Shown: positions 1 to 41,777 of the stretch, one piece after another | Layout of the letters: every line of letters starts with the position of its first letter | Position numbering within the stretch: the first letter of the stretch is position 1 | DNA from: an uncultured Anaerolineaceae bacterium | Lineage (GTDB): Bacteria; Chloroflexota; Anaerolineae; Anaerolineales; E44-bin32 | Assembly (NCBI GenBank): GCA_964569445.1 | Contig: CAZMVJ010000002.1 | Location: forward strand, 1-41,777 | Reading direction: 5' to 3' | Length of the DNA: 41,777 nucleotides | Translations under genes and position numbers: made by a program | Notes under the pieces: generated by a model | Told to the model about the DNA's origin: nothing | Databases searched by the model: none | The model's input: the letters and a program-made list of their open reading frames with translations, nothing else

Positions 1-1007
1 TGACGACTCACACCGTCCTGATCGCCACAGGCTCCTCACCTTACCGTCCACCCAACATCCCCTTCGATCTCGAGAGCGTCTACGATTCGGACGAGATCCT
101 GACCATGGCCCGGCTCCCCGAGTCGATGGCCGTCGTCGGCGGAGGCGTCGTCGGCTCGGAGTACGCGTGCATCTTCACCGCCCTGGGTGTCCACGTGACC
201 CTGATCGAGTCGAAACCCCGGCTGCTTCCCTTCGTCGATCGCGAGATCGCCGGCCGGCTGCAATCCCAGCTTGAAAAACTGGGGGTGAGGTTGCGCTTCT
301 CAGAACGGGTGAGGCAGATACAGGCGGAGAACCGCCGAGTGCAGCTGACGCTCGAGAGCGGCGACGTCGTCGAAACCGAGGTAGCGCTGTTCGCCGCCGG
401 GCGAGTGAGCAGTATTGAGGGCCTGGGGTTGGAACCGTTGGGGATCCAGACGGCGGAGCGCGGTCGGGTGGTCGTGAATGAGAAGTTCCAGACCGCCGTG
501 CCCAACGTCTACGCCGCCGGAGACGTGGTCGGCTTCCCCGGGCTGGCTGCCACCTCCATGGAACAGGCGCGTGTGGCGATGGTCCACGCGTTCGACTTGG
601 AGTACAAACAGCGCGTGTCGCCGATCCTCCCCTTCGCCATCTACACCATCCCAGAGATCTCCATGGTCGGCATGAGCGAGGAGGATTGCGCCGAGAAGGG
701 CATCCCGTATCTTGTGGGACGTTCGTACTACGAGCGCAACCCGCGCGGCCTGATTGTCGGCGACGAAACCGGCATGGTGAAGCTGGTGTTCTCGCCTCCC
801 GATAAGAGGCTTCTCGGTGCTCACCTCGTCGGGGAGCAGGCGTCGGAGTTGGTTCACATCGCGGCGCACGTCATGGCCCAGGACGGGACCATCGACGCCT
901 TCATCGACGCGGTCTACAACTACCCTTCCCTGTCCGACTCGTACAAGTATGCGGCGTACGACGGGCTTGCAAACCTGCAGGCATGGCGCAACCGCGGGAC
1001 GGGATAA
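1..1007 (+). CDS. sthA: Soluble pyridine nucleotide transhydrogenase-like flavoprotein (class I pyridine nucleotide-disulfide oxidoreductase). The 5' end is cut by the window edge.
   Basis: Frame 3 is open from nt 3. The translation TTHTVLIATGSSPYRPPNIPFD...VVGGGVVGSEYACIF...AAGDVVGFPGLA...YTIPEISMVG...NYPSLSDSYKYAA is collinear with the SthA/UdhA NAD-binding and dimerisation domains. Stop at 1005-1007. Confidence 0.8.
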   Translation, partial: TTHTVLIATGSSPYRPPNIPFDLESVYDSDEILTMARLPESMAVVGGGVVGSEYACIFTALGVHVTLIESKPRLLPFVDREIAGRLQSQLEKLGVRLRFSERVRQIQAENRRVQLTLESGDVVETEVALFAAGRVSSIEGLGLEPLGIQTAERGRVVVNEKFQTAVPNVYAAGDVVGFPGLAATSMEQARVAMVHAFDLEYKQRVSPILPFAIYTIPEISMVGMSEEDCAEKGIPYLVGRSYYERNPRGLIVGDETGMVKLVFSPPDKRLLGAHLVGEQASELVHIAAHVMAQDGTIDAFIDAVYNYPSLSDSYKYAAYDGLANLQAWRNRGTG

Positions 1008-1010
1008 GAG

Positions 1011-1384
1011 AAGGCATCCCGGCCTTCGATCTGCAAGCGGTCTCGCATCGTCTTGGTGCTGTCCTACAAAGCCCTTCAGCCCTCGGCCCTCTGTCGAAGT
1101 TGCCCTTCGCTGTCGGGCTGGGCCGGGCCGCCCGCGCCATCGTATTGCAGAACCTCGTCCTTTCGATCTCAGCCGTAGGCTTGCTGATCCTGGCGGCGCT
1201 GACAGGGGTGATAGGGATCGGCGCCGTCGTCGCCCACGAGAGCGTAACCCTCGTTGTGGTCTTCAACGCCCTGCGGCTGCTTGGCTATCGGGCCCAGCGA
1301 CATGAAAGGCGGCGGCGTACCCCGGCGTCGAATAGGTACTGTCTGACCTTTCTGACCTTGGAGGTTCTTCAGTGGACCTGTTGA
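1011..1384 (+). pseudogene. Orphan 3' remnant of a heavy-metal P1B-type ATPase (only the last transmembrane helices).
   Basis: ORF 983..1384 reads ...LSKLPFAVGLGRAARAIVLQNLVLSISAVGLLILAALTGVIGIGAVVAHESVTLVVVFNALRLL. This is the conserved C-terminal TM pair of CadA/ZntA/CopA-type pumps. No actuator, DKTGT or nucleotide-binding part precedes it, because sthA ends at 1007. Confidence 0.5.
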
Positions 1385-1707
1385 CTGCCTTCGGCGCGCT
1401 GGCCGTTACTGTCATGCTGGTGTCATACGCGCTCGAGTCCCGATCCATAACCTGGTTCTTTGTATTCGCACTCGGGTGCGCCGCCTCCTCGCTGTACGGC
1501 GCCCTGGCCGGCACGTGGCCTTTTGCGGTGGTGGAGGGTGTCTGGGTTGTCGTTGCCTTGAGACGCTGGTCCGCGCAACGCCGGGCGAAGTTCGCGGCCC
1601 AGCCCTCCGCTCGCCTCTCGGGTCCCTCGGCTAATGTGGCTTGGCCTTCGATCAGGCAAGATACTTTAAGTCTGTTGCCTGGCCCTAGAAGACGGTCAAG
1701 GGTCTAG
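1372..1707 (+). CDS. Small hydrophobic membrane protein (2-3 TM helices), function unknown.
   Basis: GTG-initiated ORF with the helices LLTAFGALAVTVMLVSYAL, WFFVFALGCAASSLYGAL and PFAVVEGVWVVVAL. The 3' tail runs into intergenic repeat copy A, so the true C-terminus is uncertain. Confidence 0.45.
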   Translation: MDLLTAFGALAVTVMLVSYALESRSITWFFVFALGCAASSLYGALAGTWPFAVVEGVWVVVALRRWSAQRRAKFAAQPSARLSGPSANVAWPSIRQDTLSLLPGPRRRSRV

Positions 1708-1840
1708 GTCCGGCAGGCAGCCCAGAATCAGTAGCCCCTTACACGGAATCCGGTGAAAGGCGAGCAGGGGTCCTAATCGCCGCTGCCGAGTCCTGCAAGA
1801 CCCTCATGCTTGGCTTCGTGTCCCACCGTCGCCTCCTCAA
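1674..1840 (+). repeat. Intergenic repeat / candidate structured RNA family, copy A.
   Basis: gttgcctggccctagaagacggtcaagggtctaggtccggcaggcagcccagaatcag...acggaatccggtgaaaggcgagca...tcccaccgtcgcc is nearly identical over about 95 nt to 25627-25725. It shares the distal tcccaccgtcgcc block with 25824-25836. Possible closing helices are GACGGU(1691-1696)/ACCGUC(1825-1830) and GGGUCU(1700-1705)/AGACCC(1798-1803). Confidence 0.7.
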
Positions 1841-1844
1841 TAGC

Positions 1845-1905
1845 AGCCGTCAGCTTCTAGCTGTCAGCCGTCAGCGGCCCAAAGCAATTCAGATGGCTGA
1901 CGGCT
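1845..1905. other. Duplicated stem arm giving two mutually exclusive hairpins.
   Basis: agccgtcagc occurs at 1845-1854 and 1866-1875. Its perfect complement gctgacggct lies at 1896-1905, giving a 10-bp stem with either a 20-nt or a 41-nt loop. Confidence 0.5.
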
Positions 1906-2133
1906 TCCCCAAAGGCGGGTGAAGGTCTCCCGAAAGGCGGGAGGCCTTTATACGCCTTCTACGATTCAGTACAACGCGGGCGGGAGAACGAAGACGGTCA
2001 AGCGTGTTGGGCGCCCATTTCGGCCCAACCCGCGCCGCAGCGCGGCGGCCGCTCAGCCTCGTTTGGGGTCTTGTCTTGCGACCTGCGTCTGCCCACCGGC
2101 TTGCGCCGGCTCGAGCCCGAGGCGCGCATCCAC

Positions 2134-3267
2134 TCAAGGAGCCTGCCACACCCGCAAGAGCGCCACGATGTCCTGGATCTCCTCCGGCTTGAGGCGGCCG
2201 TCCCACGCCGGCATGCCTGCCTGGGGCCGTCCGCCCAGGATAAAGGCCAGCAGCGCCTCGTCGGAGAGGGATTGAACAATGACGTTTTCGGGCAGGGAAG
2301 GTCCGACACCCCCGGCGCCCTGCAGCCCGTGGCACACCTCGCAGTTGGCGGTGAAGAGCTGCTGCCCCTGTTGAGGGTCGCCGGCGGGCGCGGCTAGCGC
2401 GGCGGTGATCGCCTCGCCTGCACCATCGAGGTCACCGGCGGCGATTCGGCCCAGCGCCTCATTCAACATCTCAACCTGAGCCGCTGCGGCGACGCGCAGC
2501 GACGCCCGTAGATGGAATTCAGCGTCGAGGGCATCCTTGCGTTCGAGGGCGAACGTTGCCGCTTGGAGGTGCTCGCTGGCCGGCATGACCGCCGCTACCT
2601 GCTCCCCGCGGCGCCACGCCGCAATCAGCGCCACCAGGTCATCGATCTGCTCCGGAGAGAGGACCGTCCCCCATGTCGGCATGCCCTTGGCCGGCCGGCC
2701 GAAAGCGATGGTGTCGCGGAACCACTTGTCGTCGAACCGACCCAGCCGCGCCGGATCATTGAGGGCTGGCGCCGGACCGCCGCGACCTTCCGGCCCGTGA
2801 CACGCAAAGCACGTCGAGGCAAAGATCGTCGCGCCGCGCGAAGGGTCGGCGGCAGTTCGAGGCGCCTCGGCCACGGACGCCGTGGCCTGCCACCCGCGGA
2901 TGAACGCGACCAAATCGCGGATGTCCTCGTCCGTAAGGGGTCCGCCGTTGGCCTGACCCCAGGAAGGCATCGCCGTGCCGGGCACGCCGGATCGAATCAG
3001 AGACCACACCAGACCGTCCGTGACGCCGTCGAGGAAGGCCTTGTCGTTCAGCGCCGGGGCGGACACACCCTCCCCGTTGCGGCCGTGGCAGGCCACACAG
3101 TTCTCTTGAAACAGCCCCGCGCCACGCTCGGCCCGGTCGGCGTTGAGCTGCTGCGCGGCAGCGACCATGCGAGCGGGTTCGAACATCCAATAGACCCCGA
3201 ACGCCAGGACCACGGCCAAGGTCAGGCCGAACCCGATGCGCATGTGGCGATCGTAGCTCTCGACCAT
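2134..3267 (-). CDS. Membrane-anchored triheme c-type cytochrome (three class-I cytochrome c modules).
   Basis: N-terminal TM helix. Three CxxCH motifs (CVACH, CFACH, CEVCH), each followed by a GMPxW-type Met ligand region. The internal triplication is visible in the translation. It is the last gene of the bc cluster. Confidence 0.85.
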   Translation of the reverse strand: MVESYDRHMRIGFGLTLAVVLAFGVYWMFEPARMVAAAQQLNADRAERGAGLFQENCVACHGRNGEGVSAPALNDKAFLDGVTDGLVWSLIRSGVPGTAMPSWGQANGGPLTDEDIRDLVAFIRGWQATASVAEAPRTAADPSRGATIFASTCFACHGPEGRGGPAPALNDPARLGRFDDKWFRDTIAFGRPAKGMPTWGTVLSPEQIDDLVALIAAWRRGEQVAAVMPASEHLQAATFALERKDALDAEFHLRASLRVAAAAQVEMLNEALGRIAAGDLDGAGEAITAALAAPAGDPQQGQQLFTANCEVCHGLQGAGGVGPSLPENVIVQSLSDEALLAFILGGRPQAGMPAWDGRLKPEEIQDIVALLRVWQAP

Positions 3268-3270
3268 CGC

Positions 3271-3789
3271 TTAGACCTTCGCCACCTGGGACGGGTCGAA
3301 GCCCGCCCGCGTGATCAGCCGGCTGGTGTCGACCCAGACCTCGCCCTCGACAATCTCGACGGGAAAGGTGTCCAGAGGTCGTGGGGCCGGGCCGGCGAGC
3401 ACCTCGCCACGCGTGTTGAAGATCGAGCCGTGACAGGGACAGTTGAAGCGCGCTTCGGCTTTCACCCACGGCACGGTGCACCCAAGGTGGGTGCAGCGAT
3501 GCGACATCGCCAGCAGGCCTTCAGGAAGGCGAGAGACGTAGAACTGGCCCGCCGCCACGTGGCTCATGCTGCCGGTGAGAAATTCCTCGACCCGGCCCGC
3601 GCGCACCCGGCCCCCAAAGGCGCCGGGGTGCGGGATGGGGCGAAGGAACTGCCAGAGGGCGACGGCGACCTGGCCGACAAGAAGGGCCATTGCCAGCGAC
3701 CACAAACCCGCCAGAAACTGGCGCCGAGGGAGCGGCGACACCGATGGGAGATTCGAGGGACCGGGGTCCGAGGAGGTCGGGATTGTCAT
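3271..3789 (-). CDS. Rieske [2Fe-2S] subunit of a cytochrome bc-type complex.
   Basis: Twin-arginine-like RRQFLAG plus a TM anchor. Rieske boxes CTHLGC and CPCHGS. Confidence 0.9.
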   Translation of the reverse strand: MTIPTSSDPGPSNLPSVSPLPRRQFLAGLWSLAMALLVGQVAVALWQFLRPIPHPGAFGGRVRAGRVEEFLTGSMSHVAAGQFYVSRLPEGLLAMSHRCTHLGCTVPWVKAEARFNCPCHGSIFNTRGEVLAGPAPRPLDTFPVEIVEGEVWVDTSRLITRAGFDPSQVAKV

Positions 3790-3799
3790 GTCCGCTCCG

Positions 3800-4576
3800 T
3801 CACAAATTGTCGAGGGGGTTATAGCCGCCCGGCATGTCCCAGGGCCAGTACATCCTGAACCCGGGGCCGCGGAAGAAGAAACCGCTCACGGTCAGGACGA
3901 AGGCCGAGACGAGCATGACGGTGAACAGGACCAGGAGCAGCTCACGGCGCGAGGCCGGGATCGCCGAGCGCCGCGCCGCGGCTTGGACGACGATCACCGG
4001 CGCGGCGACGACGAGGGCCAGGGCTCCCGCCGGAATGAGCCATTGGGCGACGACATCCGGCGCGATGCCGCGCAGGGCTTCGCGCACGTTGAACCAGGTG
4101 TCCAGAATGATCAAGGCCGGTAGGGCGATCGCCGTGTAGATCGCCGAGTACGCGACGAGGCGCCGGCCGCGCCGTGAAGTGAACCAGATACCTGCGGAGT
4201 TGCGGTCCCGATCAAGGTAGGGCAACGCCACGAGGAACGCCACCAGGAGCGTGGGGATCACGACGCCGGCCAGCGTAGGATGCATGTGCTCAAGCATCTC
4301 TTGCAGGCCAAGGAAGTACCATGGCGCCTTGGCCGGGTTGGTCGTCACCGCGGGATTGGCCAATTCCTCGAGGGGGGCATTGCGCGCCACAGACAGCAAG
4401 AGCACCGCCAGGATCGAGCCCACCCCAAGCAGCAGCTCGAGCAGCGCCAGGACGGGGAAAGAGAAAACCGTGCCCTCGGGACCCTTGTCGGCCATGCGAG
4501 TCTCGGTGGGGACGACGGCCATCAGCCCGTAGGTCTTCTTCGGGTCCTCGGGGAAGATCGGGGGGTCACTCGCCAT
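3800..4576 (-). CDS. Cytochrome b C-terminal part / b6f subunit-IV-like membrane protein.
   Basis: The start was chosen at [14 protein letters not shown], with the SD GGGGAGGA 6 nt upstream. It overlaps the cytochrome b stop by 11 nt. It is polytopic, with a PEWYFL-like [17 protein letters not shown] motif. Confidence 0.8.
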
Positions 4577-5324
4577 CGAGGTCCTCCCCTGTCTCGCCGA
4601 CAGCCAAGCCGCCGTCCTTGCGGACGCGCCACAGGTGCAGGCTGATGAGGAGCGTGAGCGCCAGCGGGACGAGCATGATGTGCAGCGCATAGAACCGTGT
4701 GAGCGCCTCTTGGCCTACGTCGGCCCCCCCGACCAAGACGGTGCGCACCGTCGGTCCGAGCACCGGCGCGTAGCCGGCGATGTTGGTCCCGACCGTGATG
4801 GCCCAGAAGGACAATTGATCCCAGGGAAGCAGATAGCCGGTGAAACTGGCGAACAACGTCAGGAGCAGCAGGACAACGCCGACGACCCAGTTGAACTCGC
4901 GCGGGGGCTTGTAGGCGCCGGTGTAGAAGACGCGTGCCATATGCAGCGCCACCGCCACGACCATCAGGTGGGCGCTCCATCGATGCATGTTGCGCATGAG
5001 CTGCCCGAAGGGGATCCGAGTTTGCAGATCGACGATATCGGTGTAGGCGCGCTCGACGGAGGGGACGTAGTAGAACATGAGCAGCGTCCCCGTGAGGACG
5101 AGGATACCGAACAGGATGACCCCGATGACGCCGAGCCCGAAGGAATACGTCACGCGCAGGCTCTTCCGATTGACCTTCACGGGGTGGAGGTGGAAGAAAA
5201 GGTTCGTCGTCATCACCAGGGAGCGGTCGAGCGGGTTGTTGGGCCACCCGTGTCGGAAGAACGAGCGCCACACCGCGCTGGCGGTCAGCCGCTGGATGAT
5301 GGGGAGGGAGCGGAAGTTGCTCAT
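4566..5324 (-). CDS. Cytochrome b (b6-type N-terminal four-helix part).
   Basis: MSNFRSLP... start. Conserved heme-ligand His regions [19 protein letters not shown] and [11 protein letters not shown]. The WDQLSFWA motif is present. Confidence 0.9.
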
Positions 5325-5465
5325 CGTCTCGGCACCTTGGGACTCAGGGGGAAAGCCTGGGACCGCCACGGGGCGTGGAAGGACCGCTCGGCCCGCGTTG
5401 CGGGGCCGGAACAACGCGAGGGCGCGATCGCCCGGAGGCCTGCCTGCCCCAACGGCTGATGGGGT

Positions 5466-7421
5466 TCAGACTTCGCCATAGGCAAGAATTTCCGAGAACG
5501 AGAACCTCTCCATGGTGATCGCTCCGGTGGGGCAACGTACGGCACACAACCCACAGCGCGTGCACAAGGCCTCATCCTTGATGATCGCCCCGCCATTCTG
5601 GCTGCCGGTGCCGAGGGCCACCCCCGCCCGCTTGTCGCCTTCGAGCTCCGCAACGTGCACGAGTTTGAGGCAGTTCCAAGGACACACGTCGACGCAGGCG
5701 CCGCACAAGATGCACTTGGTGGAGTCGAAGATCGTGTTGACCGCGCAATCCAGGCACCGCTCGGACTGGCGCCACGCTTGGTCCGGCTCATAGCCGGTTT
5801 CGACCTCGGCGATGCCGATCCGGCGATCCAAGGGAGTGGTTGGGACTTTCTCCCGGGCCAACCTCAAGTACCGAGGCGAGGAGACCCCGCGCTGCGGCAA
5901 GGCGGATCGGTGCATTTGCCCGGAGGGCTTAACACGCAAGGGCCGGCCCTGCAATTGGGCCTCGATCGAGCGCGCCGCCTTCTGTCCGTCGCGCACGGCT
6001 TCGATCAGGATGCGAGGCCCGTACACCACGTCGCCGCCAGCCCAGACGCCCGTCGCCGTCGTCGCCATGGTTTCGGGGTCCACGGCGATCAGGCCGCGTG
6101 CGGTAGCTTGAATGTCCTCCGCGCCTTCCAGGAACGCGAGATCGGCGTTTTGGCCGATGGCCAGGATGACCGAATCACAGGGCATGGGTTCTTCGGTGCC
6201 GGGGATGAAGCTCGGGTTGAATCGTCCCGAGGCGTCGAAGACCGACTTCACCCGGATGGTCTCGAGCGCGGCCACCTTCCCGGCTTGGCCAAGGATGCGG
6301 TTCGGGCCGCGACGGACGTGGATCTGGATGCCCTCCTCCTGGGCCTCGTCGATCTCGAGCCGGGAGGCGGGGAGTTCGTGCCAATCCTCGAGGGCGACCA
6401 TATGAACTTCGGCCGCGCCCAGTCGAATGGCCGTTCGGGCGACGTCGAAGGCCGAGTGCAAGATCTCGCCACCCCGCACCTCGGCGTCGTCCAGGTCGCG
6501 CAGCGTTTCGCGCGTTTGGTCAACCAAGCGGCGGAGGTCCCCCGGCGAGAGTCGGTGCGTATCCGCCTGCGCCAGTTGGGCGCGCAGCGCGGTGCGGGCC
6601 GCATCTACCGCGACGTTGCCGCCGCCGACGACGATCACCTTCGTGCCGAGATCGACGCGGTAGCCGCGATTGGCGTTCAGCAGGAAGTCCACCGCCTTGA
6701 ACACACCATCGAGGTCCACGCCCTCGATGCGAAGGTCGCGGCCCTTTCGCAAGCCGGCGCCGAGGAAGACGGCGTCATAGTCCCGCCGGAGCTGGGCAAA
6801 GCTGACATCCTCGCCGACGGCCACGCCCAGTCGGAGCTCCACGCCCAGGTCGAGGATGGCCCGGATCTCCTCGTCCAGGAGTTCTCGTCCAAGCCGGTAG
6901 AGCGGAACGCCCTGGAGGAGCATACCCCCGGGTGCGTCGGACGCCTCGAACACGGTGACCTGGTGGCCGAGCAGCGCCAGATCATGGGCGGCGCCAAGGC
7001 CGGCAGGGCCGGAGCCGACAACGGCGACACGGCCCAGGCGGCGCCCCGGCGTGGCCGCCAGTCGTTTGAGCGCCGAGCGATCGTGCTGGGTTGCGGAGGA
7101 TCCGGGGGGACTGTCGGCCCCGACCGGCCGCGCAGACTCCACGCCGTGGCGTTCGGTGACGAATCGCTTCAGCGGGCGGATGGCAATCGGCGCGTCGAGG
7201 AAGCCGCGGCGGCAGGCCTCCTCGCAGGGTGCGGCGCAGATGCGGCCGCAGATCGAGGCGAAGGGGTTGGACTCCCGCGCCAGGCGGTAGGCCAGCTCGG
7301 TGTCGCCGGCGGCAATGGCCGTGACATAGCCGCGCGCGTCGGTTCGGACGGGACAGGCCGCTTGGCACCGAATGGCGCGCTGATAGTAGGCTAGGTCAGG
7401 AGCCTCGACGCGGTAGGTCAT
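5466..7421 (-). CDS. GltD/SudA-like NAD(P)H-dependent Fe-S flavoprotein with a C-terminal 2x[4Fe-4S] ferredoxin domain.
   Basis: N-terminal Cys cluster CQAACPV...ICGRICAAPCEEAC. Dinucleotide fold VAVVGSGPAGLGAAHDL. Second fold VIVVGGGNVAVD. C-terminal CILCGACVDVCP and CTRCGLCAVRCP. Confidence 0.8.
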   Translation of the reverse strand: MTYRVEAPDLAYYQRAIRCQAACPVRTDARGYVTAIAAGDTELAYRLARESNPFASICGRICAAPCEEACRRGFLDAPIAIRPLKRFVTERHGVESARPVGADSPPGSSATQHDRSALKRLAATPGRRLGRVAVVGSGPAGLGAAHDLALLGHQVTVFEASDAPGGMLLQGVPLYRLGRELLDEEIRAILDLGVELRLGVAVGEDVSFAQLRRDYDAVFLGAGLRKGRDLRIEGVDLDGVFKAVDFLLNANRGYRVDLGTKVIVVGGGNVAVDAARTALRAQLAQADTHRLSPGDLRRLVDQTRETLRDLDDAEVRGGEILHSAFDVARTAIRLGAAEVHMVALEDWHELPASRLEIDEAQEEGIQIHVRRGPNRILGQAGKVAALETIRVKSVFDASGRFNPSFIPGTEEPMPCDSVILAIGQNADLAFLEGAEDIQATARGLIAVDPETMATTATGVWAGGDVVYGPRILIEAVRDGQKAARSIEAQLQGRPLRVKPSGQMHRSALPQRGVSSPRYLRLAREKVPTTPLDRRIGIAEVETGYEPDQAWRQSERCLDCAVNTIFDSTKCILCGACVDVCPWNCLKLVHVAELEGDKRAGVALGTGSQNGGAIIKDEALCTRCGLCAVRCPTGAITMERFSFSEILAYGEV

Positions 7422-7446
7422 GCCGCCGAGTTCGGGAGCGAGGGGG

Positions 7447-7854
7447 TCACTTGACCATGATCTCTTGGAACATGCCGGCCTCGTAGTGACCGGGCACGTA
7501 GCAAGAGAACTCCAGCCCCGATCCCACGGCGCTCTCGATGAATGTGAATTCCATCGTCTTCGTGGCGCCGGGGGGCAAATCGTCTTGCTCGATCCTCATC
7601 AGCGCCAGCTCGTCCATCTCCTCCATCGCCATGGCACCCGTGCTTCTGGGTGTGATCATGACCTCGTGGGGCACGGCCCCGGCGTTGGTGACGACGAAAC
7701 GATAGGGAACGCCGGCCTCGAAGGTGGTGAGAGAGGACTCGATCTTGAACTCGGTAAGGGCGATCTGAACCTCCGCCGGCCCCGAGGGCTTGGGCGCGCA
7801 GGCAGCAAGGAGGAGACCCGCAACAACCAGGAGAAGAACCTTCGTTCTGAGCAT
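7447..7854 (-). CDS. Cupredoxin-like (type-1 copper) lipoprotein.
   Basis: Internal start MLRTKVLLL with the SD AAGGAGG 7 nt upstream. Lipobox LLAAC. Candidate copper ligands are HEV...CYVPGHYEAGM (Cys-His-Met spacing). Confidence 0.8.
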   Translation of the reverse strand: MLRTKVLLLVVAGLLLAACAPKPSGPAEVQIALTEFKIESSLTTFEAGVPYRFVVTNAGAVPHEVMITPRSTGAMAMEEMDELALMRIEQDDLPPGATKTMEFTFIESAVGSGLEFSCYVPGHYEAGMFQEIMVK

Positions 7855-8157
7855 TGCTATGACCTCCTTGAACAGGGCTTCGGAAGGAACGGGCATGGGC
7901 GCGCCGAGAGGGCAACTCGGGCTGCGGGCGCCGAGGTGGCTGGAGGTTCTCCCCAGGTCTCCCGCAAGGTCTTCGTGATATGGAAGGGCCCCCGAAGGCG
8001 GCGCTCAGGTGCGGGGCTCCTGTTGTGGGCACGATCCTCACTCTAAGTTTGCGGGGATGGCGGCTCTAGTGCCACTTGTCACGCAAGGGGGTGAAATTTG
8101 TCGTATTGCCCGGGAGGTCCGGATTGCGGCTGGCTAGATCGCAATCGGGAGACCCCT

Positions 8158-8547
8158 TTACTTGGGCGTCCCTGTTGGCAAGAGCGGACGGTGCGTCCTG
8201 GTGACGAGCATCGCCTGCGTGCCCCCCTGCTCCATGGGTCCACCCATGTACCTGTGGGGTTCAGCATCAAAGGCCTTCTTGCACCCCGGGCTGCAGAAGT
8301 AGTATGTCTTGCCCATATGCTCTGACTTCAACGCTGCCGTTCTTTCGTCCATGTCCATTGCACAAACTGGGTCCTTGGCAATGATCGTTCTCTCTTCACG
8401 TTGCGAGTCCGGCCGGGTTTCCTCCCATCCATGCTGCCCCTCCACCGCTGAGCCGCGGGAGGAACGGCCAGGAAGGGAGAATCGCTCCAACGACAGCGGG
8501 CAGGACGGTTGATGGTTCCGTGCTTCGCATATCGTCGGCCGAGGCAA
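8158..8547 (-). CDS. YHS/TRASH-domain metal-binding protein (N-terminus uncertain).
   Basis: DPVCAMDMDE...GKTYYFCSPGCKKAFDAEP is a YHS domain. The first about 60 codons of the ORF look non-native. An alternative GTG lies at 8457. Confidence 0.6.
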   Translation of the reverse strand: MPRPTICEARNHQPSCPLSLERFSLPGRSSRGSAVEGQHGWEETRPDSQREERTIIAKDPVCAMDMDERTAALKSEHMGKTYYFCSPGCKKAFDAEPHRYMGGPMEQGGTQAMLVTRTHRPLLPTGTPK

Positions 8548-8781
8548 GCTATCCCATCACAGGGATCGAACACGCGCCACCAGGAAGGCCTCCGTTAACA
8601 CGTGAGACAGTGTGGTTCTGCGGTTCGCTGCGACCTGGGCCTTGAGCGCGGGGCCGGCAGACTAAGCGCCACGGTGACAAAGGGGTCTGGGCAGTTCGCC
8701 TCTGCTTCCTGATTCCACTTTTCACCAATGCCCGGGAGGTGGTTCTCGGGACCCGATGTCGCGCGATCTCTTGCACCTCGC

Positions 8782-8814
8782 TTTCATCCCAGCTTCATCT
8801 TTCTCCGATATAGT
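8782..8814 (+). promoter_or_regulatory. Direct-repeat box (TTTCATC-N4-CTTCATC, 11-bp register) plus a -10-like TATAGT upstream of the response-regulator gene.
   Basis: Half-sites at 8782-8788 and 8793-8799. TATAGT at 8809-8814 lies 9 nt after the second half-site. The same architecture recurs at 10917 and 11459. Confidence 0.55.
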
Positions 8815-8837
8815 AGTTTCGCCCCACGGGGACCCAT

Positions 8838-9521
8838 ATGCGCGTCCTGGTTGTCGAAGATGAGCGCAAGATATCCGCCTATCTCAAGCGAGGCCTTGAG
8901 GAGCAGGGGTACGCCGTTGACGCCGTCTTCACCGGGGCGGAAGCGCTTGATTGGGCTCAAGCCGCGGAGTACGACATCATCCTGCTGGATATCCTCCTAC
9001 CCGAAATGGATGGCCTCTCCGCCTGTCGCGAGCTGCGCCGACGCGGGGTCCGCTCGCCGATCCTGATGCTGACAGCCCGCGATGCGGTGGACGACCGGGT
9101 GGCCGGCCTGGACGCCGGCGCGGATGACTACCTGGTCAAGCCCTTCGCCATGAGGGAGTTACTCGCGCGCCTACGTGCCCTCACGCGCCGTTCCCCCGAA
9201 ACAGCCCGGACTTCCGTATGGCAGGTCGCTGACCTGACGCTCAACACCATGACTCGCCGTGTCCGGCGCGGCAAGAAGCCAGTGGAACTGACCGCCAAAG
9301 AGTATGCCGTTCTGGAGTGCTTGATGCGCGAGCCGGATCGCGTCCTCACCCGCACCATGATCGCCGAGCACGTCTGGAACTATGACGTGGTCAACCAGTC
9401 CAACGTCGTCGACGTCTACGTTCGGAACTTGCGGCGCAAGATCGACGACCCCTCTGATGTGAAACTCATCCACACGATTCGTGGCGCGGGCTACCGCCTT
9501 TCGGCCGAAGATGCGGATTAG
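8838..9521 (+). CDS. OmpR-family response regulator (CusR/CopR-like).
   Basis: Receiver domain MRVLVVEDE...DIILLDILLPEMDG...LMLTARD. Winged-helix domain LTAKEYAVLECLM...VVDVYVRNLRRKID...IRGAGYRL. Confidence 0.9.
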   Translation: MRVLVVEDERKISAYLKRGLEEQGYAVDAVFTGAEALDWAQAAEYDIILLDILLPEMDGLSACRELRRRGVRSPILMLTARDAVDDRVAGLDAGADDYLVKPFAMRELLARLRALTRRSPETARTSVWQVADLTLNTMTRRVRRGKKPVELTAKEYAVLECLMREPDRVLTRTMIAEHVWNYDVVNQSNVVDVYVRNLRRKIDDPSDVKLIHTIRGAGYRLSAEDAD

Positions 9522-10905
9522 AACCCTACGCCTCCGGTTTTCTCTCTGGACCGCCGCCCTTCTCGGCGCGGCGCTGATGGCATTTGGCGTGTTCGTCTAT
9601 TTCACCACGGCACGCGCCCTGGCCAATTCGATGGACGACTCGCTGCGGCTGAGCGCCTCGCAGGCGATGGCGGCCGTGAACGCCGAGGACGGGCAGATCA
9701 GCTTCTCCGACAGCATCCCCGGAGCCGGCGATTCCGCGGACGAACTCCGAGACCGCGGCTTGACGATCCGCATCGTCGATCAACAGGGGCGGATCATCCA
9801 GTCGTTCGGGGCCTACGCCTCCCTGCCGGTCGATCCCCCAAGTTTCGCAGCGGCTTTGCGTCAGCAGGCTACGTTCTCCACCGCCCCAGACCTCCTCGAG
9901 CAAGACCCCGTGCGCTTCTACACTGCCCCCATCCTTGAAAACGACGGGCTGGTCGGGATTGTTCAAGTTGGACAGAGCCTGGGCCCCGTCCAAGATACGC
10001 TCGAACGACTGCTCGCCACCCTGCTCATCGGCATGCCGATTCTGGCGGCCTTCGCCGCGCTGGCGGGTTACTTCCTGGCGGCCCGTGCACTCGCTCCGAT
10101 TGACCAAATCACCCGGACCGCTCGACGCATTTCGGCGCAGGATCTCTCCTCCCGGCTCAACCTGCCGACGACAGATGACGAGGTCGGCCGTCTAGCGGCG
10201 ACATTCGACGGCATGCTGGCGAGGCTGGATGACTCCTTCCGCCGCGAGCGCCAGTTCACCGCTGATGCGGCCCATGAACTCCGCACCCCCTTGGCCGCCA
10301 TGCAGACCATTCTCGGCGTTGTCCGTACCCAGCGCCGGACATCCGAATATTATGAGCAGGCTTTCGATGACCTCTCGGAAGAGGCACTCCGCCTTCGCAG
10401 CCTGGTCGAGGCCCTTTTGAGGTTGGCGCGTGGCGAGAGCCAAACGTCTGCGCTCCACGAAACGTTGGACCTCTCCAGTCTGCTGCCCGATGTTGCCGAT
10501 TCCCTCCGTCCCCTGGCCGAGGCGAAGGGGCTGACCCTGGCCTGCTCCGTCCCAAAGGGGCTGACCGTCTCAGGAGATGTGGACAGCCTGATCCGTCTGT
10601 TCGTGAACCTGATCGATAACGCCGTCAAGTACACCGAGCGCGGGTCGGTCCGGATCTCGGGGCACGCCAACGGTGCGGTGGTCAGCGTCATCGTAGAGGA
10701 TACGGGGATCGGCATTCCTGCCGAGCAGTTGCCGCGCATCTTCGATCGCTTCTACCGGGTGGATGCCTCCCGATCCACGCCCGGCGCGGGGCTGGGGTTG
10801 ACGATTGCCCGTGAAATCGCCACCGCCCACGGCGGGGCGGTGGAGGTGGACAGCGCCGCCGGACGGGGGTCAACGTTCACGGTTCGCCTGCCCCGATTAG
10901 AGTAA
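9511..10905 (+). CDS. Sensor histidine kinase (CusS-like: two TM helices, HAMP, HisKA, HATPase).
   Basis: The ATG at 9511 overlaps the regulator stop. H-box FTADAAHELRTPL. N box NLIDNAVKYT. G boxes DTGIGIP and GAGLGLTIA. Confidence 0.9.
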   Translation: MRIRTLRLRFSLWTAALLGAALMAFGVFVYFTTARALANSMDDSLRLSASQAMAAVNAEDGQISFSDSIPGAGDSADELRDRGLTIRIVDQQGRIIQSFGAYASLPVDPPSFAAALRQQATFSTAPDLLEQDPVRFYTAPILENDGLVGIVQVGQSLGPVQDTLERLLATLLIGMPILAAFAALAGYFLAARALAPIDQITRTARRISAQDLSSRLNLPTTDDEVGRLAATFDGMLARLDDSFRRERQFTADAAHELRTPLAAMQTILGVVRTQRRTSEYYEQAFDDLSEEALRLRSLVEALLRLARGESQTSALHETLDLSSLLPDVADSLRPLAEAKGLTLACSVPKGLTVSGDVDSLIRLFVNLIDNAVKYTERGSVRISGHANGAVVSVIVEDTGIGIPAEQLPRIFDRFYRVDASRSTPGAGLGLTIAREIATAHGGAVEVDSAAGRGSTFTVRLPRLE

Positions 10906-10916
10906 TTGCCGTTTCG

Positions 10917-10949
10917 CTTCATGGGGGCTTCATCTGGGGCGGCTACTCT
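10917..10949 (+). promoter_or_regulatory. Second copy of the direct-repeat box plus a -10-like TACTCT.
   Basis: CTTCATG at 10917-10923 and CTTCATC at 10928-10934. TACTCT at 10944-10949 again lies 9 nt downstream. The box is located just after the kinase stop and upstream of the acidic protein gene. Confidence 0.5.
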
Positions 10950-11005
10950 GGAGGCGTGGTCGGGGAACCTAAGAGCCCCAATTCACGCCACGACGAGGGA
11001 ACCCG

Positions 11006-11353
11006 ATGAGAAGCGCTCGCTGGATCGTTCTTGTAGCCATTGCCGTCCTCGCCCTGGGTGCGGTCGGCGCGTCGAGTTACCGCGCCCTTGCCCACCGGGC
11101 GGCCGGCTCCGCCGCTCAGTCGCAGGATTGCGCCAGCGACGAAAGCGATGACGCCGCCGAAATCCGGGGCGCCGTCGACACCGATACGGTGGAGTTGGAG
11201 TGCGGGGACCAGAATGGGCCGGATAACGGGGTGGACAGCGAGGAGGTTTCTTCCAGCCCGGACACCGACGACGTTCAGGAGGGCGCTGGCGAACAAATCG
11301 AAGACGGGCAACCTGATTTGCCCAATGCCGCTCCCGAAGCGCCCGGCGAATAG
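11006..11353 (+). CDS. Small secreted or anchored, highly acidic protein.
   Basis: N-terminal hydrophobic segment WIVLVAIAVLALGAVGA, then a D/E/Q/G-rich tail (GDQNGPDNGVDSEE..., QEGAGEQIEDGQPD). SD GAGGGA upstream. It is a paralogue of 21271..21693. Confidence 0.6.
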   Translation: MRSARWIVLVAIAVLALGAVGASSYRALAHRAAGSAAQSQDCASDESDDAAEIRGAVDTDTVELECGDQNGPDNGVDSEEVSSSPDTDDVQEGAGEQIEDGQPDLPNAAPEAPGE

Positions 11354-11388
11354 CCGCACACCTCCGACTTCCAAACCGCGCACCCCAC

Positions 11389-11426
11389 CTCAGCCCCTGG
11401 CCCATCGCCGGGGGCTGAGCTTTTCG
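11389..11426 (+). terminator. Rho-independent-type terminator.
   Basis: CTCAGCCCC (11389-11397) pairs with GGGGCTGAG (11411-11419) and is followed by CTTTTC. Confidence 0.6.
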
Positions 11427-11447
11427 CCCTCAGTGAGGTGAGCGGGG

Positions 11448-11491
11448 CATCATCTCGATTTCATCGGGGCTTCATCTTGAACTGGCATGAT
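11448..11491 (+). promoter_or_regulatory. Third copy of the direct-repeat box (three half-sites in 11-bp register) plus a -10-like CATGAT.
   Basis: CATCATC at 11448, TTTCATC at 11459 and CTTCATC at 11470. CATGAT at 11486-11491 lies 9 nt after the last half-site. The box is upstream of the lipoprotein-ABC operon. Confidence 0.5.
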
Positions 11492-11546
11492 GCATCCCGT
11501 AAGGCGTGGCGCCCGCCACTGCGCCGCCAGCAAGGAGACAAGAAGC

Positions 11547-12125
11547 ATGTTCCGTCGAATCCGCACCATTGAACTCGTCACGTTGATTCCCGTCTTGGCA
11601 TTGGCTGCCTGCGCGGGAGAAAGAGCCCCTGTCGTCAGCAGTGGAGGGGGCGGTGAGATCGGTGGCGAAGGCGGCGCGGAAGCCTCCCTGGTTACCTACG
11701 CCGACGCGGCGCAGGGCTTTTCTATAGGCTACCCCAGCTCGTGGACTCAAGACGGATCCGTGACGAACGGCGTCAAGTTCGCGGGGGCCGACGCCAGCAT
11801 GACCCTGGAATTCGTTGACCCGCCCGCAGGAACGGATGCCATGACGTATGCGCAGGCCGATGTCTCCGGCGTGAGCGCTGCCTTCCAGGGCTTCCAACAA
11901 CTCAGCTTGGGTCCTTCCACCGAGGTCAAGAATGCGGTCATCCTCGGCTTTGAGGCCGCGGACACCTCGGCGATCACAGGAAAGAGCCTCACCGCCCACA
12001 ATGAGCGCTACTACATGCCCCTGATTGACGGCCGCATTGCCATCCTGACGGTCCTTGGACCCAGCAATACCTACGACCGCGAAGGCGTCCGAGATATCGC
12101 CCTGTCGTTCAGGACAACGCCGTAG
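11547..12125 (+). CDS. Lipoprotein of unknown function (PsbP/DcrB-like sequence character).
   Basis: Start MFRRIRT with the SD AAGGAG upstream. Lipobox LALAAC. Confidence 0.7.
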   Translation: MFRRIRTIELVTLIPVLALAACAGERAPVVSSGGGGEIGGEGGAEASLVTYADAAQGFSIGYPSSWTQDGSVTNGVKFAGADASMTLEFVDPPAGTDAMTYAQADVSGVSAAFQGFQQLSLGPSTEVKNAVILGFEAADTSAITGKSLTAHNERYYMPLIDGRIAILTVLGPSNTYDREGVRDIALSFRTTP

Positions 12126-12177
12126 CCGCTCCCCACCGGCACCCCGGATAGGCACCACCCCACTGCAGGGGTACCCA

Positions 12178-12861
12178 ATGGAATCACTGATCCTGCAAGA
12201 CCTCTTCAAGATCTACAAGGAAGGTGACATTGAAACCGTCGCCTTGCGAGGCGCCCGGCTGAGCGTGGAGCCTGGCGAGTTTACCGCCATCACTGGGCGT
12301 TCGGGCGCTGGGAAGAGCACCTTGCTTCACATCCTCGGCGGCCTGATGGAGCCGAGCGCCGGCCGGGTGGTGATCGACGGCACGGACATTGCTCGGCTCA
12401 ACGAGCGGGACCGGGCGGTTTTCCGGCGCGGGCATATCGGGATTGTTTTCCAAGCCGATAATTTGATTCCCTTTCTCTCAGCCCTTGAGAACGTGGTGTT
12501 ACCTATGCAACTCGCCGGGCGAAAGAACGCCGCAGGGCGCGCCCGAAGGCTGTTGGCCGAGGTCGGGCTGGCGGAGCGGATGCGCCACAGGCCGGGTATG
12601 CTCTCCGGTGGCGAGCGGCAGCGAGTCGCCATCGCCGTCGCCCTGGCCAACGAGCCGGGAATCCTCCTGGCAGACGAACTGACCGGCGAGTTGGATTCCG
12701 CCACCGCCGACCATGTGATGGACCTGTTGGCGGGGCTGAACGCTATTCGCGGGTTGACACTCATCGTCGTCACCCACAACAAGGTCGTGGCGTCCCGCGC
12801 CAGACGCCAGGTCAGGATCGCCGACGGTCAGCTCTTTGAGGGAGAGGCAGCCCATGCCTGA
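12178..12861 (+). CDS. ABC transporter ATP-binding protein (MacB/LolD/FtsE type), copy 1.
   Basis: Walker A GRSGAGKST, signature LSGGERQRVAIA, Walker B ILLADE. Confidence 0.9.
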   Translation: MESLILQDLFKIYKEGDIETVALRGARLSVEPGEFTAITGRSGAGKSTLLHILGGLMEPSAGRVVIDGTDIARLNERDRAVFRRGHIGIVFQADNLIPFLSALENVVLPMQLAGRKNAAGRARRLLAEVGLAERMRHRPGMLSGGERQRVAIAVALANEPGILLADELTGELDSATADHVMDLLAGLNAIRGLTLIVVTHNKVVASRARRQVRIADGQLFEGEAAHA

Positions 12862-13561
12862 CATCGTCCCCGGAGAGGACATCGCCTTGCAGACCATCTC
12901 TCTAAGACGGGAATACCGCCTGGGCCGCGAGACGATCACCGCCCTAGGGGGAGTGGATATTTCCATCGAAAGAGGCGAATTCGTAGCCGTCATGGGGCCC
13001 AGCGGATGCGGAAAATCAACCCTTCTGAACCTGCTTGGGGGCCTCGACCAGCCGACCGCTGGAAGAGTCCTGATCGACGGACATGATCTCTCGGCGTACT
13101 CAGAGGAACAGCTGGCTTCCCTACGCCGCGGGAAGATGGGTTTCATTTTCCAGCGGCACGACTTGTTCCCGGTCCTGACCGCCAGGGAAAACGTGGAGTT
13201 CCCGATGCTGCTGGATGGGGCGGTCCCTGCCGAGCGCAGGGATCGCGCGGGCGAACTGCTGGCGTTGGTCGGGCTGGCGGACAAGGCCGACCACCTCCCT
13301 GACGAGCTCTCCGGCGGTGAGCAGCAGCGCGTCGGCATCGCCCGCGCCCTCGCCAATGCCGCCGAGACGCTTCTGGCTGATGAGCCCACTGGTAACCTGG
13401 ACAGCGCCACTGCCTCGGAAATCATCGCCGCTCTGGTTTCGCTGGCCGGCGCTCGCGACCTGACCCTGGTGATGGTCACGCACGACCCGGAAGTGGCCGC
13501 GCATGCCGACCGCATCCTGCAGCTCAAAGACGGCCTGCTTGTCGCCGGGAATGGGGTTTAG
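12854..13561 (+). CDS. ABC transporter ATP-binding protein (MacB/LolD/FtsE type), copy 2.
   Basis: Walker A GPSGCGKST, signature LSGGEQQRVGIA, Walker B TLLADE. The start overlaps the previous stop (ATGCCTGA). Confidence 0.9.
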   Translation: MPDIVPGEDIALQTISLRREYRLGRETITALGGVDISIERGEFVAVMGPSGCGKSTLLNLLGGLDQPTAGRVLIDGHDLSAYSEEQLASLRRGKMGFIFQRHDLFPVLTARENVEFPMLLDGAVPAERRDRAGELLALVGLADKADHLPDELSGGEQQRVGIARALANAAETLLADEPTGNLDSATASEIIAALVSLAGARDLTLVMVTHDPEVAAHADRILQLKDGLLVAGNGV

Positions 13562-13563
13562 AA

Positions 13564-16344
13564 ATGACATTCGCCTATGCCTGGCGGCTGGTCCTGCGGA
13601 ATCCACGACGTACCGCCACTTACCTGTTTGGCCTCGCCCTGGCGGTTGGACTGTTCGCCGGGATCCTGTTCTTCGTCGACGCCACTGCTCGCCAAATGAC
13701 GGGGACGGCGATTGCCGCGGTCCAGTTGGACCTGGTAGTGCGTGCCACTACCCCGGACATGGACCTGCCCGCAGTGGCGGAGCAACTCGCGGGCCAGCGC
13801 GGCATCCTAGCGGTAGAGCCGATGACGGTGGCGGATTTCACCTCCGCCGTCAAAGTCGGCGGGACGGAACATTCGCCCGCCGGACGGCTGTTCGCCGTCA
13901 ACCCGTCCTATTTCCAGACCTTCGATGTCGCGCAGGTGACGCAAGGTCGGCTCAACCCCACGGGGGTGATGGTCGGCGAGGAGATGGCGATCGCCCTGGA
14001 CCTGCAGCTGGGCGACACGATCCAACTGACCTTCGCCGGTCTCGACCAGCCAGTCGTCCTGCCTATCACCGGCATCGTCAACATGAGCAATGCCGACGCC
14101 TTGTTTTCCACGGCCACGGAAGCGGAGAACGCGGTGGTTGCCAACGTGGCCTTCGTAGACAGCGGCTGGTTCGTCGCCCATTTGCAGCCGCAACTGGCGC
14201 CACTGATGGCCAACCCACCGGCCGCCCTGCCGATCGGGTCGATCCTGCTCGACCAGCAGGCCCACGTCCGGATCGACCGCTCCCTGTTGCCTGCCTACCC
14301 AATCCGGGCGGCCCAGTTCACGGCAGCCCTGCGCCGGGAGCTGGAACGCCAGTTCCCTGGCCGGTTGAAAGCCACTGACAATCTCTCCGGCGCGTTCCGG
14401 AATGCCCGTTCGGATGTGCTAGCCGCCAAGATCCTCTTCATCTTCCTTGGGCTGCCTGGCGTGGCCTTGGCGGCTTACTTGGCAAAGTTCGCAGCCGAGT
14501 TGTTTTCCGAAGCGCAGCGCCGCGAGTTGAGCCTGTTGCGGACGCGCGGCGCCAGCCCGTCCCAGATGGCAGCCATGATTGCAGTCACCTCCGTTTTTCT
14601 GGCCCTGGGGGGCTCGGCATTGGGCCTGCTTCTCGGCCTGCTCCTGCTGCAGGTCAGCGCCAGAACGCAGATGACCGGCCTACTCAACCCGTTCGCCCCC
14701 GGCTTCGATTGGGGACTCTTTCGGAATTCCGCCGGCCTGGCTTTCCTGGCCGGTTTGCTGCTGACCTTCTTGGCCGCCTTCTTGCCCAGTATTGGCGCCT
14801 TGCGCCGTGAGGTCACTCAGGATCGCCGCACAGCCCGCCGGGCGGAGACGGCCCCGTTCTGGAAGCGCATGTACCTGGACGTCATCCTGCTGGCTGCCTC
14901 GGTTATCGTGCTGGTCGTCATGCAGCTGAACGGCGGCTTCAAGCCTTCCGCCAACGAGGCGGTGACGGTTCAGCTTTCCTTCTACATCTTCCTGGCCCCG
15001 TTTTTTGCCTGGATCGGGCTGATCCTGCTCACCTTGCGGTTGGTGGAAGCCGGCTTGAAAGCCGCCCCTGCGCCGTTGGCGGCCGGGTTCCGGAGGCTGT
15101 TCGGTGAGATAGGTGAGGTCGCGGGCAAGTCAGTCGCACGCCGCGCCCGGCGCATCAGTGCCGCCACCGCCGTCATCGCCCTGACCTTGTCCTTTGGAGT
15201 GAGCCTTGTGCTTTTTGAGAGAACCTATGCCACCGAGAAGCAACTCGACGCGCAGTACGTGGTCGGTTCCGATATCCGCTTCACGCCGGCTTTGAATACC
15301 CCACAGACCGCAGACTTTGCCGACCAACTCCGGGTCCCGGGTGTCACCGGCGTGACGGGGGTCGCGAGAGATACGCGCGTGCTGATCGGTTCGGAAAAGG
15401 ATGTGGTGTATGGGATCGATGCGGCCTCGTTTCGGCAGGTGGCTTATCTGCCGGACAGTTTCTTCGTGGACGGAGCGGCGCAGCAGACCATCGATGCCCT
15501 CACCAATCACACGACCCGCTATGCGCCGGGCTCGGCCCGGCAGGTGCTCGACGCGCTGGCCAGCACGCCCGACGGCGTGATCATTTCGGTCGAGCGGGCC
15601 GAGATGTACAACATCCTCGTCGGCGACCCTTTGCTGATGCGCCTCTACGATCGGGCCACGAATACCTATGTCGACGTAACGACCAAGGTTGTCGGGATGT
15701 TTGTCTATTTCCCCACTTCGGCCTATGACTCGGATTTCGTCCTCAACCGCGACTTCATGATCGGAAGCTCGGGTAACTCGTCCATGGACTTCTTCCTGCT
15801 CGAAACGAACGGTCAACCCCAGACGATCGCGCAAGTTTCCGACAAGCTGGCTGCGCAGTACCGGAACGTTATGCCGGTGCGGATGCAGAGTACCCAGACG
15901 GTGATCAAGATCGAGGAGAGTTCGCTCACCTCCCTGAACATAGGTGGGTTGGGGACTATGGAGCTGGTCTACACCGTGCTGGTGACCTCCGTCGGGCTGG
16001 CGATCTTCCTGCTGGCCATGATCAATGAACGCCAACGCGAGTTCGGGGCGATGCGCGCCCTGGGTGCGAACCTGGGCCACCTGAGGCGCTTTCTGTTCAC
16101 CGAAGCGTTTACCATCGGCGGGTTGAGCCTGGTGGTTGGGGCGGGGGTCGGCATCCTGCTGGCTCGCATGCTTGTGATGCTGTTGGGGGTCATTTTCACC
16201 ATCCCCGCAAGGGGCCTGGCCTGGCCCGGTCTGGAGCTCCTAACGCTGGGCGGCTTTGTCATTGTCGGGATGGTCGGCAGCGTCCTAATCAGCGCCCGCC
16301 GTCTGAGCACGTTGAGAGTCGTGGAAGCACTGAGGGAGCTGTGA
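13564..16344 (+). CDS. Fused double FtsX/MacB-type ABC permease (about 10 TM helices, two large extracytoplasmic domains).
   Basis: 926 aa. The pattern TM1, about 250-aa loop, three TM helices (FtsX module) is repeated after two linker helices. Confidence 0.85.
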   Translation: MTFAYAWRLVLRNPRRTATYLFGLALAVGLFAGILFFVDATARQMTGTAIAAVQLDLVVRATTPDMDLPAVAEQLAGQRGILAVEPMTVADFTSAVKVGGTEHSPAGRLFAVNPSYFQTFDVAQVTQGRLNPTGVMVGEEMAIALDLQLGDTIQLTFAGLDQPVVLPITGIVNMSNADALFSTATEAENAVVANVAFVDSGWFVAHLQPQLAPLMANPPAALPIGSILLDQQAHVRIDRSLLPAYPIRAAQFTAALRRELERQFPGRLKATDNLSGAFRNARSDVLAAKILFIFLGLPGVALAAYLAKFAAELFSEAQRRELSLLRTRGASPSQMAAMIAVTSVFLALGGSALGLLLGLLLLQVSARTQMTGLLNPFAPGFDWGLFRNSAGLAFLAGLLLTFLAAFLPSIGALRREVTQDRRTARRAETAPFWKRMYLDVILLAASVIVLVVMQLNGGFKPSANEAVTVQLSFYIFLAPFFAWIGLILLTLRLVEAGLKAAPAPLAAGFRRLFGEIGEVAGKSVARRARRISAATAVIALTLSFGVSLVLFERTYATEKQLDAQYVVGSDIRFTPALNTPQTADFADQLRVPGVTGVTGVARDTRVLIGSEKDVVYGIDAASFRQVAYLPDSFFVDGAAQQTIDALTNHTTRYAPGSARQVLDALASTPDGVIISVERAEMYNILVGDPLLMRLYDRATNTYVDVTTKVVGMFVYFPTSAYDSDFVLNRDFMIGSSGNSSMDFFLLETNGQPQTIAQVSDKLAAQYRNVMPVRMQSTQTVIKIEESSLTSLNIGGLGTMELVYTVLVTSVGLAIFLLAMINERQREFGAMRALGANLGHLRRFLFTEAFTIGGLSLVVGAGVGILLARMLVMLLGVIFTIPARGLAWPGLELLTLGGFVIVGMVGSVLISARRLSTLRVVEALREL

Positions 16345-16400
16345 GCCCTCAAATCAAGGGCCGTCATTGGCCATCTCGACACCAGAAAGGGTGGAGGATC

Positions 16401-17132
16401 ATGAAACGGACCGCGCGCCTTGGTTTGTTCGGCCCAGCCATCGTGATGCTGGCGACAGCCTGCGCAGGACGTCCCCCGCAGGTTGTTCAACCGACGGAAG
16501 CAATTTACGCTCCTGTGATCGACCCCGCCAACTTCGTCACCGGGATCGACAACCCCTATATGCCCTTGAAGCCAGGCACGACATTCGTCTACGATGGTCA
16601 AACGGAAAAGGGCAATGAACATAACGAGGTCGCGGTCTCGTCCGAGACGAAGATCATCATGGGGGTACCTTGTGTCGTGGTCCAAGACACCGTCATGGTC
16701 GACGGGGTATTGGAGGAGGCGACAACGGATTGGTACGCCCAGGACAAGGAAGGGAACGTCTGGTACTTCGGCGAGGACTCGAAGGATTACGAGAACGGGC
16801 AAGTTGTCAGCACCAAAGGCTCATGGGAGGCTGGCGTCGATGGCGCGCTGCCCGGCATCGTCATGGAAGCCCATCCGAAGGAAGGCGATACCTACCGGCA
16901 GGAGTACTACAAAGGCGAGGCGGAGGACTGGGCCTCGGTCATCAGCTTGAATGAGTCGGCCTCGGTCCCTTGGGGCTCCTACGCCAACCTGCTCATGACA
17001 AACGAATGGGCCGCGCTTGACAACCCGCCGGTCTACGAGCACAAGTATTACGCCCCAGGCGTGGGCTTAGTCATGACCAAGTACGTCGAGGGTGGCTTCG
17101 AGCTGAAGCTGACCGAGGTCCGTCACGAATGA
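16401..17132 (+). CDS. Lipoprotein of unknown function.
   Basis: Start MKRTARLGLF with the SD GGAGGA upstream. Lipobox LATAC. It directly follows the permease gene. Confidence 0.7.
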   Translation: MKRTARLGLFGPAIVMLATACAGRPPQVVQPTEAIYAPVIDPANFVTGIDNPYMPLKPGTTFVYDGQTEKGNEHNEVAVSSETKIIMGVPCVVVQDTVMVDGVLEEATTDWYAQDKEGNVWYFGEDSKDYENGQVVSTKGSWEAGVDGALPGIVMEAHPKEGDTYRQEYYKGEAEDWASVISLNESASVPWGSYANLLMTNEWAALDNPPVYEHKYYAPGVGLVMTKYVEGGFELKLTEVRHE

Positions 17133-17202
17133 ACGACTGTGCGGTCGAGAAGCCCTTAGTAGACCACAAAGCCGTCGAGATGAAGCAGTCGAAGGGTAGT
17201 CG

Positions 17203-18747
17203 GTGATGCGACGTGAGCGCCTCGCTGCAAAGGCTCAGGCGATTTCTCTTCCCGTCCTGCTGGCGGTGTCTCCGATCCTCTATCTCTATCAGGTCAATCA
17301 AGCAGACCTGTCCCCGAGCGTCATCTGGAAGCCGCTGGCAATATCGGCGGCAACGGGCGCAGCCCTCTTCGCCATCTCTTGGATCGTTTTCAAGCATGCT
17401 CTCAAGGCTGGTTTACTGGCTTCTCTCCTCGTCGTCGCCTTCTTCTACTACGGAGTCCTCTATGATGTCGTCACCGCATGGGGTCTGCACGAGGCGCTGC
17501 TCCTGGGGCTCTGGGCGGCCCTACTCACTCTCGGTATCGTGGCGTTGCTCAGAGCGAACGATCCGAGCAACCTCGGCCGGGCTCTCTTCGTGGTGGCCGC
17601 CGTCTCGGTCTTGGTTTCTGTCTCGAAGATCGGCCTTTATCGCATCCAGAATCCGCCCGTCCGTGTCTCCGATCCACGTCTGTGGTCCACGACCCTCGAG
17701 GAACCGGTTTTCACCGGGAGTGAACCGCATCCCGACATTTACTACATCGTTCCCGATGACTATGCGCGTACGGATGTGTTGAAGGAGTACCTCGGCTACG
17801 ACAACTCACAGTTCATCGCGGAACTGGAGAATCGAGGGTTCGTGATCCCGGAGCAGGGTCGGAGTCCGTATTCGGACAGCGAATCCAACATGGCTTCGGC
17901 GCTAAACCTGGATTACCTGAATCGCTTTGCGATTGTCCTGGGGGCGAACTCAGAGAATTCTCTGATCGTCACGCAAGTCCTCGAAGACAATCGAGCGGCT
18001 CAGTTCCTGGAGTCTCTCGGCTATCGATACCTCCACATCGACTCCGACAACACCACGTATCCCGGTGACAACCCATCCATATCACCTATCGCCGCCCCGG
18101 ATAACCTGACGTACCTATGGCTACGGGCAAGTATCCTGCGGGTCTTCGGCGGAAGGTTCGGCTTCAGCGATGACGCCTCGGACGAGCGGTTTCGACGAAG
18201 CGTCCTGGCGGCCTTTGACAGGCTGAAGGCCATGCCCGAGATTCCGGGTGCGAAGTTCGTCTTTTTTCACACTTTGATTCCGCACGATCCCTATGTGTTC
18301 GGTCCGCAGGGTGAGAGGGTGACATTCCCGGACCCTTCCGATGATCGGCTTGGCTCGCAGGAGGGCATCGCCTTCTACGTTGGGCAGCTCCGATTCTCCA
18401 ATCAGCTGCTCCTGGAATCCGTCGACGAAATCCTGGCTCACTCCGAGTCGCCGCCCATCATCATCATCCAAGCGGATGAAGGTTTTCAATCGAACCCCGA
18501 GACCTTCGACGAGGAGGCGGTGCTAGACATCAGGCTCAAGGGCCTCAGTGCTTTCTACCTTCCAGGGAAGGACGTGTCGGGGTTGCCCCAGAATCTCAAC
18601 AACGTAAACACGTTCCGGTACCTCTTTGACCTTTGCTTTGGGACCCATCTGGGGATGCTGGAGAACGCTAGCTACGGAGAGGGCGATTCTCCCTTTCAGC
18701 CTCTGGAATTACACGTCATAGGAGACCCGACTCCAGTCGGTCCATAG
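17203..18747 (+). CDS. Membrane protein with an alkaline-phosphatase-superfamily (sulfatase / LTA-synthase-like) extracytoplasmic domain.
   Basis: Five N-terminal TM helices. Then DIYYIVPDDY...FFHTLIPHDPYVF...IIIIQADEG, which is typical of sulfatase-like transferases/hydrolases. Confidence 0.7.
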   Translation: MMRRERLAAKAQAISLPVLLAVSPILYLYQVNQADLSPSVIWKPLAISAATGAALFAISWIVFKHALKAGLLASLLVVAFFYYGVLYDVVTAWGLHEALLLGLWAALLTLGIVALLRANDPSNLGRALFVVAAVSVLVSVSKIGLYRIQNPPVRVSDPRLWSTTLEEPVFTGSEPHPDIYYIVPDDYARTDVLKEYLGYDNSQFIAELENRGFVIPEQGRSPYSDSESNMASALNLDYLNRFAIVLGANSENSLIVTQVLEDNRAAQFLESLGYRYLHIDSDNTTYPGDNPSISPIAAPDNLTYLWLRASILRVFGGRFGFSDDASDERFRRSVLAAFDRLKAMPEIPGAKFVFFHTLIPHDPYVFGPQGERVTFPDPSDDRLGSQEGIAFYVGQLRFSNQLLLESVDEILAHSESPPIIIIQADEGFQSNPETFDEEAVLDIRLKGLSAFYLPGKDVSGLPQNLNNVNTFRYLFDLCFGTHLGMLENASYGEGDSPFQPLELHVIGDPTPVGP

Positions 18748-19267
18748 GGATCGTCCAGGCGCTTGCTCTTCGATCCCGAAGTCCGAGACTCGCGCCTTGG
18801 AATAGCACTAGGGTGGACCGCGCCCGTCCGCCGTCTGGGCGACCCGCCGCGGTGCGACACTCCGACGTGGGGTTCGGATTCCCTGCATCGCCTCATATGC
18901 CACGCTGTGCCATACTTGCGAGCGCGATTCCTAAGGACACTTCTCCAACGTGATCCCGGAAGCACATCCCACCTCAGACGGCCTCTCGGCCATCATCGAT
19001 CCCTGAGTTCTCCCTCCCCTACCTCTTGCCCGGTGAATTCGACCACTGGACCTAAGGAGGGCTTACGTGCGGCAGAGTCCCCGGCATCGGACTGCCCGTT
19101 CCGCTCCAAGGCGTAACCAATGGCGTCGATCGGCGACTTCGATGAAGATAGGGTCTCTTCTTGGCCCATGTGGCGAACCACAACAAAGGACCGACTGACC
19201 ATCCCAGGGGGTTGCGACCCAGGCAATTGATGTACGGAATCTGCATTGGAGGACCCTTATACAGGAT

Positions 19268-19828
19268 ATGAACCTGGCCGAAGCCTCAGACGCCGACGTC
19301 ATCCAACGATGCCTCGATGGAAGCGAAAGAGCCTGGGACACCCTTCTCGCTCGCTACGAGAAGCTGATCTATCACACCGCATTTCGCGCCGGCGCGGCGT
19401 CAGACGAGGTCGGTGAAATCTTCCAGGTGGTGTGTGTCACCTGGTTCCAGGAATTGCCTCGCCTGCGGAACCCGGAACGACTCGGCGCCTGGCTCGTCAC
19501 CACGACCAGGCGGGCCTGCTGGTCACATTGGAGGTCTGAGAGGCGGCACCGAACTGGACCGGAGTCCATAGTGATTGACGCCGACGCGTCCGCCGAGTCG
19601 CCGGAGGCCCTCGCCGCGGCAGCCTACGACGCCAGGGCCGTTCAAAGCGCCATCCAAGCACTCCCGGATCCCTGTCGCCGCCTCCTGACTCTCCTGTACC
19701 TTCAGCCCGAACGACCCACGTACGCGGAAGTTGCCGAGCGACTGCGGGTCCCCGTAAATAGCATCGGCCCTATGCGTATGCGGTGCCTCGAGAAGCTCCA
19801 TGAGGCGCTCAAGTCTGCGGGCTGGTGA
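19268..19828 (+). CDS. ECF-type RNA polymerase sigma factor.
   Basis: Region 2 (YEKLIYHTAFR...FQVVCVTWF) and region 4 (RRLLTLLYLQPERPTYAEVAERLRVPVNSIGPMRMRCLEKL). SD GGAGGA upstream. Confidence 0.85.
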   Translation: MNLAEASDADVIQRCLDGSERAWDTLLARYEKLIYHTAFRAGAASDEVGEIFQVVCVTWFQELPRLRNPERLGAWLVTTTRRACWSHWRSERRHRTGPESIVIDADASAESPEALAAAAYDARAVQSAIQALPDPCRRLLTLLYLQPERPTYAEVAERLRVPVNSIGPMRMRCLEKLHEALKSAGW

Positions 19829-19871
19829 TGTACGAATCCCCTTCGGTCGCCCTCTATTATGTCGAGATGGA

Positions 19872-20159
19872 ATGAGCGACCCTGACCACATTCCCTTGGA
19901 TGACCTGGTCGAGCTCGTGCTCGGATGGCTGCCTGCGGACACCCGATCCCGGGCAACCCTCCACCTTGCAACGGGTTGCACGGCATGTCAGGAAGACCTG
20001 GCGTTCTTGATGCGGGTCATGCGTGGCCTCCGGCCCACGTCCCCCCTGGTCGTTTCCGAGCCGTCGGAACACGGAGGGGACGGCCTTAACAAGCAACTGG
20101 TCTTTCCCGGGCTCCCTGCTGAGTGGGCCCCTTCTGGCGTCCTACGGGGTCTTCCGTGA
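19872..20159 (+). CDS. Small soluble zf-HC2 (ZAS-like) putative anti-sigma factor.
   Basis: H-x3-C-x2-C motif in HLATGCTACQ. No TM helix. It lies immediately downstream of the sigma gene. Confidence 0.5.
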   Translation: MSDPDHIPLDDLVELVLGWLPADTRSRATLHLATGCTACQEDLAFLMRVMRGLRPTSPLVVSEPSEHGGDGLNKQLVFPGLPAEWAPSGVLRGLP

Positions 20160-21133
20160 AGCAAGAGACCTCGCATATCCTCGCCGACATGATGGTCGCC
20201 TCCGTCGAAGGTCGGGCGTCACCCGAGGATCAGGACGAAATCCGAGCGCACTTGGGTTCCGGCTGTCCGCAATGCCGAAGTGAGTTCCTGTACTGGCGTC
20301 GGGTCGTGCCGGCTCTCGAGGCCATGAGCTGGCCGGCGCCTGCGTGGAAGGAACGCCGGAAGGCCCTCAAGGCATTCCGGCGACAGGCCAAGGCAGGCAA
20401 GTCCCAGGTCAGCCGAACCGGGTGGGCATGGTTGATTCCTCTGGCCGCCCTGGTCACGCTCCTGGTGCTGTTGGCGGTACCCTTGCAGCGAACAGAAGTC
20501 GCCTTTGCCGCCTCCCTCGAGGACGTCGCTGGACAAGTCGAAGTGCGCCTCCGGCCCGAGGGCGAGTGGACCACACTCTCGGGCCTCCAGTCTCTCCCTC
20601 TGGGTGCCGAGATCCGGACCGGCACAGATGGGCGGGCCACGCTGGTTTTCCCCGATCGGAACAGGATCCTCCTCGGGGCAGGCACCACCGTGAGACTCAA
20701 CAGGATCAATTGGGCTGACGGACAGTGGCGGATCGACCTCAACCAGCTCCTTGGAAATGGCGAGTATCAGGTCTCGGGCGGGGCCAGTGAGTACCGCATT
20801 CTCACCCCTATAGGAGTCCTGGCCGCGACCGAAGGCCAGTTCAACGTGGAAGCGAACCTGGACGGCTCGGTGCAGGTCAATGTTGGAGAAGGTGTTGTCT
20901 CGGTGGCCGGCTCGGCGGGTGTCGCGGAGGTATCGTCAGGTCAGTCGGCGACATTCCCTCCGATGGCCGACACGACCCCGACATCCACGGCCGAGGCTGG
21001 CCCGCCCCGCATTCGTCTGTCGGCCACACCCCCTCCGGGCGCCCAGGCCACCGAGCCTTCGGGAGGCCAGGAAGGCAATGGCCAGAACAATAATTCAGAG
21101 GAGCAAGCAGGCGACCCCAGCCCAACTCCCTAA
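20156..21133 (+). CDS. Membrane-spanning zf-HC2 anti-sigma factor with a FecR-like extracytoplasmic domain.
   Basis: The GTG overlaps the previous stop (GTGA). HLGSGCPQCRSEF motif. TM helix WAWLIPLAALVTLLVLLAV. FecR-like GAEIRTGTDGRATLVFPDRNRILLGAGTTVRL. The start is uncertain, with alternatives at 20123 and 20189. Confidence 0.7.
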   Translation: MKQETSHILADMMVASVEGRASPEDQDEIRAHLGSGCPQCRSEFLYWRRVVPALEAMSWPAPAWKERRKALKAFRRQAKAGKSQVSRTGWAWLIPLAALVTLLVLLAVPLQRTEVAFAASLEDVAGQVEVRLRPEGEWTTLSGLQSLPLGAEIRTGTDGRATLVFPDRNRILLGAGTTVRLNRINWADGQWRIDLNQLLGNGEYQVSGGASEYRILTPIGVLAATEGQFNVEANLDGSVQVNVGEGVVSVAGSAGVAEVSSGQSATFPPMADTTPTSTAEAGPPRIRLSATPPPGAQATEPSGGQEGNGQNNNSEEQAGDPSPTP

Positions 21134-21270
21134 GCGGGCAAATCTGCGGTCCAAGGCGCTGGTACTTTGGTCACGCTCCGCGGCGTACGAAACCACCCGA
21201 CTCAGTTCTCACCTATGCATAGTGACGGGGCGCGTGGGCCTCGCAAGTCCAACGAATGAGGAGGCGAACG

Positions 21271-21693
21271 ATGGCAGAAAAGTGGGTCACACAGATCACC
21301 CAACGGAGCAAGGTGTCCGTCCTAGGGCGCCACGCCCTCTCGGCCTTCATGGTCGCAGGCCTGGCTGTTGGGTTCCTTTCTCGAGCTCCGGCGGCCTGGG
21401 CAGCGGGTCGGGCCCAGACCGAGGTCGACCTCAACGAGGCGACCGAGAGCATCGAGGCGCAGCAGGGGGTGGATGAGCCCGACGGACCGAACAATGACGC
21501 CCAGTTGAACGAGGCCCAAGAAGGCATCGACGAGCTGGAGGGCCAGAACAACGACTCCCAGGTCAATGAAGGCCAGGAAGGAGTCGACGAGCAGGAAGGC
21601 CAGAACAACGACTCCCAGCTGGATGACGGCCAAGACGGCGTCGACGAGGCCGACGGGCAGAACAGCGAAGCCGAGCCGCCAGCGGCTCCCTAA
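21271..21693 (+). CDS. Secreted acidic protein built from 19-aa tandem repeats.
   Basis: SD GAGGAGG 6 nt upstream. Signal or anchor segment ALSAFMVAGLAVGFL...AWAAG. Repeats of the form DExxGQNNDSQ(V/L)NEGQEGV. Confidence 0.65.
   Translation: MAEKWVTQITQRSKVSVLGRHALSAFMVAGLAVGFLSRAPAAWAAGRAQTEVDLNEATESIEAQQGVDEPDGPNNDAQLNEAQEGIDELEGQNNDSQVNEGQEGVDEQEGQNNDSQLDDGQDGVDEADGQNSEAEPPAAP
21472..21670 (+). repeat. 57-bp coding tandem repeat, about 3.5 units.
   Basis: Units start at 21472, 21529, 21586 and 21643 (gacgag...ggccagaacaacgactcccag...). Confidence 0.85.
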
Positions 21694-21766
21694 ACCGGGG
21701 TCGCCAGAACTGGTTGTGGCCTCACCAGATTGAGCAAGGACTCTGGCCGATCGGATCCGGCCAGGC

Positions 21767-21809
21767 GAAGTGACCCCTCCGGTGTAGACCACGCCGGAGG
21801 GGTCACTTC
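21767..21809 (+). terminator. 16-bp perfect stem-loop after the acidic-repeat gene (terminator-like, no clear U-tract).
   Basis: GAAGTGACCCCTCCGG (21767-21782) and CCGGAGGGGTCACTTC (21794-21809) with an 11-nt loop. Confidence 0.5.
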
Positions 21810-21827
21810 TCGCCTCGGAGACTCGCC

Positions 21828-22553
21828 ATGGTGACGAAATCCCTCTCCCCCCTACATCGGATTCCTGCGCTCGGCGCATGCCTGACGGCGGCGATTCTTT
21901 CCGCCTGTTCTCTCCCCAGCCAAGGCGGATCCTTGGTACGCGCCTCCACGCTCCCCTCCGAGTTGGCTTCGCCGACGCCTCTGCTCCCGATGGAAGCCAC
22001 CCCGGGAGTACTCTTTTCTGATGATTTCACCGACCCATTGAGCGGCTGGGAAATCCGTGAGGAGATAGACGCGATCACAGATTTCGGCGAGGGGGAGTTC
22101 GTCATCTTCGTGGGCAAGCCCGAGACCGCACTTTGGTCTACGCCCAACCGCACCATGACCGATGTAAGCATCGAAGTCGACGCCCGCCAGGTATCGGGCC
22201 CGGATGACAATCTGTACGGCCTGATTTGCCGGTACCAAGACCGTGACAACTTCTACCGCTTCGTCGTCGGCGGCAACGGGTATGCCGGGATCACCAAGCG
22301 CTCGCAGGGGACGGTCACAGTGATCTCGGGCGAGTTCTTGACCACCTCGGACGCCGTCCAACGCGGGATGGCCACAAACCATCTGAAGGCCATTTGCCAA
22401 GGAGCGCAGCTTACATTGTATGTGAACGGGGAGCTCGTGGCCCAGGCTTTTGATTCCTCCTACCCCGCCGGAGACACAGGTCTCATCGCAGCCTCGAGCC
22501 GATATCCGGGAGTGAGGATCCACTTCGCTAACTACGTCGTAAGCGCGCCTTAG
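21828..22553 (+). CDS. Lipoprotein with a concanavalin/LamG-like (DUF1080-like) domain.
   Basis: Lipobox ILSACS. FSDDFTDPLSGWEI...NLYGLICRYQDRDNFYRFVVGGNGYAGITK...LYVNGELV. Confidence 0.65.
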   Translation: MVTKSLSPLHRIPALGACLTAAILSACSLPSQGGSLVRASTLPSELASPTPLLPMEATPGVLFSDDFTDPLSGWEIREEIDAITDFGEGEFVIFVGKPETALWSTPNRTMTDVSIEVDARQVSGPDDNLYGLICRYQDRDNFYRFVVGGNGYAGITKRSQGTVTVISGEFLTTSDAVQRGMATNHLKAICQGAQLTLYVNGELVAQAFDSSYPAGDTGLIAASSRYPGVRIHFANYVVSAP

Positions 22554-22685
22554 CCGCCTCCGCGAGTAGCACCTGGTCCCTACCCGCGAGACCTGCGCGC
22601 TGTCCCGCCTTTGCCCGCAAGGCAGTTGCAAGAGGTCCCCACCCCGCCGCTCTGATGATTGTGAGGTGGGCGAAAAGTTATCGCG

Positions 22686-24863
<2,178 letters not shown>

Positions 24864-25499
24864 GTGCAACCCAGAGCCAGCCGCAAGCAGGTCCACCATG
24901 GTGGCGGATCGGAGCTGATGCAACAACAGTCCCGGGGCTCCAGTCTCCCTTCAACCGGTTCACCAGGCGCCAGACCGCGTCGTACCTTGTGGATCTGGTT
25001 GATGCTTCCACCGTTGTTTCTCATCGTACTCAACGGCTGCGGGTGGGTATCCCTGCTCCAGCCAGTCCCCCTTGACTCAGTGGATGCCCGTTCCCTGCTC
25101 GTCGCCAACTACCGGCCCTGGGCAACGGTTCGCTTTGAGCCCGTGACCGGACAGATCCTCGACGAGATCCTGCGGGACACCGGGCGAGGATCGGAACCAG
25201 TCGCGAGCGCCCCTCCGGGATCGTTCTGGCCGACTCCCGGGATCAGAACCCCTCCCATAGCCGGTGCGACCCCATATCTTGGCCCTCCGCCGTCCATCAC
25301 AATCTCGGCTCCCGCCACAACAACCATGTTCGTGTGGACGATCACCCCTAGTTCAACTCCGTTGCCGAGCATAACCTCCACACCGACGTTGCCGACGGCC
25401 CCCACGTCTACGTCGGCCCCGCCCCAGGCCACGAACACTGCCCTCTCAACCCCTGGAGGAGGCCAGTTAGGCACCGATCAGCCGGAAGGCAACAACTGA
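24864..25499 (+). CDS. Hypothetical membrane or lipid-anchored protein with a Pro/Thr-rich tail.
   Basis: Open frame with a hydrophobic segment LWIWLMLPPLFLIVLNGC and a PT-rich C-terminus. The start is ambiguous and no homology was recognised. Confidence 0.4.
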   Translation: MQPRASRKQVHHGGGSELMQQQSRGSSLPSTGSPGARPRRTLWIWLMLPPLFLIVLNGCGWVSLLQPVPLDSVDARSLLVANYRPWATVRFEPVTGQILDEILRDTGRGSEPVASAPPGSFWPTPGIRTPPIAGATPYLGPPPSITISAPATTTMFVWTITPSSTPLPSITSTPTLPTAPTSTSAPPQATNTALSTPGGGQLGTDQPEGNN

Positions 25500-25626
25500 G
25501 ATACGGGAAGTCGGCAACCGTCAGGCTCACGGCGTCTGTCGCGACACCCTAAGGGGCCGGCAAGTTCGACTCATGGCCTCATCGCTGAAATCTGACAAAC
25601 CATTCGGGCGGATCGCATGATTGCCC

Positions 25627-25866
25627 GTTGCCTGGCCCAGAAGGACGGTCAAGGGTCTGGGTCCGGCAGGCAGCCCAGAATCAGTAAACCCTTCCACGGA
25701 ATCCGGTGAAAGGCGAGCAAGGTTCTTTCTCTCCGCTGTCAGGTTCTGCAAACTCTCATGAGTGGGTTTCCCTCGCGCAGCCTGCCCTGAGCGAAGCCGA
25801 AGGGCTCGGGACGATGACGCAAATCCCACCGTCGCCACTCGTCAACTCCGGGCAACGCCAGGCAAC
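25627..25866 (+). repeat. Intergenic repeat / candidate structured RNA family, copy B (with a nested hairpin insertion).
   Basis: gttgcctggcccagaaggacggtcaagggtctgggtccggcaggcagcccagaatcag...acggaatccggtgaaaggcgagca matches copy A. The distal tcccaccgtcgcc block is at 25824-25836. GTTGCCTGG (25627-25635) is complementary to CCAGGCAAC (25858-25866). Confidence 0.7.
25786..25810. repeat. Small palindromic hairpin unit inserted in copy B.
   Basis: CCUGAGC / GCUCGGG stem of 7 bp (one G-U pair) with the loop GAAGCCGAAGG. It is absent from copy A. It translates on both strands into the spurious peptides LSEAEG and FGFAQGRL / LRSGQA seen in the ORF track. Confidence 0.5.
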
Positions 25867-25904
25867 GAGACAGACTGTGAGGGTCCATTGTTGCCACCCT
25901 TCCC

Positions 25905-26618
25905 CTAGCTTCGGCCATACACCGGGATGCTCGCGCCGTGGACATCGCGCGCGGCAGCTGACGCGAGGAAGAGGATCACCTCGGCCAGCGACTCTAGCGC
26001 AACCCAGCGGCCAGCTTCCGCGTTTGGCATGGCTTGTCGGTTTTGCGGTGTGTCGAGGGTGCCCGGGAGGACGCAATTGACGTTGATGCCTGAGTGGCGC
26101 AGCTCGGCCGATAGACTTTCCGTGAGACGGATGACGGCCGATTTCGAGGCGCTGTAAGCCGCAGCGTTGGCCGCCCCCACCAACCCAGGCCTCGCCGCGA
26201 TATGGATGATCTTCCCCGAGCCCTGACGCAACATCTGCGGGACGACCGTTTGGCTGACGATGAAGGCCGTTCGCGCGTTGAGGCTCATCATCCGGTCCCA
26301 CACCTCCATCGCTGTCTCGTGAACCGGTGTCCCGGCCTGGTAGCCGCCGACGGTATTGACGAGCACGTCGATGTGCCCGAAGCGGCGGACGACCTCCTCC
26401 ACCATTCCCCTCACCGAGGCGGGGTCATTGACATCGATCGCTTGGGCCAGCCGGTGGCCTTCGGATGCCGGCCCTGCGTCGAGTCGGGCCAAGCGGTCGC
26501 CTGATCGATCCACGAGCACAAGGCGAGCCCCAGCCTGGTGAAACGCCCGCGACACGGCGAGGCCCAGATTGCCACTGGCGCCTGTCACGATCACAACGCT
26601 TTCATTGAAAGCGAACAT
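25905..26618 (-). CDS. Short-chain dehydrogenase/reductase (SDR).
   Basis: TGASGNLG cofactor motif, NTVGG, catalytic YSASK. Confidence 0.9.
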   Translation of the reverse strand: MFAFNESVVIVTGASGNLGLAVSRAFHQAGARLVLVDRSGDRLARLDAGPASEGHRLAQAIDVNDPASVRGMVEEVVRRFGHIDVLVNTVGGYQAGTPVHETAMEVWDRMMSLNARTAFIVSQTVVPQMLRQGSGKIIHIAARPGLVGAANAAAYSASKSAVIRLTESLSAELRHSGINVNCVLPGTLDTPQNRQAMPNAEAGRWVALESLAEVILFLASAAARDVHGASIPVYGRS

Positions 26619-26772
26619 CCTAGACCCTCATTCCTCTTGGCGTATGCGGCAGAGCCCAGCCTCCACGGACGAGAGTCACCAGCAGACTTCAACGTCACGA
26701 GCGTTTTCGCCAACCGGGACAGGTTCGGCGGACCTCGGGGTTACGTGCGGCCGTCGGTAGACCTGACGTCCT

Positions 26773-27342
26773 CTAACACGCCAAGTCAGGCCCTCCGCGA
26801 AGGTCATTCAACCCTCGGATAAGGTAGTCGATGTCCGGCCGATCGCCCGGATCATGGCTCCGGTAGGCGAACCGCAGGATCCCTCTCCCGTCGACAATGA
26901 AATCCCCCCCGAGCTGGAGGCTGTCTCCCTGAATGCCGCGCCACGGTCGGCCCGCCAGCATGAGCCGGGCATAGGTCAGGATCGTGCGAGGGCTCCAGGA
27001 ACGAAAGAGCGAACGATCGACGCCACACTCCCGGTATGCCCTTCGTTCAGGATCAAGCCAGAGCGAAAACGGTGCAGCCGTTTCGCGAAGCCACTGCGCA
27101 GCCAATAACGGCGGCCCAAAGGACACCATCACAACACGGGCGCCCAGCGTGCGGAGCGTCGCTGCGTGGCGGCACAACTGTGCCACATGCTCCCGGCAGG
27201 GCAGTCAACCGAGGTGTCGCAGGAAGACGAGCAGCGCGGGGCCATCTTTCCACGCCTCCCTCAGATTCACGGCCCCACCTTCCTCCGTAACGAGCGTCGC
27301 ATCAGGCGCAACATGACCCGGTATCAACGTGGCGTGGGTCAT
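26773..27342 (-). CDS. Prx-like2 (AhpC/TSA_2) thioredoxin-fold protein with an in-frame UGA at 27205-27207. Candidate selenoprotein with a U-x-x-C redox centre.
   Basis: ORFs 27205..27435 and 26773..27186 share one frame and are separated by TGA plus 6 sense codons. The joined sequence reads ...ALLVFLRHLG-U-LPC-REHVAQL...LQLGGDFIVDGRG.... Start at MTHATLIP (27342). Confidence 0.7.
27166..27190 (-). promoter_or_regulatory. SECIS-like hairpin downstream of the UGA at 27205-27207.
   Basis: The mRNA forms GUGGCAC-AGUU-GUGCCGC (plus coordinates 27169-27186), 7 bp including one G-U pair. The apical loop starts 26 nt after the UGA and contains G and U. Confidence 0.55.
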
Positions 27343-27431
27343 CGGACGATTCTCATCGTCCGTACCTTGAGGCAATAACCCGTGCGTCCCAGGCCGGGGA
27401 CCCCCACACCCTGATGCCGGACAGGCGGGGA

Positions 27432-27740
27432 TCACGCATTCTTGAGCACCAGGGTCATCGCGGCATTGAGCCGGTGGAGCGCCTCATCCGTGTCCCCTGC
27501 CTTCACACAATCGGTCACGCACGTCTCCATGTGACCTTCCAAGAGCTTGATAATCACCTGGTTGAGCGCGGCCTTGATGGCGGAGGTTTGGACCAGGATG
27601 CTCTCACAGTCTTCCTTGTCGGCCAGCATGCGCTTCACACCCCGCACATGCCCCTCGATCCGATTCAATCGCCGGAAGAGATTCCCGATCAAGTCGGGAT
27701 CAAGGTAGGTTGTCTCAGATTGCGCACGAGCTTTGGGCAT
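27432..27740 (-). CDS. CsoR/RcnR/FrmR-family metal-sensing repressor with a CsoR-type x-C-H-C ligand set.
   Basis: NRIEGHVRGVKRML core. Cys in EDCESIL. His and Cys in EGHMETC. Confidence 0.9.
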   Translation of the reverse strand: MPKARAQSETTYLDPDLIGNLFRRLNRIEGHVRGVKRMLADKEDCESILVQTSAIKAALNQVIIKLLEGHMETCVTDCVKAGDTDEALHRLNAAMTLVLKNA

Positions 27741-27783
27741 TCAGTGAACTCCTCTCGGGGACTCCTTTGGACTGTCCCCTCTC

Positions 27784-29445
27784 CTATCCCGCACAGCAAC
27801 TCAGCTTGGTGATGTCTTTCTCGAACGCCAGGGCAGCCAGCTTGAGGCCCTCGGCATTGGTCAAATAGGGGAACATCGTCTCGCGTAAGTCGCCGAGACG
27901 GATCCCAAATCGCATCGCCAAGACGGCCGTCTGGATCGTCTCCCCGGCTTCGGGGGCGAGGATGTGCGCCCCGATCAGATGATCGGTTTGGGCGTCCGCG
28001 ATCAGTTTCACCATCCCGCGTGTGTCGCGCGCCGCCTGGGCGCGAGGCACATGCGCCATCGTCACCACGCTCGCCCGCACGTCACGTCCCTGCGCCCGGG
28101 CCTCCGCCTCGGTGAGGCCCGCCGAGGCCACCTGGGGATCGGTAAACGTGATCCGGGGGATATAGCTGGCGTCGTAGACCTTCCCGGCGCCGGTCAGGGC
28201 ATTGTCGGCGGCCAACTTCCCTCCGTAAGAGGCAACATACACGAACATGTCACGGCCCATCACATCGCCGGCGGCGTAGACGAGCGGATTGTGCGTCTGG
28301 AGGAGATCGTTCACCAAGATCTCGCCTCGCGGACCGAGGCGGACACCGGCCTCCTCCAGCCCCATGCCGGCGGTGTTCGCCCGCCGGCCGGTGGCGACCA
28401 GGAGCTGTTCCGCATCGAAGACGACCTCCGCCTCGTTCTTGAGGCCACGCAGCTCGTAGCGGCCGTCCCGCCGCACGACGCTTTCCGTCTTGAACCCCGC
28501 AACGATCCGTATCCCCTCGCCTTCGAGATACCCGGTCAGCGCCGCGCTAATTTCCTCGTCCTCAAAGGGCAAGATGCGTGGGAGGACCTCCAGCACCGTC
28601 ACATAGGTCCCCGCTCGCGCGTAGGTCTGCGCCAGTTCGAGCCCAACGGCATTTCCCCCCAGGACGATCATCGACTTCGGCAGCTCTCTGAGCTCAAGCG
28701 CCGAGGTGCTGTCCAGATAGCCAGCCTCGGCCAACCCTGGAATGGGCGGCGCCCACGGCTGGGCGCCGGTGGCGACGACGATCTTGCCTGGCGCGTAGGC
28801 TCGCCCGTCGACCTCGACCCCGTTTCCTCCGGTGAGGCGGGCGCGCCCCTCGATGTAGCTGATCTCGGGGTAAGCCGATAGGACGTCGATGTACTTCTCC
28901 TGGCGCATCTCGTTGACCAGTTCGTCCTTGTGGGCGATGACCTCGGGCCACGAAATCCGCCCTGGAACTGTGTGAACGCCACGAAAGCGGGCCTGACCCG
29001 CCCCATGCAACGTTTCCACTGCGCGGATGAGAGTCTTCGACGGAATGCACCCCACATTGACGCAGGTGCCGCCGATGATCCCGGAGCCCACCAGGGCCAC
29101 GCGTTTCCCGAGCTCCGCCCCCTTGATCGCCGCGGCGAAGCCGGCCGACCCCGCGCCAAGGATCATGAGGTCGTAGCGGTCATCGCCTGAAGGTGCTCGG
29201 TCTGGAGCTTGGGGGATCGCCTTGCGGGAACGCACACCGACGGTGTATCCACTCCCCTTCACGGCCGCCGCCAGTTCGTCCCCCTTCACCTGGCCCTCCG
29301 CCACAACGGTTGCGCGCCCGGACTTCCATCCGGGCACGGACACCTCTTTGACGCCGGCGACTTTGGCCAGGGCTTTCTCGACATGCAACGCGCATGAGTC
29401 GCACGTCATTCCGTGCACGTCCAGCTCGAACGTCTCCGATTCCAT
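27784..29445 (-). CDS. merA: Mercuric reductase with an N-terminal HMA (NmerA) domain.
   Basis: GMTCDSC metal-binding domain. Redox-active GGTCVNVGCIPSK. FAD and NAD folds. The hallmark C-terminal Cys pair KLSCCAG. Confidence 0.9.
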   Translation of the reverse strand: MESETFELDVHGMTCDSCALHVEKALAKVAGVKEVSVPGWKSGRATVVAEGQVKGDELAAAVKGSGYTVGVRSRKAIPQAPDRAPSGDDRYDLMILGAGSAGFAAAIKGAELGKRVALVGSGIIGGTCVNVGCIPSKTLIRAVETLHGAGQARFRGVHTVPGRISWPEVIAHKDELVNEMRQEKYIDVLSAYPEISYIEGRARLTGGNGVEVDGRAYAPGKIVVATGAQPWAPPIPGLAEAGYLDSTSALELRELPKSMIVLGGNAVGLELAQTYARAGTYVTVLEVLPRILPFEDEEISAALTGYLEGEGIRIVAGFKTESVVRRDGRYELRGLKNEAEVVFDAEQLLVATGRRANTAGMGLEEAGVRLGPRGEILVNDLLQTHNPLVYAAGDVMGRDMFVYVASYGGKLAADNALTGAGKVYDASYIPRITFTDPQVASAGLTEAEARAQGRDVRASVVTMAHVPRAQAARDTRGMVKLIADAQTDHLIGAHILAPEAGETIQTAVLAMRFGIRLGDLRETMFPYLTNAEGLKLAALAFEKDITKLSCCAG

Positions 29446-29474
29446 TACCCACCACCTTAGCTGATAATTCGGCG

Positions 29475-29499
29475 TATCCCCATCCCCCCCATGGGCATA
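29475..29499 (-). promoter_or_regulatory. CsoR/RcnR-type operator candidate: an inverted repeat flanking a C7/G7 tract.
   Basis: Plus strand TATCCCCAT-CCCCCCC-ATGGGCATA (arms match 8 of 9). It lies between the -10 element and the merA start. Confidence 0.55.
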
Positions 29500-29502
29500 T
29501 CC

Positions 29503-29530
29503 ATTTTACCAGCGTAGGCGCCCTTGTCAA
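29503..29530 (-). promoter_or_regulatory. Sigma-70-type promoter for the merA operon.
   Basis: The minus strand reads TTGACA (29530-29525), a 16-nt spacer ending in TGG, then TAAAAT (29508-29503). This gives an extended -10 of the TGnTAAAAT type. Confidence 0.6.
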
Positions 29531-29831
29531 GCCGGAGGGTCCATTGCCTGGCAGCCCCAAGAGCCGGGTTATCCACACCCGGACGGGTTTCTCGGCTAGG
29601 GGAGAACGCCCGCGTCCTGCCGAACCAGACGACAATGCCAGGGCCGCCGGGGTGGGCGTCGCGCCATCGTAGGCCGCCGTCACTCTTCCTCTTCCGCAAC
29701 CGCTTCACATCATTGGACGGCGTCAAGGCGCGGTTTCTTTCGGGACGTTCGCCCGCAGTCTCCCCCGGGCCAAAGGTGACCCGCCGAGGGTCTCTCTGCT
29801 CGAAGTCGCGGGGGACGGGTTGGGCCGGGTC

Positions 29832-30170
29832 TTACCGGCTCAGTGGTTCGAGGGTTTCCGCCGACTCGTCGACAAGAAGCCGAAAATGCTGCGCGAACCG
29901 ATAGGCACCGTCATCAACAAGGTAACGGGCATAGGACACCGCGACGGCCCTCAGCTCGTTATCCGTCGACCGATTCGCCCGACGGGCCCGCAGCATCAGC
30001 TCGTCGAGGCCCGCCTCAATCCGGACATCGAACATCGGCCGGTGCGTGCCGGCCTGCCGGGCCGTAAGCATGTAGAGCGACCGGGTCGCACCCGTTCCCA
30101 TCAGCGCCAGGGACAACTCCGCGTCGCCGTACGTTTCGGCGTAATCGCAACCCGAGAAGAAGCAGGACAT
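29832..30170 (-). CDS. Hypothetical 112-aa protein (N-terminal C-x4-C, helical C-terminal half).
   Basis: Strong SD GGAGG 5 nt upstream. High third-position GC. MSCFFSGCDYAE.... No family was recognised. Confidence 0.55.
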   Translation of the reverse strand: MSCFFSGCDYAETYGDAELSLALMGTGATRSLYMLTARQAGTHRPMFDVRIEAGLDELMLRARRANRSTDNELRAVAVSYARYLVDDGAYRFAQHFRLLVDESAETLEPLSR

Positions 30171-30255
30171 GCTGACCTCCGCTGGAATACCCCCGGACCC
30201 GCCCCGCCTAGATCTCGTAAGACGACCTTGGTTATGAATCCTCGCCCGCCGGACC

Positions 30256-32190
30256 TCACGCCACCTTGCGCAGGTAATCCCGAATCATGAGCGCCGCCGT
30301 GGCGCCCTCCCCTGCCGCCGAGGCTGCCTGCTTGGTGGATCCAGCGCGGACGTCCCCCACGGCGAACAGTCCTGGCAGAGAGCTCATCAGGCGAGCATCG
30401 GTGATGACGAACCCCATCGGATCGAGCTCGGCCCTGCCTCGCGCCAGGTCGTTGTTCGGCGAAAGGCCGATAAAGACAAAGACACCGTCGTAGTGCCACT
30501 CCTTGGTCTTCCCCGTCGCGCGGTCTTCCACGACGACCGCCTCCAGCCGGTTGCGGCCTTTGAAGGCCTTGACCGCATGATTGACGAACACCGACATCTC
30601 CGGCCTCTTGGCGACCTGCTCCTGCAGGAAGGCGCTCGCCTGGACGGTCGGGCCGAACTCGACGATGTCCACCTTGCGGGCGAACTTGGTAAGCATGAGG
30701 CCTTCCTGGAAGCCGCTGTTGCCTCCGCCGATCACGAGGACTTCTTTGCCTTTGTAGAAGGCGCCGTCGCACGTCGCACAGAAGTGGATATTCAGCCCCA
30801 CGAGATCATCCTCCCCGGGGACTCCCAGCTTGCGATAGCGAGCTCCGGTGGCAAGCAACGCAACCCTGGTCTGGAACAGGTCGCCCTTCCCGGTCGTCAC
30901 GCACAGGTACGGGCCGTCCGGGGAGATGTCGGCGACCTGCTGCGTTTGAAGGATCTCCACGCCGAAGCGACGGGCCTGGTGCGCCAGCCGCTCACCGAAC
31001 TCCACGCCGCCGACCCCTTCGTCGAATCCTGGGAAGTTGTCGATCCGCTGCGTGGCCCCCGCCTGGCCGCCCAGCCCTGCCTTCTCGATGACCAGGGCGT
31101 CGAGCCCTTCGCGCGCCAGGTACAAGGCGGCCGTCAAGCCCGCCGGTCCGGCGCCGATGACGACCGCGTCATAGAAACTCCGCTGAGCCTTCGTCTGCAG
31201 GCCGAGCTTCTCGGCCAGCTGGGCATTGCTTGGCTCGACCAGGATGTCGCCATCGGGAAAAACGATGGTCGGAATGCTCCGCATGCCGCGGTTGATCGCC
31301 TCCACGCGTGCCATCGCCTCGGGGTCCTGTTCGATGTCGATGTTCGTGTAGGATACGCGTTGCTCCCCGAGGAACCGCTTGGCGCGCTTGCAGTCCGGGC
31401 ACCAGGTCGTGCTATAGACGATGATCTCCTTTGGGGCCATGCCGCTCTGCTCGGTCATCCTCCCGCGCTCCTGCGAATCCGCCAAGCGGATGATGGAACC
31501 GCTGGCGAAAGGATTCCCGACTTCGATGCCGAGATCTCGATAGACCTCGTGGGGAATGCCGATGTCCGCCAGGTATATCTCTCCTACATGGGCGGCTGCC
31601 TGCGGAGCCCGCAGGCCTGTCTTCGGAAGCGCCAGGGTCAGCGTGGCGGTGGCGTGGACGCAAGGCTTCGACGGGATGCCGGTCGTCGCATCCAGGCCGG
31701 AGGGCAGGTCGAGGGCGAGGACGGGGCAACCTTGGCTGTTCGCCCATTCGATCCAGCGCGCCGCCCTCGGGCGCGGCCTCCCGCGGAAACCGTATCCGAA
31801 GATGACATCGATCACCATGTCGGGCCTTCCAGATCCGGGGCCGCCCTTCGGGCGCACGGCAAGGCCAAGCCGCCTCAGGATCCGCCACTGTCGCTTGGGG
31901 ACGGCCTTCAAGGCAGCTTCCGAGCCGGTCAACACCACCTGAACCCGGGCGCCCCAGGCATAGAGGTTGCGCGCCGCCACCATCCCGCCGCCTCCGTTGT
32001 TTCCGGTTCCGCACAGGACCACGATCTCCCGCCCCTCGACGGAACCCCCCGACATCTCTCTCGCCAGGGTGGCCAGGTTCCGGCCAGCGAGCTCCATCAT
32101 CTGGATCAGTCCAATCCCATAACCTTGGATTGCACGCCGATCGACCTGCGCCATCTGAGCCGCCGTCACTGCCGGAATAGGAGCGGTCAT
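30256..32190 (-). CDS. Three-domain fusion: YjeF_N NAD(P)HX epimerase + glutaredoxin/NrdH-like domain + thioredoxin reductase.
   Basis: aa 1-240: VVLCGTGNNGGGG and DVIFGYGF (YjeF_N). About aa 255-335: IIVYSTTWCPDCKRAKRFL (CPxC Trx fold). About aa 340-644: VVIGAGPAGLTAALY, redox CATCDG, VIGGGNSGFQEG, GLFAVGD (TrxB). Confidence 0.85.
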   Translation of the reverse strand: MTAPIPAVTAAQMAQVDRRAIQGYGIGLIQMMELAGRNLATLAREMSGGSVEGREIVVLCGTGNNGGGGMVAARNLYAWGARVQVVLTGSEAALKAVPKRQWRILRRLGLAVRPKGGPGSGRPDMVIDVIFGYGFRGRPRPRAARWIEWANSQGCPVLALDLPSGLDATTGIPSKPCVHATATLTLALPKTGLRAPQAAAHVGEIYLADIGIPHEVYRDLGIEVGNPFASGSIIRLADSQERGRMTEQSGMAPKEIIVYSTTWCPDCKRAKRFLGEQRVSYTNIDIEQDPEAMARVEAINRGMRSIPTIVFPDGDILVEPSNAQLAEKLGLQTKAQRSFYDAVVIGAGPAGLTAALYLAREGLDALVIEKAGLGGQAGATQRIDNFPGFDEGVGGVEFGERLAHQARRFGVEILQTQQVADISPDGPYLCVTTGKGDLFQTRVALLATGARYRKLGVPGEDDLVGLNIHFCATCDGAFYKGKEVLVIGGGNSGFQEGLMLTKFARKVDIVEFGPTVQASAFLQEQVAKRPEMSVFVNHAVKAFKGRNRLEAVVVEDRATGKTKEWHYDGVFVFIGLSPNNDLARGRAELDPMGFVITDARLMSSLPGLFAVGDVRAGSTKQAASAAGEGATAALMIRDYLRKVA

Positions 32191-32284
32191 CCGACTTGGT
32201 CCTCGGCTGCCGGTGAGAGGAGGGGCCGAGTCGAATTCACCCTCGGCCCCTCCGGTCGGCTCATCGCCAAGACTGCGCCCAACC

Positions 32285-32770
32285 CTACGCGCGTGCCACG
32301 ACGAAGTAGTTGACGACGCCCAGCGCCGCGCCCCACATCATGTGTCCGACGAAGAACACGCCACTATTGAGGTTGAGCATGACGGGATTGATCAAGGGCA
32401 GCACGATGTACCACATGGCGATGAAGATGGCGACGCCGTAGACGAGCCCGCCCACGATCTGCCGGCCGAGCGAAGGGAGGCGCGGTCCGATCAGAAAAGC
32501 GAAAACCAAACCGAAGATGACAGAGTTCATCATATGGCCCATCAGGCCCAGCCCGATCCCTGCCAGGTCAAACGACGCAGGGGAGCCAGCGCCTTGAAGA
32601 CCTCGCAGGAGCGTGGCGGCGATGTAGATCGGCGGCGACCACAGCCCGGCGCCAACGATCGCTTCCATGATCATCTGCCACATCCCCAGCACCAGACTCG
32701 CGACAAGGCCGGGGACGAGTACCCGCCAGGTGAACGAGGGTCGGGAAATGGAAACGGCGGTAGTTGTCAT
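32285..32770 (-). CDS. Four-TM membrane protein of unknown function.
   Basis: Start MTTTAVSI with the SD GGAGAG upstream. Four hydrophobic helices, Met/His-containing (GLMGHMMNS, FFVGHMMWG). Confidence 0.6.
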   Translation of the reverse strand: MTTTAVSISRPSFTWRVLVPGLVASLVLGMWQMIMEAIVGAGLWSPPIYIAATLLRGLQGAGSPASFDLAGIGLGLMGHMMNSVIFGLVFAFLIGPRLPSLGRQIVGGLVYGVAIFIAMWYIVLPLINPVMLNLNSGVFFVGHMMWGAALGVVNYFVVARA

Positions 32771-32845
32771 CGTTCTCTCCATTGTCAGAGTGGGTCCCCG
32801 GCTTGCTTCGTCCGAGGACGAGACAGTTTCAACGCAGCCCAAGGA

Positions 32846-33199
32846 TCAAGCGGCACGCGCCGCTGTGGCCTCCCGCGAGACGATCTCCTCCAGGTTGTGG
32901 AGGATGTGGGGCTTCGGCGCGAACCCGACGATGCGCCCGGCCTCCTTGCCCTGGGAGAACACGATCAGGGTGGGGATTCCCTCGACGCCGTACCGGACGG
33001 AGAGGTCCGAGTTCTCATCGACATTCACCTTGGCGAAGGACATTCGGCCCTCCAGCTCTCCCGCGAGCTGATCCAGGACCGGCGCCATCATGTGGCACGG
33101 GCCGCACCACTCGGCCCAGAAATCCACCACCACGGGCTGGGCCGCCTGAAGCACCTGATTCTCGAAATCCTTTGTCGATACATGCAAAGGGGTTGCCAT
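32846..33199 (-). CDS. trxA: Thioredoxin.
   Basis: VVVDFWAEWCGPCHMMAP and GIPTLIVF. Confidence 0.95.
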   Translation of the reverse strand: MATPLHVSTKDFENQVLQAAQPVVVDFWAEWCGPCHMMAPVLDQLAGELEGRMSFAKVNVDENSDLSVRYGVEGIPTLIVFSQGKEAGRIVGFAPKPHILHNLEEIVSREATAARAA

Positions 33200-33355
33200 T
33201 TGTTTCCTTTCTCCTTGTCGCTCTGTGCTGTTTGACGGGGTTGGTCAGCGGAGTCTTACCAAGGCGACGCGCTCCCACTCACAAAACCTGGGTCGTTGAT
33301 CCAGGCGACAGCTACCCTGATCGGTTCCGGCCTGGAGGGTCGGAGGCTCGCGGCG

Positions 33356-34183
33356 CTACGCGGGAGACCCGTAGACTTCGATCTCGACCGCACCTGTGTT
33401 CCCCCCGCTCGTCTCGACGGCTGAGAAACGCAGACGCCGGGTCGTGAAATCGGTGTCGAAGGTGTAGATCTGTGCGGCGCCCGAAAGCTCAAAGGGGCCG
33501 AATTCCTCCCCCTGGTCGGTCGTGATTCGGAACGACAGGATTTGAGCGGAACTCCCCATGGTCCGCGTCCAGAAGCCGACGCGCTCGACATGCGTCGGCG
33601 CAGCCAGCTCGATCTCGATCCAGGCGTCATCCCCATCTCCGTGTGAGGACCATTGCGTAGAGAGATCGCCGTCGATGGCTCGGATCGCCGCAAAGGCGCC
33701 CTCGGACGCTTCGCCATACTCGCTGCTTACGCCGACGATCCGCGCTGTAGCGGCCAGGTTAGCCGGCCCGGAAGCTCCGGCTGCTGGCAACGTCCGGAAG
33801 GTGAACTCCTCGCCACGGTAGAGTGTTCCGTCCGGCCCGACGCCCTGCAGCCGGAGGTAATACACCGTGTCCGGCGCCAGACCGACGAGGGCCGGGTGAT
33901 GCTCCGCATGCCCACTGCCGGCCATATCGGTGTCGGTCGCCAGCGACCCATATTCATGAGTCGTGCCGTAGGCGACGGCGCAAGCTACAGGGAGTCGGGT
34001 CGTCGCGGTGACAGTGGCCGAGGTGGCTCCGGCCTCGATCTGGGGCGCATCCACGAGGATCTCCGCGATCGGCCGGAGTACCGCCTCCGAGTCGCCCGGC
34101 GAAGACAGCCGGCCGCACGCGCCAAGCAACAGCACTGGCGCGGCCAGCGCGGCGAGGGCAATGGAGGGTAGCCGTCTTGTCAT
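33356..34183 (-). CDS. Lipoprotein with an FN3-like domain and an F5/8 type C (discoidin) domain.
   Basis: Start MTRRLPSI with the SD AAGGAG upstream. Lipobox LLGAC. AIDGDLSTQWSSHGDGDDAWIEIEL is typical of discoidin domains. Confidence 0.7.
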   Translation of the reverse strand: MTRRLPSIALAALAAPVLLLGACGRLSSPGDSEAVLRPIAEILVDAPQIEAGATSATVTATTRLPVACAVAYGTTHEYGSLATDTDMAGSGHAEHHPALVGLAPDTVYYLRLQGVGPDGTLYRGEEFTFRTLPAAGASGPANLAATARIVGVSSEYGEASEGAFAAIRAIDGDLSTQWSSHGDGDDAWIEIELAAPTHVERVGFWTRTMGSSAQILSFRITTDQGEEFGPFELSGAAQIYTFDTDFTTRRLRFSAVETSGGNTGAVEIEVYGSPA

Positions 34184-34202
34184 GGATCCGTCTCCTTCTG
34201 CA

Positions 34203-34235
34203 AGTGCGCTCCCGGGAACCGCCCGGGAGCGCACT
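34203..34235 (-). other. 14-bp perfect intercistronic stem-loop between folE and the lipoprotein gene.
   Basis: AGTGCGCTCCCGGG (34203-34216) and CCCGGGAGCGCACT (34222-34235) with a 5-nt loop. No U-tract. Confidence 0.6.
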
Positions 34236-34251
34236 GGACTTGGAAGGGGCC

Positions 34252-34908
34252 TCACTTCCCCAGCAGACGATAGAACTCCTCGCGCAGGCCCCGGTCCTGT
34301 CGGAAGGTCCCTCGTTGGGCGGTCGTAGTCATGTTCATGCCGTGCTTCTTGACGCCCCGCAGGGCGGCACAACTATGCTGCCCTTCCAGGATCACCATCA
34401 CGCCGGCCGGGGCGATGGCCTTCTCTAGTGCATTGGCGATCTCATTCGTGAGTCGCTCCTGCACCTGAAGGCGATGGGCGAACATGTCCACGATCCGCGG
34501 GATCTTGCTCAGCCCGATGACTCGATCCTTCGGGATGTAGGCGACATGCGCCTTGCCGGTGAACGGGAGCATGTGGTGCTCGCACATCGAGACGTACTCG
34601 ATATCCGAAGTCATCACCATCTCGCCGGCTCCGTACTCCACCTCAAAGCGCGCGCCGTTCACAATCGTGTCGAGGTCCTGAAAATAGCCACCAAGCAGCT
34701 CGCCATACATCTTGGCCACGCGGCGCGGCGTCTCCCGCAGCCCGTCGCGCGTGGGGTCTTCCCCCAGACACGCCAGGATCTGCGAGACGGCCTCCTGCAT
34801 TCCAGTGTCCGGGTCCATGATTGCCGGAAGACCGGGCTCGGGGTGGGCACCCGCGCTGGTCGTGATCGCCCGCTCGCCGGGTAGAGGGTTCCTCGTGTGG
34901 GTGTCCAT
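34252..34908 (-). CDS. folE: GTP cyclohydrolase I.
   Basis: [11 protein letters not shown]...[10 protein letters not shown]...[10 protein letters not shown]...RLQVQERLT...EGQHSC motifs. Start chosen at MDTHTRNP. Confidence 0.9.
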
Positions 34909-35117
34909 GGTCGACTGTCCTCTGGTCAGCGGATCTCCATGGGAGCGCCGCTTGGGATGCGTTCCTCGGTCATTGATGCGGCGACGACCGCAGTCCTTAC
35001 GCCCCTCACGGACCCCATCCACAGGATCTGACACCCTGGCGGACACGGTGGTGCGCAGAAGGGGCGCCGCCCACCACGGCCGGAGTGCTAGAATGACCCG
35101 GAAGCGAGCATCAACGA

Positions 35118-35804
35118 ATGGCGCCGTCGAGATCGCGCGACAACGCGGAGTGGCTTGCGGAGCTTGGATCGAGCGGGGAGGCCCAGGAGACGGCGCTGGC
35201 CGACCTCCGGGCAACTCTGGTCTCGGGACTGCAACGCGGCCTGACGGCATGGCTTGACCCGGGTTCGCCACAACTGGAAGCCCTCGCCGAGGAGGCCTCG
35301 CAGGAGGCGCTGGTCCGCGTTCTTGCCCGGCTCGATTCCTTCGAAGGCCGCAGCCGATTTACGACCTGGGCCTACAAGGTGGCCATTCGCATCGCGCTGA
35401 CCGAGCTGCGACGCAAGCAGTGGCAGGACGTGTCGCTGGACCAGATGCTCGCCTCGGGAACAGATGAAGACCGGGAGGTGGCCGTCGTCGACCCCGGCCT
35501 CGGTCCGGAGGCGTCCGTCGAGCAGCGGGATATGCTCCAGCGGATCGGCGGGATTCTTCGTGAAGAGCTCACCGAACGTCAGTTTGCCGTGATGCAGGCA
35601 GTCGCCTTGCGGGGCGTGCCGATGGAGGCCTTGGCGCAGAAGCTGGGCGTCGAGCGCAACGCCCTGTACAAGATGATGCACGACGCAAGGCTGAAGCTCA
35701 AGCGGCGCTTGGCCCGGGAGGGCCTGGACCTGGCCGACGTCATGGCGACTTTCGAGGGAAGTAATACTCCCGGGAGTCGCGTCGTCAAAGGGGAGAGCAG
35801 CTAG
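35118..35804 (+). CDS. Sigma-70 family (ECF-like) sigma factor.
   Basis: Region 2 [34 protein letters not shown]. Region 4 [45 protein letters not shown]. Confidence 0.85.
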
Positions 35805-35805
35805 G

Positions 35806-36099
35806 ATGTCAGGCCTGAGAGATCGCCTCCGTAGTTGGCTATTGGGCGGCCGGCGCAGGCCGTTCGCCGTCTCACCGTCGTCGCTGGCCGTCCTGGGCCC
35901 ACAGATCGCAATGACGGAGGCGGTCGAGTACGATTGCGGCGCCGTCTATCGGCTCCTCGACCAGTTCGCCGAGGCCGTTCTGCGCGGCGAAGACAGTGCC
36001 CCCTGGATGCCTCTGATCCGCTCCCACCTTGAGCGCTGCCCCGACTGCCGGGCGGAGTTCGAGGCGCTGATGCGGACATTGCGGACTGCCGAGGCGTAA
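35806..36099 (+). CDS. zf-HC2 putative anti-sigma factor.
   Basis: SHLERCPDCRAEF (H-x3-C-x2-C). It starts 2 nt after the sigma stop. An alternative start is MTEAVEY. Confidence 0.6.
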   Translation: MSGLRDRLRSWLLGGRRRPFAVSPSSLAVLGPQIAMTEAVEYDCGAVYRLLDQFAEAVLRGEDSAPWMPLIRSHLERCPDCRAEFEALMRTLRTAEA

Positions 36100-36162
36100 G
36101 ATCTTCTCCCCTGCCAGCGTCTGATTACGCAGAACGGTCGCCAGCCTAACCGGACATCCAGG

Positions 36163-37368
36163 ATGATTCCTTCGCCCGCCCTCACCGCCACCGTCGTTGG
36201 CTCGCTTGTGCTCGCCGCCTGCGCCGCGGCACAAGGGACGTCGAGCGAGACTCCGTCGCCGCCTGCGACTCCTGCGGCCAACACAGCGGTCGCCTTCGCC
36301 ACTTCGACGCGTGAGGCCCCGCCCCCCTCCGGCGCGGAGGCCGAGTTCATCACCGATTTCAGCCGCCACACGATCGACTACGCCGAAATCCTCTCCGGTG
36401 GTCCGCCCAAGGATGGGATTCCGGCCGTGGACGACCCGCAATTCATCTCCGTCGAGGAAGCCGGCGGCTGGCTTCAGGCGCAGGAACCTGTGATCTTCTT
36501 GCGGCTCGGCGATGATGCGCGCGCCTACCCGCTGCAGATCCTGATCTGGCACGAGATCGTCAACGATGTCGTCGATGGCCGGCCGGTCCTGGTCACGTTC
36601 TGTCCCCTGTGCAACACGGCCATCGCCTTCGAGAGAACCGTGGACGGGCGCGTGCTCGACTTCGGCACGACCGGACGCCTGCGCTACAGCAACCTGATCA
36701 TGTACGATCGCCAGACCGAGACCTGGTGGCAGCAGGCCAACGGCGAGGCGATCGCCGGGGAGCTGACAGGCACCCGGCTCGAGTTCCTTCCGGCCGCCAT
36801 TATCTCGTGGGGGGTTTTCCAGGAGGCCTACCCGGAGGGACGGGTCCTGTCGACCGAGACCGGAACCGTCCGTGCGTACGGGCAGAATCCCTACGTCGGC
36901 TACGACGATGTCAGCAATTCACCCTTCCTCTACCGCGGGCCGGAAACACCAGGCCAGCTCCGTCCGATGACACGCGTCCTCGCCATAGAGCGTAACGGGG
37001 ATGTCGTCGCCTTCCCCTACGGCACGCTGGAAGAGCTGCATGTCGTCAATGAGTCGGTCGGCGACGAGGATGTCGTCGTGTTGTGGGAGACGGGGACGGC
37101 CTCGGCGCTCGATTCCAGCGGGATCGCCTTCGGCCGGGATGTGGGGTCGGCCAATGCGTTTTCCCGGCTGGTCGACGGCGACAGCCTGACCTTTGCCTTC
37201 GATGGATCGGACTTTGTCGACGAGGGGACGGGCAGTCGATGGACCATCTTGGGCGAGGCAACCGACGGGCCGCTGGCCGGTCGGCGGCTTGACCCAATCG
37301 TCGCCGTCAACCATTTCTGGTTCTCCTGGGTGGCCTTCCAGCCCGAGACACGGGTCTACCTGCCCTGA
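36163..37368 (+). CDS. DUF3179-family lipoprotein.
   Basis: Lipobox LVLAAC. GGPPKDGIPAVDDP...AYPLQILIWHEIVND...VTFCPLCNTAIAFER...YSNLIMYDRQTETWWQQ. Confidence 0.8.
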   Translation: MIPSPALTATVVGSLVLAACAAAQGTSSETPSPPATPAANTAVAFATSTREAPPPSGAEAEFITDFSRHTIDYAEILSGGPPKDGIPAVDDPQFISVEEAGGWLQAQEPVIFLRLGDDARAYPLQILIWHEIVNDVVDGRPVLVTFCPLCNTAIAFERTVDGRVLDFGTTGRLRYSNLIMYDRQTETWWQQANGEAIAGELTGTRLEFLPAAIISWGVFQEAYPEGRVLSTETGTVRAYGQNPYVGYDDVSNSPFLYRGPETPGQLRPMTRVLAIERNGDVVAFPYGTLEELHVVNESVGDEDVVVLWETGTASALDSSGIAFGRDVGSANAFSRLVDGDSLTFAFDGSDFVDEGTGSRWTILGEATDGPLAGRRLDPIVAVNHFWFSWVAFQPETRVYLP

Positions 37369-37387
37369 ACGGCCGTACCCCTGCCTC

Positions 37388-38293
37388 ATGCGTCTGATGG
37401 AACGGCTTATCGCCCTCCGCTACGGTATCGGCAGGGACACGGTGCTCAATGGCGGCACCCGCGAACCGCCGCCCACCCATTCGCCGGATCCGGAACGCCT
37501 CGGGGCGATCCTGGTCCACCTCAAGGCTCAGGCCGCTTCGACGAGATCGGATGGGTTCGACTACGGAGTCATGGCAGGAAGCAACGCTTATCAGGCCTAT
37601 CGCCTTTACGTCGGCGAACTGCGCTCCTTGGACCCGGAGGGGCTGGCCGGCCCTCAGCAGCAACTAGCCTTCTGGATCAACCTCTACAACGGCCTCATCC
37701 TCGACGCGGTCGTGCAGTGGAGTGTCCAGCGGAGCGTCCGCGAAGTAGCGGGGTTCTTCTGGCGTGCCGCCTACAACATCGGCGGCCTTCGCTACTCTGC
37801 AAACGACATCGAGAACGGTATCTTGCGGGCTAATCGGTCGCATCCAGCCGTCCCGGGCGTCCCGTTTGGCAGGTCCGACCCGCGCCGGAGATTCGGCCTG
37901 GATCGCCTAGATCCGCGAGTGCATTTCGCCCTCGTGTGCGCCTCGCGATCCTGTCCGCCGGTCGCCGTGTTCTCTCCGCTTCGGATCGACCAGCAGCTGG
38001 ATCAGGCGACGCGGTCCTTCCTTCGTGGGGGAGGAGTCGAGGTCGACCCCGTCCGGGGACGGATACGCCTCTCGCGTCTCTTCCAATGGTATGCCGGCGA
38101 CTTCGGCGCGGGATGGCTGGCCATCGGTGACAAGAGGCCGCTCCTTCGATTCGTCGCCCCCTATCTCGACCCGATCGACGCCAGGCTCGTCCTGGCACGC
38201 CGGCAATGGACCGTGGCCTTCACCAGGTACGACTGGTCCCTCAACGGCTTGTGGGAGGAGAAGGAAGCCCATCATGCCTCCAGCCCGAGATGA
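37388..38293 (+). CDS. DUF547-family protein.
   Basis: AFWINLYNGLILDAVVQ...HFALVCASRSCPP...LSRLFQWYAGDF. Confidence 0.8.
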   Translation: MRLMERLIALRYGIGRDTVLNGGTREPPPTHSPDPERLGAILVHLKAQAASTRSDGFDYGVMAGSNAYQAYRLYVGELRSLDPEGLAGPQQQLAFWINLYNGLILDAVVQWSVQRSVREVAGFFWRAAYNIGGLRYSANDIENGILRANRSHPAVPGVPFGRSDPRRRFGLDRLDPRVHFALVCASRSCPPVAVFSPLRIDQQLDQATRSFLRGGGVEVDPVRGRIRLSRLFQWYAGDFGAGWLAIGDKRPLLRFVAPYLDPIDARLVLARRQWTVAFTRYDWSLNGLWEEKEAHHASSPR

Positions 38294-38674
38294 ACCTGTA
38301 TCAGAGGCTGGCGGGCCGCTTCCCATTGGGGGACTCCGCCGGGTCCATCTTGTCGGTGCTGGATAGTCATCTGCGCATCTCTCCTCCGATTTACCCCAAC
38401 GTCCCCCGGGCGGTCCAGGGTGTCGTGGACTGATCGATGGCTAAGGAACCTGCCTCCAAGTACGCGCGGGCGGGAGATCTGGCGGCCCACGCCAAGGCGA
38501 TCACCAAAGGGTTGGAAGGTCCTCTTGGGGAAGGCGGGTGAACCGGGCGAGGATGTGCGAGGCCGCACATGAATGGCTCCCAACGACCCGAAGGTCGTAA
38601 GATCTGCGTGCACAACGTCGTCTTACTTGTGCCGGGCCCGTCCGGCTCTGCGTTCACCCGCCAGGAGGCATGGT

Positions 38675-38884
38675 ATGGATGAGAAAGGTCAGATGGAACT
38701 GAGTACTCACATCAAGGAACACGTGAGCTACCCGATCAGCAAGAAGGACTTCATGGCCAGCTGCGGGAATCTCGGCCATGTCCCAGGGGACACCAGGCAG
38801 TGGGTCGACAAGGCCCTGCCGGATCGCACGTATCAATCTGCGGAGGACATTTACCACGCGCTCAATCTGCCTCACCAGCATTAG
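38675..38884 (+). CDS. DUF2795-like small protein.
   Basis: SD AGGAGG 6 nt upstream. YPISKKDFMASC...ALPDRTYQSAEDIYHAL. Confidence 0.65.
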   Translation: MDEKGQMELSTHIKEHVSYPISKKDFMASCGNLGHVPGDTRQWVDKALPDRTYQSAEDIYHALNLPHQH

Positions 38885-38996
38885 CCGCCGACCCGACCGT
38901 AGCCCGTAGGGGGCGACTCCGCGGTCTTCACGCTGGGCAGAGAAGCGTCCCGCGGGGACACCCCGCAGTTGGCGCAAAGGGTCAAGAAGGCAACGG

Positions 38997-39025
38997 AAAG
39001 CCCGGCCTCTTGAGGGCCGGGCTTT
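38997..39025. terminator. Bidirectional rho-independent terminator between convergent genes.
   Basis: AAAGCCCGGCC-TCTTGA-GGGCCGGGCTTT, with an A-tract and a T-tract on the two sides. Confidence 0.7.
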
Positions 39026-39099
39026 CATCACCATGGTCAAACGGCCTCGAGGGAGGCAATCCCTCAGGAGCCGCTACTTGTCGCCGCGCCACTTGTCAT

Positions 39100-39516
39100 T
39101 CATAAGTTGAGAGTACGCCGCATGTCCTCGAACTGCTTCTTCGTGACCTCACCGCTCGCATAACGACGCTTCAGGATCTCCAGCGGAGTCTCTCTCGCCG
39201 TCGGCCCGCTTCCCAGACGCGATTCCTTACGCGACAGCGACAGCACGAACCAAACAACGCCGCCGATGATCAGTCCCACCAGCACCAACCCGAAGATCGG
39301 ACCCAAGAACGAAAAGCCCCACCAGCCGCCCGTCATTCCCGGGCCCATCATTCCAGGCCCCACACCTGGACTTGCGCCGAAGCGCAGCGCAGGTGCAAGT
39401 GTCATCCCCCAGCCATACCCCCGGCCCCAGCTGCCGGAGGCGATCAGCCCGGCCCCTACCAGGAGGATGAGAACTGACGCGATCACGATCCCGATGGCCC
39501 AGGCGCTTCTGCTCAT
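39100..39516 (-). CDS. Membrane protein with a Gly/Met/Trp-rich segment and a C-terminal SHOCT domain.
   Basis: TM helices at both ends of a GPGMMGPGMTGGWWG segment. C-terminal LEILKRRYASGEVTKKQFEDMRRTL. The start overlaps the upstream stop (ATGA). Confidence 0.75.
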   Translation of the reverse strand: MSRSAWAIGIVIASVLILLVGAGLIASGSWGRGYGWGMTLAPALRFGASPGVGPGMMGPGMTGGWWGFSFLGPIFGLVLVGLIIGGVVWFVLSLSRKESRLGSGPTARETPLEILKRRYASGEVTKKQFEDMRRTLNL

Positions 39517-39749
39517 CTCGTTTCGCCTCCGCTCATAGGATGCCCGTGTCTCGTCCCGGAGGTACCTGCGCTCTCCGGGGTCACGCCGAGGACCTGCCTC
39601 ATCTCTTCCAACTGGTCACGGGAAATCTCGCCGAGCGCATACCGGCGTCTCAGGATGTCGTGCAGCGCCTCCTCTTGCGGTCCACCAGTCACTGTCGTCG
39701 GGCCGGTGTGGGCCGTGTGATCCATAGCGTGCATCATCATGCAGCACAT
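39513..39749 (-). CDS. Small SHOCT-domain protein with a Cys/Met/His-rich N-terminus.
   Basis: MCCMMMHAMDHTAH..., then DILRRRYALGEISRDQLEEMRQVLG (SHOCT). Confidence 0.7.
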   Translation of the reverse strand: MCCMMMHAMDHTAHTGPTTVTGGPQEEALHDILRRRYALGEISRDQLEEMRQVLGVTPESAGTSGTRHGHPMSGGETR

Positions 39750-39910
39750 CGTTCACGCATCCTTTCTGCCTGGTTGATGGCAGGCAATCTGTAGTGATTT
39801 TCCCGATGTTGACCTGGCTATCCTTCGTGCTCGGAAGCCCGCCTGGCTTGGGGGAGAGCCGCTCAGCCGTAGAGTCTCCTCGCTTCTCAGCGGGACACCT
39901 CGCCACGTGG

Positions 39911-40120
39911 TCATTGCTCTTCCGTCCCGCCCATGGACCAGCCGACCGCCCCATAGCCGCAGGCGGGCAGGCAGTCGCCGCAGCCGTTGCAGCGCGTCGT
40001 CTCAATCCACGCTGGTCCGTCCGGATCGACCTTCGTGACGGCCCGAGTCACGCAAGCAAGGCTCGCCTCGCATGGCTCGCACATTTGGCAGCTGTCCCAC
40101 TCCGCAGAAGCGCGCAACAT
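39911..40120 (-). CDS. Small 2x[4Fe-4S]-ferredoxin-like protein.
   Basis: CQMCEPCEASLAC and CNGCGDCLPAC motifs. Start set at MLRASAEW, because the longer ORF start at 40258 lies inside an inverted repeat. Confidence 0.55.
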   Translation of the reverse strand: MLRASAEWDSCQMCEPCEASLACVTRAVTKVDPDGPAWIETTRCNGCGDCLPACGYGAVGWSMGGTEEQ

Positions 40121-40147
40121 ACCCCACCCGGTGCAGCCTGCCAACCT

Positions 40148-40259
40148 AGTGTCCCGTTCCGGAAGCAACTTGATTGTGTCTTTCCGTGGTGCTAAGGGGC
40201 GGAGCCTTTCGTGTGGACCGCTCGACGCCTTTGTCAACTTATCTCCGGAACGGGACACT
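40148..40259. repeat. Perfect 16-bp inverted repeat with an 80-nt spacer in the dsrE-like/ferredoxin-like intergenic region.
   Basis: AGTGTCCCGTTCCGGA at 40148-40163 and TCCGGAACGGGACACT at 40244-40259. Confidence 0.8.
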
Positions 40260-40262
40260 GGG

Positions 40263-40625
40263 TTAGAAGACCAGGACCTGGTCCGCCTCGAGAGTCCACT
40301 CGGCCAGCAAGTCCATGCTTCCGGTCCTTACGCCTTCGACAAACCGCTCAGGCTCGAGCCCGCGAGCCTCTTGACAAGTCCCTCAAGTCGCTACTTCCCC
40401 ACGCTGGGCGACGGACTTCAGCATCCGCTCGATGTTGTAGTAGCCCGTTGGTGTCTTCTGCCCGGCGATGGCGCAGTTGACCGCATCGGCCATGAGGAAG
40501 ACTCGTACCTTCGCCGACCTCTTGATCAGGGCCAGAGCGAGGCGAAGGGCGTTGTAGGGACGCTCACTCCCATAGGGGGCATCATTGATGACCAGGAGAA
40601 ACTGCTTGCTTGCATGTTCGTTCAT
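40263..40625 (-). CDS. DsrE-like protein with an in-frame UGA at 40383-40385. Candidate selenoprotein (U-G-T-C in place of C-G-T-C).
   Basis: The ORF track stops at ...VAQRGEVAT. Reading through gives U-GTCQEARGLEPERFVEGVRTGSMDLLAEWTLEADQVLVF and a TAA at 40263-40265. This restores the full-length DsrE fold and its active-site motif. Confidence 0.7.
40350..40369 (-). promoter_or_regulatory. SECIS-like hairpin downstream of the UGA at 40383-40385.
   Basis: The mRNA forms AGGCUCG-CGGGCU-CGAGCCU (7 bp). The apical loop starts 20 nt after the UGA and is G-rich. Confidence 0.55.
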
Positions 40626-40972
40626 CGTCTGTTTTCCCTTCCTAAGGCCCGTGCCAGGGCTGCGCCAGCTTCCAGATGCTCGACCAAGACTTCTCTCATC
40701 AGGTCACACGCCTTGACGATCTTCGGGCTGGCCAGGCGGTAGTACACGTTCAGACCCTCGCGCCGCGTGGTGACGATGCCCTTCTGTCTCATCAACGTCA
40801 GGTGCTGAGAAAGGTTGGGTTGGCTGATATCCAAGGCCTCGGCCAGATCGGTCACGGACATCTCGCCTTCCCGAAGGCGCTCAATCGCCTCGAGCCGCTT
40901 CGGGTGAGCGAGCGTCTGACAGATGCTGGCATGCAGGGCATATAGGTTCCGATCGGCCATGCCACACTCCAT
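40622..40972 (-). CDS. ArsR/SmtB-family transcriptional regulator carrying two Cys residues in BigR/SqrR-like positions.
   Basis: LAHPKRLEAIERLREGEMSVTDLAEALDISQPNLSQHLTLMRQKGIV wHTH domain. Cys in HASICQ and in KIVKACD. The stop overlaps the dsrE-like start (ATGA). An alternative start at 40960 has the SD GGAG. Confidence 0.85.
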   Translation of the reverse strand: MECGMADRNLYALHASICQTLAHPKRLEAIERLREGEMSVTDLAEALDISQPNLSQHLTLMRQKGIVTTRREGLNVYYRLASPKIVKACDLMREVLVEHLEAGAALARALGRENRR

Positions 40973-41260
40973 GCCTATATTAGGATTATCGCATATTGTA
41001 ATACTCTCCGCCTCCATGGTCAAGCGCCTGTTCTCAACGCCGTTGCCGCCCTGGCATGCTCTCGTGTCTATGGCCATGTACCGAATCCCCCGTTCTTGCG
41101 TCGACCAGGGCCTCCTCGTCGTGCTCCAGACACCGCACCCAAACGGGCTTCGCAATCCCGGGGAAGTCACACCGGATGTTTCTTCCGGGCCGAGGAGCTC
41201 TTGTAGGAGTGACGGTTCCACCGTAGGATTGCGAACGATCGTCAGTCATGAATTATGTCC

Positions 41261-41305
41261 GTTGCCTCGCCCCTGACGACGGTCAAGGGTCTGGCTCCGC
41301 CAGGC
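41261..41305 (+). repeat. Intergenic repeat family, copy C (5' module only).
   Basis: gttgcctcgcccctgacgacggtcaagggtctggctccgccaggc matches the first about 45 nt of copy B at about 38 of 45 positions by hand alignment. A distal CAAGACCCU (about 41481-41489) mirrors the copy A block at 1796-1804. Confidence 0.55.
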
Positions 41306-41527
41306 GAGCGAAAAGCAGCAGACCGAGGAACCTTCGGATGGCCATTCCCCTCTCGGACGGACCCACAACCCACACAAGATCAAACTCGCAAAGTATCGGC
41401 AAGGATCCAGCGCTTCCGCAGCACATAGATAGCTGGGGCAACCAGCACAGGATACGTGTTACGATGTCGTGCGAAACAAGACAAGACCCTATCCAGATGT
41501 TTTCCTTTCCAAAACGGAGGATCAACT

Positions 41528-41777
41528 ATGACCAACAGCCGATCCATTGAAACCCAGACTGTAAAGGCTCTGTCGTGGCAGATGCTCTATGGAAACTATC
41601 GCTCCAGGCTGGGCACCAACGGCTGGCATGAGCTGGCTCGCGAGGTCGGTGCACCCGATTTCCGCAAGATGGATTCCGATGAAGATTGCCTCATGCAGCC
41701 GTTCAACCAGGCTGTGCTCTGGATCGATCGTGTGCTGGGAGAGGATAATGGCGTGCTGATCGAAGAAATCGCCATCG
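41528..41777 (+). CDS. Hypothetical protein, with its 3' end beyond the window.
   Basis: ATG at 41528 preceded by the SD GGAGGA. The frame stays open to the window end (MTNSRSIETQTVKALSWQMLYG...). It is not in the ORF track because there is no stop. Confidence 0.55.
   Translation, partial: MTNSRSIETQTVKALSWQMLYGNYRSRLGTNGWHELAREVGAPDFRKMDSDEDCLMQPFNQAVLWIDRVLGEDNGVLIEEIAI

Follow-up and report, generated by a model that had tools for sequence, protein, structure and literature searches.

We report a gene, hidden by an in-frame UGA, that very probably encodes a selenoprotein. The minus-strand interval 27342..26773 of the window (the whole 41.8-kb stretch of DNA that was analysed) is best read, with a probability of about 0.92, as one gene for a 189-residue SelL-related thioredoxin-fold oxidoreductase (Prx-like2, AhpC-TSA_2), in which codon 46, a UGA, is decoded as selenocysteine (Sec). 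The features discussed below are collected in Table 1.

Table 1. Positions of the features discussed in the text, with the evidence for each.
Feature	Position	Strand	Evidence and remarks
Probable selenoprotein gene, SelL-related / Prx-like2	26773..27342	(-)	Single frame, NF040769, Pfam, AlphaFold, fold match; 189 codons including UGA, then TAG
Start codon ATG	27340..27342	(-)	Full-length homologues start in register with the N-terminus MTHATLIPGHVAPDATL
In-frame UGA, residue 46, probably read as Sec	27205..27207	(-)	Conservation of the TGA column, Cys in other homologues, two further assemblies
Redox motif U46-L-P-C49 (UGA CUG CCC UGC)	27196..27207	(-)	Aligned to the GCVVCR CxxC of 9us9; position in the model
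Predicted SECIS hairpin GUGGCAC-AGUU-GUGCCGC	27169..27186	(-)	7 bp, 4-nt loop, 25 nt past the UGA, bSECIS criteria, covariation
CsoR/RcnR-type metal-sensing repressor	27432..27740	(-)	PF02583, 83.5 bits; 89 nt upstream of the selenoprotein gene
MerA, mercury(II) reductase, with N-terminal HMA and C-terminal CCAG	27784..29445	(-)	TIGR02053, 544.5 bits (cut-off 454.45); HMA and Pyr_redox_2
Promoter-like site TTGACA-16-TAAAAT (11/12, with TG)	29503..29530	(-)	Consensus match only; upstream of merA
DsrE-like gene	40625..40263	(-)	In-frame UGA at 40385..40383

A single reading frame with one internal stop

A single frame of 189 codons runs from the ATG at 27342..27340 to the TAG at 26775..26773, and its sole internal stop is the TGA at 27207..27205. 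The preliminary description had proposed that two open reading frames (ORFs), 27205..27435(-) and 26773..27186(-), belong together. Inspection of the sequence bears this out, as the two share a frame and are parted only by the TGA and six sense codons (CTG CCC TGC CGG GAG CAT). The joined peptide also reads as it had been given, with GPALLVFLRHLG-U-LPC-REHVAQLCRH across the stop and ALLVFLRHLG-U-LPC-REHVAQLCRH in a longer form. In the gene calls of the JGI and Logan assemblies, a fragment of 45 amino acids begins at this same ATG.

Family membership and fold of the joined protein

Profile searches were run on the joined protein with Cys substituted for the stop. The NCBIfam model NF040769 ("SelL-related redox protein") was matched with 159.9 bits, for a cut-off of 120, over positions 2-170 of the 173 in the model. 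In Pfam, the joined protein matched AhpC-TSA (51.6 bits), AhpC-TSA_2 (PF13911; 48.9 bits for a cut-off of 27) and Redoxin. Judging from these scores, the gene product is a member of the SelL-related redox protein family, and the earlier assignment to the Prx-like2 (AhpC-TSA_2) proteins with a thioredoxin fold holds. The window protein shares with the members of NF040769 the conserved block FLRHLG-[U/C]-LPCREH, the length and the fold. There is no substantive difference from this family; the window copy is the putative Sec form and is placed after merA and csoR. An exact look-up of the joined protein, with X at residue 46, returned no entry in the protein collection.

The AlphaFold model, computed with 24 homologues as input, displays a thioredoxin fold (pLDDT 91.2, pTM 0.88), in which strand 36-40 precedes residue 46 and helix 48-58 follows it. 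Such a junction between strand and helix is the classical position of the CxxC motif in thioredoxin-fold proteins. By sequence, the closest solved structure is human prostamide/prostaglandin F synthase (PGFS/PRXL2B; 9us9 and 9usa; E = 6.6e-10). The same protein is the top fold match in the PDB (TM 0.70/0.80, 26% identity), followed by the Bcp and AhpE peroxiredoxins. The catalytic C44-x-x-C47 of PRXL2B (GCVVCR in 9us9) aligns with U46-x-x-C49 of the window protein, so that the UGA indeed falls, as had been suggested, at the first Cys of a thioredoxin-fold CxxC. PRXL2B differs from the window protein in carrying Cys instead of Sec, and it is a eukaryotic protein with a lipid endoperoxide as substrate. 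The overall fold is also common to the canonical peroxiredoxins (AhpC, BCP/PrxQ, AhpE), but the window motif is CxxC-like instead of the peroxidatic signature. Where this signature has P-x-x-x-[T/S]-x-x-C, the window protein reads V-F-L-R-H-L-G-U, with Val at -7 and His at -3. We therefore file the protein as Prx-like and not as a peroxiredoxin proper.

Conservation of the UGA column among relatives

We scanned one genome per GTDB species, which gave 380 relatives, and fetched the best 80 loci. These loci belong nearly all to Chloroflexota/Anaerolineae MAGs and share 43-62% identity with the window protein. A TGA occupies the column of residue 46 in 80/80 of these loci (the best 80 of 380), and the coding sequence is kept on both sides of it. 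The tblastn matches in the relatives run across the stop, from about residue 5 to residue 185, and the 45 upstream codons are thus conserved as protein. Two loci (L026 and L047) present a second TGA three codons further on, which would give a U-x-x-U motif.

A search of the protein database returned mostly truncated proteins of 126-147 amino acids, and those that were aligned begin at the UGA column or just past it. The full-length matches read FLRHLG-C-LPCREH, with W at that column in a few of them. In the protein alignment, Cys was found at the UGA column in P0009, P0011, P0014, P0018, P0026 and others. For seven homologues in which this position is a sense codon, we also read the DNA: the codon is TGC in four (L086, L087, L088 and L089), TGT in two (L081 and L084) and TGG in one (L083). 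The expectation that homologues would place a Cys opposite the UGA is therefore confirmed at both the protein and the DNA level. The exchange of Sec and Cys at the redox column of a CxxC motif is a classical signature of selenoproteins. As for the W seen in some homologues, we considered that it might be an artefact of translation with genetic code 4; this was rejected for L083, the case that was checked, where the codon is a genuine TGG.

A conserved hairpin just downstream of the UGA

In bacteria, the SECIS element lies within the ORF, just past the UGA, whereas the eukaryotic element is located in the 3' UTR. The hairpin downstream of the UGA in the window consists of a 5' arm GUGGCAC (27186..27180), a loop AGUU (27179..27176) and a 3' arm GUGCCGC (27175..27169), with a minimum free energy (MFE) of -10.8 kcal/mol. 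The gap between the UGA and the loop is 25 nt, the loop beginning at the 26th nucleotide, which agrees with the preliminary description of a hairpin with its loop 26 nt after the UGA. According to the bSECIS model (PMC13188914, a review from 2026), the loop has 3-9 nt with a G at its first or second position, the stem has 4-16 bp, the distance from the UGA to the loop is 16-37 nt, and the MFE is at most -7.5 kcal/mol. The hairpin of the window falls within all these limits, its loop having G in second position (27178), followed by U. The bacterial SECIS geometry that had been proposed for it is thus supported by the published model, and also by conservation with covariation in 64 sequences.

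For the covariation analysis, we used the codon-aligned DNA of the window and of 63 loci (64 sequences) and scored the 7-bp helix. The five inner pairs are paired in about 100% of the sequences, and three pairs display compensatory changes. At pair 30-43, 44 sequences have GC and 15 have CG; at pair 31-42, the counts are 46 for GC, 15 for GU and 3 for AU; at pair 33-40, they are 42 for AU, 20 for GC and 2 for GU, and no sequence is unpaired. This last pair couples a synonymous third position (Ala, GCA/GCG) to a first position whose change switches Cys (UGC) to Arg (CGC). In 500 shuffles, neither the covariation score nor the percentage of paired cells of the real alignment was ever reached, and every slid register was much worse. 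The CG variant of pair 30-43 follows the I-P-C subclade, so that the number of independent events behind the compensatory changes is probably small and these shuffle statistics overstate independence.

Neither the loop AGUU nor its closing pair varies. The Leu codon in the loop is UUG in 63/63 genes, compared with 19% of the Leu codons elsewhere in those genes, and the Gln codon is CAG in 63/63 genes, compared with a usage of 47% elsewhere. Moreover, a subfamily of 17 loci with a different peptide (VAQVV) keeps the hairpin in a shifted register, with the loop AGGUU. No hairpin was found in the four TGC homologues. It is still present in the two TGT homologues and in the TGG homologue, the loop G being lost in one of the former (AAUU, in L084). 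To judge from these sequences, the TGT and TGG homologues with a hairpin look like cases of recent Sec loss with a fossil SECIS.

Part of the conservation of the hairpin is due to the protein, since it overlaps the strongly conserved peptide HVAQLC. In addition, a region of 71 nt folds no better than its shuffles (z = +0.70); the support for a SECIS therefore comes from the comparison with relatives and not from thermodynamics. An Rfam scan of the whole window gave no family at the gathering score, and in particular no SECIS family. Taken on this comparative basis, the hairpin 27186..27169 qualifies as a predicted SECIS that is conserved beyond the coding constraint in Sec forms, probably through few independent events, and that Cys forms can do without.

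Other readings of the in-frame UGA

The two ORFs might instead be expressed separately, as a peptide of 45 residues ending at the UGA and an independent protein of 137 residues starting from the GTG at 27186. This GTG is the first start of the downstream fragment, and further GTG and ATG codons occur deeper in it. Of the earlier claim that the GTG is the only available start and lies inside the hairpin, only the second half can thus be retained. It had also been stated that this GTG has no Shine-Dalgarno sequence. Strictly, this is incorrect, as a GGGAG is found 3 nt before it, which favours independent initiation, as does the fact that database gene calls, including the NCBI entries named "SelL-related redox protein", are truncations of this kind. 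However, the GGGAG is formed by Arg-Glu codons, its spacing is poor, and it is not kept in relatives, some of which read CGC GAG. The GTG itself is buried in the conserved hairpin. Moreover, the downstream fragment by itself reaches 99 bits on NF040769, below the cut-off that the joined protein passes, and it would be deprived of strand 36-40 and of the catalytic residue of the modelled fold. The conservation as protein of the 45 upstream codons in all relatives, with tblastn matches that cross the stop, also speaks against separate products, which we consider very improbable.

Read-through of the UGA without Sec would require either a variant code, with UGA read as Trp or Gly, or the insertion of Cys or Trp by a near-cognate tRNA. 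The W at the column in some database homologues goes in this direction, as does L083, which combines a real TGG with a kept hairpin. Nevertheless, TGA is the commonest stop in the window, where it terminates 11 of the 18 confident genes, including the adjacent csoR-like gene and a thioredoxin gene, so that the organism does not use a code in which UGA has a sense. The Cys found in homologues at this column, within a CxxC redox motif, and the conserved SECIS-type hairpin, whose loop contains a G and does not vary, also point to Sec, leaving very little room for read-through of another kind.

Two other assemblies contain exactly the same 570-nt gene: a contig of the JGI metagenome 3300010391, which is 99.9% identical to the window over 4.7 kb, and the Logan assembly of SRR12685320. 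An assembly error is thereby excluded as the origin of the TGA, which withstands the comparison with other sequencing that had been named as a possible refutation. The idea of a pseudogene or an error, in which a Cys codon TGC or TGT was mutated or misread to TGA, so that the gene is dead or the TGA unreal, could appeal to the single base that separates TGA from TGT, TGC and TGG, to the TGT and TGG codons that some relatives have in this position and to the splitting of the gene by gene callers, but it is effectively refuted already by the TGA with intact flanking frames in all 80 species-level relatives (best 80 of 380), by these two identical copies and by a nucleotide-level constraint on the downstream hairpin that would be senseless in a dead gene.

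Sec machinery and a second in-frame UGA

We also searched for the machinery of Sec insertion around the gene. The tRNA scan of the window detected no tRNA gene at all, and that of the loci L001-L060 of the relatives no tRNA-Sec. Among the approximately 38 ORFs of the window annotated with Pfam and NCBIfam, selA, selB and selD are absent. A Pfam census of the 138 ORFs flanking the gene in the 80 relatives found neither Sec machinery nor a partner conserved in all of them.

A second gene of the window, the DsrE-like gene, also contains an in-frame UGA. Its joined product spans positions 1-116 of the 116 in the Pfam DsrE model, and in full-length homologues an invariant Cys (A-T-C-G-T-C) stands opposite the UGA; close relatives of this protein end at 80 residues and are truncated. 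A hairpin of 6 bp, with the loop CGGGCU, starts 14 nt past the UGA. DsrE-like UxxC proteins are a reported selenoprotein family (PMC1794560, PMC2398784). This second in-frame UGA at an invariant Cys column argues that the genome of the window decodes Sec.

A third candidate, the in-frame TGA at 32846..32848 between a thioredoxin and a membrane-protein ORF, was rejected as an ordinary stop: the thioredoxin ends normally and the downstream ORF has its own start. This thioredoxin gene occupies 32849..33199, and the window also contains a TrxR fusion at 30256..32190.

Gene neighbourhood

The selenoprotein gene is preceded by genes for a CsoR/RcnR-type repressor and for MerA. No convincing terminator was found between merA and the selenoprotein gene, and merA is probably the first gene of a transcription unit merA-csoR-selL. 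In the nearest lineage (L094-L096; 72% identity), this gene order is kept, together with the TGA and the hairpin. An exact look-up of the MerA sequence of the window returned no record.

The 80 more distant loci show no conserved neighbourhood. The commonest flanking genes encode a CDP-alcohol phosphatidyltransferase (22 ORFs) and then YdjM (12 ORFs), while thioredoxin, DUF547 and DUF3179 occur sporadically beside the gene. A MerA-like disulfide reductase lies within 3 kb of the gene in 18/80 loci, the C-terminal Cys pair being missing in 11 of the 12 that were inspected; among the 80 GTDB loci, a true MerA with a CC tail was found only in L025. A flavoprotein disulfide reductase without the Cys pair of MerA stands directly downstream in approximately 8-9 of the 80 loci, and such a reductase was rejected as a general partner because it occupies that position in so few of them.

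In the lineage of the window, the gene may thus be functionally connected with mercury or copper stress, but such a link does not characterise the family. One could go further and propose that the selenoprotein functions within a non-canonical mercury-resistance unit, merA-csoR-selL, driven by the near-consensus promoter-like site at 29530..29503, in which a selenolate/thiolate pair would capture Hg(II) for the N- or C-terminal cysteines of MerA, or would repair thiols damaged by Hg or Cu. We regard this as improbable. If true, it would represent a selenium-dependent accessory function in metal detoxification. To our knowledge, such a function has not been described for Prx-like2 proteins.

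Proposed mechanism

On the model of the established bacterial pathway, a ribosome positioned on the UGA would leave the hairpin 27186..27169 just outside the mRNA channel, where its AGUU loop would be offered to the complex of SelB, GTP and Sec-tRNA(Sec). SelB would then deliver Sec, in competition with release factor 2. In the mature protein, Sec46, at the N-terminus of helix alpha1 in the U-x-x-C motif, would act as the attacking nucleophile and would reduce a disulfide or peroxide substrate, forming a selenenylsulfide with Cys49. The enzyme might then be re-reduced by a thioredoxin-type or a flavoprotein disulfide-reductase system. As the gene is probably co-transcribed with merA and the CsoR-type repressor gene, it may form part of a metal/redox stress cluster.

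Relation to known selenoproteins and significance

The family of this protein is already known and is curated by NCBI as "SelL-related redox protein". In agreement with the preliminary description, Prx-like proteins with UxxC have been reported as a family of bacterial selenoproteins; they are long-established predicted selenoproteins, with few or no members from Chloroflexi in the works consulted (PMC1794560, PMC2398784, PMC13188914). By description, the window protein resembles the "Prx-like thiol:disulfide oxidoreductase" and "Prx-like 1-3" families of Zhang and Gladyshev, which are thioredoxin-fold, PF00578-related UxxC proteins with a predicted bSECIS directly past the UGA. Occasional UxxU forms and a relation to eukaryotic SelL have also been noted (PMC2398784). 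Eukaryotic SelL (SELENOL), after which the bacterial family NF040769 is named, belongs to the Prx-like proteins and has a diselenide motif, U-x-x-U, according to Shchedrina et al. 2007 as cited in the same source. By this description, the two proteins would have in common a thioredoxin-fold Prx-like architecture and a Sec placed first in an x-x motif at the N-terminus of a helix. The window protein would differ in its U-x-x-C motif, which would form a selenenylsulfide, whereas the bacterial relatives L026 and L047 have the U-x-x-U form.

The value of these results lies mainly in annotation, and they do not change the understanding of Sec decoding or of Prx-like2 proteins. The present results add that each of the 80 relatives sampled has the putative Sec codon, that a SECIS consensus can be defined, supported by covariation, and that even the members named by NCBI are annotated as truncated proteins; P0016 and P0042, for example, lack their N-terminus and start just past the UGA. 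Here and in most of the database relatives, the gene is split or truncated by gene callers, so that the annotated proteins lack residues 1-45 and the catalytic residue. The SECIS within the ORF (a stem, an AGUU loop and a stem, approximately 25 nt past the UGA) could serve to repair such annotations. The presence of the selenoprotein gene and of the DsrE-like gene in one window marks the organism as a probable selenium user and, among the sampled Chloroflexota, the family appears as a selenoprotein in 80/80 species.

A second in-frame UGA and variation at the Sec column

The window probably holds a second selenoprotein gene, a DsrE-like gene whose two parts are joined across a UGA. The joined product has 120 residues and matches Pfam PF02635 over model positions 1-116/116. 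In the alignment, the UGA falls in the column of the invariant Cys of the A-T-C-G-T-C motif of full-length homologues, and a GGCUCG-CGGGCU-CGAGCC hairpin begins 14 nt 3' of it. In close relatives, the gene calls are 80-aa truncations. The ATG of the DsrE-like gene shares bases with the stop codon of an ArsR-type regulator gene (ATGA).

Sec forms may also exist for DUF3179, since a relative carries a UGA where the window copy has Cys. This relative adjoins the SelL-related gene at locus L083 (about 835..1752) and reads VTW-UGA-PLC in a single frame, which the gene calls give as two fragments.

Features of the window discussed in this section and the next
Feature	Position	Strand	Detail
Inverted repeat, perfect, 7 bp	27344..27361	-	GGACGAT-GAGA-ATCGTCC; ends 1 nt 5' of the selenoprotein start codon
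merA and csoR-type repressor cluster with the selenoprotein gene	27432..29530	-	
YjeF_N (NAD(P)H-hydrate epimerase)-glutaredoxin-thioredoxin reductase fusion	30256..32190	-	three parts, 644 aa
Thioredoxin	32849..33199		just upstream of the fusion
DUF3179 protein	36163..37368	+	Cys form, VTF-C-PLC
DsrE-like gene, joined	40263..40625	-	UGA at 40383..40385

Among homologues of the SelL-related gene, two bacterial relatives encode U-x-x-U (TGA CTG CCC TGA at L026:3139-3150; TGA CTG CAC TGA at L047:3115-3126), as eukaryotic SelL likewise does. Both loci have one downstream hairpin, and each UGA of the pair lies inside the 16-37 nt spacing of published bacterial SECIS criteria. The hairpin is still present in homologues with TGT (Cys; L081:3124 and L084:431) or TGG (Trp; L083:212) in the Sec column, where it is apparently a fossil SECIS left by recent Sec loss. 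The loop G is altered in L084 (TGT), giving AAUU. The Trp form may lack activity; alternatively, it may be a sequencing variant in one contig.

Genomic context and candidate reductases

The merA of the cluster encodes an HMA domain and a C-terminal CCAG, and is preceded by a near-consensus promoter (TTGACA-16-TAAAAT). No merR, merP or merT is apparent in this cluster, the place of MerR being taken by a CsoR-family regulator. The nearest lineage (L094, L095, L096) keeps the merA-csoR-selenoprotein arrangement. The inverted repeat before the start codon could occlude the ribosome-binding region or serve as an operator.

The glutaredoxin part of the fusion shows a weak, sub-threshold match to the 'Uxx-star glutaredoxin-like (seleno)protein' family. 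In eight relatives (L005, L011, L012, L013, L015, L024, L028, L035), a class-I flavoprotein disulfide reductase with the active site GGDCTWTGCVPSK adjoins the SelL-related gene, in most of these loci immediately 3' and on the same strand. A MerA identity was ruled out for this enzyme because it lacks the C-terminal Cys pair; it is a candidate dedicated reductase.

Database annotation of the family

Two homologous proteins of 139-140 aa (P0016, MFC2029706.1; P0042, MFP3854841.1) are named 'SelL-related redox protein' by NCBI and start with M-P-C-R-E/D-H, immediately past the UGA column. Truncated models without the Sec residue bear the curated name of the family.

Follow-up and report, generated by a model that had tools for sequence, protein, structure and literature searches.

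The in-frame UGA at codon 81 of the minus-strand gene analysed here is very probably decoded as selenocysteine (Sec), which would make the locus a genuine selenoprotein gene of the YchN-type DsrE/DsrF family. The first-pass annotation had proposed exactly this, namely that a DsrE-family selenoprotein gene had been mis-called as truncated, and the proposal is now backed by an alignment of homologues, by the conservation of the TGA, by covariation in a hairpin immediately downstream and by the dN/dS of the codons that follow. Together with the structure of the gene itself, these are what the analysis shows directly, and they are presented in turn below.

Structure of the gene

The window, by which we mean the whole stretch of DNA analysed, is 41,777 nucleotides long and has a GC content of 64%. 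On its minus strand, an open reading frame (ORF) of 80 amino acids (40625..40383) opens with an ATG at 40625-40623 and ends with KSVAQRGEVAT, followed by a TGA at 40385-40383. The same frame continues past this TGA for 39 sense codons (GTCQEARGLEPERFVEGVRTGSMDLLAEWTLEADQVLVF) to a TAA at 40265-40263, the extension with its stop codon occupying 40263..40382. The proposed full-length coding sequence (40263..40625, minus strand) would thus comprise 120 codons plus the TAA, with Sec encoded by codon 81 (40383..40385, minus strand) as the first position of a U-G-T-C motif. If the UGA is read as Sec, the peptide across codon 81 would be GEVATUGTCQEAR, and the peptides GLEPER, FVEGVR and TGSMDLLAEWTLEADQVLVF are parts of the 39-codon extension. 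All coordinates and sequences given earlier for the 80-residue ORF, the TGA and the 39 further codons to the TAA proved correct on checking.

An open frame after a stop codon is unremarkable in DNA of such high GC content. A crude scan of the window found 215 TGA-bridged open frames, nearly all of them noise, and besides the DsrE gene only the gene with a TGA at 27205-27207 survived inspection. The open extension alone therefore means little, and the case for read-through rests on homology and comparative data.

Protein family and predicted fold

With the U entered as C, the read-through protein matched the Pfam DsrE family (PF02635) from position 1 to position 116 of 116 with 78.5 bits, against a gathering cut-off of 22.7 bits. 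The truncated 80-residue ORF covered positions 1-72 alone (48.7 bits), and the 39-residue extension by itself matched positions 79-116 (E=0.0017). The sole close solved structure was that of E. coli YchN (1JX7), which aligned over residues 8-120 of the window protein and 3-117 of YchN with ~43% identity (E=5e-25; E=1.8e-33 for the family profile), the C-K-T-C of YchN falling on the U-G-T-C of the window protein.

Matches to the NCBIfam models for TusD, TusC and TusB were far under their cut-offs. Identity as TusD (TIGR03012) was rejected at 31.7 bits against an equivalog cut-off of 89.25 bits, as was the sulfur-relay identity NF001237 at 26.3 against 92 bits. Near the locus there is no second DsrE-family gene and no TusB/TusC or DsrF/DsrH partner; the neighbours are ArsR, ferredoxin and SHOCT genes. 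Because the match to YchN is full-length and the Tus models score far below their cut-offs, the predicted 120-residue product is a YchN-type member of the DsrE/DsrF family and not a TusD/DsrE relay subunit.

The structure that we modelled was that of a natural Cys form (P0001), which is 88% identical to the window protein, and not that of the window protein itself. The best Foldseek matches of its AlphaFold2 model (pLDDT 93.6) were YchN, DsrE, TusD and DsrF, with TM scores of 0.76-0.90; the model superimposed on YchN with a TM score of 0.90 and 1.4 Å, and on DsrE and TusD with TM scores of about 0.8. The residue equivalent to Sec lies in this model at the end of a beta-strand and the start of the short helix that holds the second Cys. 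Cutting the P0001 model at codon 80 would cost the fold its last two beta-strands and two helices, the part that corresponds to the post-UGA extension.

When the family profile was aligned with solved structures, the UGA column fell on Cys78 of A. vinosum DsrE (2HY5_A) and on Cys78 of E. coli TusD (2D1P_A, with its 12-residue tag allowed for). Cys78 is the catalytic, persulfide-carrying residue of both TusD and DsrE.

Conservation of the UGA codon

A search of 5.8 billion proteins with the read-through product as query recovered two populations of homologues. One consists of full-length proteins of 115-127 aa that are up to 88% identical to the query across 100% of its length; the other consists of many 80-aa entries, 85-100% identical, that end where the window ORF ends. 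In the alignment with Cys-type DsrE homologues that the first-pass annotation had recommended, the UGA column was Cys in 19 of 20 full-length homologues, and the 39-codon extension aligned to their C-termini. A larger alignment of 72 sequences (71 full-length homologues and the window protein, its U replaced by C) showed the Cys at the Sec position to be conserved in at least 90% and the second Cys to be invariant, in keeping with the earlier claim of a C-G-x-C motif at the UGA with Sec in its first position. In the same alignment Cys-51 was nearly invariant within the clade of the window protein.

The DNA of seven loci behind 80-aa entries had a TGA at codon 81 in every case, followed by the conserved 39-codon frame and a true stop. 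A genome scan with one genome per GTDB species gave the same picture on a larger scale: among the best 80 species-level matches, 61 carried TGA and 19 a Cys codon. Alignment-based typing of codon 81 across 88 loci counted TGA in 69, TGC in 16 and TGT in 3. The TGA forms came mostly from Chloroflexota (Anaerolineales, Caldilineales, Villigracilis, Herpetosiphon and others), and the Cys forms of the genome scan from Acidobacteriota, Nitrospirota, Betaproteobacteria, Bacteroidales and Actinomycetes. The best named relative was Chloroflexi bacterium RBG_19FT_COMBO_62_14, a TGA form with 77% DsrE identity and the same ArsR-DsrE-ferredoxin-SHOCT gene order. We placed the contig in the Chloroflexota by its best matches, that is, by this 77% DsrE identity to a Chloroflexi metagenome-assembled genome and by the names of the matches.

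These counts bear on whether the gene might be a pseudogene, a nonsense allele or an assembly error, in which case the real product would be an 80-aa fragment or nothing and the downstream frame a remnant. Gene callers and public databases do annotate an 80-aa protein, and chance keeps frames open in high-GC DNA. Against this, the identical TGA recurs in 69 loci that are independent of one another and come from numerous species and samples. Because it recurs in loci from unrelated samples, a sequencing error or a private nonsense allele is excluded. The 80-aa fragment would also lack part of the fold, namely two strands and two helices.

The UGA might instead be a sense codon throughout the organism (genetic code 4 or 25), with no recoding element involved, and some gene callers did render the equivalent TGA in homologues of the second UGA-containing gene of the window (see below) as W. 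Elsewhere on the contig, however, genes truly end in TGA more often than in any other stop codon: 13 of 20 domain-supported contig genes end in TGA at the expected end of the protein and have no internal TGA, and in four orthologues (L004, L006, L009 and L017) TGA is the true terminator of the DsrE gene itself. From these genes and orthologues, we take UGA to be a stop codon except in the DsrE context. The homologous residue is moreover Cys, not Trp or Gly, and the GC content of 64% also speaks against a reassigned code. By these comparisons the code-reassignment reading is refuted, and we give it a vanishingly small probability.

Selection on the codons after the UGA

In comparisons with six orthologues (L004, L006, L009, L011, L013 and L017), the 39 post-UGA codons had dN/dS values of 0.10-0.31, with synonymous sites near saturation where the orthologues are more distant. 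Right after the final stop, ungapped nucleotide identity dropped to 0.2-0.4 in these comparisons. As judged from these substitution patterns, the post-UGA region carries the signature of a translated region and is under purifying selection. In close pairs, dS was lower after the UGA than before it (e.g. 0.08 versus 0.33), which fits an extra constraint at the level of the RNA.

Purifying selection on 39 downstream codons with saturated synonymous change stands against a decaying remnant, as do the compensatory substitutions in the hairpin described in the next section. Taken with the recurrence of the TGA, these comparative data leave the pseudogene or error reading effectively refuted, and we regard it as exceedingly improbable. 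The reading that we prefer is that of a UGA decoded as Sec within an intact gene.

A conserved hairpin downstream of the UGA

An apical hairpin resembling a bacterial SECIS element (bSECIS) is predicted at 40350..40369 on the minus strand (AGGCUCG-CGGGCU-CGAGCCU), with 7-bp arms at 40369-40363 and 40356-40350 and the loop CGGGCU at 40362-40357. The UGA and the stem are separated by 13 nt, and the loop begins about 20 nt (20-21) after the UGA. The position given for this 7-bp hairpin in the first-pass annotation was exact, and the pairing proved to covary among the Sec forms of the family, while the 19 Cys forms of the genome scan lack the hairpin, as detailed below. The bSECISearch criterion is a G in the apical loop and a loop roughly 16-37 nt from the UGA; the hairpin found here is a stem-loop just 3' of the UGA, at such a loop distance and with GG in its loop.

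Folding of the single sequence was not significant for the hairpin region (z = -1.4 and +0.27), so that the reality of the hairpin rests on comparative evidence. For this we used a gap-free alignment of 66 distinct Sec-form sequences spanning -3 to +54 nt around the UGA. The helix formed by columns 21-26 and 33-38, which is the conserved 6-bp core of the hairpin (40368-40363/40356-40351, minus strand), was paired in 96%. Pair 24-35 occurred as CG in 37 sequences, UA in 24, UG in 3 and AU in 1; pair 22-37 as GC in 55, GU in 6, CG in 2 and UG in 1; and pair 21-38 as GC in 46, AU in 6 and UA in 1. The loop residues G28 and G29 were invariant. Neither the observed pairing nor the covariation score was reached by any of 500 column shuffles, a shift of the register by one to three columns lowered pairing from 81% to 45% or less, and the same core was recovered independently by RNAalifold. 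A synonymous GCU to GCC change in an Ala codon and a non-synonymous change from Glu to Gly on the opposite arm co-vary, indicating that the RNA constrains the protein.

An extended lower stem including the UGA, predicted for the window sequence, was paired in 50% across the family and was rejected as a conserved feature. The Rfam SECIS families gave no match at gathering thresholds over the whole window, nor at E values up to 10 over both UGA regions. Since the bacterial SECIS models of Rfam are gene-specific, this result is expected and uninformative.

In most of the Cys-form genes the hairpin is missing. In the 19 Cys forms of the genome scan, 2.3 of 5 core pairs were present, versus 4.96 of 5 in the Sec forms, and the folding energies were -5.7 and -11.8 kcal/mol, respectively. 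The hairpin is intact in L089, a TGC form 88% identical to the window protein, and has decayed to 3 of 5 pairs in the more distant TGC form L090/L091. Together with the genome-scan Cys forms, these loci indicate that the upkeep of the hairpin tracks the UGA. L089 is a very recent TGC derivative, a single A-to-C change being enough to give Cys, and L090/L091 is an older one. The loci line up as an evolutionary series: the Sec form comes first, then a Cys form that retains its SECIS intact as a fossil, and last a Cys form whose hairpin has decayed. A family-specific SECIS alignment of 66 distinct sequences with covariation is now at hand.

The same series bears on the identity of the inserted residue. 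The UGA could be recoded to Cys or another standard amino acid, either because a SelC*-type tRNA(Cys), with UCA as its anticodon, reads it or because the Sec pathway delivers Cys at low selenium. Such SelC* tRNA(Cys) species do occur naturally (PMC5389517), homologues have Cys at this residue, and sequence data do not identify the inserted amino acid directly. SelC* was described, however, from Firmicutes, Thermodesulfobacteria, Nitrospirae and Proteobacteria and not from Chloroflexi, in which a true tRNA(Sec) is reported (PMC5389517). Furthermore, a costly UGA and its hairpin have been kept across 69 loci although one A-to-C change yields Cys, as in L089, which argues that the product is something other than Cys. 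We consider insertion of Cys or another standard residue highly improbable and retain Sec as the preferred assignment for codon 81.

A second UGA-containing gene and probable Sec decoding in the organism

The window contains a second gene with an in-frame TGA, which would encode a SelL-related redox protein (27342-26773, minus strand; TGA at 27207-27205) with the motif U-L-P-C. Pfam AhpC-TSA is covered over positions 1-122 of 124 only if the TGA is read through, and the read-through form is likewise the only one that passes the 120-bit cut-off of NF040769 (SelL-related redox protein; 159.9 bits over profile positions 2-170 of 173). Most database homologues of this gene are C-terminal fragments restarted after the TGA. 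Among its full-length homologues, the U column is C in six and W in four, where W presumably results from translation of TGA under table 4. The UGA of the gene is followed, at 18 nt, by the start of a 7-bp hairpin whose loop is AGUU. Genes for MerA (TIGR02053, 544 bits) and a CsoR/RicR-like repressor adjoin this second selenoprotein gene in the window.

Independently of the DsrE gene, this other TGA-interrupted gene of the contig suggests that the organism decodes UGA as Sec. No selA, selB, selC, selD or tRNA gene was found within the 41.8-kb window. Selenoproteins of Chloroflexi are listed in an earlier survey (PMC1794560). Taken together, the two genes would mean that the organism behind the contig uses Sec and has at least two selenoproteins.

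Genomic neighbourhood

Immediately upstream of the DsrE gene lies a gene for a predicted ArsR/SmtB-family winged-helix regulator (40622..40960, minus strand; Pfam HTH_5 and HTH_20). Its likely start gives a protein of 112 aa from MADRNLYAL, chosen by comparison with orthologues of 105-112 aa. The TGA stop of this gene overlaps the ATG of the DsrE gene (ATGA), which makes co-transcription and translational coupling of the two genes probable. A candidate sigma-70-like operon promoter (TTGACC-17-TACAAT, 10/12) was picked out at 40995..41023 on the minus strand, ~35 nt upstream of the ArsR start, by a consensus scan that returned 3 sites versus 0.7 expected and that is not evidence of function.

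Downstream lies a small gene for a 4Fe-4S ferredoxin-like protein (39911..40144, minus strand) with weak Pfam Fer4 matches. The ORF as listed extends over 39911-40258, and translation probably starts at an internal ATG, orthologues being about 77 aa long. It is followed by two overlapping SHOCT-domain genes (39749-39513 and 39516-39100, together 39100..39749, minus strand), the Pfam SHOCT domain having been assigned to their orthologues. The first has a Cys/Met/His-rich N-terminus (MCCMMMHAMDH) and the second encodes a Gly/Met-rich membrane protein. Across 64 Sec-form loci, a homologous ArsR-type regulator stands immediately upstream in 25 and a homologue of the ferredoxin-like gene downstream in 12, and the SHOCT pair is kept in the closest relatives only (4 of 64). 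The neighbourhoods on related contigs hold CsoR-like repressors, MerA-like reductases, a Cu-type P-type ATPase, YHS proteins and cation-efflux genes.

The closest solved structures to the ArsR-type regulator were BigR, Rv0081, HlyU and SqrR, with BigR the best match. BigR and SqrR are persulfide sensors. We did not adopt a BigR/SqrR-type persulfide sensor as the identity of the regulator, the Cys residues of which do not align with the sensing Cys of BigR, and persulfide sensing by this neighbour would be speculative.

Proposed mechanism and role

Under the reading that we prefer, the gene would be carried on an arsR-dsrE(U)-ferredoxin-SHOCT transcript. When a ribosome reaches UGA-81, the hairpin 14-15 nt downstream, with its 6-7 bp stem and G-rich loop, would recruit SelB with Sec-tRNA(Sec), and Sec would be inserted in place of termination, as in the standard bacterial SECIS mechanism. 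We infer both the recruitment of SelB and the identity of the residue as Sec. The product would be a complete alpha/beta domain of the DsrE fold, in which Sec-81 would sit at the strand-to-helix junction, in the position of Cys78 of TusD and DsrE, and Cys-84 would then complete the U-x-x-C motif.

As for the chemistry, the selenol would most likely act as the nucleophile, taking over sulfane sulfur or a different soft electrophile, and Cys-84 would resolve the intermediate by way of a selenenyl-sulfide. The ArsR-type sensor that would control the gene and its neighbours in metal resistance suggest a role in reactive-sulfur or soft-metal stress. Our confidence in both the chemistry and the physiological role is low.

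A wider proposal can be built on these elements. The YchN-type DsrE of Chloroflexota would be mainly a selenoprotein (61 of the best 80 matches), annotated near-universally as an 80-aa fragment, and would serve as the effector of an ArsR-controlled stress module, in which the selenolate, Cys-84 and the clade-specific Cys-51 would capture soft metals such as Hg or Cu, or else reactive species of sulfur or selenium. We put it forward tentatively and, as a whole, think it unlikely. If true, it would offer the first clue to function in the YchN family, which has long gone uncharacterised.

Comparison with known systems

The family to which the gene belongs is already catalogued, and the find is correct and not novel in kind; the literature agrees with the earlier statement that DsrE-like proteins are among the reported bacterial selenoprotein families (PMC1088965, PMC1794560, PMC2398784, PMC13188914). 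A DsrE-like family with UxxC has been listed since the Sargasso Sea analysis of Zhang and Gladyshev in 2005 (PMC1088965). It was followed by an example from Desulfovibrio vulgaris (PMC1794560), by the selenoproteins 'DsrE 1' and 'DsrE 2' in the GOS data (PMC2398784) and by the representative WP_014524487.1 (PMC13188914), and reviews up to 2026 describe the function as uncharacterised (PMC9312934, PMC13188914). The gene described here shares with the published members the PF02635 domain, a UxxC with Sec first, a SECIS hairpin right downstream and coexisting Cys-type homologues. It differs, in a comparison made by description only, in that the published members are from Deltaproteobacteria and marine metagenomes, whereas the present ones are mainly from Chloroflexota of soil, groundwater and sludge and are ArsR-linked.

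What is new here is the breadth of the family in Chloroflexota, the systematic truncation in annotation and the conserved ArsR-type regulator upstream. Gene callers end the ORF at the Sec codon, and for this reason this gene, at least 60 counterparts in named Chloroflexota genomes and many metagenome entries have been deposited as 80-aa fragments, an annotation error that is corrected here. Among the NCBIfam models, no current one captures or rescues this YchN-type Sec clade.

Like the SECIS of the E. coli fdhF type, the hairpin is an apical one that lies within the coding sequence, a short and constant distance 3' of the UGA, and has conserved loop Gs. Many Sec-form family members have a GGUC loop closed by A-U, which matches the fdhF SECIS. 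In the DsrE family only the upper hairpin is conserved. Unlike the fdhF-type element, this putative SECIS is specific in sequence to the DsrE gene family and is without an Rfam match.

SaoD of the SAO system, described in a preprint by Haft in 2022 (10.1101/2022.07.06.499078), is likewise a DsrE-family protein with an invariant CxxC and one more invariant Cys, and its relatives outside SAO adjoin metal-handling genes. Its homologues, however, are stated never to be selenoproteins (10.1101/2022.07.06.499078), and the window locus is without SAO genes; this comparison, too, is by description only. The TusD protein of E. coli TusBCD and the DsrE protein of Allochromatium vinosum DsrEFH share the fold with the window protein (TM score of about 0.8), and Sec-81 is placed at their Cys78. 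They differ from it in having a single Cys (C-V-A-A), where the present motif is of the CxxC type, and in having partner genes, none of which are nearby here.

The closest known protein remains E. coli YchN, the prototype of a DsrE-family group of unknown function, the structure of which was solved in 2002. No literature linking YchN with selenocysteine was found in the library searched. The present gene reveals no new kind of system, and it offers a testable clue for the YchN family, whose role has been unknown since that structure: evolutionary selection for Sec at the equivalent of Cys78 of TusD and DsrE points to the first Cys in the CxxC of YchN as a catalytic nucleophile. The two proteins are alike end to end (~43% identity, TM score of 0.90 for the modelled Cys form), with C-x-T-C at the same place. 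They differ in that YchN has Cys and not Sec at the first position of this motif, and Thr where the clade of the window protein has its nearly invariant Cys-51.

Sec-to-Cys conversions and paralogues of the DsrE gene

Among the loci related to the DsrE gene, L089 and L090/L091 are natural Sec-to-Cys conversions. At L089 (gene 602-985 of a Logan ERR13950653 contig), the Sec codon is replaced by TGC while the hairpin is wholly intact, and this intact hairpin is a fossil SECIS. L090/L091 also have TGC at the Sec codon, with a decayed hairpin that retains 3 of the 5 core pairs. The TGA form was found twice in Chloroflexi bacterium RBG_19FT_COMBO_62_14, as two DsrE paralogues on separate scaffolds (L009 on MGOM01000141.1 and L029 on MGOM01000123.1); CAVPYC01 likewise has two TGA-form paralogues (L064 and L065).

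Surroundings of the DsrE gene

The spacer that runs from the DsrE stop codon to the ferredoxin gene (127 nt, 40140-40266, minus strand) forms a long hairpin that is nearly perfect. Its two arms of 16 nt each (AGTGTCCCGTTCCGGA) occupy 40244-40259 and 40148-40163, with 80 nt between them. The spacer folds with -56.3 kcal/mol (z = -5.9). Because only ~30 nt are found at this place in orthologous loci, the hairpin has the appearance of a palindromic insertion, or else of a structure for processing or termination. Of the loci compared, only L008 has it, a 10-kb Logan contig which has identical ArsR and DsrE genes and matches this end of the window. Positions 1-9300 of that contig continue past the right end of the window, upstream of the ArsR gene, and carry a UbiA prenyltransferase, a MerR-type regulator, and a heme biosynthesis cluster (GluTR, PBG deaminase, HEM4, ALAD, radical SAM, and a chlorite-dismutase-like HemQ).

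There is a 4-nt overlap between the two SHOCT-domain genes (39513-39749 and 39100-39516, minus strand). The product of the first opens with a stretch rich in Cys, Met and His (MCCMMMHAMDH); the second encodes a membrane protein rich in Gly and Met (GPGMMGPGMTGGWWG). Each of these features suggests binding of soft metals.

A probable second selenoprotein gene

The gene at 26773-27342 (minus strand), encoding a SelL-related redox protein of the AhpC-TSA fold, is a probable second selenoprotein gene on the window. It was divided by gene callers into a 76-aa and a 137-aa ORF at an in-frame TGA (27205-27207), which lies in a U-L-P-C motif; a hairpin with a 7-bp stem and the loop AGUU (27169-27186) starts 18 nt past the UGA. 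The read-through product passes NCBIfam NF040769 (159.9 vs 120 bits) and spans positions 1-122 of the 124 in Pfam AhpC-TSA.

Directly upstream (27432-29445, minus strand) are a CsoR/RicR-like metal repressor and a MerA mercury(II) reductase (TIGR02053, 544 bits) that carries an HMA domain at its N-terminus and CCAG at its C-terminus; a YjeF_N-glutaredoxin-pyridine-nucleotide-disulfide-oxidoreductase fusion is located at 30256-32190.

In homologues of the SelL-related protein, the U column is occupied by C or W. The tryptophan stands precisely at the Sec column in four database entries (P0133, P0134, P0136, and P0138), where it probably results from gene callers applying translation table 4 to short contigs. 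Such translation is a possible cause of silent mis-annotation of selenoproteins.
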